Origin: an uncultured Gammaproteobacteria bacterium
GTDB lineage: Bacteria; Patescibacteriota; Patescibacteriia; 2-01-FULL-39-33
Direction: 5' to 3'
Assembly (NCBI GenBank): GCA_964558935.1
Contig: CAZLFP010000005.1
Location: 20,667 to 84,666, forward strand
Length of the DNA stretch: 64,000 nt
Shown here: piece after piece, positions 1 through 64,000 of the stretch
How positions within the stretch are numbered: the stretch's first letter is position 1
Layout of the letters: each line of letters begins with the position of its first letter
The notes under the pieces: model-generated
Seen by the model: only the letters and a program-made list of their open reading frames with translations
Told to the model about the DNA's origin: nothing
Databases searched by the model: none
Translations under genes and position numbers: made by a program

Positions 1-1039
1 TGCTCTTTTAGCTGGTTTAATTGCTGGTATTGTGATTGGTCTCTCTACCGAGTACTATACTTCAGACAGTCGCAAACCCACACAGAAAGTCGCCCTTGCT
101 TCTCAGACAGGTTGTGCAACCAACATTATATCCGGTTTATCTTTAGGATTTATGTCTACGGTTATCCCGGTAGTAGCTGTCTGTTTGGCGATATATGTCG
201 CTTACTCTTTTGCAGATCTGTATGGTGTAGCTATTGCAGCGGTTGGCATGTTATCTACCTTAGGTATTACCTTGGCGACAGATTCATATGGTCCTGTCGC
301 AGATAATGCTGCTGGCATTGCTGAAATGGCTGGTCTGGGAACCGAGGTTAGGCAAAGAGCTGAAGAGTTGGATGCGGTTGGCAATACCACTGCGGCTGTC
401 GGCAAAGGTTTTGCCATTGGAAGCGCGGCCTTAACAGCTTTGGTTCTTTTAGTCTCTTACGGACAAGCTGTAAACATAGAGTCAGTCAATTTATTTGATT
501 CCACTGTTATCATCGGTTTGTTTATAGGGGGTGTTCTGCCTTTTGTCTTTGCCGCCTTAACCATGCAAGCGGTGGGCAAAGCAGCGTCTCAGATGGTGGA
601 TGAGGTTAGAAGGCAGTTTAAAGAGATTTCGGGACTTATGGAAGGTGAAACCGAACCAGATTACAAAAGATGTATAGATATTTCGACTGGTGCTGCTTTA
701 AGACAAATGATCGCTCCCGGTCTCTTGGCTATTTTTGTACCTATTTTAGTTGGTTATTATATTGGACCCGCTTCTTTAGCCGGTTTGTTGGCCGGCAGTA
801 TTGTGACCGGTTTTCTCTTGGCTATATTTATGGCTAATGCAGGTGGAGCTTGGGATAACGCGAAGAAATATATTGAAGCGGATAATCTGGGTGGTAAAGG
901 CAGTGATGCCCATAAAGCGGCTGTTGTGGGAGACACGGTGGGAGATCCTTTCAAAGACACGGCTGGTCCTGCCTTAAATATTCTTATTAAACTGATGGCG
1001 ATTGTTTCCATTGTGATTGCTCCGCTGTTAATGATGTAA
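1..1039 (+). CDS. hppA: K+/H+-translocating membrane pyrophosphatase, C-terminal part (5' end outside window)
   Basis: Reading frame is open from nt 2. Motifs Gxx[34 protein letters not shown] are typical of V-type H+-PPase, with multiple TM helices. Confidence 0.85.
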
Positions 1040-1052
1040 TTGCTATTTTGGA

Positions 1053-1085
1053 AAACTAGAAACTGTATGGTTTCTAGTTTTTTTG
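1053..1085 (+). terminator. intrinsic terminator after hppA
   Basis: Hairpin aaactagaaac/gtttctagttt followed by a T7 run. Confidence 0.6.
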
Positions 1086-1133
1086 TGGTATAATATATGT
1101 AACGAATATATATTGAAAAATAATCTTAACCTT

Positions 1134-2849
1134 ATGTCTCCTAGAAAAAGACTTCTAGCAACCAAGACCAGGACAGATTTGACTGTGGGTCCTGTTAGTG
1201 TTGTTATGCTTACCATCGTGATGGTATCTACAATAATTGCCCTTGGCTTCGGATCCTTAGCGGCAGCTTTTTATTTTAGTGATTATGATGTTAGAAATAA
1301 TATTGTGGGTATTGATGCTTCTTCAATTAATGTTGACACATTATTATCTGGATCAGACTTTATCTATCCAACCAATAAGCCAGTAATTCATTTTTCTGGA
1401 TCATATTTGGATAATAAGTCCAATATTAAGGACAGAGCTTATGTCAAGTTAAATAATAGTAGTATAGCTGGGACTGTTATTAAAGAAGGAGATGTTTTAG
1501 CTTATGAAGCATATAATCCTGCTCATACTGGTAAGGGTTGTGGTTTGGCGCTTAGGTTGTTAAAACAACAAGGAGCGGTTAATTCTCTGGGTTATGCTAA
1601 TGATCAAAATGGAATTAGAGCAGTTAATAATAATCCAAGATCACAGAATGGGTGGTTTACAAGATATTTTGATTTATCTCCTTATGTTGGCAGAGGTATT
1701 AAAGAAGTTGATCTGGTTCAATTTAATCAGGGGGATGGATCAGATAAATTTGAATGTTATTACAGCGACATTAGAATTGAACCTTCAACGGATAAAGGTA
1801 TAATTTATATGCAAGATGGTATTAAGAATGTTCATGTGTATCAAAGTTCTGGCATTGAATCAATACCGGTTAAAAATGGTAAGTATCTGATTGAATTCTA
1901 TGGACTTTATGATGCTGATTCAAATGTTCAAAATGATTATGCTATTTATTCATACTTTGGCATGGAAGATGATAACTATCGGGGATATAAAATAGAATCA
2001 GGAGATTATTTAACGTATTGGTCATATAATGCTATTGGTCCTGGTTGTGGCATAGATATTAGCTTGAAGAATATTTCAGACGAGAGGTCTGCAAATAGAA
2101 TTGCTGCGTTTAAGTCAAAAGATCAAGATGGAGTATTTCTTGTCGAATCTAATGATAATGATAATCGTAATTGGTATCAGAGGATTGTAAAATTACCTGA
2201 GAGTGCAGTTGGCAGAGAAATTAAATCAATTCTTTTAGTGCAACCGAATGATAGATCAACCGGAGCAAGTTTTACCTGTTTATATGATGATATTAAAATT
2301 ACCAAAGATGTGGATTATATGATCGAAGCTCCTCTAAGACCAAGCTGCGTTGAACCAGATAATGTAAATAATGGTTTTTGCTACGTTGACCCTTCTTTAC
2401 TTGGTTATGATTGTAGGCTAAACCATTTTGATGAAGAAGAATCAAATTTGACAAAATGTAAATCAAGATCATATCCTGATGATGATGCAGCCTTTAGAGT
2501 TGGCTTGTCCAATAGTTCATTGCCAACTACTGCTAGAGATTATACAGATATTGATGAGTTTATTGATTTCTTGGAAAGATTACTTTATCCAGATGCAGAT
2601 TTTCAACCTTGGGATATTGATGGTCAGCCAGTGGCATTTAATTATACTATCAATGAAGAAGGAGCCACTATTTTGGCATATTACATGACTGAAAGTAGAG
2701 ATGCGGGAGGGGTTTCGGTTTTTGTTAGAGAATCGACCAAGATTAGAGAGGGTGAATCTATTTTAATTATGTTCAATCGTTTAAAACAAAAAGTTGAAAA
2801 TTCTTTGAAAGAATATATGGAATATTATCCAAATCAATTGAATAATTAA
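1134..2849 (+). CDS. hypothetical secreted/membrane-anchored protein with two tandem ~190-aa internal repeats
   Basis: N-terminal basic segment plus hydrophobic helix (MSPRKRLL...VVMLTIVMVSTIIALGFG). Internal duplication GDxLxYxxYN..GxGCG ... W(F/Y)xR ... F(E/T)C(Y/L)Y(S/D)DI(R/K)I. No confident family assignment. Confidence 0.55.
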   Translation: MSPRKRLLATKTRTDLTVGPVSVVMLTIVMVSTIIALGFGSLAAAFYFSDYDVRNNIVGIDASSINVDTLLSGSDFIYPTNKPVIHFSGSYLDNKSNIKDRAYVKLNNSSIAGTVIKEGDVLAYEAYNPAHTGKGCGLALRLLKQQGAVNSLGYANDQNGIRAVNNNPRSQNGWFTRYFDLSPYVGRGIKEVDLVQFNQGDGSDKFECYYSDIRIEPSTDKGIIYMQDGIKNVHVYQSSGIESIPVKNGKYLIEFYGLYDADSNVQNDYAIYSYFGMEDDNYRGYKIESGDYLTYWSYNAIGPGCGIDISLKNISDERSANRIAAFKSKDQDGVFLVESNDNDNRNWYQRIVKLPESAVGREIKSILLVQPNDRSTGASFTCLYDDIKITKDVDYMIEAPLRPSCVEPDNVNNGFCYVDPSLLGYDCRLNHFDEEESNLTKCKSRSYPDDDAAFRVGLSNSSLPTTARDYTDIDEFIDFLERLLYPDADFQPWDIDGQPVAFNYTINEEGATILAYYMTESRDAGGVSVFVRESTKIREGESILIMFNRLKQKVENSLKEYMEYYPNQLNN

Positions 2850-2865
2850 AACAACTCTAGATACA

Positions 2866-2897
2866 GAAACCAGGTTAGAAGCCTGGTTTCTTATTTT
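2866..2897 (+). terminator. intrinsic terminator
   Basis: gaaaccagg-ttagaag-cctggtttc followed by TTATTTT. Confidence 0.6.
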
Positions 2898-2924
2898 GAC
2901 ATTTTTTATACTTTATGTTACATT
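2896..2924 (+). promoter_or_regulatory. sigma70-like promoter upstream of tig
   Basis: TTGACA, 17-nt spacer, TACATT. Confidence 0.4.
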
Positions 2925-2952
2925 AAACCAACTTGATAAATAACTTTTTACT

Positions 2953-4245
2953 ATGCAATCTGAAGTTAAAACTTTAGACAAATCTCAAATTGAAATAAAG
3001 ATTGAGTTAACTGCTGAAGAAATCCAGCCTCAGCTTGAAAAAGCAGCGATGAAATTGTCCGAGGAAACTAAAATCGAAGGCTTTAGACCGGGTAAGGCTC
3101 CTTATGATATTGTGAGATCCAAATTGGGAGATGGCGCTATTTTAGAACAGGCCATAGATAATATTGTATTAGATGCTTATTACGCTGTTTTAAAAGACAA
3201 AGAGATTTTGACCATTGGACAACCTAAGATAGATATTGAAAAGGCGGCTGTGGGCAATGAGTTTAAATTCAAAGCGGTTGTCGCTGTTTTGCCTAAAGTT
3301 ACTTTGGGAGACTACAAGTCCATAAAGCTAGCAAGAAAGAGTATTGAAGTTAAAAATGAGCAAGTGGAGCAAGTAATTGCAGATATTCAAAAAATGAGAG
3401 CGACTGAAACTGCTGTAGAGCGTGAAGCTAAAGAGGGAGATAAGTTGGAAATAGATTTTAAAGTTTACTTAGATAAAGTACCGATCGAACATGGCGATCA
3501 GAAGAAATATCCCATCGTGATTGGTGAAAAGAAGTTTATTCCCGGTTTTGAAGATCAGTTGGTTGGTATGAAAAAAGGCGAAACCAAAGAGTTTGATCTT
3601 AAGTTTCCGGAAGAGTATTTTCAAAAAAAATTGGCTGGTAAGTTGTGTCGGTTTAAGGTAACTTGTAATGAGATTTTTGAAGTTAAGTTGCCGGAGATGA
3701 ATGATGAGTTTGCTAAAAATATTTCTCAAGAACAGTTTAAGACTCTTGGTGAAATGAAAGAAAGCATTAAAAAGAACATTGAGCAAGAAGAAAAGAATAA
3801 ACAAGAACAAAGACTTGAAATTGAAATGTTGGATAAGATTGTGGAAATGTCTCAATTCGAGCCCCTTCCGGATATTTTGCTCGAAGCTGAAGTTAAGAAG
3901 ATGGTTAGTGAATTGGAAGCCAGTATTAGTCAGCAAGGTTTTAAGTACGAGGATTATCTAAAAAGTATTCGCAAGACTCCGGAAGAATTGGCTACGGAAA
4001 TGAAGCCCCAGGCAGAGAAAAGGGTTAAGACAGCTATTGTATGTCGGGAAATCTTTCAATCTGAAAAAATGACTGTGACAGATGATGAAGTTGAAAAAGA
4101 AATTTCACAGATGTTGAAAGCTTATCCCAATAACCCAGAAGTTAAGAAGCAACTCCAGGCTGAAACTTATCGAGAGTATTTGAAGCATATGTTGGGCAAC
4201 AGGAAAGTGATTGAGTTTTTAAAAAAGACAATCATTTCAGATTAA
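2953..4245 (+). CDS. tig: trigger factor (ribosome-associated chaperone/PPIase)
   Basis: N-terminal ribosome-binding signature GFRPGKAP. Length and domain order (N domain, FKBP-like, C domain) are typical. Confidence 0.9.
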   Translation: MQSEVKTLDKSQIEIKIELTAEEIQPQLEKAAMKLSEETKIEGFRPGKAPYDIVRSKLGDGAILEQAIDNIVLDAYYAVLKDKEILTIGQPKIDIEKAAVGNEFKFKAVVAVLPKVTLGDYKSIKLARKSIEVKNEQVEQVIADIQKMRATETAVEREAKEGDKLEIDFKVYLDKVPIEHGDQKKYPIVIGEKKFIPGFEDQLVGMKKGETKEFDLKFPEEYFQKKLAGKLCRFKVTCNEIFEVKLPEMNDEFAKNISQEQFKTLGEMKESIKKNIEQEEKNKQEQRLEIEMLDKIVEMSQFEPLPDILLEAEVKKMVSELEASISQQGFKYEDYLKSIRKTPEELATEMKPQAEKRVKTAIVCREIFQSEKMTVTDDEVEKEISQMLKAYPNNPEVKKQLQAETYREYLKHMLGNRKVIEFLKKTIISD

Positions 4246-4261
4246 TAGTCATTGAACAAAG

Positions 4262-4285
4262 CACCCTGAAAAGGGTGTTTTGTTG
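4262..4285 (+). terminator. intrinsic terminator after tig
   Basis: caccct-gaaa-agggtg followed by TTTTGTTG. Confidence 0.55.
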
Positions 4286-4341
4286 TATTTGAAAATCTTA
4301 GTGAAAAGGATTAATATTAAGATAGGAAATAATTACATATT

Positions 4342-5304
4342 ATGCATGTATTAATTGTGGGAGGAGCTGGCTATATTGGCTCCCATGTTGCCAAAGCGTG
4401 TTTGCACAGTAATCATCAGGTGACTGTTATAGATAACTTATCGACTGGTCACAAGGAGAATATTTTGCCCGGTATCGAGTTTATTGAAGGAGATATTTTA
4501 AATTATGAAGAGATTAAAAGATCATTGTATAACGTGGATGTAGTGATTCATTTGGCAGCTAAAAAAGCGGCCGGTGAGTCCATGGTTGAACCAGAAAAAT
4601 ATTCACAAAATAATATTGTTGGAACTATTAACGTGTTAAATGCGATGTGCGAACAGGGAGTAGAAAAGATGATTTTTTCTTCGTCTGCGGCTGTTTACGG
4701 TGAACCTGAATACATACCCTTGGATGAAAAACATCCGACTCAACCCATTAATTTCTATGGATATACAAAGTTGACTATAGAAGAATTGCTGAGTTGGTAC
4801 AGTCGTTTAAAAGGTATGAAATACGCTGCTCTACGATACTTTAACGCGGTTGGATATGATATTACAGGTCAGATTACGGGCCTGGAAGATCGTCCCAATA
4901 ATCTTTTTCCAATTTTAATGGAAGCTGTAACTGGTCAAAGGGACAGAGTGGAAGTATTTGGTAATGATTATGATACTCCAGATGGCAGTTGTATTCGTGA
5001 CTATATTCATGTAGATGATTTAGCCACTGCTCATGTTAAAGCTTTGGAGTATATTCATGCAAAAGATAATCTGATTGTTAATTTGGGTACCGCCCGAGGT
5101 TTAAGTGTTATGGAAGTCATAGAGGCTGTTAAAAAAATATCTGGTAAGGATTTTAAGGTGCATGTTGTAAATAGAAGAGCAGGAGATCCTCCTAAATTAC
5201 TAGCTAATTCTGCTTTAGCTAAAAAATTACTAAACTGGGAGCCTCAATATAGTGATATTGAGACTATAGTCAAAACCACTTTAAAGGTTTATTTAAATCA
5301 ATGA
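4342..5304 (+). CDS. galE: UDP-glucose 4-epimerase / NAD-dependent sugar epimerase
   Basis: Rossmann motif GGAGYIGSH; catalytic YGYTK; SDR-extended length of about 320 aa. Confidence 0.75.
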   Translation: MHVLIVGGAGYIGSHVAKACLHSNHQVTVIDNLSTGHKENILPGIEFIEGDILNYEEIKRSLYNVDVVIHLAAKKAAGESMVEPEKYSQNNIVGTINVLNAMCEQGVEKMIFSSSAAVYGEPEYIPLDEKHPTQPINFYGYTKLTIEELLSWYSRLKGMKYAALRYFNAVGYDITGQITGLEDRPNNLFPILMEAVTGQRDRVEVFGNDYDTPDGSCIRDYIHVDDLATAHVKALEYIHAKDNLIVNLGTARGLSVMEVIEAVKKISGKDFKVHVVNRRAGDPPKLLANSALAKKLLNWEPQYSDIETIVKTTLKVYLNQ

Positions 5305-6146
5305 AAGTAGGAGCTCACATTTCAGCGGCTGGAGATTTGTCTTTGGCGCCTCAGCGTGCCAAAGAAGTAGGCTGTGATTGTTTTCAATTTTTTTCTCGTC
5401 CACCTCAGGGTGGTAGAACTAAACCTTTAACCGAAAGGGTTGTTTCCGATTTTAAAAAAAATATGGACAAGTATGGTCAGTCTGAAGCATATATTCATAC
5501 TCCATATTATATTAATTTAGCGTCTGCAGATAACAGAATATTCTATGGCTCTATCTCTGCGATACGAGAAGAATTGGAGCGAGGATCTCAGTTGGGTGTA
5601 AGGTATGTTCTGACTCATTTAGGCAGTGCTAAAGATTTAGGAACTGCTAAAGGTATTAGACAGGTTGTTAAGGGTATAAAAGAAGTTTTAAAAGATTATA
5701 CCGGGAGTACTAAGTTGTTAATTGAAAATTCTGCTGGAGCTGGTGCGATAATTGGAGATACTTTTGAAGAAATTAAGAAGATTGTAGATAGTCCTTCAAT
5801 AAGGAAATACACTCTTGGCATTTGTTTCGATACTGCTCATGCTTTTGCTTCAGGTTATGATTTAAGAGATGATAAAGCGGTTAAAAAAACATTTTCAGAT
5901 TTTAATAAACTAATTGGTATTGATAAGTTAAAATTAATTCATGCTAATGATTCTGCTGTTGAATTAGGTACGCATAAAGATATGCATGCTCATATTGGTA
6001 AGGGTTTAATCGGTAAAAAAGGTTTTGAAGCTATTGCTCAAGTAGCTAAAAAGAATAAGGTTAATTTGATTTTAGAGACTCCGCATAGTTTGGGAGATAA
6101 CAAGGAATTGATTCAGGATATTAATATATTAAAAAAGATGAGATAA
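5301..6146 (+). CDS. nfo: deoxyribonuclease IV (AP endonuclease, Nfo family)
   Basis: MKVGAHIS...; HTPYYINLAS; xylose-isomerase-like TIM barrel signature. ATGA overlap with galE. Confidence 0.85.
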   Translation: MKVGAHISAAGDLSLAPQRAKEVGCDCFQFFSRPPQGGRTKPLTERVVSDFKKNMDKYGQSEAYIHTPYYINLASADNRIFYGSISAIREELERGSQLGVRYVLTHLGSAKDLGTAKGIRQVVKGIKEVLKDYTGSTKLLIENSAGAGAIIGDTFEEIKKIVDSPSIRKYTLGICFDTAHAFASGYDLRDDKAVKKTFSDFNKLIGIDKLKLIHANDSAVELGTHKDMHAHIGKGLIGKKGFEAIAQVAKKNKVNLILETPHSLGDNKELIQDINILKKMR

Positions 6147-6147
6147 T

Positions 6148-6648
6148 ATGAAGATCGCCATAGTCTCAGATTCCCATGACAATATAATAAACATTGAAAA
6201 GTTTTTAACCTGGGCTGAAAAACAAGAAATAGATATTATTATCCATTGTGGAGATATTGCTGCTCCTTCAGTTATCAAAGAACTATTTTCTTCTTTTGGA
6301 GGAGATATACATTTAGTCCATGGCAATGTTTCTGACAGAGAATCTCTGGAAAAGACGTGTTCCGGATTTAAGAATATTACTTTACATGGTGATGAAGGTA
6401 AATTAGAACTGGATGAACGGAAAATAGCTTTTTGTCACTTTCCGGAACAAGCTCAAAAATTGGCGGAAACAGGCGATTATCAGCTGGTTTTTTACGGACA
6501 TACACATAAACCTTGGATGGAGACTTTGGCTAATAAGTCTCAATTAATCAACCCCGGTACTTTAGGCGGTTTGTTTCAGACAGCTACTTTTGCTGTGTAT
6601 GATACACAAAAAGGAACTTTAGTTTTAAAAGAAGTAAGTCGGTTATGA
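6148..6648 (+). CDS. metallophosphoesterase, YfcE/MJ0936 family
   Basis: IAIVSDSHDN...HCGD...GHTH motifs of calcineurin-like phosphoesterases. Confidence 0.75.
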   Translation: MKIAIVSDSHDNIINIEKFLTWAEKQEIDIIIHCGDIAAPSVIKELFSSFGGDIHLVHGNVSDRESLEKTCSGFKNITLHGDEGKLELDERKIAFCHFPEQAQKLAETGDYQLVFYGHTHKPWMETLANKSQLINPGTLGGLFQTATFAVYDTQKGTLVLKEVSRL

Positions 6649-6869
6649 GGCAAATATTGGTTAAAGTTAAACCTAATTCTAAGAACAACAAAGTTGTTCA
6701 TATTAGTGGTAATGTTTACCACGTTGAAGTCACGGCCAGGCCGGAAAAAGGCAAAGCCAATGACATGGTGATTAAGACTTTAGCTAAATATTTTCAAACA
6801 GCTCCCAGTTTAGTTGAGATCAAGGTAGGTAAAACTGCTTCTACTAAACTGGTGATAATCTCTGGATAA
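6645..6869 (+). CDS. DUF167/YggU-family small protein
   Basis: 74-aa protein with a YggU-like pattern (KVKPNSKNNKV...ARPEKGKANDMVIKTLAKYF). ATGA overlap with the upstream gene. Confidence 0.55.
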   Translation: MRQILVKVKPNSKNNKVVHISGNVYHVEVTARPEKGKANDMVIKTLAKYFQTAPSLVEIKVGKTASTKLVIISG

Positions 6870-7011
6870 CCTGGTATTAACCCCCATTTGCCAAGATGGT
6901 AAATATGAGTTATAATGCTCTCGGAATAGATATGAGAAGAGTCATAAATGGAACAAATTCCGCTTAAATTAGCGGAATTTCACTTGATTAAGCCCAGAAA
7001 TATAGACTTTG

Positions 7012-7040
7012 AACCTTGACATTTAATCTATTATTTGCTA
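7012..7040 (+). promoter_or_regulatory. near-consensus sigma70 promoter inside the non-coding island
   Basis: TTGACA (7012-7017), exactly 17-nt spacer, TACAAT (7035-7040). Confidence 0.55.
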
Positions 7041-7050
7041 CAATACTATA

Positions 7051-7437
7051 TTCACCCTAGATGTTTGATGTTTAGAGTTCTGCAGGCACGACAAGCATAG
7101 GAATTATTATGAAGGATTATTTTGGTTTAATTACTCGAATAGTAACTTGATATAATTTCTTTGTCTGCAGTATTGTGAACACTAATCTGTAGGCCACTCA
7201 TTACAACCCAAAATTTGTCACCTTCCATATCAAATTTGAGAAAATTTTTTATCTCTTCTCTTCGCTTGGGTGAACTGATTTGGCTAGGCACGACAAGCAT
7301 GGGAACTTATTTACAGCTTCTCTCGGGCTTTGGCTCGATAGTTGCTTAGACAAGTTTTCTTGCCTGGCCACATCAGTTCATCCGAGTACAATGAGGCCTA
7401 CAGTTTAGTAACCCTCACCTTAACAGGTGGGGGTTTT
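7051..7437 (+). ncRNA. candidate structured RNA / long leader of about 390 nt; identity unknown
   Basis: No ORF of 60 aa or more on either strand across 590 nt. Bounded by the promoter above and a G/U-containing intrinsic terminator cctcacc-ttaaca-ggtgggg followed by gttttt at 7408-7437. Internal 22-nt direct repeat aggcacgacaagcat(a/g)ggaa at about 7084 and about 7283. Confidence 0.3.
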
Positions 7438-7461
7438 TGAATTATAATACACCTGTCAGTC

Positions 7462-8019
7462 ATGATTAGCCGTATGATTAAATTTCCCAAAAAATTCAGG
7501 ACAAAGTCAGGTCATGATTTATTGATCAGAAGAGCAAAGGTTTCAGATGCTGCCAACATGTTGAAGTATATCAAGCAAATGCTAACCGAGAGCAATTATA
7601 TGACCAGCAGTCCTCAAGACGCAGTGAAAACTCTTCAAGAACAGCAGAAGTATATTAAAGAAACAGCCAATTCACAGGGTAATCTGTTTTTGGTGTCTGA
7701 GATAGAAGGTCAACTGGTGGGTATGATCAATTTTAAAAGAGGAGGTAAAGAAAGAACCAAGCATAGCGGTGAATTTGGTATTTCAGTTTTAAAAGACTAT
7801 TGGGGAGAGGGTATTGGTAATTTGTTGTTGGACTGCTTGCTAAATTACGCTCAGCATCAGAAAGGCATTAAGAAGATTAATCTTAGAGTTAGATCAGACA
7901 ATAATAGAGCCATAGGTTTGTATATCAAGAAAGGTTTCAAAAAAGAGGGTTTACTAACCAAAGAATTAAAAGTGAATAATAGATATTACGATCTGCTTTG
8001 GATGGGATTGCAAATGTAA
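7462..8019 (+). CDS. GNAT-family N-acetyltransferase
   Basis: Acetyl-CoA-binding motif region (QLVGMINF...WGEGIGNLLL) and RimI-like fold pattern. Confidence 0.7.
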   Translation: MISRMIKFPKKFRTKSGHDLLIRRAKVSDAANMLKYIKQMLTESNYMTSSPQDAVKTLQEQQKYIKETANSQGNLFLVSEIEGQLVGMINFKRGGKERTKHSGEFGISVLKDYWGEGIGNLLLDCLLNYAQHQKGIKKINLRVRSDNNRAIGLYIKKGFKKEGLLTKELKVNNRYYDLLWMGLQM

Positions 8020-8030
8020 TCTGAAGAATC

Positions 8031-8060
8031 AAAAAACCACCGTAATGCGGTGGTTTTTTT
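8031..8060. terminator. bidirectional intrinsic terminator between convergent genes
   Basis: aaaaaaccaccg-taat-gcggtggttttttt. Confidence 0.7.
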
Positions 8061-8068
8061 AGTCAGCG

Positions 8069-9973
8069 TTATTCTATAATTTCTTGAGTTGAACTGGCTG
8101 TTTTTTCAGATAATTCTGCCACTCCGATTAAACACACTTCTTGCCAGGGTCGATAATTGGTGGTAAAAGTTTGTTTTTTTTCTGTGCCGTCCGTCAGGGT
8201 AACCAAATAATCAAATGAAGCTGAAACGCCGTGGTGAGCTGCTTCCGTACATTTTTTTTCATCGACGGGTAAATCCAAAGTTTCAATATACTTAGTAGGC
8301 GGCGGAGCAGTCCAGCCCCAAGTCACCGGCTTAGTTCGGCTGGCAAGTCTGCCATCTGAAGTTCCCCAGAAATCAAAATACAGATTGTAGCCATCGATTC
8401 GGTATTGGATTAAAACATAGTGACCGGTGTCATTTAAGAATCTGACATCCGGCTTGGGAATATAAATGGTAGCATCAGTGCCGGGTAGTCCATCTTCCAG
8501 GTAATATGAGACACTGTAGCCATGACCTCGTCTCTCGGTGATGGGCAGACCGGAAGCCATGGCTGCTCTAAAAAGAGTGGTGCCAATCTGGCATAATCCT
8601 CCGCCATATTCCGGTTTGGTCTCATTGCCCTTAATTACCAGTTCTGGCAGATAACCGCCACTAGCGTCAACGGGGATTAGTTTTTCAACCAGAGAGAAAT
8701 CTTCACCCGGTTCAACCAATACGCCTTGCAGTTTGTTGGCCCCTGTTTTTATATTATGAATACGGTTATATGAACTGCCCCAAAAATTAGAATGGCCGGT
8801 GCCAATAATTTCTTTAATGCCTAAATCATTGATTTCTTCTGTTAAGATGTCTGGGTACAAAGTCTCAACCACAACCTGAGTGGTTAAGTGTTGTTTGGCT
8901 AGATTATTGTTCATAGCCATATAGGTTGCCCTGACATCAACGGCCAGGCCTGTTTGGTGAACTTCAAACTCGGTAACTTTACCGTTGTGCATAATTAAAC
9001 TGGCATCTTGGGGAGCTTGATTGATGTCAAGTATAGTAGCCTCAGCCCAGGCTGTAAATGAGGCCTCATTCATACCCACAAAGATTTCAGCTGTGTCTTG
9101 CTTTTGGAATTCCAACATCTTGGCCAAGTCGGTTGTGTTTATTTCCCAAGTTTGATCCTGATAGATAAGTTTAGGGGAGCTGGTATTAAGCAGCCAATTA
9201 ACCAAATCCAGTTTGTCTTGTACCTGGTTTTGAGTTATTTCTGGTTGACTAATCGTCTGAGAAAGCTTAACCGGGGATGAATCCAGATTCTGCAATCTGT
9301 TTTTAACGGCTTCAATGGCTTGGTGGTAGTTAATGATATGGCCGGTTGTAGCGGGTTCCAGTTCTACGGTAAATTCTTCTGCCTGCCAGGTAATTTTGGG
9401 TCTGGCATTGTGACCATCTTGTTCCAAGTGTTTGAATTGTTTAACCAACAATTCTTTGAGGTAAGCTTCATTTAAGTCATAGTGGTTGGTAAAAGAGTGG
9501 TTAGACAGTAAGATATCCCATTGCTTGGGTATATTTTGCCACAAACTGCCTTCCCGACCATAACTGTAGGCTTGGTAAATCGTTTCGTAAATGTCAAAAG
9601 TGTACAGTTCACGAGATAGATCCGGATCTTCCAAACCACTGACGACCGGAGTTAGAGTCAAATAGTTATCTGGATCATATTGCACTTTAACCCCTTGTTC
9701 TTTAAAAGCTTGAGTGGTTTGTTCCATCAGTTCAATGGCTTGGGAAATGGTCAAACCTTCCAAACTTAAATTGCCCAACCGACTGCCTGGATAGAATTTG
9801 TCGTGGTATTTGATTTCAAACAGAATGATTATGGAAGCTAAAAAAGCCAGAATGACTAAAACAGCGACTAAGATAGTTATCATTAGCCACTGTAGATGGT
9901 TGATCTTGGGTTGATTTGGTTGTCTCAGACATTTAATTGCTGCAACCAAACGCTGGAATTTATCCTTGATCAT
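8069..9973 (-). CDS. VanW-domain protein with N-terminal membrane anchor
   Basis: N-terminal TM segment; VanW-like core (GGYLPELVIKGN...GGGLCQIGTTLFRAA...GHGYSVSYY). Confidence 0.65.
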   Translation of the reverse strand: MIKDKFQRLVAAIKCLRQPNQPKINHLQWLMITILVAVLVILAFLASIIILFEIKYHDKFYPGSRLGNLSLEGLTISQAIELMEQTTQAFKEQGVKVQYDPDNYLTLTPVVSGLEDPDLSRELYTFDIYETIYQAYSYGREGSLWQNIPKQWDILLSNHSFTNHYDLNEAYLKELLVKQFKHLEQDGHNARPKITWQAEEFTVELEPATTGHIINYHQAIEAVKNRLQNLDSSPVKLSQTISQPEITQNQVQDKLDLVNWLLNTSSPKLIYQDQTWEINTTDLAKMLEFQKQDTAEIFVGMNEASFTAWAEATILDINQAPQDASLIMHNGKVTEFEVHQTGLAVDVRATYMAMNNNLAKQHLTTQVVVETLYPDILTEEINDLGIKEIIGTGHSNFWGSSYNRIHNIKTGANKLQGVLVEPGEDFSLVEKLIPVDASGGYLPELVIKGNETKPEYGGGLCQIGTTLFRAAMASGLPITERRGHGYSVSYYLEDGLPGTDATIYIPKPDVRFLNDTGHYVLIQYRIDGYNLYFDFWGTSDGRLASRTKPVTWGWTAPPPTKYIETLDLPVDEKKCTEAAHHGVSASFDYLVTLTDGTEKKQTFTTNYRPWQEVCLIGVAELSEKTASSTQEIIE

Positions 9974-10178
9974 CAGTTTTGAGTATTTGATTCAACATGG
10001 CTTTGGCGGTTGCTTGGGTGTCCTTTTCTGGAGATAGCATTAACCAAACAGAACTGCCAACAGTATATTTGGGATCAAAATCTTGAGCTGGCCAGTTGAG
10101 AGTTTGATTATCTGCTGTTTTAATGACAACCTGATTATTACTGATTCGCTCAATTTTAGCCGGTATGCTTCTAGTCAT
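9960..10178 (-). CDS. hypothetical small protein
   Basis: 72-aa ORF sandwiched between hsp20 and the VanW gene, overlapping both by a few codons. Confidence 0.35.
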   Translation of the reverse strand: MTRSIPAKIERISNNQVVIKTADNQTLNWPAQDFDPKYTVGSSVWLMLSPEKDTQATAKAMLNQILKTDDQG

Positions 10179-10623
10179 CTAATCTGGTTACTTTAATGCT
10201 GGTAGTCTTGTATTTCTTAGGCAGGGTGATGGTTAAAATGCCATTCTTGAGACTGGCCTCAATTTGAGTTTGGTTAATTTCTTGAGGCAGGACAATGGAA
10301 CGGGAAAAAACACCCCAATAGATCTCTCTGGCAAAATAGTCTTCGTCCATAATTTCCTGTTTATCATCTCGAATACCCCGAATGGTGAGCAAGTCTCCAT
10401 TGATGGAGATATCTAAATCTTCCGGTTCGACTCCCGCCATGGCGGTTTTGATGTAGATATTATCCTTGTCTTGGTAGACATCACATGACAACTGTCCTTC
10501 TTCGGCTAAAAAGGTGGGTTCGTAATCTGCTTGTTCATCATTGTAAAAAGCCAAAAAATCAGCTGCTTTTTGGTCTGTCTTAATCGGTACGTTTTTACCT
10601 GATGATTTTTTGTTAGCGGGCAT
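10171..10623 (-). CDS. Hsp20/alpha-crystallin small heat-shock protein
   Basis: Alpha-crystallin domain with conserved ...GILTITLPKK... C-terminal region and ...LDISINGDLLTIRG.... Confidence 0.85.
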   Translation of the reverse strand: MPANKKSSGKNVPIKTDQKAADFLAFYNDEQADYEPTFLAEEGQLSCDVYQDKDNIYIKTAMAGVEPEDLDISINGDLLTIRGIRDDKQEIMDEDYFAREIYWGVFSRSIVLPQEINQTQIEASLKNGILTITLPKKYKTTSIKVTRLDD

Positions 10624-10741
10624 ACATTCAAATATTGTATTTGATTACATTATATATAAAAAAAAGCGATTTGGCAATCATGAGATTGTTTAATTATCCT
10701 GGGTTAAGCTACTGTTTAGAGATGAGGGGGGGGGTGGTTTG

Positions 10742-12286
10742 CTATTGTCCGAGAATCATCACGATATCTGCAGCTGAACTGATATTGGACGGTACGATTT
10801 CAACCACTTTGGCTGAGTAAGTTTTTTGTAAGTAGTTTAAAGTGTTGGGGTATTGACCTTGAGACAAATCGTAGATCAGGGTTTGAGTGTAGTTGTGGTT
10901 GTCCGCATTGTCGACAGACACAACATTGATGCCACTGGTTTGCAAGTCATCTCTCACTTGACCGGCCCAACCATTGATCCAAGTACCATTTCTAATGTCT
11001 AAACTAGCTTGTTCCGTTTGGTAATCTGCCTCTTCAGACAGTGGTAGACTGTTGTCTGTCTCTTGTTCCGGTTCAACTTCCTCTTCAGGTTCTTCTTCCT
11101 CTTCCGGCTCTTCTTCATGTTCTTCTGGTGTGTAAGCATACAAAGCTTCATTGCTTTGGTTGACTAAGTCGGTAATTTCAGCTGTAAAAATATTCTGCCA
11201 TAATGTTTTAATGGCTGAAAAATTTTGATCATCCGGCAACAGAACATAGGCACCGTCAATGATTTGAGGATAGAGTAAGCCATCTGGTCCGTCAGATAAA
11301 GTGTGGTTAATAATGGTCGAAGTATCGATATCTTCCGCTAGATTGGTTAGTTTCAAAATCTCCCAGATTTCCACATTGGTATTAATATGCTGATTATAGG
11401 CAGAGAGTAAGCTGTTGATTCTTTTGGGGTTAAGCAAGGTGTTGACGCTGAAGACTTTGTCCTTTAAGGCAGCAATGATCTTTTGTTGTCTTTTTGATCG
11501 TGCAAAATCAGAACCTTCAATACCCAAAGCATGTCGGCTTCTGGCATACTTTAAGGCTAATTCACCATTCATATGCTGTTGTCCGGCTTTGATGTACAAA
11601 GTCTCGTAGCGGTTTTCAATCGGGTAAACATCTTCTTTGCCTCGTATGGGATATTGTTTATCTATTAGGTCACGGTCCACTTCCACATCCACGCCGCCGA
11701 ATTCATCAATTATTTTTTCAAAACCGCTGAAATCAATGACAGTGTAGTAGTGGATATCCGTTTCCAACAGTTGACTTAGAGTTTCAGCCATAACCCGGCC
11801 TCCGCTCAAATCCTGGTTAGCTTCAGCATAGGCATGTACAGCATTGATTTTCATCCAGCCGTAGTTATCTGTAGGAATGCTTAAATCTCTGGGCAGTGAC
11901 AGCATGGCCACTTGTTTGGTGCTGGGCTGGAAAGTACCCAAGATAATGGTATCTGCTAAAGTCCCGCCTTCATGATACTTACCGCCTATGCCAATAATTA
12001 AAAGATTAATTCTGTCATCTGCTTCTCCGACCAGCAGTTTATCATGAGATCTCATGAGCTTGCCCATTTGTTGAAACAGGTTTAATTTAGCCAAATTTGA
12101 AACCAAACCCTCACCGGAAAAAATAACTGATGAAGAAAAAACCGATAAAAAAATAATAACTACTATGGTGATGCCTAGAGTTATTCTGGTCCATTTATAT
12201 TGTCGAGGAGTTTGATGAGGTAAATCCGGCAAAAGGTCAATATCAATCTTGGGCATTGCAGTGCTTGGATAATGAATAATCAACAA
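10742..12286 (-). CDS. LytR-CpsA-Psr (LCP) family cell-envelope phosphotransferase with C-terminal LytR_C-like domain
   Basis: N-terminal TM; LCP core LLIIGIGGKY...GTLADTIILG...LSLPRDL; acidic EEHEEEPEEEEEPEEEVEPE linker; C-terminal domain. The true start may be the internal Met at about 12256. Confidence 0.75.
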   Translation of the reverse strand: MLIIHYPSTAMPKIDIDLLPDLPHQTPRQYKWTRITLGITIVVIIFLSVFSSSVIFSGEGLVSNLAKLNLFQQMGKLMRSHDKLLVGEADDRINLLIIGIGGKYHEGGTLADTIILGTFQPSTKQVAMLSLPRDLSIPTDNYGWMKINAVHAYAEANQDLSGGRVMAETLSQLLETDIHYYTVIDFSGFEKIIDEFGGVDVEVDRDLIDKQYPIRGKEDVYPIENRYETLYIKAGQQHMNGELALKYARSRHALGIEGSDFARSKRQQKIIAALKDKVFSVNTLLNPKRINSLLSAYNQHINTNVEIWEILKLTNLAEDIDTSTIINHTLSDGPDGLLYPQIIDGAYVLLPDDQNFSAIKTLWQNIFTAEITDLVNQSNEALYAYTPEEHEEEPEEEEEPEEEVEPEQETDNSLPLSEEADYQTEQASLDIRNGTWINGWAGQVRDDLQTSGINVVSVDNADNHNYTQTLIYDLSQGQYPNTLNYLQKTYSAKVVEIVPSNISSAADIVMILGQ

Positions 12287-12467
12287 CTTTAGTTATTATA
12301 GCTAACTACTTGAAATTTTACAATCATTTATGTTATAACAAAGATTTTTATTTGCCAAAATTAGATTTTAGTGCTATCATAAAAGATAATAATATGTCAA
12401 AATGGGGATTAAGTTAAGAGTATGATTTAATCTTGTTTGAGTATTATTTTAACTAATTTAAGGCAAT

Positions 12468-13103
12468 ATGATTAAAGGTTTAGATAACCAACCAGATCCT
12501 GACTTTGATGTCTACGCAAGTCAGGCAGGAAAACCTTCCAAATGGCAGATCTTTTGGGGTTTGATAGTGGAAATGATCAAAGTTGTGGTGATTTCTCTGA
12601 TGATTGTGCTGCCGGTCAGATACTTCTTAATTCAACCTTTTTATGTTAAAGGCGCATCTATGGAGCCTAATTTTTATGATCATGAATATTTAATCATTGA
12701 TGAAATTACTTACCGATTTGATGAACCCAAAAGGGGAGATATTGTGGTGTTTAAATATCCCAAAGATCCCAGGCAGTTTTTTATTAAACGAGTGGTTGGA
12801 TTACCCGGTGAAACAGTGAAAATCGATAATGGGCTGGTTTTTATCGACAGTCCAAATGGCTATGAGCCATTGCAAGAAAACTATTTGTTGGACGAGATCG
12901 AAACTTTGATGCCGCTGAAGGGCTACAGCCAGGTCAGATTGGCTCAAGATGAATATTTTCTCTTGGGAGATAACCGAGAACAGTCTTTTGACAGCCGAGC
13001 TTTTGGGCCGGTTAAAAGAGAGTTTATTGTCGGTCGTACCTGGTTGCGTGGTTGGCCGGTTAATCGGTTGACCGTTTTTAACACTCCTGAGTATAACCTA
13101 TAA
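12468..13103 (+). CDS. lepB: signal peptidase I
   Basis: Catalytic Ser box GASMEPN and Lys box KRVVGLPGE; GDNREQSFDSR. Confidence 0.85.
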   Translation: MIKGLDNQPDPDFDVYASQAGKPSKWQIFWGLIVEMIKVVVISLMIVLPVRYFLIQPFYVKGASMEPNFYDHEYLIIDEITYRFDEPKRGDIVVFKYPKDPRQFFIKRVVGLPGETVKIDNGLVFIDSPNGYEPLQENYLLDEIETLMPLKGYSQVRLAQDEYFLLGDNREQSFDSRAFGPVKREFIVGRTWLRGWPVNRLTVFNTPEYNL

Positions 13104-13106
13104 CTT

Positions 13107-14504
13107 ATGCCTAGACCCAAAAAAACAACAGCGGCTAAACCGGCTGCTTCCAAAAGAATAAAGAAAAAAGCTGCTAAGCAACTGGCGACTGTAACTGGCA
13201 TGAGAGACATTCTGCCTCAAGATCAGCAACAGTGGCAATATATTCGACAAGCGGCTCAAAATATGGCTTATGCCTATGGCTATGGCAGAATAGATACTCC
13301 GATTCTAGAGAATGTGGAAGTCTTTGCACGAGGAGTGGGTAAACAAACAGATATTGTGGAAAAAGAAATGTTCTCTTTTGTGGATCAGGGTGGAGATCAT
13401 TTAAGTTTAAGACCTGAAGCCACAGCTTCGGTGGTCAGAGCATATATTCAGCATGGCATGTTGAATTTACCGCAACCGGTCAAATTCTTTTACATGGGTC
13501 CCATGTTCCGACATGAAAAGCCCCAGTCCGGTCGATATCGTCAATTTTACCAATTAGGCTTTGAAGCGATCGGTGAAAGTAATCCGGCTTTAGACTCTCA
13601 ACTTATTCTGTTGGGCTTTAATATTCTAGATGACTTAGGTTTGGATACTGTGATTCAGATCAACAGTTTGGGTTGTCCAGACTGCCGTGAAGAGTATCGC
13701 AAGGAACTGGTTAAATATTACAAGAGCAAATCCAAATTGTTATGCAACACTTGTAAAAACAGATTAACCAAGAATCCGATGCGGCTTTTGGATTGCAAGG
13801 AAGAACAGTGCCAAGCTTTAAGAGATGAAGCTCCTCAAATTTTAGATTTTCTAGATGATGAATGTAAGAATCATTTCATGAAAGTAATTGAATACTTGGA
13901 TGAATTGGATTTACCCTACGCCTTAAATCCATATATCGTCAGAGGTTTAGATTATTACACCAAAACCATCTTTGAATTCTGGTCAGTGGACGATGAGGTC
14001 GGTAAAAGCGCTTTAGGCGGTGGTGGTAGATATGATGATTTGGTTGAGATTATGGGCGGTAGGGAACATACTCCGGCTTGCGGTTTGGCTTTAGGAATCG
14101 ACAGATTGGTGGCCAAACTGAGAGAAAAGGATTTGCAAGTGCCGGAAGTATACCAGCCAGATGTGTTTTTGGCTCAATTGGGTGATGCCGCTAAAAAGAA
14201 AACTTTGGTTTTGTATGAAAGATTGAGAAAGAAAGGCATTAAAGTGTCTCAAGCTTTTTACAAAGATGGCTTAAAAGGTCAACTGAATTTAGCTAACAAG
14301 TTAAAGGTTAAATTCACTCTGATCTTAGGCCAGAAAGAAGTCGGGGACGGTACGATTTTGCTCAGAGACATGGAAGGCGGAGTTCAGGAAGTTATAGATT
14401 ATTCCAAGGTTGAGAAAATAATTCAAAAAAGGTTGGAAAAGTATCGGGAAAGCGAAACATTGGTGTCAGACGAGGACCAACCTGTTGAAGATAATAATAA
14501 ATAA
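13107..14504 (+). CDS. hisS: histidine--tRNA ligase
   Basis: Class II motifs (GMRDILP, FRHEKPQSGRYRQFYQ, GGGRYD) and C-terminal anticodon-binding domain. Lys-rich N-terminal extension of about 30 aa. Confidence 0.9.
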   Translation: MPRPKKTTAAKPAASKRIKKKAAKQLATVTGMRDILPQDQQQWQYIRQAAQNMAYAYGYGRIDTPILENVEVFARGVGKQTDIVEKEMFSFVDQGGDHLSLRPEATASVVRAYIQHGMLNLPQPVKFFYMGPMFRHEKPQSGRYRQFYQLGFEAIGESNPALDSQLILLGFNILDDLGLDTVIQINSLGCPDCREEYRKELVKYYKSKSKLLCNTCKNRLTKNPMRLLDCKEEQCQALRDEAPQILDFLDDECKNHFMKVIEYLDELDLPYALNPYIVRGLDYYTKTIFEFWSVDDEVGKSALGGGGRYDDLVEIMGGREHTPACGLALGIDRLVAKLREKDLQVPEVYQPDVFLAQLGDAAKKKTLVLYERLRKKGIKVSQAFYKDGLKGQLNLANKLKVKFTLILGQKEVGDGTILLRDMEGGVQEVIDYSKVEKIIQKRLEKYRESETLVSDEDQPVEDNNK

Positions 14505-14521
14505 AAACTATAGAAAGCGAG

Positions 14522-14764
14522 GTGAATTTTGTGGCTGAAGTTAAGCGTAAAAAAGGTGAAACCTTTGAATCATTAGTGAGAAGATTTAACAAAAAAATTC
14601 AACAAAGCGGTAGACTGCTTCAAACCAGAAAGATTCGGTATTACGAAGCTAAGAAGAATAAAACCGCTGTCAGATCAGCGGCTGCCAGACGAGACGAGAT
14701 CAGTAAAAAAAGAGATTATCTCAAAAAGATTGGCAAGCTGGTTGAAGAACCAAGACGTAATTAA
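14522..14764 (+). CDS. rpsU: ribosomal protein S21
   Basis: Small basic protein; pattern (V)AEVKRKKGETFESLVRRFNKK matches the S21 N terminus. GTG start: either 14522 or, more likely, 14531 with a GAGGTG SD upstream. Confidence 0.7.
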   Translation: MNFVAEVKRKKGETFESLVRRFNKKIQQSGRLLQTRKIRYYEAKKNKTAVRSAAARRDEISKKRDYLKKIGKLVEEPRRN

Positions 14765-14769
14765 TCATC

Positions 14770-15228
14770 ATGTCTTTAGAAAAACAGATTAATACTGAAT
14801 TAGTCCAAGCATTGAAAGATAAGGCAGAACTCAAGCTGTCTGTGTTGAGAATGGTGAGAGCTGCTTTAATCAACAAAAAAGTAGAGCAGAAGATGGATAA
14901 GTCTCAAGAATTGGATGACCAAGCAGTGATCGCGGTCTTAAAATCTGAAGTTAAAAAACGACAAGACTCTATTGCATCCTATCGTGAAGCCGACAGAATG
15001 GATTTGGTGGATAAAGAACAACAAGAAGTTGAAGTCATTCAAAACTATCTGCCGGCTCAGATGTCAGAGCAAGCTTTGCAGACCATGATACAACAAACCA
15101 TTCAAGAACAGGGAGCAAGTAGTCCGGCCGACTTTGGCAAGGTTATGGGAGCCGTTATGGCCAAGACTCAAGGCCAAGCGGACGGACAAACGGTCTCAGC
15201 TTTGGTAAAACAGTTATTAAGTCAATAA
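14770..15228 (+). CDS. yqeY: GatB/YqeY-domain protein
   Basis: YqeY-like N terminus (ELVQALKDKAELKLSVLRMVRAALINKKVE) and length of about 150 aa. Confidence 0.7.
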   Translation: MSLEKQINTELVQALKDKAELKLSVLRMVRAALINKKVEQKMDKSQELDDQAVIAVLKSEVKKRQDSIASYREADRMDLVDKEQQEVEVIQNYLPAQMSEQALQTMIQQTIQEQGASSPADFGKVMGAVMAKTQGQADGQTVSALVKQLLSQ

Positions 15229-15243
15229 TGATAATTTAAATTT

Positions 15244-18200
15244 ATGTTTTTAAAACGCCTTTTTCCCGTGCAAAGGTCGTTAAAAACTACCAAAAAAGTA
15301 ATGGCAGTTTGTCTTTTGGTGGTTTTTTTGTTTCTTACCCTGGGCTTGCCAGTGGTTTTAGCGCAAGGTACACCCGGTGATCCGTATGGCTTGCAAGCGA
15401 TTGAGGAAGACACGGTTTTTGCCCCGACTAATTTAATCGTCATTATTGCCAACTTAATTCGAATCTTCCTGGGTTTGTTGGGCATGATTGCGGTGTTGTT
15501 AATGCTGTACGCCGGTTATCTGTGGATGACGGCTGCCGGCAATCCCGAACAGGTTCAGAAAGCTCAGAGAATTATTAAGCAAACGACAGTTGGTATTATC
15601 ATTATCTTATCTGCTTTTGCAATTGTCACTTTTGTCTTGGGTATTTTTGGGGGCGGTACCACCACACCGGGAGAGAGGCCGATTCCCACTCCTCGGCCAC
15701 CTCTAACCCCTTGGGGTATTGGCAAGGGACCGATTGAGGATGTTTATCCTCGACCCGGACAAGATGATGTACCGATTAATACGGCGATTGTAGTCACGTT
15801 TAAGGATGCGATAAATGCAACTACCATTTGTAATGTCACGGGAGATAGTAGTTGTGACGGTGAAATAATGAAGAATGTTGAAATTTGCATGTTAGATGAG
15901 AATAATCAATGTGTGGATTCTGTTCATCCGGAAAATCAGTTTCAGGCTACAAATTTTGCAAATACAACAGTGACACAAACGGGTGACGGACGAACTTTCG
16001 TCTTTAACGTAGCTGCCGGTGGTAAGTATTTGGGTGTGGAAGACGGACGTGAGCGACCTTTCCAGGTAACGCTTAAAAATGGCATTCAAAACACGGCCGG
16101 TGAGGATATTTTCAGCGGTTTAGCCGGCAACCAGTTCGCCTGGAATTTTGAAACCAACGGTAATTTGGATTTGGATCCCCCGGAAATAGTGGCTTTTGAT
16201 CTGTATCCCGGTTTAGATACTGCACAAGATATTTATACAGAAGCCTCTCCCGCCACCAGAGCTCAGACCACTTTAGCTTTTTCTGGGGCACCGCAGGCCA
16301 ACCAAGCCGCCAAAGTGAATGGCGTGCCGTATACGAGTAGTAATTTTAGTCAAACTTTAACTCAAACAACACAGATACCGGGTGCGACTGTTTATTTTAG
16401 AAGTAATGCCGGTTTTAGCATTAACACGGGTGGTACAGATACGGTGACAGTAACGGTGACGGCCGGTAGTGCGACTAACCCTGAGACAGGCATTGCTGAG
16501 CAAGTCGAAATTTCTGTAGCTGGTAGCTTTTTAACGTTAAATGTTAGTAGTAATCGGGTGGTCTTGTCTGAAGGCAATAGTATTTTTTCCGGTGCCTACT
16601 TGGAAGGAAATTTTCAAGCTGGCGGAAGCTGGACTTTTCAGGCCACTCCGGCTGTTCAGGGAGACAGGATAACCATAGATAACGAAGATCGCTTTATTTT
16701 TGTGGAAGCGACTGAAAATCGGTCCAGTCTTCAAATCAATGATCAATCTTACGTGACTGTCAAAGCTACAGACACTGCTGGCAATCCCAGATATTTGGGG
16801 AATTTGGCTGCAGCTATTGCTAATCAAACCAGATTAGCAACTCGTGTAGATGGCAGTAGTGTGGTTGTAACCGCTCCGAATACTGGAGCAGGTGAGATTA
16901 GCGTTAGTCATGATGTTGTAGGTTTAACAGTAACGCCAACTCCAGGCACTGAGCGAGTGATTAACCAGCGAACTGTTGGACAACGAGATTTGCCTAGAAA
17001 CCATTTCTTTCAGATTAATTTCAATGAACCGGTTAACCCTGTATTTTTAGATGGAAACATTATAGTTACCATCAATGGAACTCCAGTTAGTGATGTTAGA
17101 TTGGAGTATTCCAATAATTACAAAACAATTGAAGTCTTACCTCCAGAGACAAACAAATGCGGCGTCAGCAACTGTGGTCGAGATATCTATTGCTGGATTT
17201 TAAGTCCACAACAAGATGCTTACCCGGCTTCAGTGGAAATCAAAGCAGCGGTTTTACAAACCCAAGCAGTTCTCGATGCAAATAATTTATGTTCAGATTG
17301 GGGAGGTTCGGTTGATACTTATGGCAGATGCTCGCGTAAGGTGGATTTGGAGTGTGCTGCCGATTGTGAAATGATCTACTATCCATTAGCCTCCTACACC
17401 GCTCCAGACGGTGTGGTGGACTTGGCTTTTAATTCATTTAACGGCAGTTTCAATACTTATGAGGATTATGATTTGGCTAAGACGGTTGGTATTGCCGAGG
17501 GTCAGTCTTGTGATAATTGCGTGGAAAACAGTAATGATGGAAAATCTGGTCGGAATGCTTATATGTTAAAATACAACCCCAACTACACTCCGTTGACTAA
17601 TAATATGAAAAATGAAAGCGGAGGGAGCGCTTATTACGGAGACAATTTCCAGTGGTCATTTTATATTTCTTCATTACTGGATAAGGAAGCCCCACTGATT
17701 ACTTCTGTGACTCCGTTATTGGGCGGAGAAAGCGATTTTAGAGATGAACCCATTGCTATTAATTTTAACAAAGTTATGCGCAGCCGGACCTTAAGACCTG
17801 GCTGGGATAAAGACACTGAACATCGGTATTTGGTGGTCGAAACGGTTTCAGCCGGTGCCCAATCTTTGGGCTATTGGATTAGTAAGTATAATCTGGATAC
17901 GGATGCGGATGATTTGGCGGATGAGACGCGGGTGGAAATTGAACATACTCCTTATGCAGTGGCTACAGAATATGCCAGTTTAGCCGGGTCTGGTTTGGAG
18001 TCCATTGGTCAGAATTGTTTTAAGCCGGGAGCCGGTCCCAAAGATACCAGTAATAATTGCCAATATAATCCTAGCGGTGGTTTATATCAGGGTTGTGTGG
18101 CGGTGAATGAAAGTAATCCGTCCTCCTATGGCCATTGGAATTGCGCTGATGTGGCTGGCTTGGTGGAAGGTGTTGAAATATGTGCAGCCAATGAAATCTG

Positions 18201-18354
18201 CGAACCGTTTGATGAAACTGGAGATGGTAGCTATGGTGGTAGCTGGATTATTACTTTAGATGCAGGGTGGAGAACAACTAATACCACCTGTAGTGATGAT
18301 ACTGACAGCTGCCAGGGCTGTTGCTTTGGTCGATGTGTGGCCAGTGGATCATAA
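15244..18354 (+). CDS. giant secreted Cys-rich surface protein (1036 aa) with N-terminal VirB2/TrbC-pilin-like membrane hairpin
   Basis: Signal peptide, then two hydrophobic helices flanking a YAGYLWMTAAGNPEQVQKAQ loop (aa about 60-135). Long Thr/Asn/Gly-rich extracellular region ending in the Cys cluster CSDDTDSCQGCCFGRC. Confidence 0.7.
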   Translation: MFLKRLFPVQRSLKTTKKVMAVCLLVVFLFLTLGLPVVLAQGTPGDPYGLQAIEEDTVFAPTNLIVIIANLIRIFLGLLGMIAVLLMLYAGYLWMTAAGNPEQVQKAQRIIKQTTVGIIIILSAFAIVTFVLGIFGGGTTTPGERPIPTPRPPLTPWGIGKGPIEDVYPRPGQDDVPINTAIVVTFKDAINATTICNVTGDSSCDGEIMKNVEICMLDENNQCVDSVHPENQFQATNFANTTVTQTGDGRTFVFNVAAGGKYLGVEDGRERPFQVTLKNGIQNTAGEDIFSGLAGNQFAWNFETNGNLDLDPPEIVAFDLYPGLDTAQDIYTEASPATRAQTTLAFSGAPQANQAAKVNGVPYTSSNFSQTLTQTTQIPGATVYFRSNAGFSINTGGTDTVTVTVTAGSATNPETGIAEQVEISVAGSFLTLNVSSNRVVLSEGNSIFSGAYLEGNFQAGGSWTFQATPAVQGDRITIDNEDRFIFVEATENRSSLQINDQSYVTVKATDTAGNPRYLGNLAAAIANQTRLATRVDGSSVVVTAPNTGAGEISVSHDVVGLTVTPTPGTERVINQRTVGQRDLPRNHFFQINFNEPVNPVFLDGNIIVTINGTPVSDVRLEYSNNYKTIEVLPPETNKCGVSNCGRDIYCWILSPQQDAYPASVEIKAAVLQTQAVLDANNLCSDWGGSVDTYGRCSRKVDLECAADCEMIYYPLASYTAPDGVVDLAFNSFNGSFNTYEDYDLAKTVGIAEGQSCDNCVENSNDGKSGRNAYMLKYNPNYTPLTNNMKNESGGSAYYGDNFQWSFYISSLLDKEAPLITSVTPLLGGESDFRDEPIAINFNKVMRSRTLRPGWDKDTEHRYLVVETVSAGAQSLGYWISKYNLDTDADDLADETRVEIEHTPYAVATEYASLAGSGLESIGQNCFKPGAGPKDTSNNCQYNPSGGLYQGCVAVNESNPSSYGHWNCADVAGLVEGVEICAANEICEPFDETGDGSYGGSWIITLDAGWRTTNTTCSDDTDSCQGCCFGRCVASGS

Positions 18355-18385
18355 TAAGCAAGTAATTATATATACTTAATTTGGA

Positions 18386-21300
18386 ATGAAGAGAAGAGGT
18401 GTTAACAATTTATGGAGGCCAATATTTGCCTTGGCAATTATTGGTGTGTTGTTATTCAGCTTGCCTGTTTTGGCCGAAGGAGGTGACGTTGATCCATATG
18501 GTTTAGGTCAAATTGAACAGCAAACGGTTTTTACAGACACCGGCCTGCTTGAGATCATTGCCATGTTGATTAATATCTTCATGGGTTTGTTGGGCATGAT
18601 TGCTGTCATTTTAATGATTTATGCCGGTTATTTATGGATGACGGCCGGGGGTAATCCCGAAAAGGTGGAAAAAGCCAGGATGATTATCCAAAGAGCTGTA
18701 ATTGGCTTAATTATTATTTTTTCGGCTTGGGCGATCGTGACTTTTGTCTTCTATTCCTTGGGCGTGGCAGTCGGTGATGGTGGCAGACAGTCTTGTAATG
18801 AGGAAAATCCTTGTCCGCCCGGTTACCAATGTGTTGATGGCAGATGCAACAGAATACCGGATTACAATTTTAGAACCAGAGAAGGTGAGTTAACTTATAT
18901 TTCCGGTGTGCGATCTCAATCTTTAGACTGGTCCAGATCAACCAGTCGTTATACTAGTTTGGTGCCTGTGCCGCCAACAGCTGATTTCCAGGTCAGAGGC
19001 TATGCTTTTAAACGTAATGAGATAATTGCGCTATTAGCTTTATATGGTGGTTTAGATGAACAGTCTTTAAATAACTTGGGTACTTATCCCATTACCATTT
19101 CTGAAACTCCCAGTACAGAAGTAGAAGAGTGGAGGGGCGTGGATTTGTCTGCTGTGCCAGTTGGTGAAAGCATCTATGTCAAGAATAGGGCTAATTCGCT
19201 TAATCCGGTAAGTGATTTACAGAGTTCTTTTGAATCTGATCTTTTAACTTTACGTGTGATAAATCAGCATTGTTTCAATGGTGTTTTAGATGGTGATGAA
19301 ACAGAAATCGATTGTGGTGGCAGCTGCGGAGCCTGTGCAGGTCAGAGTTGTCGCACTTTAGAGGATGATACTTGCAGTGATGCTAATTGCCGGTCAGGAG
19401 TGTGTGGACCGGATTGTGTTTGTGTAACTGAACCAACCATTGTTTTGGTCGTAGAGGATGACGGCGCTCCCGGTAATTACATTACCATCTATGGTCATCA
19501 TTTTGGTCATGAACAGGGTCAAGTTCATTTTTATACTACCGACGGAACTCTGTCAGCTACAGTAAATTGGACTGCTTTCCCGGACGAGTGTTCAAATACA
19601 TGGCAAACCGGTCATATCATTGCTGTTGTGCCGGCTTTATCTGCAGGTAATTACCAAATAGTGGTTGAGACCAGTGATGGTTTACTGAGTGAGGGTTATG
19701 CATTCGAAGTTAATACGGTTAACAGACCGGGTGTATGTACTATTCAAAACACCACTCTATCTCAACCCGGACAGTTGGTTTACGGTTTTGGTCAATCTGA
19801 AAATGAAGTTAAACTGATTGGCAACCAGTATCCGACCACCGTTGATGGTAATAATGAAGTACAGTGGTTATACCAAACATATAGTCAACAAACAGGTGGG
19901 TATGTAGATGATATCTACAACAGCCCAAGTAATACCTGGTCAACGGTTAATGAAGCCTTCGATGTAGTACCGGTTGGTCAGGATGGTCGGACAGCAGTTA
20001 GGGTATCTTTGGAACCAACCAAAAACAGTAATCCATATCCGTTCTTAATCTCTGCGGGTGGAGTTGGTGATCCATGTGGTGATCCTGAAGAACAGGTCTG
20101 TGCAGCAGCTGAAGTCTGTCAGCCTGGCTTGGTGTGCGATTTTGAGGATTGCACTTGTCAATTGGGTGAAGCTGAAACTTGCGGTAATGGACAAATTGAT
20201 CAAGGTGAGCAGTGCGATAGCTCAGCTGAAGCGATCTACAGTCAATTAGATGATGATAACAATCCGGATTGTTCTTTGTATGGAGATTATTTACCGGGTA
20301 GAAATGTTACCTGTCAGCCAAATTGTACAGTTAATGTCAATCCTTGTTTGCTAGCGTCTTTAGCCGGTAAGCCGTCTCAACACAATATTTATTCCTGGGC
20401 CTTTTTGAATATGTCTGGAACAGATATACCAAGGCCTGGTTTGTGCGGTAACAATATTTTAGATGATGGTGAAGATTGTGAAGATGTGGATGGCAGTCTT
20501 ACGTATCGAGGGGACAGAAGCACATGTCAGGCTTACGGCTTTAACAGTGGTACTTTGGCTTGTTCCAATTGTCAGTTAGACACTCAGAATTGTGAAGGAG
20601 CTTCCATTGGAGATAAGGCTTCTTCCCATGCCATTTACGGTTGGATTATCGGACACACGGGAGATTATAATCCAGGTGAGGAAGAGCCAACAATAGTTGA
20701 AGATTGTACTAGAGAAAGAACCTGCCGACCAGGCGCCAGATTGCCCAGTCCCACCCCTTGGAGTGAAGGCTGGACGTCAGCCACCAATATCAATGTTGAA
20801 AATCCACTGGCCTGTTTAGATGCCATTATTCTAGCTCGCTTTAGTTTGCCCATGGATGTGGATACCATTAATCCGGACAATATTAAAGTGTTAAAGAGAT
20901 TAGCGACTGGTGGTTGGCAAGAAGTTGCAGGTGATGTCGTTGCGGATTTGGATAGTGATAAGATGATTATCGGTAGTGATAACAGTGATATGGATAATGA
21001 TTATTTCAGATTCATTCCTACCACTAATTTAGAGCCTAATGCTTGGTACAAGGTGGTGGTCAGACAAACCGTTGAAAGTTTATCTGGCAGACAGATGAGA
21101 TTAAACCGAGTTGACCAAGCCAGAGTGAATGATCGCGAGTGTAATGTAAATGGCATTACAGATGCGGCTTACTGTTGGAATTTTCAAACTCGTAGTGCCG
21201 GGACATGTAATCCGGGCTGTGTGGAATGTTCACCGGATCCGCATACTATGTATTGGCAAGGTGCTACCACCAAGTATTTAGCTGATGTTGATAGTCAAGA

Positions 21301-24300
21301 TAATGTGTGTCTGTTGCTTAAAACCGGTAATACTGATTGGAATTGGTCTACAGATGATGAACCGACTGATGTTAAAGTTAGTTTGGGTTCGACCAATAAT
21401 TTTTATAACACAGGTACGGCCATTGATGAAAACATTTTTGACTCACCCGGCTATACCAAAATTATTACCCAATTGCGATCTTATACAGGCAAGGAAGATT
21501 TCTGCAGGGCTAGGGTGGATTTCACCAATCCGGTGGTGGTTGAAGATTCTTCCTGTTTGTATGGTAATATCCAAAGTCCTAGTCCTTGGATTAGTTCTGA
21601 TGATGCTTGCTTAAACGCTATGGTGTCAGCGCGTTTTAGTCGGGATATGACTGATGAGACTTTGAATTCTGGGAATATTTTAGTCTACCAATGTTCTGAT
21701 TTTGATTGTGATCTTACCGGCTTAACACCTATGACATACGGCCAAGTTGAAATTTTTCAATATTCTCATGTCTTGGATGACGTGACTGCCCAGCAGATTA
21801 TTGATCTTGGAGAACCGGAAGATGACGAGTTGCCTGAAGGTTTTTATATTCAACCTATAACCGGAGGCAATCCGGACGGCAACTTCAGATTTACACCCAA
21901 TACCTGGTACCGGGTGGTGATTAAAGGAGATACCGAAGGTGTCAGAGGTTCAACCGGCGGTAAGCTATTGAGAACCAATTACGCTCATGATGCTGACGGG
22001 GAAGTAAATGATTACACTTGGAAGTTTAAAACAGCCGGCAATGATTGCCAAGTAGACAGAGTGACAGTTACACCTCAGAAAAGGAGTATGTCAGCTGCTG
22101 GACAGAACCAGATTTACCATGCTTTGTCAGTGGCAGCCAATTGTAATTTGTTGAATTCAGCTTCTTTTAGCTGGGCTTGGAGATCTTTATATGAATTGGA
22201 TGATGACCGAGATGCGAATGATCCTGATTATGGCAATGCCAGTGATGTGGCTAGAGTTTGTCCTTACAACTCCAACGCTTTATGTGATTATACAGCTCTG
22301 ACTTCTGAGCAGAGCAGTTGGTTGACTCGGTCTAAAGTTCGAGTCTTCGGTATAGTTGACAGTGATGTTTATATTAAAGCACGAGCACTGGAGACCGGTC
22401 CTCAGTCAGCAGTTGCCGGCTACAATCCATTGGATCCGGAGATGGGTGATAAGTGGGATTACGGTACTTTGAGAATTGGTTACAGCGATCTTAAGGTCAT
22501 CGGTCATTCACCGGACAGGTTGACTTGCAAGATTCCAACTGCTGGAAATTATTCGGATTATGATATTCGAGTCAGATTTAACATTGACGTTGATACCGGT
22601 TCAATTAAACCCGGTGTTAATACTTTCTTGTATCAATGCGATCCAGAAAATAACGACTGTCATCCGGGGACTGAGCTTCAAACAGTTGATTTAACTCGTC
22701 TTAACACTACTTTGTATGCCAAAGAAATTGTCTTAAATCCTAACCAACAATTATCGCCTTACACCAGCAATACATATCGTTTGTTAATTCAAGGCGGTCC
22801 TAACACAGATCGTCCAATCGCTTTCAATGGCAAACGTCTCATGACTTTCAATTACAACAGTGCCGGCGGAGGTGCCGGTGAAGAGTGTGAACCTGATATT
22901 TTACCCTGGTCAGATTTTAGTGGTGTTTGCAATAATTGTATGTTAGACAGTAGTAAAAATTTATGCACTTATGCCAATGGCAGTTTTGCTGAGTGTCAGA
23001 ATAGTCTGCCCAATTCGTCTTTAGATTATTGTAATGATAAATGTTTTAACACCGGTAATGAGAATCGAGCTGCTTGTGGTGATGATTATGTCAATGTCGG
23101 TTATGAACAATGCGATGATGGCAACATTATTTCCGGTGATGGTTGCAGTAATGTTTGTTTATGGGAAGGAGCCGGTTCAGTAGCTGGCTCGGTCTGTGGT
23201 AATGGTGAACAAGAAGAGGGAGAAGCTTGTGATGATGGAGATCTGGATAATATTAATGAGTGTAACAATAATTGCTTGTTGACTGAAACTCCGGAACCGG
23301 GCTCTTTGCCGTACAGGCAGTGTCGTATTGAAGATAACTTTACAGTCTCACTGGGCGCTAATATTACTCCTCCCGACATTGGCGTGGCTCAACCGTTTGC
23401 TGGCACACCGCTCGACGATTACCGCAGTTATTATGTCAACAGTTCATTGTTTGGTAATAATAGGCATACTCCCTGGGGAGCTAAAATAATTGGCGGCCAG
23501 GTCATGATCGAGGCTCAAGGCAATGAAGGCAGTTCCGCCTTAATGACGGAAACTGAGGTTGACAGTGACCATTATCTTGTTAAAACCCAGATAATCGCCA
23601 ATGGTGCAATCACCAGTACAGATGATATTGGTTTGGCTTTTGGTTACCAAGATGAAAATAATTTTTGGTTGTTGAATTGGGCTGATGTTGGTTATCCTGG
23701 AGACAGAGCAGACACTTACCGCAGATTTAGATTAATCAACCAGTTTGGCCAAGTTGCAATTACTGCCACACCTTTCAATGTTGATGCACCTAATCATAAC
23801 TTTACTCTGTCGGTTGAAGTAATTAATTTTAGCGATGGAGCTCTTATCAAATGCTTTCGAGACAATACTCTACTGTTTAGTCATGAGGTTGACAGACGAG
23901 TGACCGGTCAGGTCGGGTTGTATGCCAGAGATCCGGATACTTCAGTCTTCTTTAATTTCTTAGATATCATTAATTTGGACTCGCAGTCCAACGACTGGTG
24001 TAATACTTTTGTCCAAACCCCAATTTGTGGCAATGGCACGGTTGAAACCGGCGAGGATTGTGATGACGGCAATACGGATTCCGGAGATGGCTGTAGCAGT
24101 AGATGCTTGCATGAGGGTTCTGTGAATGCCGTGTGTGGAGATGGCTTGGTTCAAACCGGCCAGGATGACAGTTATTCCTGGGTCTTTATCGTCGATAATA
24201 CGGAAGAAGCATGCGCTAGTGTTGAACCGGAAATTGTGATGGGACCATGTCCGAATGCTATTTGGAGAATTAAGACTAAGTTAGTTGATGAAAATGGCGT

Positions 24301-26350
24301 TTCAACCGGCATTGAGAGTTTGAATGTTAAAATTGAAGCTTCCAATCTGACTGTTACACACCAAGGTTGGTGGCCTAAGTTTAAGAATTGGTTTTGGGGT
24401 TTGTTTGGTCAATCCGCCGTGGCAGTCGATTATCCAAATCCTTTATTTGACTACACTTTTACTGCCACAGAATTAAGTGGTGATCTGCGCCAAACGCCTT
24501 CCATTTCTGGCAGCAGCGACGAGATATTGGGTTATCGTCAACAGGAAGAAGACGGTAATGTGTACTATGTGTTAAACATTATTCCGGGTCAGAATTGGAC
24601 CATAGATCGTCATTACCGTATTACCACCACAGATCAGGCTGACAATCAAACAGCAGTCGAAACTTATATTGAACCGGATATTTGTTTAATAGATGATCTG
24701 GAAGTCAATGTTTGGCCTAAAGGTCAGCTGGCTTTAGAAGATACATTTTTCTGCGCCGAAGCTTCGGGTTGTGATAGAGATCAGGATACTGCGACACCGG
24801 GTAACCAGCATATTTACCGAATTTGGGCCACCAATGGTAGACTGGGAGACAGAAAATCTTTCCTAAGATCTACTTCAACTTGGGAATTGAGTGTGATTCC
24901 TGATCTAGCTAATGTTTTAACTCGGCAAGATGCGAGTGCCACGACTTACCAAGGCGATCACTGGATTACGGCACAGGGTAGAACAGGAGGGCGAGCTTCC
25001 TTAAGAGTGACTGCCGGCAATCCTCAAACCAATGATGATGATTACACTCAGTCCATATATTTATTAGTCTTCCTATGTGACAATCCTTGGCCAGATCCAG
25101 ATAATTTCCCTTTCATTGACAGTGATAATAACTGTACCGGAGGTGACTGCGTTAACACCAATTTTTCCTTAGGCTATTGCCGTGATGCCGGCGAGCCTGG
25201 TTTTGCCGATGATCTGCCCAGATTGGATGAAAATGTCAGAGTTGTGGGTATGAATCCTGATTTAAATATTGTTAAGCAGATGTTCTTCCAAAAAATGGAT
25301 GATTCAGTTAATCCAGCAGTTGCCACTGGGGATACCATTGGCCTGAGAGTAATTAACAACAATAATTACTATAATCCAAGAACCTGGTTTGTCTCTCAGT
25401 TCAACCAAGATCCGGGTGCCATGTCGACCATAGATGGTTACCAATCCGTTGCTCAAGGTCCGACCAGCTATATTCACGCTGCAGATTTGGTGAATAATTG
25501 GAATACTGAAAAAAAGGCATACAGCACTAATTATGTTTTAACTTATACTCAGACCGGGGATGAAGACATTGTTAATATCTATAACCAGATGTTGAATAAT
25601 TTATTTTTCAATTACGGTATTCCAGAACAAGGTGGCTTGCCCACCATGGGTAGTTGTAAAGGCACTAGCTTTGCTTGTTGGTCTGATGCTGATTGCGACA
25701 GTCTGGGTCCCAACGCCTATTGTACTTCAGATAAAGCCAAGTTAACTCGAGATTTAAGAAGATTGGCAGATATGCAGGATATTGATTTAAGCTTGATGCA
25801 GTATAAGTCAGTTGAGCGTTGTTCCGGTTTGCCAACCAGATTGTGCGATAACCAAGATGATTGTGAGGGTTATGGTATGTGCGGCAATTTCTATCCATTG
25901 TTGCCCTCCGGCACTTATGTTCCAGCCAGAAGTATTTCAGTTTGGCCATCGTGGCAGGCAACTTTGGGTAATGCGCTGGGCAGGGCTTTGCCGGTTGACC
26001 CGATTAACCAATTCAGTGGCTGCAGTAGTCCGTATGAGGCGCAAACTTGTTGGGCTGAAAGTCTGAAGTCTTTTAATTGTTCAGCTGTTGCAACAGCTCT
26101 TGCTAATCAGTCAACCTATAATTACATTTATTTGTCTTCCAGACCGGATGAGACCACCTTGTCTAATGTTAGGTATTTATTGGCCAATAATGAGTTCTAT
26201 CCGAATTACAATACTTTGTGGCAGTCATTACCTCTAAACTTACGCAACTATACTGATATAGTGACTCATACTTTATTTACAGATTATGGTGCTTTCTTTA
26301 TTGATGACATCAATGGTACCTTTAACTGTGCCCGCGATTTAAGTTTATAA
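18386..26350 (+). CDS. giant secreted surface protein (2654 aa): pilin-like hairpin, at least 6 Myxococcus-type Cys-rich repeats, LamG/ConA-like domain
   Basis: N-terminal domain paralogous to the preceding gene (about 60% identity over about 100 aa). Repeats of form CGNGxxxxGExCDDGNxxxGDGCSxxC at several sites. LamG-like segment (DHYLVKTQI...FWLLNWADVGYPGDR...). Confidence 0.75.
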   Translation: MKRRGVNNLWRPIFALAIIGVLLFSLPVLAEGGDVDPYGLGQIEQQTVFTDTGLLEIIAMLINIFMGLLGMIAVILMIYAGYLWMTAGGNPEKVEKARMIIQRAVIGLIIIFSAWAIVTFVFYSLGVAVGDGGRQSCNEENPCPPGYQCVDGRCNRIPDYNFRTREGELTYISGVRSQSLDWSRSTSRYTSLVPVPPTADFQVRGYAFKRNEIIALLALYGGLDEQSLNNLGTYPITISETPSTEVEEWRGVDLSAVPVGESIYVKNRANSLNPVSDLQSSFESDLLTLRVINQHCFNGVLDGDETEIDCGGSCGACAGQSCRTLEDDTCSDANCRSGVCGPDCVCVTEPTIVLVVEDDGAPGNYITIYGHHFGHEQGQVHFYTTDGTLSATVNWTAFPDECSNTWQTGHIIAVVPALSAGNYQIVVETSDGLLSEGYAFEVNTVNRPGVCTIQNTTLSQPGQLVYGFGQSENEVKLIGNQYPTTVDGNNEVQWLYQTYSQQTGGYVDDIYNSPSNTWSTVNEAFDVVPVGQDGRTAVRVSLEPTKNSNPYPFLISAGGVGDPCGDPEEQVCAAAEVCQPGLVCDFEDCTCQLGEAETCGNGQIDQGEQCDSSAEAIYSQLDDDNNPDCSLYGDYLPGRNVTCQPNCTVNVNPCLLASLAGKPSQHNIYSWAFLNMSGTDIPRPGLCGNNILDDGEDCEDVDGSLTYRGDRSTCQAYGFNSGTLACSNCQLDTQNCEGASIGDKASSHAIYGWIIGHTGDYNPGEEEPTIVEDCTRERTCRPGARLPSPTPWSEGWTSATNINVENPLACLDAIILARFSLPMDVDTINPDNIKVLKRLATGGWQEVAGDVVADLDSDKMIIGSDNSDMDNDYFRFIPTTNLEPNAWYKVVVRQTVESLSGRQMRLNRVDQARVNDRECNVNGITDAAYCWNFQTRSAGTCNPGCVECSPDPHTMYWQGATTKYLADVDSQDNVCLLLKTGNTDWNWSTDDEPTDVKVSLGSTNNFYNTGTAIDENIFDSPGYTKIITQLRSYTGKEDFCRARVDFTNPVVVEDSSCLYGNIQSPSPWISSDDACLNAMVSARFSRDMTDETLNSGNILVYQCSDFDCDLTGLTPMTYGQVEIFQYSHVLDDVTAQQIIDLGEPEDDELPEGFYIQPITGGNPDGNFRFTPNTWYRVVIKGDTEGVRGSTGGKLLRTNYAHDADGEVNDYTWKFKTAGNDCQVDRVTVTPQKRSMSAAGQNQIYHALSVAANCNLLNSASFSWAWRSLYELDDDRDANDPDYGNASDVARVCPYNSNALCDYTALTSEQSSWLTRSKVRVFGIVDSDVYIKARALETGPQSAVAGYNPLDPEMGDKWDYGTLRIGYSDLKVIGHSPDRLTCKIPTAGNYSDYDIRVRFNIDVDTGSIKPGVNTFLYQCDPENNDCHPGTELQTVDLTRLNTTLYAKEIVLNPNQQLSPYTSNTYRLLIQGGPNTDRPIAFNGKRLMTFNYNSAGGGAGEECEPDILPWSDFSGVCNNCMLDSSKNLCTYANGSFAECQNSLPNSSLDYCNDKCFNTGNENRAACGDDYVNVGYEQCDDGNIISGDGCSNVCLWEGAGSVAGSVCGNGEQEEGEACDDGDLDNINECNNNCLLTETPEPGSLPYRQCRIEDNFTVSLGANITPPDIGVAQPFAGTPLDDYRSYYVNSSLFGNNRHTPWGAKIIGGQVMIEAQGNEGSSALMTETEVDSDHYLVKTQIIANGAITSTDDIGLAFGYQDENNFWLLNWADVGYPGDRADTYRRFRLINQFGQVAITATPFNVDAPNHNFTLSVEVINFSDGALIKCFRDNTLLFSHEVDRRVTGQVGLYARDPDTSVFFNFLDIINLDSQSNDWCNTFVQTPICGNGTVETGEDCDDGNTDSGDGCSSRCLHEGSVNAVCGDGLVQTGQDDSYSWVFIVDNTEEACASVEPEIVMGPCPNAIWRIKTKLVDENGVSTGIESLNVKIEASNLTVTHQGWWPKFKNWFWGLFGQSAVAVDYPNPLFDYTFTATELSGDLRQTPSISGSSDEILGYRQQEEDGNVYYVLNIIPGQNWTIDRHYRITTTDQADNQTAVETYIEPDICLIDDLEVNVWPKGQLALEDTFFCAEASGCDRDQDTATPGNQHIYRIWATNGRLGDRKSFLRSTSTWELSVIPDLANVLTRQDASATTYQGDHWITAQGRTGGRASLRVTAGNPQTNDDDYTQSIYLLVFLCDNPWPDPDNFPFIDSDNNCTGGDCVNTNFSLGYCRDAGEPGFADDLPRLDENVRVVGMNPDLNIVKQMFFQKMDDSVNPAVATGDTIGLRVINNNNYYNPRTWFVSQFNQDPGAMSTIDGYQSVAQGPTSYIHAADLVNNWNTEKKAYSTNYVLTYTQTGDEDIVNIYNQMLNNLFFNYGIPEQGGLPTMGSCKGTSFACWSDADCDSLGPNAYCTSDKAKLTRDLRRLADMQDIDLSLMQYKSVERCSGLPTRLCDNQDDCEGYGMCGNFYPLLPSGTYVPARSISVWPSWQATLGNALGRALPVDPINQFSGCSSPYEAQTCWAESLKSFNCSAVATALANQSTYNYIYLSSRPDETTLSNVRYLLANNEFYPNYNTLWQSLPLNLRNYTDIVTHTLFTDYGAFFIDDINGTFNCARDLSL

Positions 26351-26373
26351 TATATAAATCATAACTTAAGCAT

Positions 26374-27564
26374 ATGTTTGACGATCAAATGAAGAATCAG
26401 CCAGATAAAACAGGCCAACCACCAGCTGATTTACCTAAGGTGGAAGATATTTTTGCTGACTCAGAAACAAAAGCACAATCCAGCAGTCCTTTTAAGCCAG
26501 TACAGCCTCCCACGCAGCCACCAGCTCAGTCTGGTCAAGTTCAACCAACTCAGCCTGCAAAAAGTGCAGTAGATCAAATGCCTGACGGTATCAGTCAAGC
26601 CGAATTGTTTGGAGGTCGTTCAATTTTGGAAAATAAAGTGCTAGTGGCTGCTATGCTGGTCATTGCGGCTGTGGTTGTTGGTACCCTGGTCTGGTTTGGT
26701 TATGTGTGGTTTACCAATCGGACAATAGAGCCAGTTCCCGAGCCAAGTTCACAAACGGTTGTTACAACTGAACCCTCAGTCATTCCCCAGCCTGAACCAG
26801 CCCCTGCTCCCACTCCAGAACCAGAGCCGGAACCAGTTATGGCTAAAGACAGTGATTTTGATGGATTAACAGATGACCAAGAGAGAGATTTAGGTACAGA
26901 TCATTTGAAAGCAGATTCAGACGGAGATGGTTTAATCGATTACGCTGAGGTAAATATTTATCTAAGCAATCCTCTGGATGTGGATACGGATGATGACGGG
27001 TATAATGATGGTAAAGAGGTGACTAATGGCTTTGATCCAACCAGGCCGGGTAATGCTTTACTGCCTGCTTTTGACCAGAATGGCAATTTAAAACCTTTAC
27101 CGATTCCAACTCCTGATGAACCAGATTACAACGTTTTTAGTAATGAAACGTACAGTATCTATTTTGAATATCCCAAAGACTGGCCAACACCAAAGTTGGA
27201 AGTTAAACAGTTTAAAGATACTTATCCTACCATGCCAACCAATTGGTATTTGGTGACTGGTCCAGACTTGGAATGTCAGGATGAAGGTTGTATTCTAACC
27301 AGATTATACATCAATGTTTATCCTAAACTGGATTATTTGCGAGCCATAGATGATTTAAACAATATGCAGTTTGTGTCCGAAGTGTCTGAAGGTAATGTTA
27401 ACGGCATGCAAACAATTTCTTACAAAGAATCCGGAATGGCCGGGTCTAAGAAGACTATGATTTTTGGACCTAATTATTCTTTAGTGCTTAACACTTCGAT
27501 GCTGAACATAGATGATCGTTTTGATGCGTATATGCAAATTATTAATTCTCTTAATTTAAATTAG
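26374..27564 (+). CDS. single-pass membrane protein with Pro-rich linker and TSP3-like Asp-rich Ca-binding repeats
   Basis: Cytoplasmic Pro/Gln-rich N terminus; one TM ([24 protein letters not shown]); [15 protein letters not shown] linker; [12 protein letters not shown]...[12 protein letters not shown]...[12 protein letters not shown] repeats; C-terminal globular domain. Confidence 0.6.
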
Positions 27565-27569
27565 TAAGT

Positions 27570-28961
27570 ATGGATGACAATAACCAACAACCCAAACCAC
27601 AGCCAAACAATGTTGAGGATCTAATAAAGCAGCCGAGTACTAAGTCGGATGTGTATGTCATGCCAGAGAAATTCCATCCTAAACAAGCGCAGTCATCGAA
27701 TAAAGGCTTAATCATATCCATTGTAGTACTACTCTTGGTCATGCTGCTTAGTGGTACTTATTTAATCTATGTTTATGTAGTTCAACCTCAAATGCAGACT
27801 CAACCGGTGCAAGTCGTTCAGCCTACTCCTGAACCGGAACCGGAACCTGAACCGGAACCGGAACCGGAACCGGAACCTGAACCGGAACCGGAGCCTGAAC
27901 CGGAACCGGAACCGGAGCCTGAACCGGAACCAGCTCCTAAACCAACCGGTGAAATTACTGCCAGTCAAGATTCAGATCAAGACGGTTTAACTGATCCAGA
28001 AGAAGTTCTTTTCACCACTGATCCCAATTTGCCAGATACTGATGGTGATGGCTATTTGGACGGTACTGAAGTTACCAATGGTTTTAGTCCGTCTCAAGCC
28101 GGAGGAAGTCAGGCAGACATGTTGCCAGCCATGCCATATATCACTCAGGTGGAAACTAATTTCAGTAAAAATAATCTCAAATTATATTATTTTAAAGATT
28201 GGCAAATGAATCTATTTCCGGATAATTACGAGATTAGATTGACGATCCCAACTACAGGTGAAATGATAAAGGTGACAGTTAGATCTAATCCAGATAATTT
28301 GTCAGCCACCAATTGGTATTTAACCAACAATTCTTCAGTTACTTTAAGTCAGTTAACACGTATTGAAACAGATGAGTTAACCGGCATTTATTCACCGGAT
28401 AAGACTGAGGTCTATTTAACCGATGAAGACAGACAGAAATTCTATATCTTTGAATACCAGATAATGGATGACAGCAAGGAGCTGAGATATCCCAATATTT
28501 TAAGATACATGATAAAGAATTTAGAGATTGTAGCGGATGAGACTCAATCCGTGCCTGCTGTTGAACAAGTAGAATTAGATTTAGCTTTTGATAAATTTTT
28601 TAAAGATTGGATTGTTGCTTGGAATGACCGAGACGTAGAAACGCTGGTTAACATTTATGGCTATGGTGAAAGTCAGATTGAGGCGACAGAGGACAAGGCG
28701 ATTTGGCAGTACCAAAAGTATGAATTGTACCAAAATGAGGTGACTGAGTCACAGGGTAATTTTGACATTAAAGCGTATTATGTAGTGACTGATAATGACG
28801 GACAGTTTCAGATTTTGATTGTTAACGGTGGATATCTGGAGGATGGCAGCTCAGCCTATATTGGATCATGGCAGGTATATCCGAGTGAAGGCAGTCCGAT
28901 GTCGATTTTTGATTCTCAAGCGGCAGCTGAGCAGAAGATTGATGATTTAATCTCCTTATGA
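27570..28961 (+). CDS. paralogous single-pass membrane protein with (Pro-Glu)n linker and TSP3-like repeats
   Basis: Same architecture as 26374-27564: TM ([24 protein letters not shown]), (PE)~18, [12 protein letters not shown]...[13 protein letters not shown], distinct C-terminal domain. Confidence 0.6.
27829..27937 (+). repeat. in-frame hexanucleotide tandem repeat (cc[tg]ga[ag])~18 encoding (Pro-Glu)n
   Basis: Directly visible near-perfect GAACCG/GAGCCT tandem units inside the CDS. Confidence 0.9.
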
Positions 28962-29407
28962 TTGATTTAGACATTAATCGTCAAGTTAATTGTAATTTAA
29001 CTGACGGTCAATTACTTGGCATAGCCAATGTCTTTGCTCAGCTGGCTAAATTGAAAGGCAATAGCCATGTTTCATTGGCTTTGGTGACAGACAGGGAAAT
29101 CAGAAAATGGAACAAATTGTATCGAGGAGTGGATAAAGTAACAGATGTTTTGAGTTTTGTTGAGCAGGATTCGTTTTTAGATCCGTCGGTCAAGGATAAT
29201 TATCTGGGTGAAATTATTATTAGTCTTCCCAGAGCTAAAAAGCAGGCTCAGCAGTATGGATGTAGTGTAAAACAGGAGATTACCCGTTTATTAGTGCATG
29301 GTTTGTCTCATTTGGCCGGTTATGAGCATGAAAATGTTTCTGCTTACCGTCAGAAAAAAATGGAAAAATTGGAAGATTTGGTGATGGCTAGACTTGGATT
29401 TTTTTGA
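28958..29407 (+). CDS. ybeY: rRNA maturation endoribonuclease YbeY
   Basis: [11 protein letters not shown] zinc-binding motif; length of about 150 aa. ATGA overlap with the upstream surface-protein gene. Confidence 0.85.
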
Positions 29408-29519
29408 ACACATTATTTATTCGTTTTATTGATTATAAACATATTGATAGAATTGAGTCTTTCCTTTATAATAAATAAGTAACCAAGACATTAGGTGTGT
29501 CTTTAATTATCATAATCTC

Positions 29520-30767
29520 ATGTTAAAAGATAGTCTCATAACTGGCTTAGATATTGGATCTACCACAATTCGTATGGTAGTGGGTCAGAAAACCAAGAAA
29601 GATGACCGGCTTAAGATTATTGGAGCTAGCGAAGCACCGGCTCAAGGCATTAGCAAAGGAGTAGTCACCAGCGTGGAGGACGCTGTCTCCTCAATTTCTG
29701 ATGCCTTGGAAAAAGTTGAACGGATGATCGGCCAACCCGTGGAACATGCTTGGGTGGGTATCTCCGGAACGCATATTATTGCTCAAGAAAGCAAGGGTGT
29801 GGTTGCCGTTTCAAAAGCTGACGGAGAAATAAGAGCTGAAGATGTTGAACGGGCGATTGAAGCGGCCAGGGCAATTGCGACACCACCGAATTACGAAATT
29901 CTGCATGTCATTCCTAAGAATTTTTCAGTTGATTCGCAGACGAACATTAAAGATCCAATCGGCATGACCGGCATTAGACTGGAAGTTGAAACTCAGATCA
30001 TTCAAGGTTTGACTTCCCAGATTAAGAATTTAACCAAGTGCATTTACCGGACTGGTTTGGATATAGATGATTTAGTGTTGGCTGTCTTAGCCAATGCTGA
30101 GAGCGTTTTAACCAATCGTCAAAAGGAGTTGGGGGTGGCGGTGGTTAACATTGGGGGAGCCACAACCAGTTTGGCCGTATTTGAAGAGAGTGATGTTCTG
30201 CATACGGCCGTATTGCCCATTGGTTCAGAATATATCACAAATGATATCGCAATTGGTCTTAGGATTTCCATAGATACGGCTGAGAAAATTAAGGTTAGAC
30301 AAGGCAGTAGTTTGCCTAAAGATTTTAAGAAACATGATGAGGTTAGTTATTCTGAAGTGAGCGGTACGGAAGAAGGTTTTTTTTCCAAAAAAGAAGTGGC
30401 TGAGATTATTGAAGCTCGAGTTGAAGAAATCATGAACCGCATTGACAAGGAATTGAAAAAGATAGGTAAATCCGGCATGCTGCCAGCCGGGATCGTCTTA
30501 ACTGGATCAGGGGCAAAATTAGAAGGCATTGTTGAGACGGCCAAGCAGTCTTTAAGATTGCCGGTTTCCTTAGGCCAGCCTCAAGAATTGGTTTCTAATT
30601 TGGATAAAATATCAGACATGTCATATACAACTGCCGTTGGCTTGGTTTTATGGGGAGCTCAAATGCAAAAAGGAGGTGGCCTGGGTAAACTGCCCAGTTT
30701 GCGTTTTGAAAGCATTTCTAAAGCAACCAATCAAATCAGAAGTTGGTTTAAACATTTATTACCTTAA
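29520..30767 (+). CDS. ftsA: cell division protein FtsA
   Basis: Actin-like ATPase (GLDIGSTTIRMVVG); size 415 aa; adjacent to ftsZ. Confidence 0.85.
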   Translation: MLKDSLITGLDIGSTTIRMVVGQKTKKDDRLKIIGASEAPAQGISKGVVTSVEDAVSSISDALEKVERMIGQPVEHAWVGISGTHIIAQESKGVVAVSKADGEIRAEDVERAIEAARAIATPPNYEILHVIPKNFSVDSQTNIKDPIGMTGIRLEVETQIIQGLTSQIKNLTKCIYRTGLDIDDLVLAVLANAESVLTNRQKELGVAVVNIGGATTSLAVFEESDVLHTAVLPIGSEYITNDIAIGLRISIDTAEKIKVRQGSSLPKDFKKHDEVSYSEVSGTEEGFFSKKEVAEIIEARVEEIMNRIDKELKKIGKSGMLPAGIVLTGSGAKLEGIVETAKQSLRLPVSLGQPQELVSNLDKISDMSYTTAVGLVLWGAQMQKGGGLGKLPSLRFESISKATNQIRSWFKHLLP

Positions 30768-30768
30768 T

Positions 30769-31569
30769 ATGCCTAGAAAAAAAACCACAACTCGTAAAAC
30801 TCAGGTTAAAAAAAGTGTTAAAAAAAATACTACCTCTTCTGTCAAATCGCGAAGGAATCAAACCGGTCAGTTAAAGGATTTTCCAGAATACGTACCTAGT
30901 CCGCCGGTGAAATCACGACAGAGAGTGGGGAGAGTGATAATTATTACAGCTTCGACCACCTTACTGCTTATTATTAGCTTAATCGCCGCATATAATCTCT
31001 GGTATGCTCCATACCTAAGTCAACCTCAGATTTTAGGTCAGGTTGAATCTAAGGATGTACCGGCTGGTTCTCAACCCTTGGGAGTAGAGTTAAATTTACC
31101 TGAAACACCGGCACCCAGTCCTAAACCAAGTGATCCAACTCAAGATTGGTTAAGCTTCCAGAATCAGGATTATTGGCTAAAATATCCGGCTAATTGGCAG
31201 TTAAACACCTCAACCTCGGAAGTTAGTTTATCAAACGACTTGGCAAATGTTTTAATATCTATTAAAGTGGAGATATCCAATCTAGATCTAGATCAATACA
31301 TCGCTCAGTTAGATCGAACAAATATTTTGTCAACTAGAAATAAATATACTTTAAATACTCAAGAAAAAGGCGAAATAAATGGGCAATATGCTGTTGTTAG
31401 GCAGTTATCTCTGGATAATCAAGAGCAGGTAGTTACCTACTTGAAATCGAACAATAAAATTGTTATTATCAAGTTAACAGCAGATAGCTTAAATTTAGAA
31501 CTGAATGAGTTCTACCAGCAATTGCTTTCCACTTTTAATTTAATTGCTCAAGCGCCTGTTGAAGAATAA
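30769..31569 (+). CDS. hypothetical bitopic membrane protein between ftsA and ftsZ
   Basis: Basic cytoplasmic N terminus (MPRKKTTTRKTQVKK...), single TM (VIIITASTTLLLIISLIAAY), extracytoplasmic domain. No family recognised. Confidence 0.5.
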   Translation: MPRKKTTTRKTQVKKSVKKNTTSSVKSRRNQTGQLKDFPEYVPSPPVKSRQRVGRVIIITASTTLLLIISLIAAYNLWYAPYLSQPQILGQVESKDVPAGSQPLGVELNLPETPAPSPKPSDPTQDWLSFQNQDYWLKYPANWQLNTSTSEVSLSNDLANVLISIKVEISNLDLDQYIAQLDRTNILSTRNKYTLNTQEKGEINGQYAVVRQLSLDNQEQVVTYLKSNNKIVIIKLTADSLNLELNEFYQQLLSTFNLIAQAPVEE

Positions 31570-31587
31570 TAAATATCAAATCATAAT

Positions 31588-32775
31588 ATGCCGGAAATTA
31601 AACCAGAGATAGAAACATTCGCAAAGATAAAAGTAATTGGCGTGGGCGGTTCTGGTGGTTCAGCCGTTAATCGGATGATTGAATCTAAGATTAGGGGTGT
31701 TGAGTTTATTGCGGTCAATACTGATGTGCAAGCTCTGCAACATAATAACGCCAAGCAAAAACTGCATATCGGTCATAACACCACCAAAGGTTTGGGTGCC
31801 GGCATGAATCCGGAAGTTGGCATGCAATCTGCTCAGGAGAACATTAATGAAATTAGGGATTTGCTTAAAGGTGCTGACATGGTGTTTATCACTTGCGGTT
31901 TAGGCGGTGGTACGGGTACGGGAGCTGCTCCGGTAATTGCCACTGTTGCTCAAGAATTGGGAGCTTTGACCGTGGCCGTGGTTACCAAGCCTTTTACTTT
32001 TGAAGGTGCTAAAAGATCTGAACTGGCTGAAAAAGGTTTTCAGCAGTTAAAGGACCAGGTAGATACTATTATTACCATTCCAAATGACAAGATTTTAAAC
32101 ATTATCGATAAAAAAACATCTTTAGTTGACGCTTTTAAAACAGCTGACGATGTTTTAAGACAGGGTGTACAGGGTATTTCTGAATTAATTACCATACCCG
32201 GTTTAATCAATGTTGACTTTGCTGACGTCAAAGCCATTATGCAAGATGCCGGTTCAGCTTTGATGGGTATTGGCGATGGCAGTGGAGAAAACAGAGCGGT
32301 AACTGCGGCTAAAATGGCCATTTCTTCACCTTTATTGGACATTTCCATTGATGGTGCCAAGGGTATTTTGTTTATTATTGTGGGTGGTCCGAGCTTAACT
32401 ATGAGCGAAGTAAATGATGCTGCTAATGTTATTACGGAAAGTGCGGATGCCAATGCCAAGATTATTTTCGGTGCGGTGATTGATGAGAGTATGAAAGACA
32501 GAGTCAGGATTACAGTGGTGGCTACCGGTTTCGGAGACTACGAGCAGACGCCCAAGAAGACTTCTTTGGCTGAGCCCAAGTATTCTATGAATAAACTGTT
32601 TACCAGTAAACATGTCCAGGAAACACCGGATGACGATTACCAGCCCAAACCCAGTATTAAAACGGAAGAATCTAAGCCGACGAGAATAGAGACTCAAACC
32701 AAATCTCAGCCAGTTGTCAATGAAGAAGATGATGATTTGGAAATTCCCGCTTTCATTCGCAAGAAAATGAAATAA
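31588..32775 (+). CDS. ftsZ: cell division GTPase FtsZ
   Basis: Tubulin signature [13 protein letters not shown] and [13 protein letters not shown]; C-terminal conserved peptide [13 protein letters not shown]. Confidence 0.95.
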
Positions 32776-32788
32776 AATATCTCATTTA

Positions 32789-32817
32789 TCTCACTGCCCA
32801 GGCAGTGAGATTTTTTT
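32789..32817 (+). terminator. intrinsic terminator after ftsZ
   Basis: tctcactgcc-ca-ggcagtgaga followed by a T7 run. A second hairpin (ccctcaca...tgtgaggg, 32826-32850) serves the convergent minus-strand gene. Confidence 0.7.
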
Positions 32818-32854
32818 ATAAGAAAACCCTCACAGCGATTGTGAGGGTTAAAGT

Positions 32855-33187
32855 TTAGGGGCCGAGTTGTCTGATCTGTCGGATGAGTTCTTCAGCTTCT
32901 TCATCGCTGATGCCAGCGGGCTGACTGTCATCAGCTGTTTCATACAGAGTCTGAAGTTGCTCTTTGAGAAAAGCGAGCACAATTCCGCAGATATGGTCTG
33001 CTTTCTCACCCGGACTGGATTGATTCAGCAGATCTCGGCATAAGGGCAGAATATGACCAATGACCAGAATTGGTTCATGACACTCCGGGCAAGGTCCTAT
33101 AACTAAAGGCTCGGGCGGCAGTAGCATAGTACCTTGAGCCTGGCAGTGGGGGCAAGTGACGACCAGGGTACTTATCATGACAACCAC
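32855..33187 (-). CDS. hypothetical small Cys-rich (CxxC...CxxC) protein
   Basis: 110-aa ORF with CPHC...CPEC pairs, suggesting a zinc ribbon. No family assignment. Confidence 0.4.
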   Translation of the reverse strand: MVVMISTLVVTCPHCQAQGTMLLPPEPLVIGPCPECHEPILVIGHILPLCRDLLNQSSPGEKADHICGIVLAFLKEQLQTLYETADDSQPAGISDEEAEELIRQIRQLGP

Positions 33188-33321
33188 TCCTTTCTGTTGT
33201 GAAATCTGGTTATGCCATTATCATACAAATTAATCTTAAAAATGTCAAGTCTGACATTTAGATTTAATATTTATCCACAGTTGAGTTTGATTTGAACATA
33301 AAAGACTGAAAAAACAGGTTT

Positions 33322-33350
33322 TTGACACTGGTTGGTTAAGCGGAGTATAA
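33322..33350 (+). promoter_or_regulatory. consensus sigma70 promoter for the nrdD-nrdG operon
   Basis: TTGACA, 17 nt, TATAAT. Leaves a 5' UTR of about 130 nt. Confidence 0.55.
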
Positions 33351-33489
33351 TATGAATATATCTCTACTGGCCTTAATGTTTGTGGTAAGGACTTGAATTA
33401 GAATTTATCTAAATATTTCTGTTTCAAGTCTATTTTTTTCTGATATTTTTTGGCCATCTCAGGTGACTAACTATTTTCTCATTCATTAT

Positions 33490-35535
33490 ATGGAGACGCA
33501 AATCAAACAAGTACGCAAACGTGATGGCAGTATTATTGATTTTGAGCAAACTAAAATTACTCAGGCCATTTACAAGGCCTTACAAGCTGTTGGCAGAGAT
33601 GACCAGGAATTGGCGACAAAGTTATCCAATGAAGTCGTGCAGGTTATTAACAGCAAATTCCATCCCAGGTCAATTCCAGCCATTGAAGAAATTCAGGATG
33701 CGGTGGAAGAAACTCTGATTAAGGACGGACTGGTTAAAGCAGCTAAATCTTATATCATCTACCGGGAGCAACATGCTCAGTTGCGAGACATGAAGAAGTT
33801 GATTAATTCCCATGATATTATTGACGGCTATTTAAAACAGTTGGATTGGAGAGTTAAAGAAAATGCCAACATGGCCTATTCTCTGCAAGGCCTTAACAAC
33901 CATGTGGCTTCAGCTATTAGTTCCCATTATTGGTTAAATAAGATTTATCCGCCGGAAATCAGGGATGCTCATATAGATGGAGCATTGCATCTGCATGATT
34001 TGCAGATTTTAGCGGTCTATTGCTGTGGTTGGGATTTGCAGGCATTGCTCAGAGTTGGTTTTGGGGGAGTTGACGGCAAGATTCATTCCAAACCGGCCAA
34101 GCATTTTTCCGTGGCTTTGGGTCAGATTGTGAATTATTTCTATACCTTGCAAGGCGAAGCAGCCGGTGCTCAAGCTTTTGCCAACTTCGATACCTTGCTG
34201 GCTCCTTTTATTCGTCAGGATGGTTTAAATTACGAAAAGGTGAAACAAAATTTGCAAGCCTTTGTATTTAATATCAATGTACCGACCAGAGTCGGCTTTC
34301 AAACCCCTTTTACCAATTTAACTTTTGATTTAGCCTGTCCTTCCACCTTGGCCAATGAACCGGTGGTGATCGGAGGTATTCCCCAAAAAGAAACCTACAA
34401 AGAATTTCAGCCGGAAATGGATATGATTAACAAAGCTTTTGCGGAAGTCATGATGGCCGGCGATGCCAAGGGCAGGGTTTTTACCTTTCCCATTCCTACT
34501 TACAACATTTCCAAGGATTTTGATTGGAATAACAAGGTTTTGGATCCGGTTTGGGAAATGACTGCCAAGTACGGCATACCCTATTTTGCCAATTTCATCA
34601 ACAGCGATATGTCAGCGGATGACGCCAGATCCATGTGCTGTCGTCTGAGATTGGATAACCGGGAACTCAGAAAAAGAGGCGGCGGTTTGTTTGGAGCTAA
34701 TCCTTTGACCGGCTCGGTCGGTGTGGCGACTATTAATCTGCCCAGAATTGGTTATACATCCAAAACTCAGGAAGCTTTTTTTAATCGTTTGGGTCAGGTG
34801 ATGGATTTGGCTCGAGACAGTTTGAAATTGAAGAGAGAAATCCTGGAGAATTTTACCCAGCAGGGCTTGTATCCGTATTCCAAGTATTATCTCAGCGATA
34901 TTTATGAACGTTTTGGCCAGTACTGGAGAAATCATTTCAATACCATTGGGATTATCGGTATGAATGAAACTTTGTTGAACTACATGAACAGGCCATTAAG
35001 CACTCAAGAAGGTCAAGATTTTGCCGTACAAGTCATGGATTATATGTTAAAGAGATTGGCTAAGTACCAAGAAGAAGATGACCAGTTATATAATTTGGAA
35101 GCTACGCCGGCTGAAGGTGCAACTTACCGTTTTGCCAAGAAAGACAAAGAATTGTATCCAGATATTATTGTGGCCAACAATGAGGCCTACCAAGAGAGGG
35201 GAGCTGCTCCGTATTACACCAATTCCACTCATTTGCCGGTTAATTATTCCAATGACCTGTTTGAAGTTTTGGAAAAACAGGATCCTTTGCAAGTTAAATA
35301 CACCGGGGGTACTGTGGTGCATGGTTTCTTGGCTGAGAGGATGCCGGATATTGAAAGTACCAAAATGTTGGTTAAAAAGATTGCTGAGAATTTTCATTTA
35401 CCTTATTACACTCTAACTCCCACTTTCTCGATCTGTCCCAAGCATGGTTATTTGCCGGGAGAGCATGAATTCTGTCCTTATTGCGACGAGGAAATAGGAT
35501 ATGTGCGTCAGCAAGATGAAAAATTGCCATTATAA
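33490..35535 (+). CDS. nrdD: anaerobic ribonucleoside-triphosphate reductase (class III), large chain lacking the glycyl-radical segment
   Basis: N-terminal ATP-cone (VRKRDGSIIDFEQTKITQAIYKA); class III RNR core; C-terminal CPKHG...CPYC half of the Zn ribbon; ends at TAA 35533-35535. The ORF is open from 33463. Confidence 0.85.
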   Translation: METQIKQVRKRDGSIIDFEQTKITQAIYKALQAVGRDDQELATKLSNEVVQVINSKFHPRSIPAIEEIQDAVEETLIKDGLVKAAKSYIIYREQHAQLRDMKKLINSHDIIDGYLKQLDWRVKENANMAYSLQGLNNHVASAISSHYWLNKIYPPEIRDAHIDGALHLHDLQILAVYCCGWDLQALLRVGFGGVDGKIHSKPAKHFSVALGQIVNYFYTLQGEAAGAQAFANFDTLLAPFIRQDGLNYEKVKQNLQAFVFNINVPTRVGFQTPFTNLTFDLACPSTLANEPVVIGGIPQKETYKEFQPEMDMINKAFAEVMMAGDAKGRVFTFPIPTYNISKDFDWNNKVLDPVWEMTAKYGIPYFANFINSDMSADDARSMCCRLRLDNRELRKRGGGLFGANPLTGSVGVATINLPRIGYTSKTQEAFFNRLGQVMDLARDSLKLKREILENFTQQGLYPYSKYYLSDIYERFGQYWRNHFNTIGIIGMNETLLNYMNRPLSTQEGQDFAVQVMDYMLKRLAKYQEEDDQLYNLEATPAEGATYRFAKKDKELYPDIIVANNEAYQERGAAPYYTNSTHLPVNYSNDLFEVLEKQDPLQVKYTGGTVVHGFLAERMPDIESTKMLVKKIAENFHLPYYTLTPTFSICPKHGYLPGEHEFCPYCDEEIGYVRQQDEKLPL

Positions 35536-35550
35536 ATAAAAAAAATACAC

Positions 35551-35706
35551 ATGGAAGGTGAATTAAATTCTAAACGTCAGCGGTGTGAAGTTTGGTCTCG
35601 TGTGACTGGTTATTTAAGGCCGGTCAGCGGATATAATCCAGGCAAACAAGCTGAATATTACAGTCGTAAGAAATATGCAGTCAGTAAGGATTGCGGTTCA
35701 GTCTAA
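35551..35706 (+). CDS. 51-aa ORF encoding the NrdD glycyl-radical domain (RVTGY motif), in frame with nrdD after a TAA stop
   Basis: Translation MEGELNSKRQRCEVWSRVTGYLRPVSGYNPGKQAEYYSRKKYAVSKDCGSV matches the class III RNR C-terminal Gly-radical consensus. Same frame as nrdD, 15 nt downstream of its stop. Confidence 0.6.
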   Translation: MEGELNSKRQRCEVWSRVTGYLRPVSGYNPGKQAEYYSRKKYAVSKDCGSV

Positions 35707-35708
35707 AC

Positions 35709-36404
35709 ATGAAAATCGGCGGTTTACAACCAGTAACTCTATTGGATTATCCTCAAAAGGTGGCAGCAATTGTATTCACATCCGGATGCAATCTACGCTG
35801 CCCTTTTTGTTATAATCCGTCTTTGGTCTTGCCACAGCTGATCAAAAAAAGCAATTTACTGGCTGACACAGAGCTGTTTAAGTTCTTAAAGAAAAGACGT
35901 AATTTTTTGGACGGACTGGTTATTACCGGAGGAGAACCGACTGTTCAGACGGATCTGGTGGATTTTTGTCAGCGAGTTAAAAAACTGGGTTATGCCATTA
36001 AATTAGATACAAATGGATTTTCTCCTCAGATACTGGATGAATTAATCAAAAACCGGTTAATAGACTATATTGCCATGGATATAAAAGCGCCTTTATCCAG
36101 ATACGCTGAAGTTTGCGGAGTTAAAGTCAGGACAGACGACATTCAGTCCAGTTTGGAGATTATCAAACACTCACAATTGCCGTACGAGTTTAGAAGCACT
36201 CTAGTCAAGGGATTGCATCGCAAAGCAGACATTATTCGGATGGCCAAGCTAGCTCAAGATGCCCCCAAGTATTATCTGCAAAATTTTAATTATCAAAGCC
36301 GGTTGGTTAAACCAGATTTTGCCGGCAAGTTCTTTACCCATCAAGAGATGGAAAACATGCGTCAGATTGTGTTGAAGTTTGTTTCAGATTGCCAGATTCG
36401 CTAA
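35709..36404 (+). CDS. nrdG: anaerobic RNR activating protein (radical SAM)
   Basis: Radical-SAM cluster GCNLRCPFCYN typical of NrdG/PflA activases; immediately downstream of nrdD. Confidence 0.85.
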   Translation: MKIGGLQPVTLLDYPQKVAAIVFTSGCNLRCPFCYNPSLVLPQLIKKSNLLADTELFKFLKKRRNFLDGLVITGGEPTVQTDLVDFCQRVKKLGYAIKLDTNGFSPQILDELIKNRLIDYIAMDIKAPLSRYAEVCGVKVRTDDIQSSLEIIKHSQLPYEFRSTLVKGLHRKADIIRMAKLAQDAPKYYLQNFNYQSRLVKPDFAGKFFTHQEMENMRQIVLKFVSDCQIR

Positions 36405-36424
36405 AAACTGGTATAGTTAGAGTT

Positions 36425-36751
36425 ATGGAAGAAGACAAAAGTTTTGAAACCTTAATCAATCAGGAACAACCGCCGGTCGTTAAGACAGAAGCGGAGGATT
36501 TAAAAGCTTTACTGGAAGCTAATCTTAAGTATAGTCGGGCCATTTATGCTGATGTGCAAAAAGTTCGTCGGTATATATTCTGGCGCATGGTGATCAATAT
36601 CATCTGGTTGATTCTGGTTTTACTGCCAATCATTGTCGCCATTATTTATTTACCACCCGCTTTAATGGGTCTGTACCAAAGCTACCAGGAACTGCTAAAC
36701 GATTCACAGGGTTCATTGGATTTGATAAATCAGTTAAACCAATTTCAGTAA
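36425..36751 (+). CDS. hypothetical small membrane protein
   Basis: ORF with one hydrophobic helix (IIWLILVLLPIIVAIIYL). Its stop overlaps the prfB start (TAATG). Confidence 0.35.
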   Translation: MEEDKSFETLINQEQPPVVKTEAEDLKALLEANLKYSRAIYADVQKVRRYIFWRMVINIIWLILVLLPIIVAIIYLPPALMGLYQSYQELLNDSQGSLDLINQLNQFQ

Positions 36752-37846
36752 TGCAAGATTTAGTTAACAAACTTAAAGATTTAAACGCAAAAATCTCTAA
36801 GACCTGGAGGTTACTTTGACCTGTCTGCAAAGCAGAAAAAGATTACGGAGTTGGAAAAAGACATGTCCAAGCCAGGATTTTGGGAAGATAATGTTACAGC
36901 AGCTCAAGTCAGTCAGGAATATGAAAGCATTAAATCTCAAATTAATGAGTGGGAAGCTTTAAAGCAGGAAGCTAGTGATTTAATTGAATTGTCTGAAGAT
37001 GAATCTTTGACAGCTGAGATTGAAAAAAAATATCAGAAGTTAGAGCAGCAATATTCAAAATTGGAGTTTGCTGTTTTATTTTCCTCCAAATACGATAACC
37101 AGTCAGCCATCTTGTCTATTCATGCCGGTACCGGGGGTGTCGATGCCCAGGATTGGGCGGAAATATTATTTCGGATGTATAGTCGTTTTTGTGATAATCA
37201 CGCTTTTAAAATTAGAATCATTGACCAAACTCCAGGCAGTGAAGCCGGGATTAAAAGCGTCACTCTAGAGATAGTCGGACATTTGGCCTATGGTTGGTTG
37301 AAAAGTGAAAATGGAGTGCATCGGTTGGTTAGAATCTCTCCTTTTGACGCGGAAAAAATGAGGCACACTTCATTTGCTTTAGTCGAAGTTTTACCGAATT
37401 TAGAAGAAACGACCGAAGTGGATTTAAAAGCGGAAGATTTAAAGATTGAAGTCATGCGAGCCGGAGGGCATGGCGGTCAATCCGTAAATACCACAGACAG
37501 TGCTGTCAGAATTACTCACATACCTACTAAAATTTCTGTTAGATGCCAGAATGAGAGATCTCAACTCCAAAATAAAAAGACCGCTTTTAAGATCTTAACC
37601 GGCAAGTTATTAAATTATTATGGAGAGTTGGAAAATAAGGAGCTAAAAAGGATTAAGGGAGATTATATGCAGGCTGAATGGGGTAATCAAGCCAGGTCAT
37701 ATATTATGCAGCCTTACCAGTTAGTCAAAGACCATCGGACCGGTTATGAGACAAGTGAGATAGAGCAGGTGTTGGACGGCGATTTGGATCAGTTCATAGA
37801 AAGTTATTTAAGATATAAAGTTAAGAAAAAAAGCAAGATTGCTTAA
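36751..37846 (+). CDS. prfB: peptide chain release factor 2, requiring a programmed +1 frameshift at 36814-36820
   Basis: Frame 0 runs from ATG 36751 and ends at TGA 36817-19 in the context AGG AGG TTA CTT TGA C. The +1 frame continues from GAC 36818 into the 331-aa RF2 body (GGQ motif GGHGGQ, SPF present). Confidence 0.9.
36806..36820 (+). promoter_or_regulatory. RF2 autoregulatory +1 frameshift site (internal SD GGAGG plus CTT TGA C)
   Basis: Sequence ggaggttactttgac is seen directly. This motif is conserved in bacterial prfB genes. Confidence 0.85.
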
Positions 37847-37853
37847 TCTTGCT

Positions 37854-38426
37854 TTAATACTCTTGCCACATCCAAGGTTTATTTTCTCTGGCCTGCATAA
37901 AGACGGTGTAAAAGTCTTCACCGGCCTGCCTGGGATTAAAGGTTGGGTAGTTGGCAGTTTCAAAGTCTGAGCGTCGGATGGCATGACCGAATAGTTCGGT
38001 CAGATCTTCATCCACCAAGGTGTTCAGTCTTTTTTGGTGGGCTCGTCTGGCTATTTTTTCCACACAATCCCATAGATGGAAACCGGCAATGCGAATGATT
38101 TTAGTCTTACCCAGTACTGCCAGTATTTCATCCGGATCTGGATAGACTGCCTGTAAACGGTGGGTGGCAAAGTCCAGATTGATCTGAATTACTCTGTCTG
38201 CCGGCTGTACTTGAACAAAGGGAGACACTTGGCAGTCTTGGAAAACAACGAAATTGATTCTAAAGCCTCTGTCCCGGTATCTCTGTTGGATACACAGGTT
38301 TAACAGTTGGATGTATTTGTTCTTGAAGTCCGCTGGATCTGCCGGCTGTCTTAAACTGTGTTTGTCCAATTCAAAATCTAAGATTTGGGGAATTGGGTAG
38401 AGAAAAACAAATTCTTTGTAGGCCAT
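37854..38426 (-). CDS. probable isochorismatase-family cysteine hydrolase
   Basis: About 190 aa. C-terminal stretch IRIAGFHLWDCVEKIARRA...LVDEDLT resembles the isochorismatase/nicotinamidase catalytic Cys region; FVVFQDCQ resembles the N-terminal Asp region. Confidence 0.35.
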   Translation of the reverse strand: MAYKEFVFLYPIPQILDFELDKHSLRQPADPADFKNKYIQLLNLCIQQRYRDRGFRINFVVFQDCQVSPFVQVQPADRVIQINLDFATHRLQAVYPDPDEILAVLGKTKIIRIAGFHLWDCVEKIARRAHQKRLNTLVDEDLTELFGHAIRRSDFETANYPTFNPRQAGEDFYTVFMQARENKPWMWQEY

Positions 38427-38635
38427 GGCATACCTCCCGTTTGAATTTGCATGCTTAGTTCATAATTATCCACTTTGAGTATAATCTCGTATTGATCCCT
38501 AAGATAGTCAAAAGTTGCTCTGACTAAACTTGGGTGCGAGATTAAGCCGTAGGTAAATTCTTTACCTTGAGTTCCGTGAGAGATAATCTGCATGACTAAA
38601 CCGCTCAGTTTGCTGTGAAAGGTAATCATCAGCAT
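38378..38635 (-). CDS. hypothetical 85-aa ORF overlapping the start of the downstream gene by 49 nt
   Basis: ORF only. Could be genuine, or the upstream part of a frameshifted gene. Confidence 0.25.
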   Translation of the reverse strand: MLMITFHSKLSGLVMQIISHGTQGKEFTYGLISHPSLVRATFDYLRDQYEIILKVDNYELSMQIQTGGMPWPTKNLFFSTQFPKS

Positions 38636-38742
38636 CGATTCCTCCTTTTTGTTGGTGATTGTTATATACCAAATGCAATTGTAATTGTCAATGTAATTTT
38701 CTCTTTATCTCTCTTTGATTCAGTACTTAGTATGCTGGAGGT

Positions 38743-40098
38743 ATGGAATATACTAAATCCAAAGTTTTAATCATGGTGTTGTGGTCGTTTATTGCGGGCA
38801 TTGGTCTATCTGCGTATGTGCCTCAAGCTACCGGTTTATACTTAGCCGTATGTTTGGTTGGTTTGGGATTGTGTCTGTTGATTAAAAAACAAATTAGAAT
38901 AGTTATAATTATAGTGTGCGCCGGCTGTCTAGGTTTGGTACGCGCTCAATTGGCCCAGGTCGATTATACCGACACCGCTCACATTTACAGTCATGACCAA
39001 GAGTACGTGGTTTTTGAGGCCAGAGTGGTGGATATCGAAACCAGATTGGACTCTCAGAAGATAACCCTAACAGCTTTGGATGAGTATACCGGACGGGTTT
39101 TAATAACTACTCAGCTGTACCCCAGGTATTATGTTGGTCAGAGAATGAAGGTTGGTTGCAAACTTCAGAGGCCGGAGTCTTTTGAAGGTTTCAATTACCA
39201 AGCCTATTTGGCACGTTACTCGATCTACATTCTATGTTACCGACCTAAAATCGAAGTTACAGGCTTAGACCGGAATCTAGCTTACTATTTGTACCAATTA
39301 AAATTGAGATTAAGTTCAGCCATCAACATGTCACTCCCAGAACCCCAGGCAGCTATAATTCAAGCCATGGTTCTGGCTAACAGGCGGGGAATTCCCCAAA
39401 CTCTATTGGATAAATTTGCCAATGTGGGAATTTCTCATGTCATTGCAATTTCAGGCATGCATATTGCCATTATCTCCGGCGTTTTGATGAGTTTGATCAT
39501 TTCCTTGGGGATTATTCGCCAAAAAGCTTTTTATTTGGCTTTAACATGTTTAATTGGTTATGTAATTCTAATTGGCTTACCGGCCTCAGCCGTCAGAGCG
39601 ACAGTTATGGGAGGTCTGGTCTTGTATGCTCAGAAAATAGGCAGGTTGAATTCTAGCTTTAATGCCTTGTCTTTAGCGGCTGTTTTGATGTTATTTATCA
39701 ATCCCAAATTATTGCTTTCAGATATTGGCTTTCAATTGTCATTTGCCGCCACATGGGGTATTATTTTCATCTCACCAGTGATTAAAAAACACACTTCACT
39801 GCTTCCTTCTTGGGGACAAACCAAAGAAATTTTAACCATGACCATATCTGCTCAAATTACCACCTTGCCTTTAATTGTTTATTATTTTCGGAAACTGTCT
39901 CTGATTTCATTGGTAGCCAATATTTTTATTTTGCCGGTTGTACCCTTTGTGTTGTTGGGAGGAGTTGCCACAGCCATATTGGGTTGGTTGGATATTGTCT
40001 TGGGCAGGCTGGTCGGTTTTCTGGTTTGGATGTTAGTCAGTTATATGTTAATGGTGGTCGAGGTTTTAAACAGTGTAGGAGGATATTGGGAAGTGTAA
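38743..40098 (+). CDS. comEC: ComEC/Rec2 DNA-internalisation channel, membrane competence domain
   Basis: Polytopic membrane protein with the signature ISHVIAISGMHIAIISG. Confidence 0.8.
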   Translation: MEYTKSKVLIMVLWSFIAGIGLSAYVPQATGLYLAVCLVGLGLCLLIKKQIRIVIIIVCAGCLGLVRAQLAQVDYTDTAHIYSHDQEYVVFEARVVDIETRLDSQKITLTALDEYTGRVLITTQLYPRYYVGQRMKVGCKLQRPESFEGFNYQAYLARYSIYILCYRPKIEVTGLDRNLAYYLYQLKLRLSSAINMSLPEPQAAIIQAMVLANRRGIPQTLLDKFANVGISHVIAISGMHIAIISGVLMSLIISLGIIRQKAFYLALTCLIGYVILIGLPASAVRATVMGGLVLYAQKIGRLNSSFNALSLAAVLMLFINPKLLLSDIGFQLSFAATWGIIFISPVIKKHTSLLPSWGQTKEILTMTISAQITTLPLIVYYFRKLSLISLVANIFILPVVPFVLLGGVATAILGWLDIVLGRLVGFLVWMLVSYMLMVVEVLNSVGGYWEV

Positions 40099-40104
40099 TA
40101 TAAT

Positions 40105-40992
40105 ATGAAGATGAGCAACAGAATTAAAATATTATTTGTCACTCTTTTTGTCATTAGTTCAGTCTGCTTAGCTGCCTATTGGCAGTCAACCAGGCTGACT
40201 TGGTCGGTTAAAGGTGTGGACGATACTCTGGAAGGCAAACTTTTGGTTCATTTTTTAGATGTCGGACAGGGAGATGCCATTCTAATCCAAACACCCTGTG
40301 GTCAAGACATTTTAATCGATGGAGGAGCGGACAATACCTTACTAGCCGGTTTGAGTCAGCATCTGTCATTTTTCAACCGGGATATTGAACTGATGATTCT
40401 AACTCATCCCCATTCTGACCATGTAGCCGGTTTAGTGGAAGTTTTGGATAGATACGAGGTGGACAAAGTTTTAACGACCGGAGTTGAATATGGCTCACCG
40501 GATTATGTAGCTTGGTTGGAGAAAATCGCAGACAAAGACATACCGGTTGAGATCGTAGATAGCCCCAGGAACATATTATTTAGTGAGGTTAGACTGGAAG
40601 TTTTGTTTCCAGACAGGTCGTTTAACGGTCAAGAAGTGGCTAATGTCAATGATGTTTCCATTGTGACCAGGATTGTGTATCTGGAAACAGAAATCCTATT
40701 AACCGGAGATTATGAGGAAGAAGAGACGTTGTTAAACAAAGATTTTGATTTACGGTCAGACATTTACAAAGCCGGTCATCATGGGTCCAACAATGCGAAT
40801 GATTATGAATTTGTTCAGGCTGTGGATCCGGATTACGTAATTATTTCTTGTGGACAGGATAATTCCTTTGGCCACCCTCATTACCGGGCAATGAAGAATT
40901 TTGAGTCAGTTGGCGCTCAGATTTTAAGAACAGACCAGGATGGCAGTGTCACGTTTATATCCGACGGACAGCACTTGTCTGTTAAGCCTTAA
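40105..40992 (+). CDS. ComEC-associated metallo-beta-lactamase domain protein, as a separate ORF
   Basis: N-terminal TM anchor; MBL motif LTHPHSDH and GHHGS, as in the C-terminal domain of full-length ComEC. Confidence 0.75.
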   Translation: MKMSNRIKILFVTLFVISSVCLAAYWQSTRLTWSVKGVDDTLEGKLLVHFLDVGQGDAILIQTPCGQDILIDGGADNTLLAGLSQHLSFFNRDIELMILTHPHSDHVAGLVEVLDRYEVDKVLTTGVEYGSPDYVAWLEKIADKDIPVEIVDSPRNILFSEVRLEVLFPDRSFNGQEVANVNDVSIVTRIVYLETEILLTGDYEEEETLLNKDFDLRSDIYKAGHHGSNNANDYEFVQAVDPDYVIISCGQDNSFGHPHYRAMKNFESVGAQILRTDQDGSVTFISDGQHLSVKP

Positions 40993-41022
40993 TTTGTTAA
41001 GATAAGGATGACTTAAAAAACT

Positions 41023-41415
41023 ATGTCAGACAAAATTTACAAAATTTGCTTAGTGGAAGATGATGATTTGATCGTGGAGATGTATAGGTTAAGGTTGGAG
41101 GAAGAGGGTTACCAGGTGGTGGTTTGCCAATCAGGCGGTCAGGTTTTGGACATAGTTAAAGTTGAACAGCCAACTGTCATTGTTTTGGACATTATTTTAC
41201 CTGAGGTGGACGGTTTCAGTGTTTTACAGGATTTGAAGGCTAGGATTGAAACCAAGCATATTCCGGTTTTGGTTTTATCCAACCTGGGTCAAGATTCGGA
41301 TATTTTCAAGGGCACGCAGAGAGGAGCTGCGGATTATCTGGTGAAAGCCAAGACCACACCGTCCCAGGTGGTGCAAAAAATTAGAGATTTAATTCATCAA
41401 ACAAATATTTACTAG
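41023..41415 (+). CDS. stand-alone response-regulator receiver domain (CheY-like)
   Basis: ICLVEDDD...VLDIILPEVDG...LVKAKT: acid pocket, phospho-acceptor Asp and conserved Lys; 130 aa with no output domain. Confidence 0.8.
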   Translation: MSDKIYKICLVEDDDLIVEMYRLRLEEEGYQVVVCQSGGQVLDIVKVEQPTVIVLDIILPEVDGFSVLQDLKARIETKHIPVLVLSNLGQDSDIFKGTQRGAADYLVKAKTTPSQVVQKIRDLIHQTNIY

Positions 41416-41416
41416 T

Positions 41417-41917
41417 ATGGACACCAACATTGAAAGAACTTTAGTCTTGCTAAAACCGGATGCGGTTAAAAGAGGACTGATGGGGGAAATCATATCCCGT
41501 TTTGAAAAAGCCGGCTTAAAGATTGTCGGCATGAAATTAAAACAAGCAGATGCCGACAGAGCCGGCAAACATTATGGGGAAGACATTGCTCAAAGAAGGG
41601 GAGAAAAGGTCAGAAAATTATTAATTGATTTTATCACCTCAGGTCCGGTTCTGGCTATGGTGATTGAGGGTGTTAATGCGGTGGAAAATGTCAGGATGAT
41701 GGCCGGTGAAACAGAGCCCAAGTCTTCAGCTCCCGGAACCATCCGGGGAGACTATTCCCATGTCAGTTTTGCTCATGCTGATTCCCAAGAGAAAGCGGTT
41801 GAAAATATCATTCATGCCTCAGCCAAGCCGGAAGAAGCTCAAGTTGAAATGTATTTATGGTTTAACCAGGATGAACTGTGTGATTACAAGTCAGTACATG
41901 AGGCGCATACTTTTTAA
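41417..41917 (+). CDS. ndk: nucleoside diphosphate kinase
   Basis: ERTLVLLKPDAV...; active-site His region; slightly extended C terminus. Confidence 0.9.
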   Translation: MDTNIERTLVLLKPDAVKRGLMGEIISRFEKAGLKIVGMKLKQADADRAGKHYGEDIAQRRGEKVRKLLIDFITSGPVLAMVIEGVNAVENVRMMAGETEPKSSAPGTIRGDYSHVSFAHADSQEKAVENIIHASAKPEEAQVEMYLWFNQDELCDYKSVHEAHTF

Positions 41918-41933
41918 ATAGTTTTTTAATTTA

Positions 41934-41963
41934 AAAAACAGAGGTGTATTCCTCTGTTTTTTT
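41934..41963 (+). terminator. intrinsic terminator after ndk
   Basis: aaaaacagagg-tgtatt-cctctgttttttt. Confidence 0.65.
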
Positions 41964-41993
41964 GTAGAATTGATAAATTCTAATTTTATAATA

Positions 41994-42021
41994 AAACTCC
42001 CTGATGTAGGGAGTTTTATTA
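41994..42021 (-). terminator. intrinsic terminator of rpmB (minus strand)
   Basis: aaaactccc-tgatgta-gggagtttt with flanking T/A runs. Confidence 0.5.
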
Positions 42022-42201
42022 TTTAGTCTTCTTTTGTTTATTCTTAGTCTTCAAACAGCTGGTACAAACTTTCACTTTCTTACCATCTATCTTTTTGGAT
42101 TGAAGATTTATTTTTTGAGTCTTTTTGGTTCTGACTTTAGAGTGGCTGACATTGTAGGCAGTAGTTGTGCCTCGGCCACAGACTTCGCAAATTTGAGCCA
42201 T
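42019..42201 (-). CDS. rpmB: ribosomal protein L28
   Basis: MAQICEVCGRG...NVSHS... matches the L28 N terminus (C..CGK...N.SHS); 60 aa. Confidence 0.8.
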   Translation of the reverse strand: MAQICEVCGRGTTTAYNVSHSKVRTKKTQKINLQSKKIDGKKVKVCTSCLKTKNKQKKTK

Positions 42202-42295
42202 ATATTTATACTTTAGATTTAACCTCTATATAGTAACATGGTTGAAAAAATTAGTCAATCATGATATGATTGAGTCATAACTCATATATCGGCTT

Positions 42296-42931
42296 ATGTT
42301 TTTTCAGAGACTGCTTGAAAACCCTTTGATTTTTTTGATCGGGTTGATGTCAGTTATTATTGCCTTAACTGTTCATGAATTTGCTCATGCCATGATTGCC
42401 ACTTTTTACGGAGATGATACTGCCAAGGCTCAGGGCAGATTAAGCTTGAATCCATTGCGTCATTTAGATCCCATGGGCTTTATGATGATGTTATTTGCCG
42501 GTTTTGGCTGGGCCAGGCCAGTGCCGGTTAACCAGTTTAATCTGAGAAGTCCGAAATGGCATATGATGCTGGTGGCAGCTGCTGGTCCGGGGATTAATAT
42601 CCTCATGGCCTTGGTCTGCGTACTGTTAATTAGGATTTTAGATGATTATTTGGCCGGAACCAATCTGCTTTTAAGCTTTTTATTCTTACTGGCGATGGTT
42701 AATGGCTTGTTTGCAGTTTTCAATTTTTTACCCATACCTCCCTTGGACGGTTCCAGAGTCTTGTTTGGTCTGTTGCCGGACAGATTTATGGAATTTAAGG
42801 AAAAATATACCTTATATGGGCCAGCGATTTTAATTGGTCTCATAATCATAGACAGTTTTTCCAATTTAAGCATTTTTCAACTGATTTTGGGCTGGATTCC
42901 CAATTTTTTGATCTATTTAATCACTATCTGA
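42296..42931 (+). CDS. site-2 protease family (M50) membrane zinc metalloprotease
   Basis: HEFAHA zinc motif within a TM helix; polytopic; second motif region LNGLFAVFNFLPIPPLDG. Confidence 0.7.
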   Translation: MFFQRLLENPLIFLIGLMSVIIALTVHEFAHAMIATFYGDDTAKAQGRLSLNPLRHLDPMGFMMMLFAGFGWARPVPVNQFNLRSPKWHMMLVAAAGPGINILMALVCVLLIRILDDYLAGTNLLLSFLFLLAMVNGLFAVFNFLPIPPLDGSRVLFGLLPDRFMEFKEKYTLYGPAILIGLIIIDSFSNLSIFQLILGWIPNFLIYLITI

Positions 42932-43047
42932 TCCGCTCTTGACTTATTTTCTTAAATTGTTTAAAATAATCCAAGTAATCTACAAATTATTGTTGGATTA
43001 AAAATATTAAACTAGTTAATATTTTTTTATTTCAGTTAAAGACATTT

Positions 43048-43476
43048 ATGCCAACCATTAACCAACTACTTAGAAAAGGCAGGCAATCTAAGACTACAAA
43101 ATCTAAAACACCGGATTTACAGATTACCTTGGACAGTTTACACAGAAAAAAGAGAACTGTTAAAAAGGGTAATCCTTTTAAACGTGGTGTATGTTTGCAG
43201 GTCAGAACAACCACGCCTAAGAAACCTAACTCAGCTTTGAGAAAGATTGCCAGGGTTAGATTGTCTAACGGTCAGGAAGTGACTGCCTATATTCCCGGTG
43301 TCGGCCATAATTTACAAGAACACTCCATTGTCTTAGTGCGAGGCGGTAGAGTTAAAGACTTACCCGGTGTCAGATATCATGTGGTCCGCGGTGTTTATGA
43401 TACGGCTGGCGTAACCGGCAGAAAACGAGGCAGATCTTTGTACGGTGCCAAAAAAGAAAAAGCTAAAAAAGAGTAA
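43048..43476 (+). CDS. rpsL: ribosomal protein S12
   Basis: [12 protein letters not shown]...[10 protein letters not shown]. Confidence 0.95.
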
Positions 43477-43486
43477 TATATAATTT

Positions 43487-43954
43487 ATGAGAGGCAGACC
43501 AGCTCCTAAACGAAATATCAAGCCAGATACCAAGTTTAATCGTGAAGATTTAGCTAAGTTCATTAATTACATTATGAAAATGGGCAAGAAGTCAACAGCT
43601 GAGAAAGTTGTTTACGATTGTCTGGATATTATTTCTAAAAAGACCAAACAAGATCCTTTGGAAGTTTTTGAAATGGCGATTAAGAATATATCTCCGACGG
43701 TTGAGATTCGCGGCCGTCGTGTGGGTGGTGCTAACTACCAAGTGCCAGTGGCAGTTAGATCTGTAAGATCTTTCACCTTGGCTTGTCGTTGGCTGATTGA
43801 TGCCGCTCAAGCCAAAAAAGGCAAATCCATGGCTGTTAAACTAGCGGATGAGTTGATTGCCGCTTACAATAGTGAAGGTACGGCCTACAAGAAAAAGCAA
43901 GATACATACCGAATGGCTGAAGCTAACAGGGCTTTTGCTCATTTTGGACGTTAA
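43487..43954 (+). CDS. rpsG: ribosomal protein S7
   Basis: Conserved S7 pattern and position in the str operon. Confidence 0.95.
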   Translation: MRGRPAPKRNIKPDTKFNREDLAKFINYIMKMGKKSTAEKVVYDCLDIISKKTKQDPLEVFEMAIKNISPTVEIRGRRVGGANYQVPVAVRSVRSFTLACRWLIDAAQAKKGKSMAVKLADELIAAYNSEGTAYKKKQDTYRMAEANRAFAHFGR

Positions 43955-43968
43955 TTATTTAAAACTAT

Positions 43969-46122
43969 ATGCCCCGTAAACAACCCTTGGACAGAGTCCG
44001 CAATATTGGAATTATCGCTCATATCGATGCTGGAAAAACCACTGTATCTGAGCGTATTTTATTTTATACCGGAAAAAAACATAAAATTGGTGAAGTTCAT
44101 GAAGGTGAAGCTACCATGGACTGGATGGAACAGGAACAAGAGCGGGGTATTACCATTACCTCAGCCGCTACGACTTGTTTTTGGCCGAATGCCGATTGGT
44201 TAGGCGGTGGAGAAATTCAAATCAACATTATTGATACTCCGGGACACGTTGATTTCACAGCTGAAGTTGAGCGTGCTTTAAGAGTTTTAGACGGTGGCGT
44301 GATCGTTTTTGACGGTGTGGCGGGAGTGGAACCGCAATCTGAAACTGTGTGGCGTCAATCTGAGAAATACCACGTGCCTAAAATTGGTTTTGTCAACAAA
44401 ATGGATAGAATGGGTGCTGATTTCTATTATGATTTAAAAACCATTCATGAAAGATTAACATCTCATGCCCACCCCATTCAATTGCCGGTAGGTGCAGCGG
44501 AAACATTTCAAGGCATTATTGACCTTTTTGACATGAAGGCTCGGATTTACCAGGATGATTTGGGTACTAAGTGGGAAGATACTGAGATTCCAGCCGATGA
44601 ATTGGAAAGAGCCAAAGATTATCGTAACAAGTTAATTGAAGCTATTGTGGAAAATGACGAAGCTTTAATGGAAAAATATTTAGCCGGTGAAGAAATTCCG
44701 GTGAATGAGCTTAAGAAAGTACTGCGACAAGCTGTGATTAACAACAAGATTGTGCCGGTCATGTGTGGCAGTGCTTTAAAAAACAAAGGCGTTCAGTTTT
44801 TATTAAATGCAGTGGATGAGTATTTGCCTTCACCGTTGGACGTGTCAGCTCCGGTTGGTCACGATGTCAATGATGAGACCAAAGATATTAAAGTTGAAAC
44901 TAAAGACGATGCACCTCTGGCCGGTTTGGCTTTTAAGGTAGCTACTGATCCGTTTGTAGGTAAACTGGTTTTTTACCGAGTATACTCCGGAGTCTTGAAA
45001 TCCGGTTCATACGTCGTTAACAATTCCAACGGCAACAAGGAGAGAATTGGTCGTATTTTAAGAATGCATGCCAATTCCAGAGAAGAAGTGGAGGAAGTGT
45101 ATGCGGGTGAAATCGCAGCGATTGTTGGACTTAAAGATACCACTACCGGAGATACTTTATCTGACCCATCCTTTCCATTACTGCTGGAAAAAATTACTTT
45201 TCCTGAACCCGTTATTGATATTGCGGTTGAACCGAAAACCAAAGCTGACCAGGAAAAAATGGGTTTGGCTTTAGCGAAATTAGCTGAGGAAGATCCAACT
45301 TTCAGAGTCAGAACAGATGAGGAAACCATGCAGACTATCATTTCAGGTATGGGAGAACTTCATTTGGATATTATTATTGACAGAATGAAAAGAGAGTTTA
45401 AGGTGGAGGCTAACATTGGTCAACCTCAAGTGGCTTACCGAGAAACCATTACAGGTTCTGCTGAAGCAGAGGGTAAATACGTAAGACAATCCGGTGGTCG
45501 TGGTCAGTATGGTCATTGCTGGTTGCGAGTGAAACCAACTGAAATTGTGACGAACGAAGAGGATGGTTCAACTTCACAAGAAGAATTTAAATTTAATGAC
45601 GAAATTAAGGGTGGTGTTGTACCTAAAGAATATGTTAAGCCGATTGAAAAAGGTGTTAAAGAAGCTATGGATAGAGGTGTGATTGCCGGGTATCCTTTGA
45701 TTAACATTGAAACTACGGTGTATGATGGTTCTTATCATGATGTAGACTCGTCTGAATCCGCTTTTAAAATTGCCGGTTCCATGGCGTTGCAAGATGCGGT
45801 TAAGAAAGCTAATCCAGTTCTGTTAGAACCGGTAATGAAATTGGAAGTAGTTACTCCCGAACAATTTATGGGAGATGTGATTGGTGATTTAAATTCAAGA
45901 CGAGCGATTATTGGTCAGATGGAAGATCGAGGACAGGGTGCGGCAGCAGTTAAAGTAATTGCCGCTGAAGTGCCATTAGCTGAAATATTTGGCTACACTA
46001 CCGTTTTAAGATCATTAACTCAAGGTAGAGCCAATTCCACTATGGAGTTTTTGAAATATAATGAAGTACCTAGGAATGTAGAGGAGAAGATTAAAGCAGG
46101 AAAGGCAGAAAAAAAGGACTAG
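43969..46122 (+). CDS. fusA: elongation factor G
   Basis: G domain [21 protein letters not shown]; about 700 aa. Confidence 0.95.
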
Positions 46123-46150
46123 TTTAGGTAAATATCGACTAATCACTGAT

Positions 46151-46504
46151 ATGCAGCCACTCGAAAAAGTTATAAATTTAGCCAAAAAAAATGGAGATAA
46201 GCTGGTTATATTAGATAACCAAGGAAATCCTGAGTATGTTATTATGTCTTTTGATCAGTATGAGCAGCTCAGTAATGGTAAAAAGGATGTTCGGGACTTG
46301 ACAGAGGGCGAACTTTTGACTAAAATTAATTGTGATATTACTGCCTTAAAAGAGTCTTCTGAGTCTGAAGATTTAGATAATTTAGCCAAAAATGTTTGGT
46401 CTGAAGCGGTGAATGAAGATATTTCTCTAAATTTAGATGATTTTGAGGATAATAAAGTAGAAATTGAAGATGAAGATCAGTATTATTTTGAACCGGTTGA
46501 GTAA
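46151..46504 (+). CDS. hypothetical acidic protein inserted between fusA and tuf
   Basis: 117-aa ORF with an Asp/Glu-rich C-terminal half; no family recognised. Confidence 0.35.
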   Translation: MQPLEKVINLAKKNGDKLVILDNQGNPEYVIMSFDQYEQLSNGKKDVRDLTEGELLTKINCDITALKESSESEDLDNLAKNVWSEAVNEDISLNLDDFEDNKVEIEDEDQYYFEPVE

Positions 46505-46642
46505 GTCTTGCATTTTTTAGATTTTTTGCTATAATAATTAAGCAATTTTTTAATAAAACAAATAATACTTGAGGCCTGGGTAAAACTCGTTGTTTCTGTG
46601 CCAGAAACATGACGAGGGTCTCAGTTAAAGAGGTTATTAAAC

Positions 46643-47830
46643 ATGGCAGAACAATTCGATAGATCTAAGCCACACGTAAATGTGGGTACAATCGGTCACG
46701 TTGACCACGGTAAAACCACTTTGACTGCAGCTATTTTAAAAGTTTTGGCAGCCAAGGGGTTAATCGCTCAAGATAAAACAGTTGATCAAATTGATGCCGC
46801 TCCTGAAGAAAGGGAACGTGGTATTACCATTGCAACCGCTCATGTTGAGTATGAAACGGAAAAACGTCATTATGCTCACGTTGACTGCCCAGGTCATGCT
46901 GATTACATTAAAAACATGATTACCGGTGCAGCTCAGATGGATGGTGCGATTTTAGTCGTAGCCGCCACTGATGGCCCCATGCCTCAGACCAGAGAGCATA
47001 TTCTGTTAGCGCGTCAGGTAGGCGTGCCATACATTTGTGTTTTCATTAACAAAGTTGACCAAGTCGATGATCCTTCTTTAATCGATTTAGTAGAAGAAGA
47101 GATTAGAGATTTGCTTAAGAAATATGAATTTCCGGGTGATGAAGCTCCAATTATCCGAGGTTCTGCCCTGAAAGCTTTGGAAGATCCCAATGGAGAGCAT
47201 GGTGAGGCTATTATGAAATTGATGGATGCTTTAGATAATAATATTCCTGAACCGGAAAGAGCCGTTGATGGTGATTTCTTAATGCCAATTGAAGATATTT
47301 TTTCAATTGAAGGTCGGGGTACGGTGGTAACCGGTAGAATTGAAAGAGGTATTGTTAAATTAAATGAAGAAGTTGAAATCGTTGGCTTAAAGGATACTGC
47401 CAAGACTGTTGTTACCGGTATTGAGATGTTTAACAAGAATTTAGATGAAGGTAGAGCCGGAGATAATGCAGGTATTCTGTTAAGAGGTACCAAGAAAGAT
47501 GAAGTAGAACGTGGTCAGGTTTTGGCCAAGCCAGGTTCCATTACTCCTCATTCAGAGTTTGAAGCCGAGGTTTATGTTCTGTCTAAAGAAGAAGGTGGTA
47601 GACACAAACCTTTCTTCAAGGGTTACAAACCTCAGTTTTATATCAGAACAACTGATGTAACCGGTGAAATTGAATTACCAGAAGGCACTGAAATGGTTAT
47701 GCCAGGAGATACTGTTAATTTAAAAATTAAGTTAGGCAAGTCAGTGGCTATGGAAGACAAGATGAAGTTTGCGATTCGTGAAGGCGGTCACACTGTCGGT
47801 GCAGGTATTGTAACTAAAATTATTAAGTAA
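46643..47830 (+). CDS. tuf: elongation factor Tu
   Basis: [22 protein letters not shown]; 395 aa. Confidence 0.97.
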
Positions 47831-47884
47831 TATGGATTGGAGGGATGCATATCTTGTGCATCCCTCCTAACTAGTTGAAAAAAC

Positions 47885-48214
47885 ATGGCTACTAAGATTG
47901 AAGACAAAGCACATCAAAGGATTAGAATTAAGATCAAAGCATACGATCATAAGATTATAGATAGTTCTGTGCAAAAGATCATTGAAACTTGTCAAAGATA
48001 TGGCGCCAATATTATTGGGCCCGTACCTTTGCCAACTGAAAAAAAGAAGCATACTGTTCAAAAATCCACTTTTGTTCATAAGGATAGCCGTGAGCAATTT
48101 GAGATGAGAATCCATAAACGATTGATAGATATTATAGATCCGGATAATAAAACAATTGAAGCCTTGACGAGTTTAAGCTTACCGGCTGGAGTCAACGTCG
48201 AAATTAAAATGTAA
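47885..48214 (+). CDS. rpsJ: ribosomal protein S10
   Basis: [16 protein letters not shown]... Confidence 0.95.
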
Positions 48215-48368
48215 CTTATAAACAATCTGGCCTCATACATGGAGAAAGATCCTGGGAAAACAGCAGCTTATTTTGGGAAAACCTCCATCAAGATGTTCTA
48301 GATTTATAAAGGAAACCAGAAACTAAAAATTTAGATTTTAACTCTCAAACTTACTTGAGATGTAAGAT

Positions 48369-48398
48369 CTGGTTTTTAGCTAAAACCAGGTTTTTTTT
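48369..48398 (+). terminator. terminator-like hairpin between rpsJ and rplC (candidate attenuator)
   Basis: ctggtttt-tagct-aaaaccag followed by a T8 run, 10 nt before the rplC start. Confidence 0.5.
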
Positions 48399-48407
48399 AT
48401 CACCAAT

Positions 48408-49175
48408 ATGAAGTTTGTTCTAGGTAAGAAAATTGAAATGACCCAAATTTTCCAGGCAGACGGTAAGGTTGTACCGGCTACCTCTGTTTTAGTGCAACCG
48501 AATGTGGTGACACAAGTAAAAACAGCAGATAATGATGGATATACAGCTATTCAGGTTGGTACCAGTACGGCTAAAAAGCTGTCTAAATCTAGAGCGGGTC
48601 ATCTCAAAGGTTTGGAACAATTAAAACAGCTTAAGGAAGTGAGAGTAGAAGCTGATCAAGTTACCCAGCTAAAAAGAGGGGATGTTATTACCGCTCAGGT
48701 TTTTCAAGCCGGAGATAAGGTTAAGGTGAGTGGCGTGTCTAAAGGGAGAGGCTTTCAGGGTGTGGTTAAGCGTCATGGTTTTCATGGTGCTCCAAAAACT
48801 CATGGTCATAAAGATCAAGAAAGAATGCCCGGTTCCATTGGCGCTACAGATGCAGCTCGAGTTTTCAAGGGTAAAAAAATGCCTGGACAAATGGGTAATC
48901 AGCCCAGTACGGTAACCGGATTGGAAATTGTAGAGGTGGATGCGGAACACAACATTCTCTACATTAAAGGTGCTGTTCCAGGAGCAAGAAATGGCTTACT
49001 GTTAATCAGTGGTCCAGGTGAAATGGATTTAGGTGCTCAACAAGTTGCAGAGATGAAAACGGTAGAACAGCCAGTTGACGGGAGTGAACCGGTAGATTCT
49101 CAAGTGGAGAAAGTGGATGAAGTTAAAACAGATTCTCAGCCGACAGCAGTTAAGGAAAATGTTGAACAATCATAA
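48408..49175 (+). CDS. rplC: ribosomal protein L3 with acidic C-terminal extension
   Basis: L3 core; about 50 extra C-terminal residues. Confidence 0.9.
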   Translation: MKFVLGKKIEMTQIFQADGKVVPATSVLVQPNVVTQVKTADNDGYTAIQVGTSTAKKLSKSRAGHLKGLEQLKQLKEVRVEADQVTQLKRGDVITAQVFQAGDKVKVSGVSKGRGFQGVVKRHGFHGAPKTHGHKDQERMPGSIGATDAARVFKGKKMPGQMGNQPSTVTGLEIVEVDAEHNILYIKGAVPGARNGLLLISGPGEMDLGAQQVAEMKTVEQPVDGSEPVDSQVEKVDEVKTDSQPTAVKENVEQS

Positions 49176-49177
49176 GT

Positions 49178-49846
49178 ATGAAATTGCCAGTTTACAATCA
49201 AAGTGGAGAACAGATTAAGGATATTGAATTGGATCCTAAGATTTTTAATGCTCAGATTAAGCCCGAGGTTATTCATCAGGTAGTTGTAGCTCAGCAAGCG
49301 AATGCTCGCCAGGTCTTGGCACACACCAAAGATCGGAGCGAAGTTAGAGGAGGTGGAGCAAAACCTTGGAGACAAAAAGGCTTGGGTCGTGCTCGTCACG
49401 GTTCTAGAAGATCCCCGATCTGGGTTGGCGGTGGAGTCACTTTTGGTCCGACCAAAGATCGTAATTTCACTCAGAAGGTTAACCAGAAACAGAAACAATT
49501 AGCTCTGGCCATGTGTTTGTCAGATCGGGCAGGTGCTAAGTCGCTGGTGGTGTTTGACCAAATTGGTTTTGAATCCGGCAAAACTAAAGATTTGACCAAT
49601 TGGCTAAAACTGTTGGCTGGCAAGTTAGAGTTACTCAAAGACACTAAGAAGTATTTATTGGTTTTGGACGGACAAAACAAGGATTTGGTTCAAGCAGCCA
49701 AGAATCTCAAGAATGTAACCATTATTTTAGCAGACAGTTTAAACTGCATTTCTGTTTTAAATCATGAGAAATTATTAATCACCGAAAAAGCTTTAGACAT
49801 TATTAGCAAGCATTATCGAAAAGTTAATCAAGCCAAGAAACAATAA
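49178..49846 (+). CDS. rplD: ribosomal protein L4
   Basis: Order and similarity. Confidence 0.9.
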   Translation: MKLPVYNQSGEQIKDIELDPKIFNAQIKPEVIHQVVVAQQANARQVLAHTKDRSEVRGGGAKPWRQKGLGRARHGSRRSPIWVGGGVTFGPTKDRNFTQKVNQKQKQLALAMCLSDRAGAKSLVVFDQIGFESGKTKDLTNWLKLLAGKLELLKDTKKYLLVLDGQNKDLVQAAKNLKNVTIILADSLNCISVLNHEKLLITEKALDIISKHYRKVNQAKKQ

Positions 49847-49847
49847 T

Positions 49848-50255
49848 ATGGGTATTTTTAATAAGAAAACTAAGCAGACCGATGAGCAACCCGCTGAACA
49901 ATCAGCAATCGGTTCAGTTCCAGTCAAGCAAGATGCTAAGAAGCCGGCCGGTCAGGTTAAACAACCTGGTCAGTCTACTTTTGGCATTTTAATTAGACCT
50001 CTGATTACAGAAAAAGCGACCAATCTTGGTAGATTGAATCAGTATGTTTTTGAGGTTAGTTCTGAGGCCAATAAAATTCAGATCGCTCAAGCTATTTTTG
50101 AACGATATGGTGTTAAACCTACTAAGGTTAATATTATTAATAATTTGGGCAAACGCGTTCGCTATGGCCGAAATTGGGGAAGGCGGAAAGATTGGACAAA
50201 GGCGGTCATTACCTTACCAGCCGGTCAAACCATAGCCATTCACGAAGGAGTCTAA
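49848..50255 (+). CDS. rplW: ribosomal protein L23 with N-terminal extension
   Basis: L23 core preceded by about 40 basic/Gln-rich residues. Confidence 0.85.
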
Positions 50256-50257
50256 AT

Positions 50258-51106
50258 ATGCCAGTTAAAGTATACAAACCAACCACTCCAGCTCGACGTC
50301 AGACTTCAGTCTTGACCAGTTTAGATATAACCAAGAAAAAGCCGGAAAAGAAGTTAATTAAGAGTGGTAAAAATATGGCAGGCCGCAATGCTCAAGGTAA
50401 AATTACTGTGAGACATCAAGGCGGTGGTGCTAGAAAGAAAATAAGAGTTATTGACTACAGACGGGATAAATTTGACATTCCAGCAAAAATTGCAGCCATT
50501 GAATATGATCCAAACCGCAACACTCGTCTCGCTCTGTTGAATTACGCTGATGGTGAAAAAAGATATATGGTAGCACCTCAGGATCTTAAGGTTGGTGATC
50601 AGGTTTTGAGTTCCAAACAGAAGATTGAAATAAAGACCGGTAATGCCATGCCATTAAAGTATATTCCGGTAGGTATGGTTGTTTACAATGTTGAACTGGA
50701 ACCAGGTAAGGGTGGACAGTTGGGCAGAAGCGCTGGTAATAATCTCTACTTAATGGGATTGGATAGTGGCCATGCTCAGCTTAAGATGCCATCCGGTGAA
50801 GTCAGATTGGTTTCAGAGAATTGTTTGGCCACTTTAGGTTCAGCCAGCAACCCTGAATTCAAGAATATTCGATGGGGTAAGGCCGGCAGAATGAGACATA
50901 AGGGTATTAGACCTACAGTGCGCGGTAAAGTTATGAATCCAGTTGATCATCCGCATGGTGGTGGTGAAGGTTCAAATCCGATTGGTATGAAGCATCCGAA
51001 AACACCGTGGGGTAAACCGGCTTTAGGTGTTAAAACCAGAAAAAAAGGTAAGAAATCAGATAAGTTAATTATTCGTAGACGTAAAACTAAGAAACGAAGA
51101 AAGTAA
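50258..51106 (+). CDS. rplB: ribosomal protein L2
   Basis: [14 protein letters not shown]...; start at the internal ATG rather than the upstream-extended ORF. Confidence 0.95.
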
Positions 51107-51107
51107 T

Positions 51108-51392
51108 ATGGCAAGAAGTTTAAAAAAAGGCCCTTATATTGATGATAAACTCATGAAGAAAGTAGCTCAGGCAAAGAAGGGTGAAATAATTAAAACCTGG
51201 TCAAGAATGGCCACGATTACTCCTGAAATGGTAGGTCATACTTTTGGTGTTCACAATGGTAAAGAACATATACCAGTTTTAGTCTTAGAAAACATGGTTG
51301 GACATAAGCTAGGTGAATTTTCACCAACTAGAAAATTTGTCAGACATGGTGGTAAGATTCAAAAAGCCTTAGAACAAGCAGCCAAGAAATAA
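51108..51392 (+). CDS. rpsS: ribosomal protein S19
   Basis: [12 protein letters not shown]... Confidence 0.95.
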
Positions 51393-51393
51393 T

Positions 51394-51930
51394 ATGGATA
51401 TCACAGCAAAAGCTAAAAACATTAGAATGTCACCCAAGAAGATTAGATTGGTTTCAGATTTAGTCAAAGGTTTAGAGGTGGCTGAAGCGATAAGTCAGTT
51501 GTCTTTCTCAAAGAAGCATGCAGCTGAGCCAGTATTAAAATTGATAAAATCCGGTATAGCCAATGCTGTTGAGAATTTTAAGTTAGACAAGGCTAACTTG
51601 TTAGTTAAGGAAATTAGAGTCGATGAAGGAGTGACTTTACGAAGATGGATGCCAAAAGCCAGAGGTCGAGCGACTCCACTCAGAAAAAGATCGTCTCATA
51701 TCATCTTAACTTTGACAGAAAAAGTGCCAACAGACATTAAAGACATTAAGAAGCCTGAAAAGAAGACAGACGATATTGTTAAGATTGAAGATTTGGGCAA
51801 GGTTAAGCCTGAAGCCGATATTGATGATTTTAATGCTCCAGAGGCAAAACAGATTAAAGAAAAAAAATCAGGTAAATCAGATAAAGGTTTTATGGGCAAA
51901 GTTTTTACTCGTAAATCAGGTGAAAAATAA
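51394..51930 (+). CDS. rplV: ribosomal protein L22 with long Lys/Asp-rich C-terminal extension
   Basis: L22 core of about 110 aa plus about 65-aa extension. Confidence 0.9.
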   Translation: MDITAKAKNIRMSPKKIRLVSDLVKGLEVAEAISQLSFSKKHAAEPVLKLIKSGIANAVENFKLDKANLLVKEIRVDEGVTLRRWMPKARGRATPLRKRSSHIILTLTEKVPTDIKDIKKPEKKTDDIVKIEDLGKVKPEADIDDFNAPEAKQIKEKKSGKSDKGFMGKVFTRKSGEK

Positions 51931-51938
51931 TTAGAGTT

Positions 51939-52616
51939 ATGGGACAAAAAGTACATCCAAAAGCATTTAGAATAAAAATCAACAAAACTTGGGATTCCAA
52001 GTGGTTTGCTGATAAAGATTTTTCTGAATTATTAAAACAAGATGTTAGTATTCGTAGGTATATTGTGAAGAAATTAAAGACAGCTGCTGTTTCTAAAGTG
52101 GATATTGAGAGGTCAGCCAATGCCGTGACTGTAAGCATTCATTGCGCCAAACCCGGTTTAATTATTGGACGAGGCGGACAAGGAGCAGAAGAATTAAAAA
52201 AAGAAATTCAAAATAAGTTTTTGAAAGACGATTTTTCCAGAAAGAAAGGTATTAAGAATGTTAACATTAACATTTTAGAAGTTAGTAATCCCGGTTTAGA
52301 TTCAGCTGTCATTATGCACCAGATCATTGCTGATTTAGAAAAGCGTATTCCATTTAGACGCGCTGTTAAACAGGCGATGAATAGAGCGGAAAAAGCCGGA
52401 GCTAAAGGTATTAAGGTGATTGTCAGTGGTCGGTTAAATGGAGTTGAAATCGCCCGTACAGAAACATTCTTATCCGGTAAGATTCCTTTACACACCTTAA
52501 GAGCAGATATTGATTATTCTCGGGGTGCGGCCAGTACCATTTACGGACAAATCGGTGTCAAGGTTTGGATCTATCGGGGTGAAGTTTTTGACAAACCAGA
52601 AAATAATAAAAAATAA
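51939..52616 (+). CDS. rpsC: ribosomal protein S3
   Basis: MGQKVHPKAFR...; KH domain. Confidence 0.95.
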   Translation: MGQKVHPKAFRIKINKTWDSKWFADKDFSELLKQDVSIRRYIVKKLKTAAVSKVDIERSANAVTVSIHCAKPGLIIGRGGQGAEELKKEIQNKFLKDDFSRKKGIKNVNINILEVSNPGLDSAVIMHQIIADLEKRIPFRRAVKQAMNRAEKAGAKGIKVIVSGRLNGVEIARTETFLSGKIPLHTLRADIDYSRGAASTIYGQIGVKVWIYRGEVFDKPENNKK

Positions 52617-52638
52617 TAGATAGTTCAGATATAAAGAT

Positions 52639-53046
52639 ATGTTAGCGCCTAAGAAATTAAAACGTAGAAAACCACATCGACCCAAAGTCGGTGGTCCGGC
52701 AACCAGTAGTAATAAAATTGCTTTTGGTAAGTTTGCTTTAAAAGCTACTACCGGTGGCTGGGTTAAGGCTCAACAGATAGAATCTGCCAGAAGGGTGATT
52801 ACTCGTTATTTAAAAAGAGGCGGTAAGATTTGGATTAGAATTTTTCCGCACCGAGCAATTACCGGCAAAGGTACTCAAGCAACCATGGGTAGCGGTAAGG
52901 GTGTGCCAGAGTATTATGTGGCTGTTGTTAGGCCCGGAAATATTATTTTTGAGATTGATGGTGTTACGGAAAAACAAGCAAAAGAAGCTTTAAGTTTAGC
53001 TGGCTATAAGTTTCCGGTTAAAACTCAAGTCATAACCAAGGAGTAA
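52639..53046 (+). CDS. rplP: ribosomal protein L16
   Basis: MLAPKKLK.RK... Confidence 0.95.
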   Translation: MLAPKKLKRRKPHRPKVGGPATSSNKIAFGKFALKATTGGWVKAQQIESARRVITRYLKRGGKIWIRIFPHRAITGKGTQATMGSGKGVPEYYVAVVRPGNIIFEIDGVTEKQAKEALSLAGYKFPVKTQVITKE

Positions 53047-53050
53047 AGAT

Positions 53051-53236
53051 ATGGACATGAAAGAAATTAACAATTTATCCAAAGTGGAATTAACTAATTT
53101 ATTGCAGGAATTGAGAGGCAAGTTAGATGAGTTAAAATACAAAGCTGCTCAAAAACAGTTAAAGAATGTGAGGGAAATTAGAATCGTTAAAAGAGATATT
53201 GCTAGAATTATGACTAACTTGAAGACAAAACAATAA
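53051..53236 (+). CDS. rpmC: ribosomal protein L29
   Basis: Size and position; helical pattern. Confidence 0.85.
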
Positions 53237-53237
53237 T

Positions 53238-53480
53238 ATGACTGAAAAGAAAACAATTCAAAGAAAATTCAAGGGTCAGGTCGTCTCCGATAAGATGGAC
53301 AAGACGGTTGTGGTTAGAGTTGATCACTTTAAGTTGCATCCCAGATACCAGAAAAGATATCGTGTCAGCCAAAAATACAAAGCTCATGATCCTAAGAATC
53401 AATACAAGCTTGGGGATATGGTTGAAATTGTTGAATGTCGTCCTCTAAGCAAGGATAAGAAATGGCGAGTTATTTACTAA
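53238..53480 (+). CDS. rpsQ: ribosomal protein S17
   Basis: [15 protein letters not shown]. Confidence 0.9.
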
Positions 53481-53500
53481 TAAGAGAATAGATTAAATAT

Positions 53501-53872
53501 ATGGTCCAAGCAGAATCAATGCTAACCTCAGCCGATAACACTGGAGCCAAGAAGCTCAAGGTGATTAAGGTTTTGGGTGGCTATAAAAAAAGATATGCCA
53601 GGCTAGGAGATATTGTCACAGCCTCAGTTAAAGAAGCTACGCCTCACAGCATGGTTAAAAAAGGTGATGTGGTTCACGCTGTTTTGGTGAGGACCAGAAA
53701 AGAAGTCAGACGGCCGGATGGATCATACATTCGTTTTGATGATAACGCAGTAGTAATTATTGATATGAAGAATAAAGAAATGAAAGGCACTCGTATTTTT
53801 GGACCGATTGCTCGAGAAATTAGAAACTTAGGTTACCAAAAAATTGTGAGTTTAGCTCCAGAAGTCTTATAA
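53501..53872 (+). CDS. rplN: ribosomal protein L14
   Basis: [17 protein letters not shown]... Confidence 0.95.
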
Positions 53873-53879
53873 CAAACAT

Positions 53880-54209
53880 ATGAAAATAAAAACTGGCGAC
53901 AAAGTAAAAATCATAGCAGGTAAGGACCGAGGCAAAGTCGGTAAGGTTTTGCAGGTTTTTAATCAGGAAAAGAAAGTGGTGGTAGAGGGTTTGAATCAAC
54001 TGATTAAGCACCAGAGACCGCGACGCCAGGGTGAAAAAGGACAAAGAATTCAGTTTTCTGCTCCCATTGCCATGTCAAATGTGTCTTTGGTCTGTCCGAA
54101 ATGCAGTAAGACGACACGAATTGGCCTGCAAATTATCAAACCAGAAGACAAAACTAAGAAAAAAATCAGAAATCGCGTTTGCAAGAAATGCGGTGAAGTG
54201 ATTAATTAA
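53880..54209 (+). CDS. rplX: ribosomal protein L24
   Basis: KIKTGDKVKIIAGKDRGK (KOW motif). Confidence 0.85.
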   Translation: MKIKTGDKVKIIAGKDRGKVGKVLQVFNQEKKVVVEGLNQLIKHQRPRRQGEKGQRIQFSAPIAMSNVSLVCPKCSKTTRIGLQIIKPEDKTKKKIRNRVCKKCGEVIN

Positions 54210-54213
54210 ACAT

Positions 54214-54756
54214 ATGGCTTCAAGATTACAAGAACAATATAAGCAAGAAATCATTCCAACCTTAAAACAGGAATTTGGATATCAGAACGTTATGGCTGTA
54301 CCTAAGTTAGATAAAGTCAGTGTTAATGTCGGCTTAAATGCCCGAAGCGCAGATACGACTATGCTGGAATTGGTGGAAAAAAGTTTGACTCGGATTACCG
54401 GTCAAAAACCGGTTAAGACTAAGGCTAAAAAAGCGATTTCCGCGTTCAAAGTTAGAGAAGGTATGGTTGTTGGCATGAAGGTCACCTTAAGAGGCAGTAA
54501 GATGTATGATTTTGTAGATAAATTAATCAATATCACCATTCCTAGAATTAGAGATTTCCGAGGCTTAGATAAGAAAATGGTAGATAAGCAAGGCAATTTA
54601 ACCATTGGCTTTAAAGAGCATAATGTATTTCCGGAAATTAGGTCAGATGAAATTGAAAGATTGCATGGTTTGGAAGTAACCATTGCTACCACTGCCAAAG
54701 ATCGTGAAGCTGGTTTAAGGCTGTTTGAATTGTTGGGCGTACCCTTTAAGAAATAA
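54214..54756 (+). CDS. rplE: ribosomal protein L5
   Basis: Order and similarity. Confidence 0.95.
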   Translation: MASRLQEQYKQEIIPTLKQEFGYQNVMAVPKLDKVSVNVGLNARSADTTMLELVEKSLTRITGQKPVKTKAKKAISAFKVREGMVVGMKVTLRGSKMYDFVDKLINITIPRIRDFRGLDKKMVDKQGNLTIGFKEHNVFPEIRSDEIERLHGLEVTIATTAKDREAGLRLFELLGVPFKK

Positions 54757-54770
54757 GTTAGATAAGATAT

Positions 54771-54956
54771 ATGGCAACAAAAGCACAAATTGCAAAATCA
54801 AATAAACCGGCTAAGTATTCTACTCGGGAGGTTAATCGTTGCTGGAGATGCGGTCGTAAACGAAGCTACATGCGTAAATACAAGTTATGCCGTATTTGCT
54901 TTAGAGAATTGGCCAATAACGGACAAATTCCAGGTGTGACCAAATCTAGCTGGTAA
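54771..54956 (+). CDS. rpsZ: ribosomal protein S14, zinc-binding type Z
   Basis: 61 aa with CxxC...CxxC (CWRCGR...CRIC). Confidence 0.9.
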
Positions 54957-54976
54957 TAAAGATAATAATTATATAT

Positions 54977-55381
54977 ATGACAGATCCAATTGCTGACATG
55001 CTAACTCGAATCAGAAATGCTTCCAAAGTTAAGAAGCCTGAGGTTTATATTCCCTTTTCCAAATTAAAATTAGAAATTGTTAAAATTTTAAAGCGTCAAG
55101 GATATATTCAAGATTTTAAAGAGTTGAAACCAGACGAGACAGAAAATAAGTTTGGTGGCATTATGGTTGGTTTAAAATATAATAAGGGTAAGAAACCCGC
55201 CATAACCTCCATTAAACGAGTGTCTAAGCCAGGTCAACGAGTGTATGTCAGTAAAGATGAATTGCCAAAAGTATTGAATAATTTAGGTTTAGCCATTGTA
55301 TCCACGTCCAAGGGCGTTATGACCAACACAGAGGCAAAACAAGCCGGTTTAGGTGGTGAACTTATTTGCGAAATATATTAA
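54977..55381 (+). CDS. rpsH: ribosomal protein S8
   Basis: MTDPIADMLTRIRNA... Confidence 0.95.
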   Translation: MTDPIADMLTRIRNASKVKKPEVYIPFSKLKLEIVKILKRQGYIQDFKELKPDETENKFGGIMVGLKYNKGKKPAITSIKRVSKPGQRVYVSKDELPKVLNNLGLAIVSTSKGVMTNTEAKQAGLGGELICEIY

Positions 55382-55385
55382 TCAT

Positions 55386-55937
55386 ATGAGTAGAGTCGGA
55401 AAACAAATTATTGATATACCAGAGGGAGTTAAGGTTAAGTTTGAAGGTCAATTAGTGACTGTTAACGGTCCCAAAGGTGAATTAAAACAAGCTTTAGATC
55501 CTAAGGTGTCTTTAGAGATGTTGGATAACAGTTTACAAGTTAAGATTAAGGATGAAACAGACAGACAGCAGAAGGCTTTGTGGGGTTTGTATGCCAGTTT
55601 AATTAAGAATATGATTATTGGCGTATCTGAAGGTTTTAGTAAACAATTGGAAATATCCGGTGTGGGCTATACGGCAGCGGTAAGTGGCAAGACTCTAACT
55701 TTAAAAGTTGGTTATTCTCATCCGGTTGAATATGCCATTCCTGAGGGTATTGATATTAAAGTTGAAGGCAATGTTATAACCATCAGTGGCATAGACAAGC
55801 AATTGGTGGGTGAGGTTGCCGCTCAGATTAAAAAGGTAAGAAAACCAGAGCCTTACAAGGGCAAGGGAATTAAATATGTCGGTGAGCAGATAATTCGAAA
55901 AGCAGGTAAGGCAGCTGGTGGTAAGGGTGATAAATAA
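55386..55937 (+). CDS. rplF: ribosomal protein L6
   Basis: [14 protein letters not shown]; internal ATG chosen. Confidence 0.9.
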
Positions 55938-55945
55938 CCAAAGAT

Positions 55946-56299
55946 ATGAATAAACAGATACAACACAATCTAGTTAAAGCCAGAAGACACGGAAGAGTCA
56001 GGGCCAAGGTGAGTGGTACGGCTGCTCGTCCTCGTTTATCTGTCTTTCGCAGTTTAACCGGCATCTCTGCTCAGTTGATTGACGATACCCAAGGTAAGAC
56101 CTTGGTTGGTGTTACAGCGCGAGAAGTGGACAAGTCATTGTCTAAAATGGACAAGGCTCAGACTGTCGGTAAGTTATTGGCAGAAAAAGCTTTAGCTAAG
56201 AATATTCAAACGGTTGTGTTTGACAAAGGAGCATATCGTTACCACGGTCGAGTTAAGGCTTTAGCTGAAGCAGCTAAAGCAGCCGGTTTAAAGTTTTAA
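55946..56299 (+). CDS. rplR: ribosomal protein L18
   Basis: Order and similarity. Confidence 0.9.
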
Positions 56300-56308
56300 A
56301 AAAAGTAT

Positions 56309-56851
56309 ATGACAGATAACAAAACAAGAAGATCCAAATTTAAAAAAGACAAACCTGAGTTTGAGCAACAAATTGTGCACATTGCCAGAATTACTCGTGT
56401 TATGGCTGGCGGTAAGAGAATGCGCTTTCGAGTTTGCATGGTTATTGGAGACAAGAAAGGCCGAGTTGGAATTGGCTTAGCTAAAGGTAGAGATGTGTCT
56501 ACGGCTGTACAAAAGGCGGTTAAACAGGCTGAAAAGAATGTTATGAAAGTAAATTTGAAAGGTGAGACCATTCCGCATGAAGTTAGAATTAAGCAGGGTG
56601 CGGCTAAGATTTTGTTAAAACCGGCACCAGAAGGTACAGGTGTTATTTCCGGTGGGGCGGTTAGAACCGTCTTGGAATTAGCTGGTATTAAGAATGTGGT
56701 GTCTAAGATTTTAGGTACTAATAACAAAGTCAATAATGTTAAAGCCACAATTGCAGCTTTAAAGAAATTAAGACCTGTCGTGAAATCAACTAAGAAAACA
56801 GAAGCTAAATCTGAAGCTAAGTCCGAGGATCAGCCAGCAGAAACTAAATAA
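56309..56851 (+). CDS. rpsE: ribosomal protein S5
   Basis: RVMAGGKRMRFR..V.GDK.GRVG.G; Lys/Glu-rich C-terminal tail. Confidence 0.95.
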   Translation: MTDNKTRRSKFKKDKPEFEQQIVHIARITRVMAGGKRMRFRVCMVIGDKKGRVGIGLAKGRDVSTAVQKAVKQAEKNVMKVNLKGETIPHEVRIKQGAAKILLKPAPEGTGVISGGAVRTVLELAGIKNVVSKILGTNNKVNNVKATIAALKKLRPVVKSTKKTEAKSEAKSEDQPAETK

Positions 56852-56856
56852 CCCAT

Positions 56857-57303
56857 ATGTTAAATTTATCTAATTTAAAACCAGCTTCCGGCTCAACTAA
56901 GAGTCGTAAAAAAGTGGGTCGCGGTGGTAAGCGAGGTACTTATGCCGGCCGTGGTCTTAAGGGTCAAAAATCTCGTAGCGGCGGCAAGGGGGGATTAAAG
57001 GCTTTAGGTTTTAAACAAACCTTACAGAGAATTCCCAAAGTCAGGGGTTTCAAGAGTTCGAAGCCCAAAATGGAAATTGTTAAATTGGCAGATTTAAAAG
57101 CCAAGTTTCAAGATGGCGAAGTGGTCGATATCCGTAAGATGATCAAGGCGGATTTAATTGAATCCGGTAAAACCGGTGTGAAAGTGCTGGGTAATGACCA
57201 GATGGATAAGAAGCTAATAGTAGTAGCTGACAAATTTAGCCAAGCTGCAGAAAAAGCCATTTCTCAAGCAGGAGGACAAGCTCAGCTTAGAAACCAAAAA
57301 TAA
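56857..57303 (+). CDS. rplO: ribosomal protein L15 (directly follows S5; no L30 gene between)
   Basis: Gly/Arg-rich N terminus (GRGGKRGTYAGRG). Confidence 0.9.
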   Translation: MLNLSNLKPASGSTKSRKKVGRGGKRGTYAGRGLKGQKSRSGGKGGLKALGFKQTLQRIPKVRGFKSSKPKMEIVKLADLKAKFQDGEVVDIRKMIKADLIESGKTGVKVLGNDQMDKKLIVVADKFSQAAEKAISQAGGQAQLRNQK

Positions 57304-57308
57304 TTGGT

Positions 57309-58583
57309 ATGTTTAATAAACTGGCTCAAATCTTTAAAATTAAGGAATTACGTAACAGCATTTTATTTGTTTTAGCGATGCTGGTAGTTTTTAGAATTGC
57401 TGCCCATATTCCCATTCCGGGAGTGAACGAAGCTGCTTTAAAAGAATTATTTGAAGGCAACCAATTATTGGGATTGATGAATATCTTTTCCGGCGGTAGC
57501 ATGCAAAATTTTTCCATTGTCATGCTGGGTGTTGCACCTTACATTACCGCTTCAATTATCTTTCAATTATTGGCTATGATTATTCCGGCCTTGGAAGAAC
57601 TTCAAAAAGAAGGAGATTACGGCAGGCAAAAGATAAATATGTGGACACGTTGGGTGACCGTACCCTTAGCTTTCTTACAGTCTTTCAGTATGATTACTTT
57701 ATTGCAGAAGACCGCCCCTAATATTTTACCTGACTTTTCATGGCTGCAAGTTTTATTGGCTTGCGTAACCATTACGGCCGGTACCGTCTTTTTGATGTGG
57801 CTGGGAGAATTGATCTCTGAAAAAAAAATCGGCAATGGTATTTCACTCTTAATTTTTGCCGGTATTATTTCACGCATTCCCAGTTCCATTGGCAATACCT
57901 TATTTACCTTTGACAGGTCTCAGATAATTAACATGTTGATTTTTGGCGCGATAGCCATTATTACAGTGGTTGGTGTCGTTATTATCACTGAAGGTCAAAG
58001 GAATATTCCGGTGTCATATGCACGTCAAGTCAGAGGCAACAAAATGTATGGCGGAGTGGACACTCATTTGCCGCTCAGGGTTAATCAGGCCGGTGTGATG
58101 CCGATCATTTTTGCGATTGCCATAATCCTGTTACCTTCCATGGTAGCTCAGCTCTTTATGAATGCTCAAACGGCTTGGGTGTCTTCAGCTGCCGCCTGGA
58201 CTTACCAATTATTCCAGAACCAATTATTCTACGGTATTATGTATTTTATTTTAGTGGTGGCTTTTACTTATTTTTATACTTCAGTCATTTTTCATCCTCA
58301 GCAGATTGCTGATAATCTACAAAGACAAGGTGGTTTTATACCAGGCATTAGACCCGGTAAGAACACCGCAGAATATTTGCAAGGTGTAGTGACCAGAATT
58401 GTTTTTGTGGGTGCTTTATTTTTGGGTATTATCGCTGTTTTGCCTCTGATTACTTCGCAAATTACCGGTGGCAGCAATTTGGTAATTGGCGGTACCGGAT
58501 TATTAATTGCCGTGTCGGTGGTGATTGAAATCGTTAACCAGATAAACTCTCAATTATCCATGAGAGATTATGAGGAGATTTAA
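57309..58583 (+). CDS. secY: preprotein translocase SecY
   Basis: 10-TM profile; conserved GGSMQNFSI..LGV.PYITASII.QLL. Confidence 0.95.
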   Translation: MFNKLAQIFKIKELRNSILFVLAMLVVFRIAAHIPIPGVNEAALKELFEGNQLLGLMNIFSGGSMQNFSIVMLGVAPYITASIIFQLLAMIIPALEELQKEGDYGRQKINMWTRWVTVPLAFLQSFSMITLLQKTAPNILPDFSWLQVLLACVTITAGTVFLMWLGELISEKKIGNGISLLIFAGIISRIPSSIGNTLFTFDRSQIINMLIFGAIAIITVVGVVIITEGQRNIPVSYARQVRGNKMYGGVDTHLPLRVNQAGVMPIIFAIAIILLPSMVAQLFMNAQTAWVSSAAAWTYQLFQNQLFYGIMYFILVVAFTYFYTSVIFHPQQIADNLQRQGGFIPGIRPGKNTAEYLQGVVTRIVFVGALFLGIIAVLPLITSQITGGSNLVIGGTGLLIAVSVVIEIVNQINSQLSMRDYEEI

Positions 58584-58628
58584 TATTAGGAGAAAGAAAT
58601 TCCATACTAACATCTCTACACACCAATT

Positions 58629-58651
58629 CCGCCGTGACTGGCGGTTTTTTG
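58629..58651 (+). terminator. intrinsic terminator between secY and adk
   Basis: ccgcc-gtgact-ggcgg followed by a T6 run. Confidence 0.55.
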
Positions 58652-58693
58652 TTTTATAAGGTAAAATACCCGTATTAATAATAAGATAGAATT

Positions 58694-59374
58694 ATGAACG
58701 ACAAACCCTTTGAAATTATTGTTTTGGGTCCTCCGGTTTCAGGTAAGGGAACTCAAGCAAAGTTATTATCTGAAACATTTGAAATTCCACATATTTCCAC
58801 CGGCACTATTTTACATGGCATTAAAAGTGACGCTTCCCATCCCAGAAACCAAGAAGTGGCCGAGTATATGGATAGCGGTAAATTGGTTCCATCAGAATTA
58901 GTTAATCAGTTGGTTAAAGACAGGATTAATCAAGAAGATTGCCAGATCGGCTTTCTGTTGGACGGTTATCCCAGAACCATGGAGCAAGCTCAAGTGATAG
59001 ATCAGGCAGCTGATTTGGATTATGTTTTTTTAATTCAAGTCAGTGACGAGACAGTAATAGAGAGAATTTCAGGCAGACGTGTCTGTCAGAATGGACATAC
59101 TTGGCACATTAAGTTCTCTCCCACAAAAGTAGAAGGTGTCTGCGATACTTGTGGTCAACCCCTTTTTCAAAGAGATGACGATAAAGCGGATGTGGTTCGG
59201 CAAAGGCTGAATGTGTATCATGAGAATATGACTCCAATTATTACTTACTTTAGAGACAAGGGTAAATTACTTGAGATAGATGGTGAACAAAACATTGACA
59301 AAGTTTTCCAGCAAATGGTACATCATTTGGTTTATGATTTAAGACAAAAAAATTTGAACAATGGTCAGAATTAA
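58694..59374 (+). CDS. adk: adenylate kinase (zinc-lid type)
   Basis: P-loop GPPVSGKGTQ; LID CQNGHTWH...CDTCGQ. Confidence 0.9.
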   Translation: MNDKPFEIIVLGPPVSGKGTQAKLLSETFEIPHISTGTILHGIKSDASHPRNQEVAEYMDSGKLVPSELVNQLVKDRINQEDCQIGFLLDGYPRTMEQAQVIDQAADLDYVFLIQVSDETVIERISGRRVCQNGHTWHIKFSPTKVEGVCDTCGQPLFQRDDDKADVVRQRLNVYHENMTPIITYFRDKGKLLEIDGEQNIDKVFQQMVHHLVYDLRQKNLNNGQN

Positions 59375-60128
59375 AACCAATACAGAAATCGAAATCATGG
59401 CTCAAGGCGGACATATCCTGTCTTGGGTGGTTGACCAGGTAGTCAGCCGGGTCAAGCCGGGTGTCAGTACTCAGGAATTAACAGAACTGGCAGAAAAGTT
59501 AATTCAAGAAAAAAAAGCCGAATCTAGTTTTAAAGGTTACAAAGCAGCTTGGTCTGAAACCGCCTTCCCCTCAGCCTTATGTTTATCCATCAATAATGAG
59601 GTGGTGCATGGCTTGCCCATACCCAGCCGGCAATTGAAAACCGGAGATATTGTTGGTATTGACTGTGGTTTAAAATACCAAGGCCTGTATACGGATATGG
59701 CGGTTACAGTCGGTGTGGGCAGAATATCTAATCAAGCTAAAGAACTGATCGCCATCACTCGGACCGCTTTAAAAGAAGGCATTGAACAGGTTAAGCCCGG
59801 TCATCATCTGTCTGACATTGCCCGTGCCATTGAACAGACGGTAACTCAAGCTGGTTATGCGGTGGTAACTCAATTGGTTGGACATGGAGTTGGATACGCT
59901 GCCCATGAAGAACCTCAGATTCCCAATTATTTAGGTTCCAATCTGCCGGACGTTGAATTAAAACCGGGCATGTGTTTGGCTTTGGAACCCATGGTTAATT
60001 TGGGTAAAGGCGGAGTGTCTTTTTCTGAAGACGGCTGGACCGTTTTAACGGCTGATAACTCTTTAAGCGCCCATTTTGAACACACAGTGGTTGTAACTAC
60101 AACCGGGTATCGAATTTTAACTCAATAG
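59361..60128 (+). CDS. map: methionine aminopeptidase type I
   Basis: Pita-bread fold motifs (VVHG, GIDCG, HGVGY, EPM). Confidence 0.9.
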   Translation: MVRIKTNTEIEIMAQGGHILSWVVDQVVSRVKPGVSTQELTELAEKLIQEKKAESSFKGYKAAWSETAFPSALCLSINNEVVHGLPIPSRQLKTGDIVGIDCGLKYQGLYTDMAVTVGVGRISNQAKELIAITRTALKEGIEQVKPGHHLSDIARAIEQTVTQAGYAVVTQLVGHGVGYAAHEEPQIPNYLGSNLPDVELKPGMCLALEPMVNLGKGGVSFSEDGWTVLTADNSLSAHFEHTVVVTTTGYRILTQ

Positions 60129-60129
60129 C

Positions 60130-60531
60130 ATGAAATTACTTGGCATAGATTACGGACAAAGTAAGATTGGCTTGGCCTTGGCAGATACGGACAGTCGTAC
60201 TGCCACTCCTTTACTGATAATGAAAAATCGTCGCCATGATTCAATCCAACAAGCAATCAAAGATCTCTGCATTAAAGAAAAAATAGATAAGTTGGTGATT
60301 GGACTACCTGTCAATCCGCAAGCCAAATCCAATCAGGCCATTGACCAGATAAGACAATGGGGGACAGAGCTATCTGCAATCTTAAAATTGCCCGTGGATT
60401 ACCAGGATGAAAGGTTTTCCACCCTGCAAGCTCAGAGAATCAGCCACAATCATTACAAGCATATTTCATCTCAGGATGACGATATTGCTGCCATGTTAAT
60501 TCTGCAAAATTATCTAGATAAGACTGTTTAA
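60130..60531 (+). CDS. ruvX: YqgF/RuvX putative pre-16S rRNA nuclease / Holliday junction resolvase-like
   Basis: LLGIDYGQSKIGLALAD; RNase H-like fold; 133 aa. Confidence 0.8.
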   Translation: MKLLGIDYGQSKIGLALADTDSRTATPLLIMKNRRHDSIQQAIKDLCIKEKIDKLVIGLPVNPQAKSNQAIDQIRQWGTELSAILKLPVDYQDERFSTLQAQRISHNHYKHISSQDDDIAAMLILQNYLDKTV

Positions 60532-60532
60532 T

Positions 60533-61096
60533 ATGGCTACTTTGTTAACTCAGGCAGTGGTTTTAAATAAGCAGCCTTACCAGGAAGCAGATAGCCAGCT
60601 TATTCTCTACACTTTAGATCAAGGCAAGATCGCTGTCGTGGCCAAGGGTGCTTTAAAAATCAAATCCAAATTAAATGCTCATTTGGAGTTTTTTTTAATC
60701 AGCCAAATTATGCTGGCGCCAGCTAAGTCCGGTTACCGGTTAGCTGGAGCTCAAATTCAAGAAAATTACTCTAAAATTAGCCAAAATATTACTAAAACGA
60801 TATTAGCCTGTTATTATCTGGAGTGTTTGCAGAAGCTGGTCAGATTTAACTTTCCAGATGCTCAGCTTCTGCTTTTAGTCCGTCTCTTTTTCAAAGAGTT
60901 GCAGGACAGTCCCAACAAGTCAGCCAGTTTAATTGTGCTAAATAAACATCTTTTTGACCTACTTAGTCATTTAGGCTATTGCCCCTTGTTAAAAGCTCAG
61001 ACTCAGCTTAAACTGGCTCAGGAACTGCACGCGGTCGTTTCAATGGTTGGTGAGCAAAAGATCAACAGCGCAAATTTATTATTTCAATTGTATTAA
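60533..61096 (+). CDS. recO: probable DNA repair protein RecO (short form)
   Basis: N-terminal OB-fold pattern (AVVLNKQPYQEADSQLILYTLDQGKIAVVAKGA) resembles RecO; shorter than canonical. Confidence 0.45.
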   Translation: MATLLTQAVVLNKQPYQEADSQLILYTLDQGKIAVVAKGALKIKSKLNAHLEFFLISQIMLAPAKSGYRLAGAQIQENYSKISQNITKTILACYYLECLQKLVRFNFPDAQLLLLVRLFFKELQDSPNKSASLIVLNKHLFDLLSHLGYCPLLKAQTQLKLAQELHAVVSMVGEQKINSANLLFQLY

Positions 61097-61183
61097 TTGA
61101 ACTAACTTAAATATTTAGGTATAATATGGATAAGAAACACGTTAAATATCAGACTATTCAATCTAAAAATAATTATTAGATCT

Positions 61184-61882
61184 ATGCTTGAAAAGCAGGA
61201 GGGTCAAACACCTCAAAAAAGTTCAAACTGCATTAACGTCGCCAACTTAATCATGATGATGGTGGGTGTTTTAGTCACCGGTTTATTGGTTGGTTATATT
61301 GTCTATTCGGTACAACAGCCGATCATTGATTCCTTGGATGAACAGGTCAATGATCTTAGGTATCAAATGAATGTCATCCAAGCTAAGATTAGCGGACGCC
61401 TAAATGAGACCATGTCAGCTGATGCGACCAATCACAAGACTAGTCACATTTTTGACTTGAATTCCATCCAAGTAGGTGACAAGTATGCAGACATGACGGT
61501 TGTAGCGATCGGTAAGTTTTCGGATAATCCCAACCTACCACCAGAACAACCAAATGTTAAAATTAATTTCTCCGGACCAACTCAATTAGACATGGTGTAT
61601 GATTATATCCAAACCAGCATGTTTAGCGGTAGTGATATGTTATGCTTTAAACCCATGGGACAAGAGTCCATAGAGAAATTACCCATCGCCAAGGAAGATC
61701 AGGTTAATGCTGGTTTTTGTCTGATTAGTGGTAGTGATGAGATGGCAGCTGCCAAAATTATGCTTGGCTTGGGAGATAAGGATGAGTCTGGTGCTGCGAC
61801 TCTGATTATCGATAACTATGAATATGTGAGCTTTCCAAGTGAAGTTTTCAATACTGCTAGAATCATTAGTTTAGTTGAATAA
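61184..61882 (+). CDS. hypothetical membrane-anchored protein
   Basis: N-terminal TM (LIMMMVGVLVTGLLVGYIVY); no family recognised. Confidence 0.4.
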   Translation: MLEKQEGQTPQKSSNCINVANLIMMMVGVLVTGLLVGYIVYSVQQPIIDSLDEQVNDLRYQMNVIQAKISGRLNETMSADATNHKTSHIFDLNSIQVGDKYADMTVVAIGKFSDNPNLPPEQPNVKINFSGPTQLDMVYDYIQTSMFSGSDMLCFKPMGQESIEKLPIAKEDQVNAGFCLISGSDEMAAAKIMLGLGDKDESGAATLIIDNYEYVSFPSEVFNTARIISLVE

Positions 61883-62555
61883 TATGCAATTAACTTTAGA
61901 ACGGGTTAAAAACAACTCCAAGATTCAAGGTTTTATTAAACAAACCGAGCATTATTTGGATGCTCTGGGCTTTACAGATCATGGTCCCAGGCATGTAGGT
62001 ATTGTATCTGATCGGGCCAAAGCTTTGGGAGAAGCGGTTGGTTTAAGTAAAAAAGAACAAGAATTGGCCGCTATAGCCGGTTATTGTCATGACATGGGTA
62101 ATTTTCTGGGCAGAACCAACCATCATTACTGGGCAGCCATGCTTTTTTCCCAGGTTTTTTTATGCGAAGCGGTTGACTCCAAAGATGTGTCGACAGTCAT
62201 GCAAGCTATTGTGACTCATGATAAGAACACTTTAAAGATCGTCAACAAGGTTTCGGCTGTCTTAATTTTGGCAGATAAGTCAGACGTGCATCGTGACCGG
62301 GTGAAAGATAAAACCAAGGCTAATTTAGAAACAGACATTCATGACCGAGTTAACTATTCAGTGGTTAATAATAAATTTACCGTTGATAAAAAGAATAAGA
62401 AGGTGGTTTTGAAATTAAAGATCGATCCCAAGGTGACTGATCCTCTGGAATATTTTGAAATTTTTATTGAACGTATGACTTTTTGTCGCCAAGCTGCCGA
62501 TTATCTGGGTTACAAGTTTGTTTTAATCGTCAATAATTTTAAATTATCCAGTTAA
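61875..62555 (+). CDS. HD-domain metal-dependent phosphohydrolase
   Basis: H...H (HGPRH) and HD (YCHDMGN) motifs. Confidence 0.6.
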   Translation: MNNMQLTLERVKNNSKIQGFIKQTEHYLDALGFTDHGPRHVGIVSDRAKALGEAVGLSKKEQELAAIAGYCHDMGNFLGRTNHHYWAAMLFSQVFLCEAVDSKDVSTVMQAIVTHDKNTLKIVNKVSAVLILADKSDVHRDRVKDKTKANLETDIHDRVNYSVVNNKFTVDKKNKKVVLKLKIDPKVTDPLEYFEIFIERMTFCRQAADYLGYKFVLIVNNFKLSS

Positions 62556-62570
62556 TCTGACAAGCAACTT

Positions 62571-62879
62571 ATGCGCCTGTCTCAACTGCAAAAATATATT
62601 TTGTTAAGAGGTTTGGAGCATCGTCAAGCCACTGTGGACAAGGAACAGTTGCTTAAGTATTATCTGCATCATCGACCTGAGCCCAAGCCGGCAGATCAAG
62701 TTAAGATCATTACCAAGAGTGTAGAACGCTTAATAGATAAAGGATTGGTTAAATCCACAGGCATTAAAACTAAAGACAAATGGTATATTAAACAGGTGAT
62801 TTTAACTCGACTCGGCAAACAGGAGGCTAAAAAGTTACTCGGACAACAAGCATTATTACCCTTTAAACATAAACTGTAA
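62571..62879 (+). CDS. hypothetical basic protein
   Basis: 102-aa ORF, Lys-rich; no family recognised. Confidence 0.35.
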   Translation: MRLSQLQKYILLRGLEHRQATVDKEQLLKYYLHHRPEPKPADQVKIITKSVERLIDKGLVKSTGIKTKDKWYIKQVILTRLGKQEAKKLLGQQALLPFKHKL

Positions 62880-62886
62880 GATTAAT

Positions 62887-63813
62887 ATGTCAGACAAACC
62901 TTATCAAGGCCAAGGGGCCTTAGACGCTTTCTTAAATATTCTAAAGTTGATTACTTTAATTTGGTTATGGTCCGCAGTTGGTAGTGTACTTTTTGCGATT
63001 ATCGACAAATACGTCGCCAGTGAAAAAATGTCTTCAGATATTGGTATGCAGCTGGCCATACCCGTAGCTTCAATTTTAATTGTCACCCCTGTTTTTTTAG
63101 GAGTGAGCTACGCTCTGCATCAGAATTATCGCAACAAAAAATTGAACACCGAAAGCGGTATTTACCGCTGGCTAACCTATTTATTGCTTTTGGTATCCGC
63201 CTTGTTCATTATTGGTTCTTTGATCGGTATCGTGAGTAATTATTTGACCGGTGCCTATACCTTGGCGTCATTTTTAAAGATCACCATCATGTTGTCAATT
63301 GCAGCCGGTATTTTTGCCTACTATTGGTATGATTTAAAAAGAACAGATTATAGCGATGGCAGTAAGGTTTCGGTGATGGCAGCCGGTATAGTGATTACCG
63401 TTTCGGTCCTAACTTTAATTGGTGGTTTGCTGGTTGTCGGCTCTCCCAAAAATGCCAAGCTGGAGAGATTGGATAATCAAAGAGTCTGGGATTTGCTTCA
63501 AATGCATGAGCATGTCATAAATTATTATGCAGACAATAATCGTTTGCCGGACAACGTAGAAGAACTGGCTGTACCCGATTTAGTTGACCCTACCACCAAG
63601 CAACCCTATGAGTATCATCGGTTGGGAGAGGATGATTTCCAACTCTGCGCCAATTTTGAAAGACCGGCACCTGAAAATATTCGTCATCAGTATGTGAATT
63701 TTCCGTATCCCTGGTTCAAACATGAAGCCGGCAGGCAATGTTATGATTTAAACAAGATTAAAAAAACGGAAAAAACCATGATACCTTTGGATTCAGACTA
63801 TATACGAGATTAA
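62887..63813 (+). CDS. hypothetical polytopic membrane protein
   Basis: At least 5 hydrophobic helices followed by a soluble C-terminal domain. Confidence 0.45.
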   Translation: MSDKPYQGQGALDAFLNILKLITLIWLWSAVGSVLFAIIDKYVASEKMSSDIGMQLAIPVASILIVTPVFLGVSYALHQNYRNKKLNTESGIYRWLTYLLLLVSALFIIGSLIGIVSNYLTGAYTLASFLKITIMLSIAAGIFAYYWYDLKRTDYSDGSKVSVMAAGIVITVSVLTLIGGLLVVGSPKNAKLERLDNQRVWDLLQMHEHVINYYADNNRLPDNVEELAVPDLVDPTTKQPYEYHRLGEDDFQLCANFERPAPENIRHQYVNFPYPWFKHEAGRQCYDLNKIKKTEKTMIPLDSDYIRD

Positions 63814-63827
63814 ACTAATCGAATAAT

Positions 63828-64000
63828 ATGTCCATACCTCAAAAAGTAAAAAAATACCTGGATAAACAGGAAGTAGATTACCAGGAATTGGCTCACAAGA
63901 CAGTCTATACTACCTTTGATGCCGCTCAGACTTTAAAAAAAGAACTCAAGCAAATTGCCAAGAATTTGTTGGTTCAAGCAGATAAAACCTTTGCTTTAGT
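63828..64000 (+). CDS. YbaK/ProX-like aminoacyl-tRNA deacylase, N-terminal part (3' end outside window)
   Basis: MSIPQKVKKYLDKQEVDYQELAHKT...IAKNLLVQADKTFAL aligns in pattern with the YbaK N terminus (V..L......Y..H......IFKTLLVKADG). Confidence 0.5.
   Translation, partial: MSIPQKVKKYLDKQEVDYQELAHKTVYTTFDAAQTLKKELKQIAKNLLVQADKTFAL

Follow-up and report, generated by a model that had tools for sequence, protein, structure and literature searches.

Positions 6870-7461 of the window (the 64,000-nucleotide stretch of DNA analysed in this study) raise the question of what kind of gene, if any, can lie in a gap flanked by genes that overlap one another by 1-4 nt, given that the longest open reading frame (ORF) in the gap, on the minus strand, is 57 aa long. 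The first-pass annotation had correctly noted the overlaps and the lack of any ORF of at least 60 aa. It had proposed a candidate structured RNA with its own promoter, repeat and terminator, possibly a novel small RNA, and had recommended a fold prediction, a comparison with Rfam and a covariation analysis as checks. We carried out all three, and the proposal was borne out by more than 100 homologous loci, strong covariation, a conserved promoter and terminator, and the lack of any Rfam match. Positions 7051-7442 on the plus strand are almost certainly a genuine structured non-coding RNA (ncRNA) gene of a new family. The gene, its family, its fold and its strand are established by this analysis, as is the fact that it acts in trans and not on a downstream gene. 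Patescibacteria, or the candidate phyla radiation (CPR), account for a large part of bacterial diversity, possess tiny genomes and are mostly unculturable, and to our knowledge almost no CPR-specific ncRNAs have been described.

The plus strand of the region folds far better than chance (predicted folding energy -146.3 kcal/mol, z = -10.5), and the corresponding value for the minus strand is weaker (-111.3 kcal/mol, z = -5.7). The features of the locus are as follows.

6888-6916, plus strand: second, upstream promoter-like element, TTGCCA-17-TATAAT
6955-6980, plus strand: perfect 10-bp hairpin or palindrome with a loop of 6, between the two promoters (inverted-repeat and signal scan)
7016-7044, plus strand: main promoter of sigma70 type, TTGACA-17-TACAAT with a TG extension (11/12 consensus match)
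7051-7442, plus strand: predicted primary transcript of ~390 nt, its 5' end placed by the -10 element and its 3' end by the U-tract of the terminator
7064-7186, plus strand: domain 1, a long hairpin containing module 1 (RNAalifold pairs 7064-7088 with 7162-7186 and so on; many compensatory changes)
7084-7103, plus strand: core of module 1, comprising AGGCA (paired), the bulge CGACAAGCAU at 7089-7098, and AGGAA paired with UUUCU at 7156-7161
7187-7202, plus strand: 5' strand of a long-range helix around domain 2 (partner 7395-7410)
7218-7227, plus strand: invariant linker block UCACCUUCCA (invariant alignment columns; single-stranded in the consensus fold)
7235-7255, plus strand: conserved block UUUGAGAAAAUUUUUUAUCUC, with a 4-bp hairpin pairing 7238-7241 with 7252-7255 (alignment and consensus fold)
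7265-7386, plus strand: module 2 hairpin (inverted repeat I1; 24 + 7 + 12 pairs, many of them compensatory)
7286-7305, plus strand: core of module 2, comprising AGGCA (paired), the bulge CGACAAGCAU at 7291-7300, and GGGAA paired with UUUUC at 7355-7359
7395-7410, plus strand: 3' strand of the long-range helix (inverted repeat I3 and consensus fold; partner 7187-7202)
7410-7440, plus strand: intrinsic terminator, a stem at 7410-7435 (11 pairs, 6 of them G-C; TTTTG follows) plus the U-tract

All the signals reported in the first-pass annotation exist, albeit several needed correction. The promoter had been placed at 7012-7040 and the terminator ahead of the GNAT gene at 7408-7437, each a few nucleotides away from its actual position. 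The direct repeat, with its spacing of ~200 nt, had been described as 22 nt long with the second copy at ~7283, instead of 20 nt with the second copy at 7286, and the upstream perfect hairpin as 9 bp at 6947-6973, instead of 10 bp at 6955-6980. The two CTGCAG motifs around the first copy of the repeat were rightly noted, and proved to be both strands of the basal helix of that copy.

The transcription signals are shared by the homologous loci. Promoters of the form TTGnnn-16..18-TAnnnT stand at the same distance in 54 of 57 two-module homologs, in which the -10 element precedes the GGCAC of module 1 by a median of 43.5 nt, and a terminator was detected by a strict test at the same relative position in 49 of 57. 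In the window, the terminator ends 25 nt upstream of the GNAT start codon (ATG at 7462).

The direct repeat, AGGCACGACAAGCAT[A/G]GGAA, occurs at 7084-7103 and 7286-7305 (19/20 identical, spacing 202 nt), and no such match arose in 100 shuffles even when three mismatches were allowed. It constitutes the invariant core of a rod-shaped hairpin module of ~105 nt, which is present twice in the window RNA. The core consists of a helix GGCA/UGCC, the one-sided bulge CGACAAGCAU (10 nt opposite 0-1 nt), and a helix GGGAA/UUUCU with tandem G.U pairs, which in module 2 takes the form GGGAA/UUUUC and includes the tandem G.U. A second invariant step, G.U plus G-C, lies near the tip of the module. Both modules of the window fit the core of the family, in which GGCA, CGACAAGCAU and GGG follow one another opposite UCUUGYC, accompanied by the apical G.U and G-C pairs and a covarying basal helix; the invariant core totals 29 nt. 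The bulge encloses a segment of ~75-80 nt, and the apical loops are variable (UUCG, CUCG, UACG, UCCG, UUUUAG and others). One homolog (L163) carries an insertion of 80 nt in the apical loop, so that the distance from bulge to tip varies.

The fold was evaluated in an alignment of 40 non-identical full-length homologs, which are 57-85% identical to the window. Its consensus contains 101 pairs, 57 of which show compensatory changes, and the long-range helix between 7187-7202 and 7395-7410 has changes on both sides at all 14 pairs. Paired cells amount to 93.9%, as against 84.3% in shuffles (0 of 500 reach 93.9%), and fall to 36-54% once the partners are slid out of register. No variation was seen across 140 distinct modules in the bulge, in three pairs that clamp it or in the apical G.U/G-C step, and the remaining helices covary. 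For the covariance model (R1), the module structure was entered by hand, with modules 1 and 2 differing by one register. When run on the raw module alignment, RNAalifold misplaced P2 and P3 because of this one-register offset. Searched over the 64-kb window, the covariance model found exactly two modules, at 7071-7179 (module 1; 78.2 bits, E = 2e-19) and 7273-7378 (module 2; 96.6 bits, E = 2e-24). In the homologous loci, it scored 64-104 bits in the sense orientation and at most 31 in the antisense. These scores, together with the invariant G.U pairs, place the structure on the plus strand, opposite the VanW gene described below.

Exact matches to the 19-mer GGCACGACAAGCATRGGAA were found in 90 metagenome loci and 67 genome loci, roughly half of which have two copies, 192-423 nt apart. 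As homologs were collected by this exact 19-mer, the collection under-samples both the spread of the family among lineages and the variation in its core. Nearly all hosts are Patescibacteria, namely Candidatus Buchananbacteria, Kerfeldbacteria, Falkowbacteria, Veblenbacteria and other Patescibacteria, and the family is, as far as sampled, limited to the Parcubacteria group of the CPR. No match to the 19-mer occurred in viral contigs, and BLAST searches found no match for the RNA in phages and plasmids or for the core in E. coli genomes, including their rRNA. Related lineages possess a single module of ~105-130 nt with its own promoter and terminator, and the Buchananbacteria-like lineage of the window has two modules in tandem, joined by a linker with invariant single-stranded blocks, of which UCACCUUCCA is found only in two-module RNAs. 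Orthologous modules of different species are 74-77% identical, and the two modules within one RNA are 55.5% identical with the same core; judging from these sequences, the tandem form is an ancient duplication of one module.

The RNA locus occurs once per contig in a conserved neighbourhood. The genes encountered around it in the window and homologs are nfo and those for a phosphoesterase, DUF167, GNAT, VanW, DUF3006 and Hsp20. The RNA is convergent with a VanW-DUF3006-Hsp20 operon, VanW being the next gene downstream in 39 loci, and in most loci the VanW stop codon adjoins the terminator of the RNA. In the window, an inserted GNAT gene separates the RNA from VanW. When four more independent VanW loci were picked purely by synteny, every one contained a module whose flanks differ slightly (4/4). 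DUF167 lies upstream in the two-module lineage only, and RuvB, RNase J or other genes occupy that place elsewhere. No RNA-binding gene is consistently adjacent to the RNA across the homologous loci. When the GNAT and DUF167 proteins were looked up for exact matches, just two short identical Logan contigs came back, and the homologs of GNAT (at best 48% identical, and located elsewhere) are uninformative for synteny.

The best explanation, to which we assign a probability of about one half, is a ~390-nt RNA gene of a new family whose modules act as docking platforms for a partner. The specific proposal that this partner is a protein falls a little short of an even chance in our estimation, albeit a ribonucleoprotein (RNP) scaffold fits best because of the combination of the invariant bulge, the clamping pairs and the second invariant G.U/G-C step. 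Each module would present a platform to a specific partner, most likely a protein, which would read the bulge CGACAAGCAU and its clamping pairs; the tandem form would carry two partners, and the RNA may be abundant and serve to scaffold an RNP or to sequester its partner, much as 4.5S/SRP, 6S or Y RNAs do. More tentatively, the ~105-nt module may be the RNA subunit of a new RNP (or a new ribozyme or sensor) in the core biology of many Patescibacteria; its 29-nt core would then serve for recognition or catalysis, and the two-module RNA would be a natural dimer. The invariant bulge and the tandem G.U clamp would also fit a pocket for a metal or ligand, a catalytic core, or a seed for an invariant RNA.

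Among the known systems closest to the new RNA is the signal recognition particle (SRP, 4.5S) RNA. Like that RNA, the one-module form is a stand-alone hairpin of ~105-130 nt encoded by a single-copy gene with a strong promoter, its conservation is centred on an asymmetric internal loop with flanking pairs, and its presumed logic is that of a rod presenting a protein-docking loop. SRP RNA is nevertheless recognised by a GNRA tetraloop closing helix 8 and by the symmetric AGG/AGCA and asymmetric loops of domain IV. The new RNA has neither the tetraloop nor the AGG/AGCA loop, its conserved loop is near the base instead of the tip, it occurs in some CPR lineages only whereas SRP RNA is universal, and it matches no SRP family in Rfam.

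An alternative that we consider unlikely is that the RNA base-pairs in trans, with the bulge CGACAAGCAU and, in two-module RNAs, the anti-Shine-Dalgarno-like UCACCUUCCA serving as seeds for ribosome-binding sites of mRNAs or for an invariant stable RNA. Pairing of C/U-rich seeds with ribosome-binding sites is established small-RNA biology, and both stretches are invariant and single-stranded in the consensus fold. Nevertheless, the complement ATGCTTGTCG is not enriched, either in the window (3 matches versus 2.9 expected, two being the RNA gene itself) or in related loci totalling 1.1 Mb (~4 versus 2 expected). Moreover, the pairs flanking the bulge are invariant instead of covarying, which a simple seed does not need, and UCACCUUCCA is missing from the one-module RNAs.

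Improbable, too, is a 6S-like RNA, that is, a rod that ties up RNA polymerase (RNAP) holoenzyme through an unpaired stretch resembling an open promoter. 6S RNA is a rod of ~180 nt with a large central bubble unpaired on both strands, binds the holoenzyme and is a template for product RNA. The new RNA shares with it a rod-like, trans-acting and stand-alone nature, an unpaired region between long interrupted helices and a strong promoter; the A/U- and G.U-rich helix beside the bulge could melt, and the bulge encloses ~75-80 nt, a length similar to that of the internal stem in the 6S RNA of E. coli. The unpaired region is, however, one-sided and not a two-stranded bubble, and 6S families are absent from the Rfam results even at E <= 10. 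6S RNAs are conserved in shape and not in a 19-nt sequence, whereas the new RNA is strictly conserved in sequence, and we know of no 6S precedent for two modules in one RNA such as its tandem form.

We give equally little credence to a sensor of a ligand, ion or temperature, or a ribozyme, in which a pocket or active site would be made up of the bulge and tandem G.U, and the two-module form would behave cooperatively as tandem aptamers do. Conservation focused on an internal loop and specific flanking pairs is indeed typical of aptamers and small ribozymes, the homologous domains are in tandem, and the locus is conserved beside an Hsp20 operon. As in tandem riboswitches (e.g., that for glycine) and the CsrB/RsmZ sponges, the two homologous units per transcript suggest two equivalent binding events. 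On the other hand, the new RNA has neither a conserved downstream gene nor an alternative expression platform, which sets it apart from the tandem riboswitches; it ends in its own terminator, the following gene is usually convergent, and, in contrast to most self-cleaving ribozymes, it is found in single copy at a syntenic locus. It differs from CsrB/RsmZ in having two units instead of many and in carrying its GGA motifs inside helices, not in hairpin loops.

A divergent version of a universal RNA is very improbable, although the size of the one-module hairpins would suit 4.5S RNA and that of the two-module form RNase P RNA or transfer-messenger RNA (tmRNA). The first-pass annotation had recognised no tmRNA, RNase P RNA, SRP RNA, 6S RNA or riboswitch in the region, and Rfam 15 and ARAGORN agree. 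No Rfam family matched the whole window or 20 homologous loci at the gathering threshold. At E <= 10, the RNA region and two one-module homologs (L034 and L012) gave chance-level matches only, with no SRP family among them. ARAGORN found neither tRNA nor tmRNA in the window, and regular expressions for SRP domain IV, RNase P CR-I and tRNA-like 3' ends, applied to 1.1 Mb of loci, found none in or near the RNA. The hallmarks of tmRNA are a tRNA-like domain, a CCA-bearing acceptor end and a tag reading frame, and those of RNase P RNA are universal conserved regions (e.g., GAGGAAAGUCC of P4) and a P1-P4 core. In the new RNA, the SRP domain-IV pattern and the motif GAGGAAAGUCC are absent, the apical loops are variable and not GNRA, and the transcript ends with a terminator and hence has no tRNA-like 3' end; the one-module homologs, at just ~105-130 nt, argue against RNase P RNA in particular.

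A tandem-aptamer riboswitch controlling the GNAT acetyltransferase, as raised in the first-pass annotation, is scarcely tenable. It would draw on the two homologous domains and on the terminator just before the GNAT start codon, and it fails because GNAT lies downstream of the RNA in the genome of the window only. The gene and its neighbour cluster are unique to that genome, GNAT has a promoter-like site of its own at 7420-7448, no same-strand downstream gene is conserved, and the one-module homologs end at a convergent gene.

The notion that there is no RNA gene at all would make the locus a protein gene that is small or decayed, a repeat array or mobile element, or just a part of the convergent VanW operon, such as a bidirectional terminator or another 3' element. 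It has as little in its favour (the 57-aa ORF, the two direct repeats, and the VanW stop codon abutting the terminator in most loci) and is contradicted by homologous ORFs that vary in strand, place and length with none conserved, by two copies that keep an identical core with the remainder diverged to 55% identity (also against the decayed duplicated gene suggested earlier), by the single-copy syntenic locus without phage or plasmid match, by the structure on the strand opposite VanW, and by the dedicated conserved promoter. As for mobile elements (MITE or IS), their hallmarks are multiple copies, variable locations and terminal repeats, and the locus occurs once per contig in conserved synteny. 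The locus does not belong with repeat arrays or guide RNAs (CRISPR, TIGR, type III antitoxin, omega or bridge RNA) either, because there are two copies only, 202 nt apart and within covarying helices, and the neighbours include no Cas, Tas, ToxN, TnpB, IscB or IS110.

The family is apparently uncatalogued, being absent from Rfam 15, and we found no description of this RNA in the literature on ncRNA, SRP RNA, 6S RNA, RNA motifs or VanW in CPR, Patescibacteria or Parcubacteria. In being lineage-restricted, strongly conserved, stand-alone and orphan in function, with a complex covarying fold, it resembles OLE, raiA/ModT, ROOL and GOLLD. It differs from them in host clade, shares no sequence or model similarity with them, and is modular, built of a repeated rod of ~105 nt. 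Likenesses to 5S rRNA helix I, the G.U/G-C motif of S15, G3.U70 of tRNA-Ala, an H/ACA pocket and, in one sub-lineage, a DnaA box (TATCCACA) were considered and dropped as partial, wrong in topology or not conserved.

The RNA is very likely important to the cell, since a single copy is kept in reduced genomes, a 19-nt stretch is unchanged across several candidate phyla, and dozens of compensatory changes back the fold. The 105-nt module with its 29-nt invariant core offers a defined object for biochemistry and cryo-EM, and the new covariance model gives annotators a handle on regions that are now left blank or given spurious small ORFs. Identification of a protein partner, if there is one, could define a new RNP. 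If the module is truly an RNP subunit, it would be the lineage's own equivalent of such housekeeping RNPs as SRP or 6S-RNAP. Even if the function is modest, the family is a clean natural example of the duplication of a structured-RNA module.

A further conserved unit precedes the gene. The upstream promoter-like element, ~114 nt 5' of the main promoter, is conserved in 51 of 59 two-module loci, and its TATAAT is perfect in 49 of them. At the position equivalent to the 6955-6980 hairpin, at least 40 of the 59 homologs have a related GCTAAAwTTAGC hairpin followed by a T-run. The hairpin may terminate either the DUF167 operon or an upstream transcript of ~60 nt, or it may be a palindrome bound by a protein.

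Neither strand carries an ORF of 60 aa or more in the interval between the DUF167 and GNAT genes, and overlaps of 1-4 nt are seen between the surrounding genes, as the first-pass annotation had described. All features that it had reported here are present, albeit with small shifts in their coordinates: (i) a TTGACA-17-TACAAT promoter with a TG extension at 7016-7044, (ii) a terminator stem followed by a U-tract, (iii) a 20-nt direct repeat, AGGCACGACAAGCAT[A/G]GGAA, at 7084-7103 and 7286-7305, for which no match is expected by chance with 3 mismatches allowed, and (iv) a perfect 10-bp hairpin upstream, at 6955-6980. The predicted transcript (7051-7442, plus strand) and its neighbours are arranged as follows.

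6645-6869, plus strand: DUF167 gene, upstream neighbour
7064-7186: Domain 1, a long hairpin holding module 1
7187-7202 with 7395-7410: long-range helix enclosing domain 2; 14 of 14 pairs covary
7218-7227: linker block UCACCUUCCA, invariant
7235-7255: linker block UUUGAGAAAAUUUUUUAUCUC, invariant, forming a 4-bp hairpin
7265-7386: Module 2
7410-7435: terminator stem
7462-8019: GNAT gene, downstream neighbour
8069-10623, minus strand: Hsp20-DUF3006-VanW(+PG_binding_4), also found in L160-L165 and most other homologous loci

The region 7051-7442 was predicted to fold at -146.3 kcal/mol (z = -10.5), while its reverse complement reached only -111.3 kcal/mol (z = -5.7). Both repeats occupy the same context in the minimum-energy fold, with AGGCA paired, CGACAAGCAU forming a one-sided bulge, and RGGAA paired with UUUCU. 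RNAalifold, applied to a full-length alignment of 40 non-identical two-copy homologs (57-85% identity to the window), proposed 101 pairs, 57 of which showed at least one compensatory change. Standard pairs were formed in 93.9% of the cells (84.3% in shuffles, 0 of 500 reaching the observed value), 477 cells were changed on both sides (167 in shuffles), and sliding the 3' partners by 1-3 columns left 36-54% of the cells paired. Promoter-like sites and terminators were found at constant distances in 54 and 49 of 57 homologs, respectively. The ORFs of the region vary among homologs in strand, position and length, and therefore no common translation product is encoded. These data bear out the proposal of a structured RNA and show a single-copy, trans-acting RNA gene with conserved transcription signals.

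The exact 19-mer GGCACGACAAGCATRGGAA was found in 90 metagenome-contig stretches and in 67 stretches of species-representative genomes. A few of these matches were attributable to chance in GC-rich coding DNA (Streptomyces, Rhizobium, Acidobacteria), and the rest belonged to Patescibacteria, namely Candidatus Buchananbacteria, Kerfeldbacteria, Falkowbacteria, Veblenbacteria, the "Parcubacteria group" and further MAGs. The NCBI taxonomy ranks Kerfeldbacteria and Buchananbacteria as distinct candidate phyla within the Parcubacteria group; the latter are the nearest relatives of the window among the genome matches, which do not include the window's own species. Two copies are present in about half of the loci, with a spacing of 192-423 nt; ...CATAGGAA comes first and ...CATGGGAA second in nearly every case. 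Since these scans required the exact 19-mer, they give a lower bound on the breadth of the family. A module with slightly different flanks (AGUCACGACAAGCAUGGGAU, GGCACGACAAGCAUGGGGAU) was also present, at the corresponding position next to VanW, in each of four further independent loci that had been selected solely for a distant VanW homolog (40-42% identity), so the exact search underestimates the breadth of the family.

Many single-match loci (L012, L013, L034, L026, L089, L113, L115 and others) code for a shorter RNA, which has a TTGACA promoter of its own and consists of a single long hairpin bearing an identical core; in the shortest forms, the basal helix and U-run double as the terminator. 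R1, a covariance model of one module built on an alignment of 92 diverse modules (A3), detected exactly two modules in the window, at 7273-7378 (96.6 bits) and 7071-7179 (78.2 bits), and 150 sense-strand matches of 64-104 bits in the loci, antisense scores being at most 31 bits. Across 140 distinct modules, 87% of the cells were paired (68.5% in shuffles), and there was no variation in the 10-nt bulge, in the G-C, C-G and A-U pairs immediately below it, in one A-U pair of the helix above it, or in a G.U then G-C step near the module tip. Above the bulge, the two G.U pairs are replaced only occasionally, by G-C. Covariation is free in the basal helix and in most of the apical helix. Modules are highly uniform in length (103-114 nt, including 14-nt flanks). 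One exception is the one-module homolog L163/L164 (5912-6095, minus strand), whose apical loop has an 80-nt insertion that leaves both core and apical G.U/G-C step intact.

Orthologous modules share 74-77% identity between RNAs, versus only 55.5% for the two modules within one RNA, which rules out a recent duplication. Both diverged modules retain the common core, so the earlier suggestion of a decayed duplicated gene is excluded; judged from sequence comparison, the duplication is ancient with both copies kept, which points to selection on the core of each copy. In L133, which has RuvB upstream and is otherwise of the one-module type, adjacent modules (2386-2493 and 2558-2666; 80.5 and 51.4 bits) look like an independent duplication in another lineage.

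Upstream of two-module loci, as in the window, lie genes for an AP endonuclease (nfo-like), a calcineurin-like phosphoesterase and DUF167 on the RNA strand; one-module lineages have divergent RuvB, RNase J and others. Downstream, both types share the convergent operon Hsp20-DUF3006-VanW, with the GNAT gene inserted between the RNA and VanW in the window. Counted from the start of the last core, the median distance to the VanW stop codon is 179 nt, so that this codon abuts the RNA terminator. As A-runs and U-runs flank the terminators inspected, the terminator is probably bidirectional and shared with the VanW unit, which could alone explain why the pair stays together.

No Rfam 15 family matched anywhere in the 64-kb window at the gathering threshold, only chance-level matches were obtained for the region at E <= 10, and ARAGORN found neither tRNA nor tmRNA in the window. 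Likewise, Rfam gave no match at the RNA position in 20 homologous loci, or in E-value mode in two one-module homologs. Nothing similar was found in phage, plasmid and E. coli collections or viral contigs, and the full texts searched describe neither the RNA nor its bulge sequence. In shape and presumed logic, the one-module RNA comes closest to 4.5S RNA, both being ~105-nt rods with a conserved asymmetric loop and, for the present RNA putatively, a docking role. Nevertheless, it lacks the GNRA loop, the AGG/AGCA loop and a model match, and is therefore not a 4.5S member. OLE, raiA, ROOL and GOLLD are likewise lineage-restricted, highly conserved orphan RNAs, but share no sequence or model similarity with it. 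The RNA is thus assigned to a new family.

Because the one-sided bulge and its flanking pairs, tandem G.U included, are invariant rather than covarying, and because a second invariant G.U/G-C step follows ~35 nt on per strand amid free covariation, the conservation pattern points to a specific recognition surface and away from both a generic helix and a simple pairing seed. The best-fitting model, to which we assign a probability of roughly 0.45, is a protein-docking rod, possibly analogous to 4.5S/SRP RNA, 6S RNA and Y RNA. Each module would dock a putative protein partner at the bulge and invariant pairs, and the tandem form would present two such sites on one RNA. A base-pairing sRNA, with the bulge and the anti-SD-like UCACCUUCCA as seeds, is unlikely, as complementary sites are not enriched. 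Two readings appear somewhat less probable still, and equally so: a 6S-like RNA polymerase decoy would have to work with a one-sided bubble, and a sensor of ligand, ion or temperature, or a ribozyme, is difficult to reconcile with a single-copy RNA lacking an expression platform. A divergent SRP RNA, RNase P RNA or tmRNA is very improbable, since their defining features were looked for and are absent. The riboswitch for the acetyltransferase proposed earlier scarcely survives: a GNAT gene follows the RNA only in the window's genome, so there is no conserved downstream gene for the RNA to regulate, and GNAT is preceded by a promoter-like site of its own, which overlaps the terminator. Equally implausible is that this is not an RNA gene, given the strand-specific structure and own promoter.

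The GNAT neighbour cluster is unique to that genome, and the closest GNAT homolog shows 48% identity. The promoter-like site (TTAACA-17-TATAAT, 11/12, 7420-7448) would start the GNAT mRNA only ~6-8 nt before the ATG (7462), leaving it nearly leaderless and without a Shine-Dalgarno sequence. Another site, TTGCCA-17-TATAAT (6888-6916), directly follows the DUF167 stop codon, with the 6955-6980 hairpin ~40 nt beyond. Of 59 homologous loci, 51 retain this site ~114 nt ahead of the main promoter, 49 of them with a perfect TATAAT, and at least 40 of the 59 carry a GCTAAAwTTAGC hairpin and T-run at the hairpin position. The unit 6888-6980 could encode a separate ~60-nt sRNA, provide a P1/P2 promoter tandem of the kind found in stable-RNA operons, or include an operator palindrome.

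The core (CGACAAG...GGGAA; 7084-7103, 7286-7305) and the linker UCACCUUCC (7218-7227) loosely resemble the 16S rRNA 3' minor domain (CGUAACAAGG...GGGGAAC...GAUCACCUCC). A BLAST search with the core found no match in E. coli genomes, and mimicry of 16S rRNA is a speculative lead. In a sub-lineage (L007, L008, L010, L017, L019, L030, L063, L068), the 5' strand of the domain-1 basal helix carries a DnaA-box-like 9-mer, (A/G)TATCCACA, with its complement on the opposite strand; the likeness is probably coincidental, as the 9-mer is absent from the window and the helix covaries in other lineages.

A MITE-like element of ~180 nt with ~15-nt terminal inverted repeats (GGTCTGTCACTTAAT...ATTAAGCGACAGACC) interrupts the linker between UCACCUUCCA and UUGAGAAAA in L004 (about 6690-6870, minus strand), L017 and L069, indicating that the linker tolerates large insertions; in L092, a related copy lies a short way downstream of the RNA. 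Many MAG records labelled "uncultured Gammaproteobacteria bacterium" (L093, L094, L098, L104, L106, L107 and others) carry the RNA in a typical CPR neighbourhood, with DUF167 or RuvB upstream and VanW-DUF3006-Hsp20 downstream, and their label therefore appears to be a placeholder or a mistake. The locus of one "Saccharimonadales" record (L114) is of the Falkowbacteria type. The window also contains very large ORFs at 15244-18354 (1036 aa) and 18386-26350 (2654 aa).

Follow-up and report, generated by a model that had tools for sequence, protein, structure and literature searches.

A conserved four-gene cassette of pilin-like hairpin proteins and TSP3-repeat membrane proteins as a candidate cell-contact apparatus in Patescibacteria

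Within the window, i.e. the whole 64,000-nucleotide stretch of DNA analysed here, four genes lying between yqeY and ybeY encode two large proteins with a pilin-like N-terminal hairpin (g1 and g2) and two small membrane proteins with TSP3 repeats (g3 and g4). That this set is inherited at one chromosomal spot across a whole class of ultra-small bacteria makes it a strong candidate for a cell-contact apparatus of that class. From the sequence we establish how the genes are built, which domain families and homologues their products have, and their synteny, hairpin co-variation and fast divergence. We somewhat favour, at slightly better than even confidence, the reading that the products assemble into a hetero-oligomeric complex for adhesion or contact, anchored by the hairpins, and that the cassette is vertically inherited and embedded in an operon, whereby topology, complex formation and adhesive role are inferred.

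Position and inheritance of the cassette

All four ORFs of the initial annotation (1036, 2654, 396 and 463 aa) were found as close-set, co-directional genes on the + strand, with a total extent of 13.7 kb or 21% of the window and gaps of 15, 31, 23, 5 and -4 bp along the order yqeY-g1-g2-g3-g4-ybeY. Upstream, a backbone in the same orientation encodes signal peptidase I, HisRS, S21 and YqeY (12468..15228, +; Pfam and synteny), with yqeY at 14770-15228 (+) flanking the cassette, and the best promoter-like site upstream of this backbone in a promoter scan lies at 12352-12380. Downstream, ybeY (28958..29407, +) shares an ATGA overlap with the stop codon of g4, as read directly in the sequence; both flanks and the ATGA overlap described before were seen again. 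A strong promoter-like site follows ybeY at 29444-29472 (promoter scan), ahead of ftsA and ftsZ. No good internal terminator was found on the + strand of the cassette, and the gene spacing is tight. LytR-CpsA-Psr, signal peptidase, ftsA and ftsZ genes adjoin the cassette.

The order signal peptidase, HisRS, S21, YqeY, pilin fusion, giant pilin fusion, TSP3 protein, TSP3-like protein, YbeY, FtsA, FtsZ recurs in Buchanan-, Uhr- and Komeilibacteria, where all four genes have positional orthologues between yqeY and ybeY, and a scan of species-representative genomes recovered the cassette context in 54 out of 80 best loci; some relatives (L011, L031 and L037) have one pilin-fusion gene only. The synteny survey of two giants and two TSP3 proteins between yqeY and ybeY, as suggested earlier, thus recovered the same order in relatives. 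Moreover, the named homologues all belong to Patescibacteria, and neither integrase, transposase nor tRNA genes were found flanking the cassette, in agreement with the earlier view that this is probably no recent island. Sequence comparison therefore strongly supports a native cassette, vertically inherited in Buchanan-, Uhr-, Komeili-, Falkow- and Magasanikbacteria, a group which we take to be GTDB class ABY1. The cassette proteins share 31-42% identity with those of relatives, versus 68-84% for the flanking HisRS, FtsA and S21, a fast divergence as expected from external exposure.

Domain architecture of the four proteins

Investigating the N-termini of the two large proteins, we observed matches to PF18895 (T4SS_pilin) of 32.5 bits in g1 and 43.6 bits in g2, both above the gathering score of 26.6 bits. 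The VirB2-like hairpin spans aa ~62-136 in g1 (15427..15651, +; hydropathy, Pfam and NF045849) and aa 53-121 in g2 (18542..18748, +; Pfam), and in g1 it consists of two hydrophobic helices with a K/R/Q-rich loop between them (hydropathy segments 57-99 and 109-140, Pfam stretch 66-131, NF045849 match 63-134). The positive charges sit in the loop (KVEKARMIIQR) and the flanking segments are acidic or Cys-rich; hydropathy and the positive-inside rule predict a topology with the N-terminus outside, the loop inside and the C-terminus outside. Furthermore, the hairpins match NF045849 with E-values of 7e-9 and 2e-8, and the g2 hairpin aligns with a pilin-like protein of a Pontibacillus plasmid (hhalign Prob 97%, E 1e-10), the gene of which is located 4 kb from that of a VirB4-like ATPase. 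These matches support the claimed VirB2-like character of the N-terminus and place the cassette hairpin in a family of pilin-like proteins associated with T4SS.

In the N-terminal ~138 residues g1 and g2 show 55% identity (E 1e-36), but no significant similarity was found beyond this region, and hence the two proteins, initially described as a paralog pair, are paralogous in the hairpin only. The g1 and g2 hairpins of one genome average 62% identity, versus 50% for orthologous hairpins between genomes, and in 24 out of 47 genomes the best match of the g1 hairpin is the g2 hairpin of the same genome. This co-evolution within genomes suggests that the two hairpins may pack together or share a partner. 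Old gene conversion instead of co-assembly could also produce the within-genome similarity; recent conversion is contradicted by a DNA identity of only 63% between the two hairpins in the window. In addition, the relatives with a single pilin-fusion gene indicate that a g1-g2 heteromer is not obligatory everywhere.

The 1036-aa protein g1 (15244..18354, +; ORF and translation) has a signal peptide for which cleavage is predicted to follow VLA (aa 40), the motif in which the signal peptide of g2 ends as well, followed by the PF18895 hairpin, a Big_5 Ig-like domain (Pfam) and a lineage-variable ectodomain; its orthologues in relatives occupy the matching position with 30-42% identity. The giant g2 (2654 aa; 18386..26350, +; ORF and translation) matches T4SS_pilin, TIG, Big_5, DUF4215 and TIGR02232 (Pfam and NCBIfam), and its 134 homologues, mostly 3000-4500 aa long, are alike in architecture. 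With 99 Cys (3.7%) g2 is Cys-rich as claimed, whereas g1 is only moderately so, its 25 Cys (2.4%) being concentrated in the last 400 aa. An IPT/TIG domain at aa 360-441 of g2 (19463..19708, +; 24.7 bits versus a Pfam threshold of 20.9) and a Big_5 domain at aa 812-903 (20819..21094, +; Pfam, 35.9 bits) fall in blocks that the conservation map marks as conserved (aa 250-500 and aa 750-1300, respectively). They are followed by Cys-rich acidic repeats of the form CGNG..GE.CD (23072..24160, +), represented by TIGR02232 (57.5 bits, three stretches) and DUF4215 (aa 1870-1907), with the motif at positions 1604, 1881 and 1917 and a block between the repeats for which no family match was obtained in g2. 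Towards the C-terminus lies the family-defining conserved domain (aa 2210-2589; 25013..26152, +), which has no Pfam model, comprises more than 1300 cluster representatives and contains a core (aa ~2257-2411, nt 25154-25618) with a PsbP/Mog1/LpqN-like fold, homologous to the ectodomain of g4. Orthologues of the large proteins add LamG, VWA, FG-GAP, FN3 and beta-propeller modules. Overall, the g1 and g2 ectodomains consist of ordinary modules of adhesin type (Ig-like, TIG, Cys-rich repeats), a composition that fits attachment without proving it.

Both small proteins have the type-II topology and TSP3 repeats initially described, as judged by hydropathy, Pfam and motifs. The 396-aa g3 (26374..27564, +; ORF, Pfam, hydropathy and motif search) comprises a conserved cytoplasmic N-terminus (MFD...EDIF), a transmembrane segment at aa ~88-112, a spacer, three TSP3 repeats (aa 159-212, nt 26848-27009; 43.7 bits versus a Pfam cut-off of 25) and a window-specific C-terminal extension of ~165 aa, which its orthologues of 213-289 aa do not have. 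In the 463-aa g4 (27570..28961, +; ORF and hydropathy), which aligns to g3 at the profile level, a cytoplasmic VYVMPEKF motif and a transmembrane segment (aa ~46-71) are followed by the spacer, two DxDxDGxxD repeats (nt 27969-28061; 15.8 bits, under the Pfam cut-off), the PsbP/LpqN-like domain (aa ~185-325, nt 28122-28544) and a window-specific C-terminus of ~130 aa. The (Pro-Glu)n spacer claimed for both proteins is real in g4, with 16.8 copies of GAACCG (27831..27931, +; Tandem Repeats Finder), while that of g3 is only short and P/E/A-rich; g4 orthologues carry other low-complexity sequence there, N-, T- or P-rich in the alignment.

A putative contact complex and its alternatives

In the model we favour, g1 and g2 would be exported by Sec and lose their signal peptides, and the VirB2/PF18895-type two-helix hairpin would then keep both in the cytoplasmic membrane. 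Since the predicted hairpin has its C-terminus outside, ectodomains of ~900 aa (g1) and ~2500 aa (g2), carrying Ig-like, TIG, disulfide-rich and PsbP/LpqN-like modules, would extend away from the cell, held by a short and flexible tether, and the hairpins may pack as a hetero-oligomer or share one handling partner. The low-complexity spacer would raise the Ca-binding TSP3 repeats of g3 and g4 off the membrane, in g4 together with the PsbP/LpqN-like domain homologous to that of the giant. In this model g3 and g4 could be accessory subunits or scaffolds, either docking on the giant or binding the same ligand. The most likely role of the assembly would be adhesion to, or contact with, a host cell or a surface.

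Alternatively, though we hold it unlikely, the hairpins may be working T4SS pilin modules, with g1 and g2 pulled out of the membrane by VirB6/VirB4 machinery whose genes lie elsewhere, and inserted sparsely or as the first (tip) layer into a VirB2-like pilus of small array pilins. A conjugative-type filament would then carry giant adhesin domains at its end. In established pilus structures, VirB2-type pilins have their termini outside. Such a topology would allow a C-terminal fusion to lie on the outside of the pilus (PrgF model, 10.64898/2025.12.18.695078), the matches of the hairpins include the pilin family as well as a homologue linked to a T4SS, small-pilin arrays of 5-12 members with hairpins ~41% identical to the cassette hairpins occur in the same lineage group, and components of T4SS, which many Patescibacteria possess, are essential in one species in culture (PMC12102498, PMC12857230). 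However, VirB4, VirB6 and VirD4 were found neither in the window, which covers 15 kb upstream and 35 kb downstream of the cassette, nor within +/-10 kb of the cassette in relatives, all three sampled small-pilin arrays likewise do not adjoin VirB4, the cassette hairpins are closer to each other than to array pilins, and a homopolymer of 110-280 kDa subunits seems sterically implausible at conjugative-pilus density. Furthermore, cyclised pilins such as VirB2 of the Ti plasmid and TrbC of RP4 could not bear a C-terminal fusion.

We consider it quite improbable that the cassette encodes a constitutive structural element of the cell envelope, an outer layer or spacer that is S-layer-like in function or linked to the wall and divisome, and no host-contact device. 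Nevertheless, an envelope structural role would suit the placement in a translation and division gene cluster equally well, considering the single-copy, class-wide cassette in one tight transcription unit with housekeeping genes and its neighbours LytR-CpsA-Psr, signal peptidase, ftsA and ftsZ, although the ftsA/ftsZ neighbourhood may be mere inherited backbone synteny. Lipoproteins of cell-envelope biogenesis are among the relatives of the PsbP/LpqN/DcrB-like fold, and the conserved cytoplasmic motifs of g3 and g4 could contact cytoplasmic machinery; yet no S-layer or SLH-type domain was matched in the cassette proteins (Pfam, NCBIfam), and high Cys content combined with mosaic, lineage-variable LamG, VWA, FG-GAP and TIG modules is unusual in lattice-forming proteins.

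A giant acting as a contact-dependent lytic or toxic effector at the host envelope, with the small PsbP/Tsi3/TplEi-like proteins as immunity-type protectors, is very improbable in our estimate. TSP3 repeats do occur in polymorphic-toxin-type proteins, but searches of g1 and g2 with Pfam, NCBIfam and PHROGs gave no toxin, hydrolase or peptidase domain, the likeness to immunity proteins goes no further than a very common fold, and the giant itself contains the putative immunity domain too. Finally, we give next to no credence to the recent acquisition of an island or to an artefact of assembly or gene calling, a reading that the synteny data refute: very long genes in metagenome-derived sequence and a mildly higher GC content (0.42-0.45 versus 0.38-0.41 in the flanks, i.e. 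2-4 points, so that the base composition claimed as native lacks an island signature and yet differs from its surroundings) are outweighed by identical gene placement in many divergent genomes and independent assemblies, identical proteins recorded for a 97.7-kb contig at NCBI, the lack of mobile-element and tRNA genes and the wide representation of the conserved domain of g2.

Comparison with known systems

Each part of the initial annotation's interpretation that could be tested was supported. The literature searched yielded no description of this domain combination, for which the initial annotation knew of no described function. New aspects are the unannotated domain of the giant with its PsbP/LpqN-like fold, homologous to the g4 ectodomain, the hairpin co-variation within genomes, the homology of the hairpin to a VirB4-neighbour pilin-like gene on a Bacillota plasmid, and the absence of T4SS genes from the cassette neighbourhood.

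A close parallel is offered by the patescibacterial VirB2-like pilins and their arrays (PF18895; Quinonero-Coronel et al. 2025, PMC12102498; see also Wang et al. 2023, here as cited therein), which share the Pfam family, signal peptide, two-helix hairpin and adjacent paralogous copies, making g1-g2 formally a two-gene array. However, those pilins are small and many are encoded near virB4, whereas each cassette hairpin bears a 900-2500-aa ectodomain and g1-g2 have a fixed place between yqeY and ybeY, without a nearby T4SS gene and always with TSP3 partner genes; no mention of pilin-ectodomain fusions was found in PMC12102498. The Mbov_0395 family (NF045849) of Mycoplasma ICEs and Bacillota plasmids has a homologous hairpin (hhalign Prob 97%, E 1e-10) with the common motif Y-x-G-[FY]-x-[WY]-[MI]-T-[AS]-x-G-[DN]-P, but its members are ~150 aa long and encoded in conjugation loci beside a VirB4-like ATPase, unlike g1 and g2, which stay under the equivalog cut-off (33.5 and 35.3 bits versus 40). 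VirB2/TrbC/TraA and PrgF of pCF10 (10.64898/2025.12.18.695078) follow the same general plan of leader, two transmembrane helices and short charged loop, yet have no large C-terminal domain; TrbC (PF04956) gave only 15.4 bits with g2 versus 27.9, the profile similarity of PrgF to the cassette hairpin was not significant (Prob 0.9%), and no pilin in the PDB matching the hairpin by sequence was found.

Regarding the ectodomains, an attachment role was proposed for large Cys-rich extracellular proteins of Peregrinibacteria, another CPR lineage, and the part of that paper considered here describes no pilin-type anchor, conserved chromosomal cassette or TSP3 partners for them (Anantharaman et al. 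2016, PMC4736985). In a cultivated Saccharibacterium, surface adhesins, T4P and T4SS are essential (PMC11665869). Tip adhesins and minor pilins of other filaments, such as PilY1/PilC and the PilV type in type IV pili, and giant flagellins are functional analogies only, in which a filament-subunit module is joined to or accompanied by a large outward binding domain, but they belong to protein families unrelated to g1 and g2 and use other assembly machines. The DxDxDGxxD calcium-type repeats of g3 and g4 also occur in exported TSP3 surface proteins (PF18884) such as CglD and MtsD of Myxococcus, with weak local matches to both models; the likeness is confined to the repeats, as g3 and g4 are small type-II proteins with conserved cytoplasmic motifs of their own and, in g4, a PsbP-like domain.

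Genomic setting and conservation of the cassette

All four co-directional ORFs of the surface module that the initial annotation had delineated between yqeY and ybeY (g1 to g4, together the cassette) were found on the + strand exactly where they had been placed, namely g1 (15244-18354, 1036 aa), g2 (18386-26350, 2654 aa), g3 (26374-27564, 396 aa) and g4 (27570-28961, 463 aa). According to Pfam, genes for signal peptidase I, HisRS, S21 and YqeY precede the cassette on the + strand, with a LytR-CpsA-Psr gene divergent from this run, and genes for YbeY, FtsA, an unannotated membrane protein and FtsZ follow on its 3' side. The gaps from yqeY through g1, g2 and g3 to g4 measure 15, 31, 23 and 5 bp and are operon-like, and the coupling of g4 to ybeY can be read directly in the sequence as an ATGA stop/start overlap. 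A promoter scan placed the top promoter-like sites at 12352, 5' of the signal peptidase gene, and at 29444, 5' of ftsA, with no convincing + strand terminator between the two. At 0.42-0.45, the GC content of the cassette exceeds the ~0.38-0.41 measured alongside, and no tRNA, integrase or transposase genes and no direct-repeat borders were found in its flanks within the window.

The contigs of five g2 homologues, including Buchanan-, Uhr- and Komeilibacteria, share a single gene order, consisting of LytR / SPase-HisRS-S21-YqeY, a pilin fusion of 600-1075 aa, a giant pilin fusion, one or more TSP3 proteins, a g4 orthologue of ~340-540 aa, and then YbeY-(DgkA)-FtsA-FtsZ, and positional orthology of all four cassette genes was upheld by BLAST. 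Furthermore, a genome scan with the hairpin alignment A2 as query and one genome per species recovered at least 557 relatives; among the 80 best loci, 54 lie in the housekeeping context of the cassette (two large fusions being visible in 43 of them) and a further 20 hold arrayed small pilins, 5-12 per locus, while single-fusion-gene variants occur at the related loci L011, L031 and L037. This survey, in which the order of yqeY, giants, TSP3 genes and ybeY recurs, agrees with the proposal of a native module, since the position is kept in those 54 of the 80 best loci and mobile-element genes are absent from the flanks; an origin as island or artefact is ruled out by the synteny. The g2 homologues are Patescibacteria proteins of 2000-4500 aa that share the pilin + Big_5 + TIG + DUF4215 architecture of g2, some additionally carrying LamG, VWA and other domains; the nearest named ones belong to Buchananbacteria. 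The cassette proteins diverge far more quickly than their neighbours, with 31-42% identity to the nearest relatives versus 68-84% for HisRS, FtsA and S21.

Several variants were seen in the related genomes. At L029, L033, L034, L035, L058 and L062 the giant is present as two consecutive ORFs, a hairpin part of ~1340-2200 aa followed by a part of ~400-1180 aa with the conserved domain, which may mean that the gene is genuinely divided there, or that a frameshift or an assembly error has broken it. Between its giant and TSP3 genes, the Komeilibacteria locus L009 carries an extra 1142-aa Cys-repeat gene (DUF5667 + DUF4215; 19004-22432), and its g1 orthologue has a beta-propeller (Vgb_lyase/NHL-like) ectodomain. 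Many loci from the hairpin scan (e.g., L012, L016, L089) belong to third-party MAG records titled 'uncultured Gammaproteobacteria bacterium', which, set against their typical Patescibacteria gene content, looks like a placeholder or mislabel.

Between ftsA and ftsZ, an ORF at 30637-31569 (likely true start near 30769) without Pfam or NCBIfam match combines a basic N-terminus, one TM helix and a P-rich spacer, resembling a type-II membrane protein, and the 'YPANW' motif that opens its domain recalls the beginning of the g3/g4 domain. It was considered as a fifth cassette member and rejected, as hhalign to the g4 family reached only Prob 26%; a Buchananbacteria contig (L005/L006) has an unannotated 379-aa gene at the equivalent spot. 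Elsewhere in the window, a 588-aa ORF at 1083-2849 has a hydrophobic N-terminal segment and no Pfam or NCBIfam match, and ComEC is split over two adjoining ORFs, 38743-40098 (DUF4131 + Competence) and 40105-40992 (metallo-beta-lactamase).

The pilin-type hairpin of g1 and g2

The VirB2-like N-terminal hairpin of the initial annotation holds in both large proteins, which are members of PF18895 (T4SS_pilin) with 32.5 (g1) and 43.6 bits (g2) against a gathering score of 26.6. Hydropathy and sequence inspection point to a cleavable leader that ends in VLA and, after it, a pair of hydrophobic helices connected through the short positively charged loop TAGGNPEKVEKARMIIQR. Unlike small hairpin-only pilins, g1 and g2 devote only ~75 residues to the hairpin (aa ~62-136 and 53-121, respectively), and they are 55% identical over their first ~138 residues and unrelated beyond that. 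The classical TrbC/VirB2 model PF04956 gave 15.4 bits versus 27.9 for g2 (E 0.021) and no match for g1. NF045849, the Mbov_0395 family of pilin-like conjugal transfer proteins, matched both at E ~1e-8 with 33.5 and 35.3 bits, under the equivalog cut-off of 40. Moreover, the hairpin profile aligned by hhalign (Prob 97%) to an NF045849-family protein that a Pontibacillus plasmid encodes 4 kb away from a VirB4-like ATPase. The alignment to pCF10 PrgF was collinear but, as a single-sequence comparison, not significant (Prob 0.9%, E 0.06), and searching the PDB by sequence with the profile of the hairpin brought up noise only and no solved pilin.

The two hairpins vary together within genomes: mean g1-g2 hairpin identity is 62% within a genome versus ~50% for orthologous hairpins across genomes, and in 24 of 47 genomes the best match of the g1 hairpin is the g2 hairpin of its own genome. 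Recent gene conversion was rejected as the cause of this similarity in the window, where the two hairpins reach a nucleotide identity of just 63% and use different codons for half of the residues that they share.

The main rival to the reading that we favour below holds that g1 and g2 are displayed on a VirB2-type pilus built of small pilins. Such a display is topologically possible, but T4SS genes are absent near the cassette (neither the annotated ORFs in the window nor the +/-10 kb surroundings in relatives showed VirB4, VirB6 or VirD4 domains), and subunits so large would be implausible at pilus packing density.

Arrays of 5-12 tandem PF18895-type pilin genes encoding 110-490 aa occur in related genomes at L016, L020, L022, L024-L026, L041, L046, L053, L055, L059, L063, L066, L069, L071-L073, L077, L078, L085 and L087. 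In the three of these loci that were examined (L046, L066, L087), no VirB4/T4SS genes were found beside the arrays, whose neighbours are dnaA/dnaN with a class A PBP, or polysaccharide/O-antigen-ligase genes.

Ectodomains and the TSP3-repeat partners

Beyond the hairpins, g1 carries a Big_5 domain (Pfam) and g2 carries TIG, Big_5 and the cysteine-rich acidic repeats TIGR02232/DUF4215 (Pfam, NCBIfam), and by the positive-inside rule both ectodomains are probably extracellular. Cysteines number 99 (3.7%) in g2 and 25 in g1, where they are concentrated toward the C-terminal end. Pfam and NCBIfam gave no match to S-layer, SLH or other lattice-protein domains, RTX/HemolysinCabind repeats had no matches, and a PHROGs scan returned nothing relevant. 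Within g2, a 21-bp tandem repeat of 2.8 copies at 20945-21001 codes for an Asp/Ser/Asn-rich stretch.

Outside the hairpin, the best-conserved region of the giant spans ~380 residues (g2 aa 2210-2589), has no Pfam model and is marked by the motifs LCxNPWP, YCRD, WPSW and DPxN. Its profile found 1715 cluster representatives among 1.84 billion proteins, 1308 of them at E<=1e-30, and nearly all of these are 3000-4000 aa long when complete. By hhalign, the core of this domain and the ectodomain of g4 are homologous (Prob 96.8%, E 2.6e-10), a result with which a plain HMM search concurs, and a confident structural model is similar to, and would place the module in, the PsbP/Mog1/LpqN/DcrB-like fold. 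Against the PF18933 PsbP_2 family itself, the g3 C-terminus scored 14-15 bits versus 27, and g4 and the g2 domain had no match.

The type-II topology and TSP3 repeats ascribed to the small proteins were borne out, both g3 and g4 running from a predicted cytoplasmic N-terminus through a single hydrophobic segment and a low-complexity spacer into TSP3 repeats. In g3, PF18884 scores 43.7 bits versus a cut-off of 25, with 3 DxDxDGxxD motifs; in g4 it scores 15.8 bits, under that cut-off, with 2 such motifs. Judging from the family, these repeats may bind calcium. The two proteins are paralogous (profile alignment Prob 99.2%), and their orthologues have common cytoplasmic motifs, VYVMPEKF in g4 and MFD...EDIF in g3. 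A tandem repeat search identified the g4 spacer as a 16.8-copy Glu-Pro repeat, and the g4 orthologues have N-, T- or P-rich spacers at the equivalent place, so that only the function of the spacer appears to be conserved. Compared with their orthologues in L001, L002, L005 and L008, g3 and g4 of the window have additional C-terminal segments, ~165 aa with a weak PsbP_2 match in g3 and ~130 aa with a low-confidence beta-sheet model in g4, and g2 is without the ~900-1100-aa tail found in most of its orthologues. Together, the missing tail and the C-terminal extras suggest that ectodomain modules have been redistributed between genes of the cassette in a lineage-specific manner.

Possible roles and comparison with known systems

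We favour the view that the cassette encodes a hairpin-anchored hetero-oligomeric surface complex for adhesion or contact. Here the matching hairpins would tether g1 and g2, and their partners g3 and g4 would be stiffened by calcium, raised on their spacers and docked via the shared PsbP-like module, the whole complex serving adhesion or contact. This view is preferred because the ectodomains are adhesin-type, disulfide-rich, lineage-mosaic and fast-diverging, and because CPR bacteria offer precedents in essential adhesins (PMC11665869) and in the large Cys-rich extracellular proteins described for Peregrinibacteria (PMC4736985). A structural envelope role, the second rival, would suit the housekeeping operon context, but the domain content speaks against it. 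As for the initial annotation, its observations stand and its interpretation as a surface module is supported, while the attachment role itself is what we infer.

Rather unlikely, in our estimate, is a further reading in which the VirB2-type hairpin has been repurposed class-wide as a handle by which giant adhesins are extracted, yielding a T4SS-derived 'harpoon' toward host cells. Under it, g1 and g2 would be jointly extracted from the membrane to form the tip layer of a conjugative-type pilus in a monoderm, or to sit sparsely along it; the co-evolving hairpins would be the interface and the TSP3/PsbP-like partners membrane docking or assembly factors. Such an apparatus, if true, would be encoded at a distance from the T4SS, as part of a housekeeping operon beside division genes.

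The means by which Patescibacteria attach to other cells and exploit them are a central question, and candidate contact machinery is lacking for most lineages. The cassette is kept across a large uncultivated class and takes up ~14-20 kb of ~1-Mb genomes (e.g., chromosomes of 1.08 Mb for L056 and 1.00 Mb for L089). It joins VirB2-like pilins and giant Cys-rich surface proteins, so far treated separately, and offers concrete targets in the hairpin pair, the unannotated domain with more than 1300 cluster representatives and the shared PsbP-like module. Public annotation labels these proteins "IPT/TIG", "Ig-like", "LamG-like jellyroll" or "cysteine-rich repeat". In the literature, which was incompletely covered, we found no published account of pilin-hairpin fusions to giant ectodomains, of the yqeY-ybeY cassette or of its TSP3/PsbP-like partners, which amounts to absence of evidence only.

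VirB2-like pilins and pilin arrays of 2-11 genes are known from Patescibacteria, and for one cultivated species the T4SS has proved essential (PMC12102498, PMC12857230, PMC11665869); VirB2-like PrgF pili have lately been proposed for Gram-positive systems (10.64898/2025.12.18.695078). Tallies of 'VirB2 pilins' or 'pilin arrays' in Patescibacteria may contain these very different fusions. T4SS pilins of the VirB2/TrbC type would be expected near a T4SS locus, whereas the cassette has none in the window, and RTX/T1SS giant adhesins would be expected next to T1SS genes, whereas the cassette is neighboured by housekeeping genes.

Follow-up and report, generated by a model that had tools for sequence, protein, structure and literature searches.

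Within the window, by which we mean the whole 64-kb stretch of DNA analyzed, two neighboring genes encode surface proteins that open in the same way, with a Sec-type signal peptide, an acidic DPYGL segment, and two long hydrophobic helices with the basic stretch (T)AAGNPE.V.KA between them. According to ORF translation, Pfam, and AF2, gene A (15244..18354, + strand) encodes a 1036-aa surface protein made up of a signal peptide, a pilin-like hairpin, a linker, an Ig-like ectodomain, and a Cys-rich C terminus. ORF translation and Pfam show that gene B (18386..26350, + strand) encodes a giant surface protein of 2654 aa with a signal peptide, a pilin-like hairpin, and an ectodomain. Proteins identical to A (P0052, in NCBI data) and to B (P0157) are on record. 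The initial annotation located the hairpins correctly: its segment at 15364-15660 corresponds to residues 41-139 of the ORF at 15244-18354, and its paralogous copy at 18476-18776 corresponds to residues 31-130 of the ORF at 18386-26350.

In A, the signal peptide (aa 1-40; 15244..15363, +) is predicted from sequence to end at a signal peptidase I (SPase I) site between VLA and QG. AF2 models its helix at residues 13-33, and its end shares an alignment column with the signal-peptide ends of free-standing pilins. The mature module would begin with an acidic N-terminal segment recognized from sequence (aa 41-63, QGTPGDPYGLQAIEEDTVFAPTN; 15364..15432, +), predicted to be extracellular because of its net negative charge under the positive-inside rule. 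The pilin-like helical hairpin itself (aa 64-136; 15433..15651, +) is defined by PF18895, by alignment, and by AF2, which places helix 1 at residues 64-96, a turn at AAGN, and helix 2, with a basic N-terminal part, at 101-136/138; a model of the hairpin only has pLDDT values of 89-94 across residues 71-130. Composition and pLDDT then mark a flexible Gly/Pro/Thr-rich linker (aa 137-160; 15652..15723, +), with disorder predicted across residues 133-156 (AF2 pLDDT <50).

Beyond the linker, Big_5, AF2, and Foldseek identify an ectodomain (15724..18351, +) consisting of a string of Ig-like beta domains and a Cys-rich C-terminal region, in which the motif GCCFG.C and the cysteines are invariant. This part of A is beta-rich and confidently modeled (pLDDT of at least 85 over most of 160-365 and 470-930), which fits the proposal that the hairpin is fused to a giant extracellular part. 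The Pfam scan of A returned PF18895 and Big_5; PF18895 also occurs in 27 further protein clusters (640-1134 aa), almost always together with Big_5. The top Foldseek matches to the ectodomain are structures of the S-layer protein SbsC (4uj6, E 3.5e-7; 4uic, E 1.8e-6). Like the A ectodomain, S-layer proteins such as Geobacillus SbsC and SbsB and Bacillus Sap are chains of beta-sandwich domains (Foldseek probability 0.99 for SbsC, with SbsB and Sap ranking lower); TM-scores of SbsC against A are low, at 0.09-0.13, because only the type and order of domains match. Unlike S-layer proteins, A and B have a membrane hairpin as their putative anchor.

The signal peptide of B (aa 1-30; 18386..18475, +), recognized by sequence and alignment, has a predicted SPase I site between VLA and EG. 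The B hairpin (aa 54-126; 18545..18763, +) is a paralogue of that of A, as judged by PF18895 and by identity to A. The B ectodomain contains TIG and Big_5 domains and Cys-rich acidic repeats; the Pfam scan returned PF18895, TIG, Big_5, and DUF4215, and NCBIfam added TIGR02232 repeats. Sequence searches of the PDB gave no match for A and one marginal TIG match for B.

A conserved block and its surroundings

Genes A and B lie in a block with the conserved order SPase I-HisRS-S21-YqeY-A-B-TSP3 protein-Pro-rich protein-YbeY-FtsA-FtsZ. The SPase I gene (12468..13103, +; PF10502 Peptidase_S26, E 5e-46), which heads this co-directional block and precedes A in 41 related loci, likely encodes the processing enzyme for the signal peptides of A and B. 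Directly 3' of gene B, here and in 16 related loci, is a gene (26374..27564, +) for a protein of 396 aa that spans the membrane once and combines a Pro-rich spacer with TSP3 repeats of the calcium-binding type (translation, PF18884 TSP3_bac); this synteny suggests that it may belong to the same functional module as A and B. It is followed, again in 16 related loci, by a gene (27570..28961, +) whose translation, 463 aa long, likewise crosses the membrane once and has a (PE)n spacer as well as TSP3-like DxDxDG motifs; its family matches are to low-complexity sequence only.

A genome scan for related loci, based on a 10-sequence alignment, recovered 58 from species-representative (GTDB) genomes of class ABY1 (Buchananbacteria, Falkowbacteria), in which this gene order recurs with its housekeeping neighbors. 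The A hairpin lies in the same ORF in 51 of the 58, and both A and B carry the hairpin in 39; six metagenomic loci beyond these also carry the A-B architecture. The initial annotation had proposed looking for stand-alone pilins and for VirB4, VirB6, or VirD4 genes, a search that came back empty inside the 64-kb window, where no T4SS family was found among the 47 ORFs scanned and no hairpin ORF besides A and B. Around the related A/B loci, neither T4SS nor free pilin genes turned up at distances of up to 10 kb. All five related A/B-bearing genomes checked are listed as VirB4-positive (Table S1, PMC12102498), a co-occurrence that is weak evidence because most Patescibacteria have VirB4. A promoter and terminator scan of 12-30 kb gave counts close to the shuffled expectation.

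Membership of the hairpins in the PF18895 family

Both hairpins belong to PF18895 (T4SS_pilin, VirB2-like, Patescibacteria). Against a gathering cut-off of 26.6 bits, A scores 32.5 bits as a whole protein and 35.5 as an N-terminal piece alone (match at aa 66-131), and B scores 43.6 and 49.7 bits, respectively (aa 53-121), matches well beyond what chance would give. The earlier suggestion of two helices after a signal peptide, arranged as in T4SS pilins, is thus supported both by this profile and by the AF2 helices, and the competing reading, a signal peptide plus an unrelated helix, fails, since the proteins have three hydrophobic segments, of which the profile covers the last two. The expectation of a match to pilin profiles was borne out for PF18895 in both proteins and not for PF04956 (TrbC/VirB2), which has no match in A and reaches only 15.4 bits in B (19.1 for the N terminus alone), below its cut-off of 27.9. 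The second-best profile was NF045849, the Mbov_0395 family of Mycoplasma ICEs, which aligns over positions 8-79/80 (E about 1e-8) and scores 33.5 bits for A and 33.5-35.3 for the two hairpins, below its cut-off of 40. Mbov_0395 proteins also come from wall-poor or monoderm bacteria; unlike A and B, they are small and ICE encoded.

Resemblance to the canonical VirB2/TrbC/TraA proteins of the T-pilus, RP4, and F pili (PF04956) is more distant. A and B share with them a long signal peptide, two helices, and a short basic loop, and both termini of the A/B hairpin are predicted to lie outside, as the termini do in F pili (PMC5018250). When the hairpin alignment was compared by hhalign with four annotated VirB2/TrbC proteins from plasmid records, the two aligned helix to helix and W to W over 55 collinear columns (E 3.2e-4), yet with a sub-threshold probability of 39%, and the sequences therefore hint at homology to canonical VirB2/TrbC only weakly. 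Differences include an A/B loop longer by about 8 residues, genes that are not beside virB3/virB4, a monoderm host, and a hairpin whose head-to-tail cyclization would be impossible while the extension is attached. Structure adds little, as thousands of unrelated helical hairpins match in a fold search, making the fold uninformative, and a PDB search with the hairpin profile found only a designed protein (E 1.2). A VirB3-like identity was considered and rejected: VirB3 is also a small two-helix membrane protein, but its termini lie in the cytoplasm and it lacks a cleaved signal peptide (PMC12857230).

Closer are the free PF18895 pilins, known from the pilin arrays of Ca. Southlakia epibionticum and Nanosynbacter lyticus TM7x, which fall in the same profile family as A and B. 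They are about 110-160 aa long, are often encoded in arrays of 2-12 genes, frequently near virB4, and share the signal peptide and a hairpin with the pattern LGLLG...YAGYLWMTAAGN.E.V.KAK...IGL.IILSA, at 37-61% identity to the A module. In an alignment that included 27 free-standing Patescibacteria pilins of about 140 aa each, the A and B modules aligned with them end to end and collinearly; L79, G80, G91, M95, and G117 were invariant, and W94, T96, A97, and G99 were at least 90% conserved. Fused hairpins are 45-49% identical to free pilins, and free pilins are 46% identical among themselves; the fused copies match free pilins as closely as these match each other, which implies that they have retained the constraints of the family. 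What sets A and B apart from free pilins is the 900 and 2500 extra extracellular residues, along with the constant pairing of their genes amid housekeeping and cell-division genes, far from T4SS genes.

A profile built from the hairpin alignment retrieved 78,249 representatives at E <= 1e-3 from a library of 1.8 billion proteins. Single-hairpin relatives of the short type have a median length of 138 aa; those of the long type, 46 in number, without exception carry the hairpin at the N terminus, followed by 250-4294 additional residues. The initial annotation described such subunits as normally free-standing; short members do exist, but many others are extended or contain several hairpins, and the family comprises free, N-extended, C-extended, giant, and multi-hairpin forms. 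Where members of pilin arrays have extra domains, these sit either between signal peptide and hairpin or beyond the hairpin, and both positions are expected to lie outside.

The hairpin is the sole part that A and B have in common. BLASTP aligned the two proteins with 76/138 identities (55%, E 1e-36) and found nothing significant outside the module, and from DPYGL onward identity is 67% over 88 ungapped residues. The earlier figure of about 60% is a fair one, given 55% over 138 aa and 67% over the 88-residue core. Within family A, the hairpin is also the best-conserved segment, at 51-53% identity versus 24-42% elsewhere and 30-34% in the linker. In addition, the hairpins of A and B evolve in concert: they are 66% identical within the same genome and 48% identical across genomes, while orthologues are 48-50% identical (44 genomes, p 5e-24). 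The proposed co-option of the hairpin as an anchor or assembly module fits its invariably N-terminal place in the 46 long relatives, the disordered linker and beta-rich ectodomain behind it in A, its conservation, and this concerted evolution.

Recent gene conversion was rejected as the sole cause of the likeness between the A and B hairpins, because identity at third positions is 48% and the same codon is used at 31 of 55 conserved residues, compared with 22.6 expected. Synonymous sites are largely not homogenized, and use of identical codons is somewhat raised within genomes (0.53 versus 0.40). Old, patchy gene conversion without functional meaning could still have produced the likeness.

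Possible roles of the hairpin module

We lean toward a model in which the hairpin acts in the membrane as a sequence-specific assembly module and so presents the giant surface proteins A and B. Dozens of related genomes have kept the pairing of A and B and show it co-evolving, which makes it probable that the module serves for assembly or anchoring and is not just a greasy tail. A and B would be Sec-exported surface proteins of an ultra-small Patescibacteria cell (class ABY1-like) whose signal peptides are cut off by signal peptidase I. The PF18895 hairpin would then rest in the cytoplasmic membrane, with the basic inter-helix stretch cytoplasmic and both ends outside, the topology of VirB2/TraA-type pilins prior to assembly. 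The flexible Gly/Pro linker would lead a very large extracellular part outward, an S-layer-like string of Ig-like domains in A and TIG, Big_5, and Cys-rich repeats in B. The A and B hairpins would most likely pack against each other and against free pilins belonging to their family, building both giants into one envelope structure, either an adhesive coat or a filament, that might remain in the membrane or might be extracted as a pilus by the VirB4 machine. Minor pilins with large adhesin domains, for instance the tip-located fusions in type IV pili and type II secretion pseudopili, share the design of a small polymerizing pilin module with a large binding domain displayed by the filament, but their fold and machinery are unrelated, making this an analogy of design and not of membership; the class III signal peptide profile PF07963 (N_methyl) had no match in A or B at E <= 1.

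A serious, if unlikely, alternative is that the hairpin is a plain membrane anchor for a surface coat, its likeness to pilins reflecting common descent with pilin function lost. The proteins nearest to the A ectodomain are the S-layer proteins SbsC and SbsB, and the locus is core, vertically inherited, and set among housekeeping and cell-division genes. Pfam and NCBIfam scans of A and B found no SLH or comparable wall-anchoring domain, and proteins lacking a wall-binding domain would therefore need an anchor in the membrane. S-layer-like envelopes were also reportedly described by Luef and colleagues in 2015 on ultra-small groundwater cells. However, a plain anchor would not need 51-53% identity while the remainder of the protein drifts to 24-42%, nor would it need to keep every family-specific glycine, tryptophan, and loop residue, or to match the A hairpin to the B hairpin genome by genome. 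The strong conservation of the hairpin could nonetheless stem from what membrane insertion demands, and not from assembly.

Also rather unlikely is the possibility that A and B are subunits or tip adhesins of a pilus, in which a VirB4-type machine encoded elsewhere in the genome extracts their hairpins and builds a VirB2-like filament, with A and B at the tip or scattered along it. The outer surface of such a filament would bear giant Ig-like adhesins, the component that Patescibacteria T4SS clusters appear to lack. One survey places free PF18895 pilins close to virB4 in 1135 of 1948 assemblies and reports that adhesins such as PrgB went undetected (PMC12102498). The hairpin sequence is indistinguishable from that of free pilins, VirB4 is present in related ABY1 genomes, and a C-terminal extension would stick out of an F-type filament (PMC5018250). 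Co-polymerization in one lattice would also demand matching A and B hairpins, as found. Yet A and B never adjoin T4SS genes in more than 60 loci, the arrays with the closest free pilins also lie over 10 kb away from any VirB4, a Patescibacteria T4SS pilus has never been seen, and passage through or assembly on a T4SS is questionable with ectodomains of 900-2500 residues.

Improbable, in our estimation, is a cut precursor, in which the hairpin serves as a leader or export module and cleavage in the linker frees a pilin and a secreted giant protein. An exposed, disordered Gly/Pro linker lies right behind helix 2, and the conserved block is headed by a signal peptidase I gene. RP4 TrbC offers a parallel, in that it loses C-terminal residues during maturation and is cyclized by the SPase-like TraF. 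On the other hand, the linker, at 30-34% conservation, shows no obvious conserved cleavage motif, any genome would be expected to have the housekeeping gene for signal peptidase I, and a 2654-aa precursor would be a very wasteful source of a pilin of about 100 aa. Finally, the idea that mis-assembly, a frameshift, or read-through joined two separate genes, one for a small pilin and one for an unrelated surface protein, has nothing specific in its favor, although metagenome-assembled genomes can hold such errors and truncated giants do occur among short "pilins," and we reject it as next to impossible because the uninterrupted architecture recurs in more than 50 independent assemblies (51/58 loci for A, 39/58 for A and B, and six metagenomic loci) and in 46 long representatives of the 1.8-billion-protein library.

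The interest of an assembly module that presents A and B lies in the lifestyle of these organisms. Patescibacteria are a large and mostly uncultured share of bacterial diversity, living attached to other cells. The T4SS and its pilin array are essential in the one genetically tractable species, but what Patescibacteria pilins build is not known and no adhesin has been tied to the T4SS (PMC10633639, PMC12102498, PMC12857230). No pilus of PF18895 proteins has been observed, and one is called a possibility only (PMC12857230). Our literature search found no description of a pilin hairpin fused to giant surface proteins. The conserved A-B pair is a concrete and testable candidate, and could explain how these cells link an assembly module, of membrane or pilus, with the surfaces that bind a host.

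A bolder version, which we hold only tentatively and consider rather unlikely, is that the A and B hairpins co-polymerize with the free pilins of their own genome into one lipid-containing, VirB4-driven assembly. If so, megadalton Ig-like adhesins would be built as integral subunits into a T4SS-type filament on the surface of ABY1 Patescibacteria. No adhesin fused to a pilin would have been known before from a type IV secretion system of any kind, the one missing from surveys of Patescibacteria T4SS would be supplied, and the matching of A and B hairpins within genomes would be the footprint of a shared lattice.

For annotation, the architecture of PF18895 proteins is far more varied than "a small pilin," and profile-based counts of "VirB2 pilins" in Patescibacteria genomes include giants and fragments of giants. 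Some of the short "pilins" in databases are truncated giants, as a comparison of P0007 with P0173 illustrates.

PF18895 hairpins at the N termini of two giant proteins

Genes A (1036 aa; 15244-18354) and B (2654 aa; 18386-26350) are co-directional and adjoin across an intergenic gap of 31 nt. A typical Sec signal peptide begins each product (ending VLA-Q in A and VLA-E in B) and is followed by an acidic, DPYGL-containing stretch and two long hydrophobic helices linked by AAGNPE.V.KA. This hairpin spans 15364-15660 in A (residues 41-139) and 18476-18776 in B (residues 31-130). Similarity between the proteins is confined to the N-terminal module (76/138 identities; E 1e-36 by BLASTP), with 67% identity across 88 residues of the hairpin core. 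AlphaFold2 placed helices of A at residues 13-33, 64-96, and 101-136 (pLDDT of 89-94 for residues 71-130 in a hairpin-only model), followed by a disordered Gly/Pro linker at 133-156 and a confidently modeled, beta-rich ectodomain. The sequence, the BLASTP alignment, and the predicted helices confirm the hairpin that the initial annotation had proposed in both proteins. A signal peptide followed by an unrelated helix is excluded.

Profile scores place A and B securely in PF18895, the Pfam family of VirB2-like pilins of Patescibacteria, at 32.5 and 43.6 bits, respectively, against a curated threshold of 26.6; a type IV secretion system (T4SS) pilin profile thus recognizes both, as the initial annotation anticipated. 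Its suggested family, the canonical TrbC/VirB2 profile PF04956, gave only a subthreshold match in B, and the next-best family, NF045849 (NCBIfam; Mycoplasma ICE pilin-like), scored under its cutoff. Residues 1-159 of A retrieved 51 proteins of 109-199 aa at 36-61% identity, almost all with PF18895 and, among those with a named source, all but one from Patescibacteria. Both hairpins are collinear end to end with 27 free pilins, sharing invariant glycines, a tryptophan, and a basic loop. With four plasmid-borne genes annotated as VirB2/TrbC as the classical comparison set, profile-profile alignment was collinear and weak (probability, 39%; E 3.2e-4). A profile search of PDB sequences with the hairpin returned no match, and fold searches matched thousands of structures, as any helical hairpin would, and were uninformative. 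Weak profile evidence, together with the published proximity of free members to virB4 (1135 of 1948 assemblies; PMC12102498), hints at a relation between PF18895 and VirB2/TrbC.

VirB2-like pilins in Patescibacteria, their arrays, and their essentiality have already been published (PMC10633639, PMC12102498, PMC12857230), and databases already tag PF18895 in these long proteins, a 791-aa member being named "pilin" by NCBI. We found no account of the fusion, of A and B as a conserved pair, or of their coevolution in open-access papers or preprints, and one may exist elsewhere.

Fused, free, and tandem hairpins

A hairpin profile matched 78,249 cluster representatives (E ≤ 1e-3) out of 1.84 billion proteins. 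The 224 proteins collected by our searches show three architectures: short free pilins (median, 138 aa), single-hairpin proteins of 387-4432 aa (46 proteins), and proteins with 2-11 tandem hairpins (89 of 224). The hairpin lies at the extreme N terminus in all 46 long single-hairpin proteins, with 250-4294 residues after it. Searching with full-length A recovered an identical copy in NCBI data (P0052), 27 more clusters of 640-1134 aa with PF18895 and, in nearly all, Big_5, and the 1801-aa P0079, which lacks a precomputed PF18895 match.

The nearest free pilins are encoded in PF18895 gene arrays of as many as 12 members, as in two related loci with 12 (L013:5335-14486) and at least 8 (L014:5262-12236) such genes. 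In some array members, a domain of 100-250 aa separates the signal peptide from the hairpin, which is then C-terminal; others have a C-terminal extension of 60-130 aa after the hairpin. Both ends therefore tolerate additions, as a topology with the ends outside predicts. That topology agrees with F pili, in which both termini lie on the outer surface of the filament and the loop faces the lumen (PMC5018250). Prepilin-like (N_methyl) genes and genes for a solute-binding protein and an MGDG synthase adjoin these arrays, with no VirB4 within 10 kb.

"Poly-pilin" proteins, namely P0081 (555 aa), P0130 (641 aa), P0100 (1775 aa), P0138 (1147 aa), and P0086 (232 aa), combine a single signal peptide with multiple PF18895 hairpins (from 2 up to at least 11) in an uninterrupted polypeptide with short Gly/Ala/Thr/Pro linkers, a form consistent with both ends being outside. 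We know of no report of multi-hairpin polypeptides for T4SS pilins. Separately, the hairpin core of P0007 (150 aa, on a 1072-bp contig; JGI name "VirB2 component (pilin)") shares 93% identity with that of P0173 (1928 aa). Some relatives on very short contigs may thus be truncated giants, and database "free pilins" probably include such fragments, inflating pilin counts.

Synteny and concerted evolution of the A-B pair

The window is ordinary chromosome. It encodes, in order, H+-PPase, trigger factor, LytR, signal peptidase I, HisRS, S21, YqeY, A, and B; two membrane proteins, one with TSP3 repeats and one Pro-rich, come next, and then YbeY, FtsA, FtsZ, and NrdD/G, with RF2, ComEC, and a ribosomal protein operon beyond. 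The initial annotation had suggested looking for stand-alone pilin-like ORFs and VirB4, VirB6, and VirD4; the 64-kb window holds no T4SS genes and no hairpin ORF besides A and B. Six metagenomic loci with A or B homologues share the order SPase I-HisRS-S21-(YqeY)-A-B, with B of 3311-4051 aa where uncut by a contig end. A scan of one genome per species gave 58 loci from Buchananbacteria, Falkowbacteria, and unnamed Patescibacteria, in which local annotation found LytR and the block SPase I-HisRS-S21-YqeY-A-B-TSP3-ProRich-YbeY-FtsA-FtsZ. The hairpin lies in the same ORF as A in 51 of 58 loci and in both A and B in 39; complete B measures about 1,460-3,390 aa. Table S1 of PMC12102498 assigns these taxa to GTDB class ABY1 and lists all five A/B-locus genomes checked as VirB4 positive. 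A and B thus form a core, vertically transmitted gene pair of a lineage of class rank that has a T4SS elsewhere in the genome.

Each of the two single-pass membrane proteins encoded at 26374-28961 combines a spacer, Pro-rich or (PE)n, with TSP3-type calcium-binding repeats and a C-terminal domain of no assigned family. They come after gene B in 16 related loci and so may be parts of one envelope module with A and B. The record title "uncultured Gammaproteobacteria bacterium" recurs for loci L016-L019, L022, L024, L029, L032, L036, L041-L043, L048, L057, L062, L064, L067, L070, and L073, whose A-B block is of the Patescibacteria type and has the same neighbors; for these third-party assemblies, the taxonomic label seems to be an error or a placeholder.

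Several comparisons suggest that the hairpin does more than anchor. Among relatives of A, conservation peaks in the hairpin (mean pairwise identity, 51-53% versus 24-42% in all other segments). Fused hairpins are as close to free pilins (45-49% identity) as free pilins are to one another (46%). Across 44 genomes, A hairpins were 66% identical to the B hairpin of their own genome versus 48% to those of other genomes, with orthologues at 50% (A-A) and 48% (B-B) (Mann-Whitney p 5e-24). In 26 of the 44, the A hairpin matched its own genome's B hairpin better than any other B hairpin, and in 16 that B was the nearest of all hairpins. In the window, the two hairpins are 48% identical at third codon positions, and the codon is shared at 31 of 55 conserved residues versus 22.6 expected; across genomes the identical-codon fraction is 0.53 versus 0.40, shared codon bias being part of the excess. 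Synonymous sites are largely not homogenized. Given this and the same-genome identity, the A and B hairpins have long been kept similar, and no similarity is detectable between the ectodomains. This concerted evolution reflects either a need to fit each other or one common partner, or else old, patchy gene conversion.

Ectodomains, proposed surface presentation, and other window features

The A ectodomain has a Big_5 match and is predicted to be a chain of beta-sandwich domains. Its only significant PDB matches by Foldseek were to the S-layer protein SbsC (E 3.5e-7 and 1.8e-6), a likeness limited to domain type and arrangement because TM-scores were low; Ig-like receptor ectodomains and SbsB/Sap came further down the list. 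At the Cys-rich C terminus (18229-18351; aa 996-1036), GCCFG.C is invariant in the family A alignment (G1025, C1026, C1027, G1029, and C1031), in a region of low model confidence. The B ectodomain contains TIG, Big_5, DUF4215, and myxococcal-type Cys-rich acidic repeats, and its orthologues additionally contain Laminin_G_3. No enzyme domains were found in either ectodomain. From domain content, these sets read as parts lists of adhesins or surface-layer proteins. A survey of Patescibacteria T4SS detected no adhesins (PMC12102498).

We lean toward a model in which the hairpin is an assembly module presenting giant surface proteins. A and B would be exported via Sec and processed by signal peptidase I, a copy of whose gene heads the block. 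The inserted hairpin would keep MTAAGNPEQVQKAQRIIKQ, which is net positive, inside and leave the linker and the acidic N-terminal segment outside, displaying the ectodomains beyond the thin wall; hairpins would pack sequence specifically with one another and, probably, with free pilins. That the hairpin now serves as a mere anchor of a surface coat is possible, though clearly less likely. True incorporation of A and B into a VirB4-built filament seems more doubtful still; as a sub-case of the assembly-module reading, its probability overlaps with that of the latter. A cleaved precursor is improbable, and an artefact has essentially no standing.

Elsewhere in the window, the RF2 gene has a classical programmed +1 frameshift site (36751-36820) upstream of the ORF at 36851-37846: a short ORF runs from ATG at 36751 into GGAGG TTA CTT TGA C (CTT, 36814-36816; TGA, 36817-36819), and the PCRF/RF-1 frame resumes from 36818. 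ORFs of 588, 310, 232, and 226 aa (1083-2849, 30637-31569, and 61184-62555) matched no Pfam family at the applied thresholds; that of 310 aa, between ftsA and ftsZ, starts within the 3' end of the listed ftsA ORF.

Follow-up and report, generated by a model that had tools for sequence, protein, structure and literature searches.

The 2654-aa protein encoded at positions 18386–26350 on the forward strand of the 64-kb stretch of DNA analysed here (the window) is, with slightly better than even confidence, a hairpin-anchored adhesin that acts in a complex with its cassette neighbours in an ABY1-type (Buchananbacteria-like) patescibacterium. After Sec export and cleavage of its signal peptide, the protein would be retained in the cytoplasmic membrane by a VirB2-like two-helix hairpin. 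The basic loop of the hairpin would face inward and both termini outward, and therefore the remaining ~2,500 residues would project from the cell. Its partners would be the products of three putatively co-transcribed neighbouring genes: two are bitopic proteins with thrombospondin type-3 repeats, and the third, of 1036 aa, carries a corresponding hairpin. The four products may form a surface adhesion complex that touches a host cell or substrate. Assembly would depend on the conserved hairpin and C-terminal module, and the variable inserts, here a concanavalin-A-like (ConA-like) domain, would give ligand specificity, probably for a glycan.

A large part of bacterial diversity belongs to the Patescibacteria. 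The few members in culture live attached to other cells, and the means by which hosts are recognised and held are largely unknown. The cassette takes about 1.4% of a ~1-Mb genome in Buchanan-, Falkow-, Kerfeld- and Kuenenbacteria and relatives, and its two largest products join a VirB2-like T4SS pilin hairpin to ectodomains of adhesin-like type. Should the hairpin link these proteins to a pilus, the cassette would be a concrete candidate host-contact apparatus. Were the hairpin an anchor only, giant adhesins would still be displayed in a way not so far reported for them. Obvious candidates for setting host range are the variable inserts, among them the lectin-like domain. In the literature we found no paper on the family or on giant CPR proteins fused to a pilin.

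Signal peptide and VirB2-like hairpin

The ORF listing contained the 2654-aa frame at 18386–26350 (+) that the preliminary description had reported. The mature protein has a mass of ~288 kDa and a pI of 4.2, and the 2654 aa include 99 cysteines (3.7%). The G+C content of the gene (0.42–0.44) was close to that of the flanking DNA. Hydropathy analysis gave three hydrophobic segments (aa 8–35, 51–89, and 97–130) and no others in the 2654 aa, and a sequence and hydropathy scan found neither an LPXTG motif nor a C-terminal TM segment. The first segment marks a predicted Sec signal peptide (aa 1–30; 18386–18475, +), with a putative cleavage site at ...LPVLA/EGG. The other two form the helices of a VirB2/TrbC-like pilin hairpin (aa ~31–130; 18476–18775, +), separated by the short basic loop WMTAGGNPEKVEKAR. 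The topology of VirB2/TraA is established, and the K/R-rich inter-helix loop TAGGNPEKVEKAR and the Cys-rich sequence after the hairpin are consistent with it.

The T4SS_pilin profile PF18895 matched aa 53–121 of the giant protein with 43.6 bits, above its gathering score of 26.6. NF045849 (35.3 bits, cut-off 40) and TrbC PF04956 (15.4 bits, cut-off 27.9) stayed below their cut-offs, and a PDB sequence search with the hairpin returned a chance match to a designed protein and nothing else. The hairpin was 40–63% identical to 192 small stand-alone patescibacterial PF18895 pilins (66–163 aa), whose genes lie in tandem arrays of 5–6. At 59 of 91 columns, the inter-helix loop included, 117 giant-protein hairpins and 114 small pilins had the same consensus, and the loop common to both sets reads WMTAGGN.E.V.KAKKI. 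This likeness in identity and loop suggests that the hairpin may be more than a passive anchor. The protein itself, at 2654 aa, is not a small pilin of about 70–160 aa lying in a pilin array or with T4SS genes. No VirB4, VirB6, VirD4, or small pilin gene was found within the 64-kb window or beside the cassette in the relatives examined.

The gene directly upstream (15244–18354, +) encodes the 1036-aa partner, which matched PF18895 with 32.5 bits and Big_5 with 30 bits. It has a like signal peptide and VirB2-like hairpin, followed by Big_5-like and Cys-rich C-terminal regions. The two hairpins were 55% identical over 138 aa, with no similarity elsewhere in the two proteins. Across 21 genomes the paired hairpins had a median identity of 64% within a genome vs 47% between genomes. 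The two segments that encode the hairpins gave no support for recent gene conversion: third-codon-position identity was 41%, and identical residues used the same codon in 39 of 76 cases vs 32.4 expected from codon usage. The preliminary description had overlooked the N-terminal hairpin, its twin on the upstream gene, the C-terminal module, and the putative operon context.

Extracellular domains and C-terminal module

After the hairpin, the domain order is a Cys knot, a TIG domain, two long Cys repeats, two or three Big_5 domains, TIGR02232 repeats around a lectin-like sandwich, a beta-rich stalk, and the C-terminal module. TIG, Big_5, TIGR02232, and the lectin-like sandwich are domains of extracellular type, which supports an exposed ectodomain. 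Self-BLAST of the giant protein detected no internal repeats at E<1e-3, because the repeated domains are too diverged. The Cys-rich knot, HCFNGxxDGDETxxDCGGSCGAC... (aa 296–345; 19271–19420, +), is conserved in the family and was covered in about 100 of 119 homologues; it gave no match in the Pfam and TIGR02232 scans. The IPT/TIG Ig-like domain (aa 360–441; 19463–19708, +) matched PF01833 with 24.7 bits (gathering score 20.9). The first Big_5 (SbsA-type) Ig-like domain (aa ~780–935; 20723–21190, +) matched PF13205 over aa 812–903 with 35.9 bits vs 23.6 and carries SPTPW...ARFS...CWNFQT. A second Big_5-like domain (aa ~1055–1218; 21548–22039, +) reached a sub-threshold 14.7 bits, has the same motifs as the first (SPSPW...ARFS...TWKFKT), and was covered in about 95 of 119 homologues. 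A possible third (aa ~1370–1490; 22493–22855, +), with VRFN at aa 1396, is weakly supported by a sub-threshold Big_5 match of 13.3 bits.

The Myxococcus-type cysteine-rich repeats of the preliminary description are present, and the NCBIfam model TIGR02232 recognised four stretches of the whole protein with 57.5 bits (cut-off 20.8). DUF4215 (PF13948), named beside it for the HMM scan, narrowly failed (26.4 bits vs a gathering score of 27); an existing annotation, made with a later Pfam version, of an identical protein from an NCBI assembly includes PF13948. All six quoted motifs were located, at aa 599, 687, 1564, 1604, 1881, and 1917, so the "at least six copies" exist as motifs, but only three are full repeats. 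In single-copy scans aa 1564 (47.1 bits), aa 1604 (22.8 bits), and aa 1881 (48.1 bits) passed the TIGR02232 cut-off of 20.8. The aa 599 copy fell slightly below it with 19.3 bits over profile positions 1–16 of 38 only, and the aa 687 and aa 1917 copies gave no TIGR02232 match. Full four-Cys repeats (C-x10/11-C-x10-C-x3-C) thus number three, and the other three copies are 'head-only'. A regular expression for the shared head (CG[ND][GDN]...G[EQY]..C[DE]) matched 5 times, whereas 20,000 shuffles of the protein averaged 0.00015 matches each, and the repeats are therefore far above chance.

The two long-form 'head-only' repeats (aa 599–680 and 687–760; 20180–20665, +) share a CGNGxxxxGExC head, differ in their Cys-rich tails, and end in IY[SG]W. 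Two canonical repeats (aa 1564–1591 and 1604–1630; 23075–23275, +) precede the ConA-like domain. The third canonical repeat (aa 1881–1907) and a truncated head occupy 24026–24169 (+); the head, CGDGLVQTGQDD at aa 1917–1928, runs into SYSWVF. AF2 modelled the repeats with pLDDT <50. For the head CGNGxxExGExCD a weak likeness (E 0.007–0.03) was seen to pappalysin-2 and to the beginning of the ADAM10 disintegrin domain, and no solved structure matched the repeats beyond this ADAM10 head.

Between the repeats, AF2 predicted aa 1669–1868 (23390–23989, +) as an all-beta sandwich of 14 strands with pLDDT mostly 70–95. Foldseek against the PDB returned 1yo8, 2rhp, 3fby, 4b1m, ERGIC-53, and VIP36 with E values of 5e-9 to 1e-6, and the probability was 1.00 for TSP C-terminal domains, CBM66, ERGIC-53, VIP36, and legume lectins. 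The nearest folds were thrombospondin C-terminal/L-type lectin and CBM66, and alginate lyase was also similar. The model is therefore that of a two-sheet jelly-roll of the concanavalin-A-like lectin/glucanase superfamily (L-lectin, thrombospondin-C, or CBM66-like). The proposed LamG-like stretch at aa about 1700–1870 holds at the level of superfamily and confident beta-sandwich prediction, but not of the Laminin_G profiles: Pfam families 1, 2, and 3 gave no match for the whole protein at E<=1 or for isolated aa 1630–1882 at E<=10. No profile matched the domain above threshold, and only a weak TSP_C match was seen. Exhaustive phmmer found only 37 relatives of the domain among 1.84 billion representatives, and a word-index search with the region alone recovered nothing, the parent protein included. 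Relatives of the domain matched PF06439, TSP_C, and Laminin_G_3; the Laminin_G_3 matches, seen in some remote relatives only, were below threshold, and one relative reached 53 bits on PF06439, above the gathering score. Glycan binding by this domain is a reasonable guess from its modelled fold.

The family-defining C-terminal module (aa ~2200–2580; 24983–26125, +) reads LCDNPWP...YCRD...KAKLTRD...SVWPSWQATLG...LPVDPIN...TCW and was covered in about 99 of 119 homologues. Its 18 invariant columns are mostly C, P, G, and W, with Y, D, R, and N, and include no His, Ser, or Glu. The AF2 model had a pTM of 0.73. Foldseek gave no PDB fold match below E 1e-3 (BT_1490 came closest, with E 2.7e-3 and TM 0.17), and a profile search gave no PDB sequence match at E<=10. 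The motif KAKLTRD...YP.L.SGTY...LP.DP.N had suggested the head of a type IV pilin or of a GspG-like pseudopilin, but these searches did not support it, and the T2SSG profile matched only 2 of 26 family members, weakly (E 0.034). Because the module has no structural analogue, its role can only be guessed.

Gene cassette and protein family

Two genes follow the giant gene. Downstream gene 1 (396 aa; 26374–27564, +) matched PF18884 TSP3_bac with 43.7 bits and encodes a cytoplasmic tail, one TM helix, a Pro-rich linker, bacterial thrombospondin type-3 Ca-binding repeats, and a C-terminal domain. Downstream gene 2 (463 aa; 27570–28961, +) is its paralogue (BLASTP E 2e-10), with a tail, a TM helix, a (PE)n linker, TSP3-like DxDxDG repeats, and a C-terminal domain. 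The resulting order is YqeY, the two hairpin proteins, the two TSP3 proteins, YbeY, FtsA, FtsZ. LytR_cpsA_psr and signal peptidase I lie upstream of the cassette, and this placement is kept across lineages. Intergenic gaps in the window were 15, 31, 23, 5, and −4 nt. Consensus scans of the window found no terminator-like site between the genes on the + strand and placed the best promoter-like site solely before ftsA. Judged from spacing and these scans, the four genes probably form an operon.

The cassette is kept across Buchanan-, Falkow-, Kerfeld- and Kuenenbacteria, and relatives with the same gene order, which also have a syntenic partner of the 1036-aa type, showed 26–42% identity to the giant protein. 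Family loci were collected by a genome scan with a narrow C-module alignment. Among 56 assessable species-representative loci, each with at least 8 kb of downstream sequence, the protein of downstream gene 1 was present in 46, that of downstream gene 2 in 45, and YbeY with FtsA in 39.

At least 134 homologues of the giant protein were found (E<1e-5), nearly all from Patescibacteria and 2000–4500 aa long, and PF13948/DUF4215 occurred in about 44 of 120 homologues among the matches listed. The earlier remark that a minimal genome would not be expected to contain such repeats did not hold: the protein is typical of these small genomes, not an oddity, and belongs to a large uncharacterised family. 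Several members are already named 'cysteine-rich repeat protein' or 'LamG-like jellyroll fold domain-containing protein' (JGI or NCBI), and another database name is 'IPT/TIG domain-containing protein'. The homologues have the same N-terminal hairpin and TIG/Big_5 domains, with varying DUF4215, Laminin_G_3, and vWA content. In a conservation map of 119 homologues the hairpin, Ig core, and C-terminal module were constant, and the inserts (LamG, vWA, FG-GAP, ConA-like) differed between relatives. The ConA-like insert is nearly private to this protein; only a few members (P0122, P0123, P0126) have one at the same position between repeats.

The giant protein shares with the database family its locus and its architecture of PF18895 N-terminus, Cys knot and TIG, Big_5 core, DUF4215/TIGR02232 repeats, and C-terminal module. 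It is shorter than most members (2654 aa vs 3000–4500 aa) and stops about 75 aa past the C-terminal module, where most relatives extend 500–1500 aa further.

Alternative explanations and known systems

A true T4SS pilus component is a rather unlikely but real possibility. The hairpin would be extracted from the membrane by a patescibacterial T4SS and built into the pilus as tip, base, or rare subunit, the 2,500-aa ectodomain would be a pilus-borne adhesin coupling host recognition to an essential T4SS, and the 1036-aa protein would be a second such subunit. The identity to the small array pilins and the shared hairpin consensus speak for it, and the co-variation of partner hairpins within genomes is expected if both fit one filament lattice or machinery. 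Ca. Southlakia epibionticum, the one species tested, cannot do without its T4SS and pilin array (PMC10633639), and no T4SS adhesin of the PrgB kind was reported in a survey of the whole phylum (PMC12102498). However, VirB4, VirB6, VirD4, and small pilin genes were found neither in the window nor next to the cassette in relatives, the reported neighbours of T4SS loci in ABY1 are comF, recG, and radA (PMC12102498) and not ftsA/ftsZ, and a 288-kDa extension would be sterically hard to fit in a VirB2-type helical filament save at an end. We regard as doubtful, too, the more specific proposal that the giant protein and its 1036-aa neighbour are VirB2-like pilins with acquired huge ectodomains, co-assembling with small array pilins and giving the T4SS a host recognition that surveys missed. 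Such co-assembly of both hairpins would explain why they track each other within genomes.

The fixed position between LytR/signal peptidase and ftsA/ftsZ would be explained by a structural envelope component, an S-layer-like or cell-wall scaffold tied to envelope growth and division and not to host adhesion, but we consider this reading distinctly improbable. Big_5 is an Ig-like domain of the SbsA (S-layer) type, and TSP3 repeats bind Ca2+, as do many S-layer proteins. Housekeeping synteny in streamlined genomes, though, need not imply shared function, and a promoter-like site separates the cassette from ftsA. No self-assembly domain was recognised in the protein, and between the conserved parts the domain content varies strongly among relatives, a pattern typical of adhesins that face a host and not of proteins that form a lattice. 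A secreted or surface-bound polysaccharide-degrading enzyme or toxin delivery protein, with a catalytic or substrate-binding ConA-like domain, is very unlikely despite the PF06439 (3-keto-disaccharide hydrolase/DUF1080) matches of relatives and the fold likeness to CBM66 and alginate lyase. The 2654 aa hold no catalytic family at E<=1 in Pfam or NCBIfam, the protein's own ConA-like domain reaches no PF06439 score, and the invariant residues of the C-terminal module lack His, Ser, and Glu. The insert is also missing from nearly all relatives and therefore is not the family's core activity. We give almost no credence to the view implied by the preliminary description, in which the repeat region would have been acquired from a foreign, myxobacterial-type source and would not fit a minimal genome. 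TIGR02232 was indeed defined on Myxococcus proteins (model name myxo_disulf_rpt), but the repeats stand at the same relative position in many patescibacterial homologues. Synteny of the cassette across many patescibacterial lineages and a G+C content like that of the surroundings indicate probable vertical inheritance and not import from myxobacteria.

For the hairpin-anchored adhesin that we favour, the closest known relatives of the N-terminus are the patescibacterial T4SS pilins, VirB2-like proteins encoded in arrays of 2–11 genes, often near virB4 (PMC12102498). Signal peptide, two-helix hairpin, conserved loop, and a PF18895 match above the gathering score are common to both. The pilins, however, are array-encoded and 66–163 aa long, whereas the giant hairpin bears a ~2,500-aa ectodomain and belongs to a conserved cassette adjoining ftsA/ftsZ, with no T4SS gene in 64 kb. 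Myxococcus-type repeat proteins (TIGR02232/DUF4215) share the four-Cys pattern, with three repeats above the cut-off, but here only three full copies occur, and the host protein, anchor, and context are unrelated to the myxobacterial ones.

Giant monoderm adhesins are anchored by LPXTG/sortase or C-terminal anchors, whereas the present protein has an N-terminal VirB2-like hairpin and neither LPXTG nor a C-terminal TM segment. It is rich in Cys, where those adhesins have isopeptide or ester cross-links. Like the 7651-aa adhesin of Mobiluncus mulieris (PMC10619420), SasG (PMC4458895), and PrgB, the T4SS adhesin of Gram-positive conjugation, it is very large, repetitive, Ig-rich, and acidic, with a binding domain probably held away from the cell.

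The likeness to thrombospondin/COMP is a resemblance only, without sign of common descent. Structurally, the ConA-like domain is matched best by the C-terminal domains of TSP-2, TSP-1, and COMP, and type-3 repeats are encoded in the two downstream genes; sequence identity, however, is 11–12%, and the TSP3 repeats and the lectin-like domain lie on separate polypeptides.

N-terminal hairpin and C-terminal module

The giant protein is encoded by a single unbroken ORF (18386..26350, + strand, 2654 aa). Residues 1–130 consisted of a signal peptide and, after it, a pair of hydrophobic helices with a basic loop, TAGGNPEKVEKAR, between them; the protein had no further hydrophobic segments. Against Pfam PF18895, which models the VirB2-like pilin of patescibacterial type IV secretion, the hairpin scored 43.6 bits (gathering score 26.6). 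In the accepted VirB2 topology the loop lies inside and both ends outside; applied to the giant protein, this would place everything beyond residue ~130 outside the cell. The 99 cysteines and the pI of 4.2 fit such a placement.

Used alone as a query, the hairpin recovered 192 proteins; the 120 listed were all stand-alone pilins of 66–163 aa with 39–63% identity to the query. Two small pilins that were checked belonged to tandem pilin-gene arrays, one of five and one of six genes, an arrangement reported by Quinonero-Coronel et al. 2025 (PMC12102498). At 59 of 91 columns, loop included, the consensus sequences of 117 giant-protein hairpins and 114 small pilins were the same.

A PF18895 hairpin also opened the product of the upstream gene (15244..18354, 1036 aa); this hairpin was 55% identical to that of the giant protein over 138 aa; the two proteins shared no other similarity. 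Hairpin identities were compared in 21 genomes with an adjacent pair, namely the window (15244-15700 and 18386-18780), the related loci L001, L003, and L004, and 17 others. Median identity between upstream and giant hairpins was 64% within a genome, against 47% across genomes for upstream with upstream, giant with giant, and upstream with giant alike. There was thus no orthology signal, and the partner hairpins track each other. In the window, third-position identity of 41% and 39/76 identical codons, with 32.4 expected, showed no sign of recent gene conversion between the two hairpins. The co-variation reflects either old conversion or selection of both hairpins to fit a common partner.

Conservation across the family reached furthest in the C-terminal module (aa ~2200–2580): about 99 of 119 homologues covered it, and 18 of its columns were invariant, chiefly Cys, Pro, Gly, and Trp. 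Its AlphaFold2 model reached a pTM of 0.73. Neither its structure (best E 2.7e-3) nor its sequence found a match in the PDB, and no Pfam family covered it. The idea of a type IV pilin-like head was not borne out. The preliminary description of the protein had included neither this module nor the N-terminal signal peptide and hairpin.

Cysteine-rich repeats and the ConA-like domain

The six cysteine-rich motifs quoted previously were all found, at aa 599, 687, 1564, 1604, 1881, and 1917. A regular expression for their common head gave five matches in the giant protein, compared with a mean of 0.00015 in 20,000 shuffles of it. The proposed profile scan succeeded for the whole protein (NCBIfam TIGR02232, 57.5 bits; cut-off 20.8) and for three of the six individual copies, those at aa 1564, 1604, and 1881 (47.1, 22.8, and 48.1 bits, respectively). 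The copy at aa 599 stayed under the cut-off with 19.3 bits over profile positions 1–16 of 38, and those at aa 687 and 1917 showed no TIGR02232 match in the copy-by-copy scan. Pfam DUF4215 scored 26.4 bits in the giant protein, under its gathering score of 27. The copy-by-copy scores therefore indicate that three repeats are complete, with four cysteines each, and that the other three copies keep only the CGNGxxxxGExC head. Each of these head-only copies precedes a strand motif, Y[SG]W.[FI], and is part of a longer, different unit.

One TIGR02232 repeat head (PICGNGTVETGEDCDDG; window 23183-24100, aa ~1872–1900) showed weak alignments to pappalysin-2 and to the beginning of the ADAM10 disintegrin domain (E 0.007–0.03 across both). 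The mechanical ORF list alone held a 109-aa ORF in another frame (21285-21614, + strand), entirely within the giant gene, with nothing to suggest a real gene.

The stretch earlier called LamG-like was correctly placed and assigned to the right superfamily, but its nearest folds were L-lectin, TSP-C, and CBM66 rather than laminin G. No Laminin_G family matched in a Pfam scan of the whole giant protein, and the isolated aa 1630–1882 had a sole, weak match to the thrombospondin C-terminal family (14.8 bits). Exhaustive phmmer against 1.84 billion representatives found 37 relatives at E<1e-3. Segments of these matched PF06439 (3-keto-disaccharide hydrolase/DUF1080), one of them over threshold at 53 bits, and showed sub-threshold TSP_C and Laminin_G_3 matches; we take all three to be concanavalin-A-like families by Pfam clan. 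In an AlphaFold2 model built on the alignment of the relatives, aa 1669–1868 formed a 14-strand beta-sandwich (pLDDT mostly 70–95), and the flanking repeats had pLDDT <50. Foldseek of this model against the PDB matched the C-terminal L-lectin-like domains of thrombospondin-2, thrombospondin-1, and COMP, as well as CBM66, ERGIC-53, VIP36, and legume lectins, at probability 1.00 and E of 5e-9 to 1e-6. Judged from the model, glycan binding by this domain would be plausible.

Family, cassette, and possible roles

An NCBI assembly contains a protein identical to the giant one. At least 134 homologues were found at E<1e-5, nearly all of them Patescibacteria proteins of 2000–4500 aa (Buchanan-, Falkow-, Uhr-, Komeili-, and Magasanikbacteria), several named 'cysteine-rich repeat protein' or 'LamG-like jellyroll fold domain-containing protein'. 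PF18895, TIG, and Big_5 were common to them; DUF4215, Laminin_G_3, vWA, and FG-GAP varied. The giant gene is thus a member of a catalogued, uncharacterised family, and its repeats are ordinary for this bacterial group, which gives no support to the view that they are unexpected in a minimal genome. When coverage of the query by 119 homologues was mapped, the hairpin, the Cys knot with TIG, the Big_5 core, the repeat blocks, and the C-terminal module were constant. The ConA-like insert was nearly private (coverage 1–5/119) and likewise set between repeats in only a few relatives (homologues P0122, P0123, and P0126).

Downstream lay two paralogous genes (26374..27564 and 27570..28961) for bitopic membrane proteins with bacterial thrombospondin type-3 (TSP3) repeats and Pro-rich or (PE)n linkers. 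The repeats in these two proteins (genes at 26374-28961) are of the Ca-binding kind. Parts of the thrombospondin 'signature domain' are here split over neighbouring genes, with TSP3 repeats downstream and, in the giant protein, a lectin-like domain that most resembles the TSP C-terminal domain. Intergenic gaps from yqeY to ybeY were 15, 31, 23, 5, and -4 nt, no terminator-like site was found between the genes on the + strand, and the best promoter-like site stood ahead of ftsA.

Relatives with 26–42% identity to the query kept the identical order: LytR, signal peptidase I, HisRS, YqeY, hairpin protein, giant hairpin protein, TSP3 protein, second membrane protein, YbeY, FtsA, FtsZ. The peptide pattern [ST][FYI]S[VA]WPSWQ, scanned in one genome per GTDB species, found 83 relatives. 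Downstream sequence extended for 8 kb or more at 56 loci. There, counting genes in the same orientation, the giant homologue was followed by the TSP3 protein in 46, the second membrane protein in 45, YbeY and FtsA in 39 each, and FtsZ in 36. Our literature search found no description of VirB2-like hairpins fused to giant ectodomains, of the four-gene cassette, or of the within-genome hairpin co-variation.

We somewhat favour the reading of the giant protein as a hairpin-anchored adhesin, a variation on both giant bacterial adhesins and VirB2-like pilins. On this reading it would act as part of a surface complex that also includes its hairpin partner and both TSP3 proteins; in that complex the variable inserts may bind ligands and the hairpin and C-terminal module may serve assembly. 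A published T4SS survey detected no adhesins (PMC12102498). The main rival, that the hairpin makes the giant protein and its partner genuine T4SS pilus components, is supported by how near the hairpin comes to small pilins, by loop conservation, and by partner hairpins that co-vary, but the cassette sits at a separate locus and the ectodomain is large; we hold it to be a serious though clearly less probable alternative. No T4SS machinery genes were found within the 64-kb window, and the T4SS loci of ABY1 genomes have been reported from other places (PMC12102498). A role as envelope scaffold is unlikely, an enzyme is very improbable, and a myxobacterial import is the least credible reading.

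Other genes of the window and genome records

A membrane H+-pyrophosphatase gene (32-1039) was cut by the window edge and matched profile positions 317–645 of 645. A few kb downstream of ftsZ, an anaerobic ribonucleotide reductase NrdD with ATP-cone lay together with its radical-SAM activase (33463-36404), an order also seen in the related loci L001 and L005. These genes suggest an anaerobic lifestyle, despite the 99 cysteines of the giant extracellular protein. A ComEC-type competence channel (DUF4131 + Competence), the DNA-uptake system discussed for Patescibacteria, preceded a metallo-beta-lactamase-fold protein (both within 38743-40992).

Many cassette-bearing species-representative MAGs (e.g., L008, L009, L014, and L037) were titled 'uncultured Gammaproteobacteria bacterium', including a complete 1.0-Mb chromosome (OZ246408.1), and one 'Sideroxydans sp.'. 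The genes that these genomes carry make such titles look mistaken.
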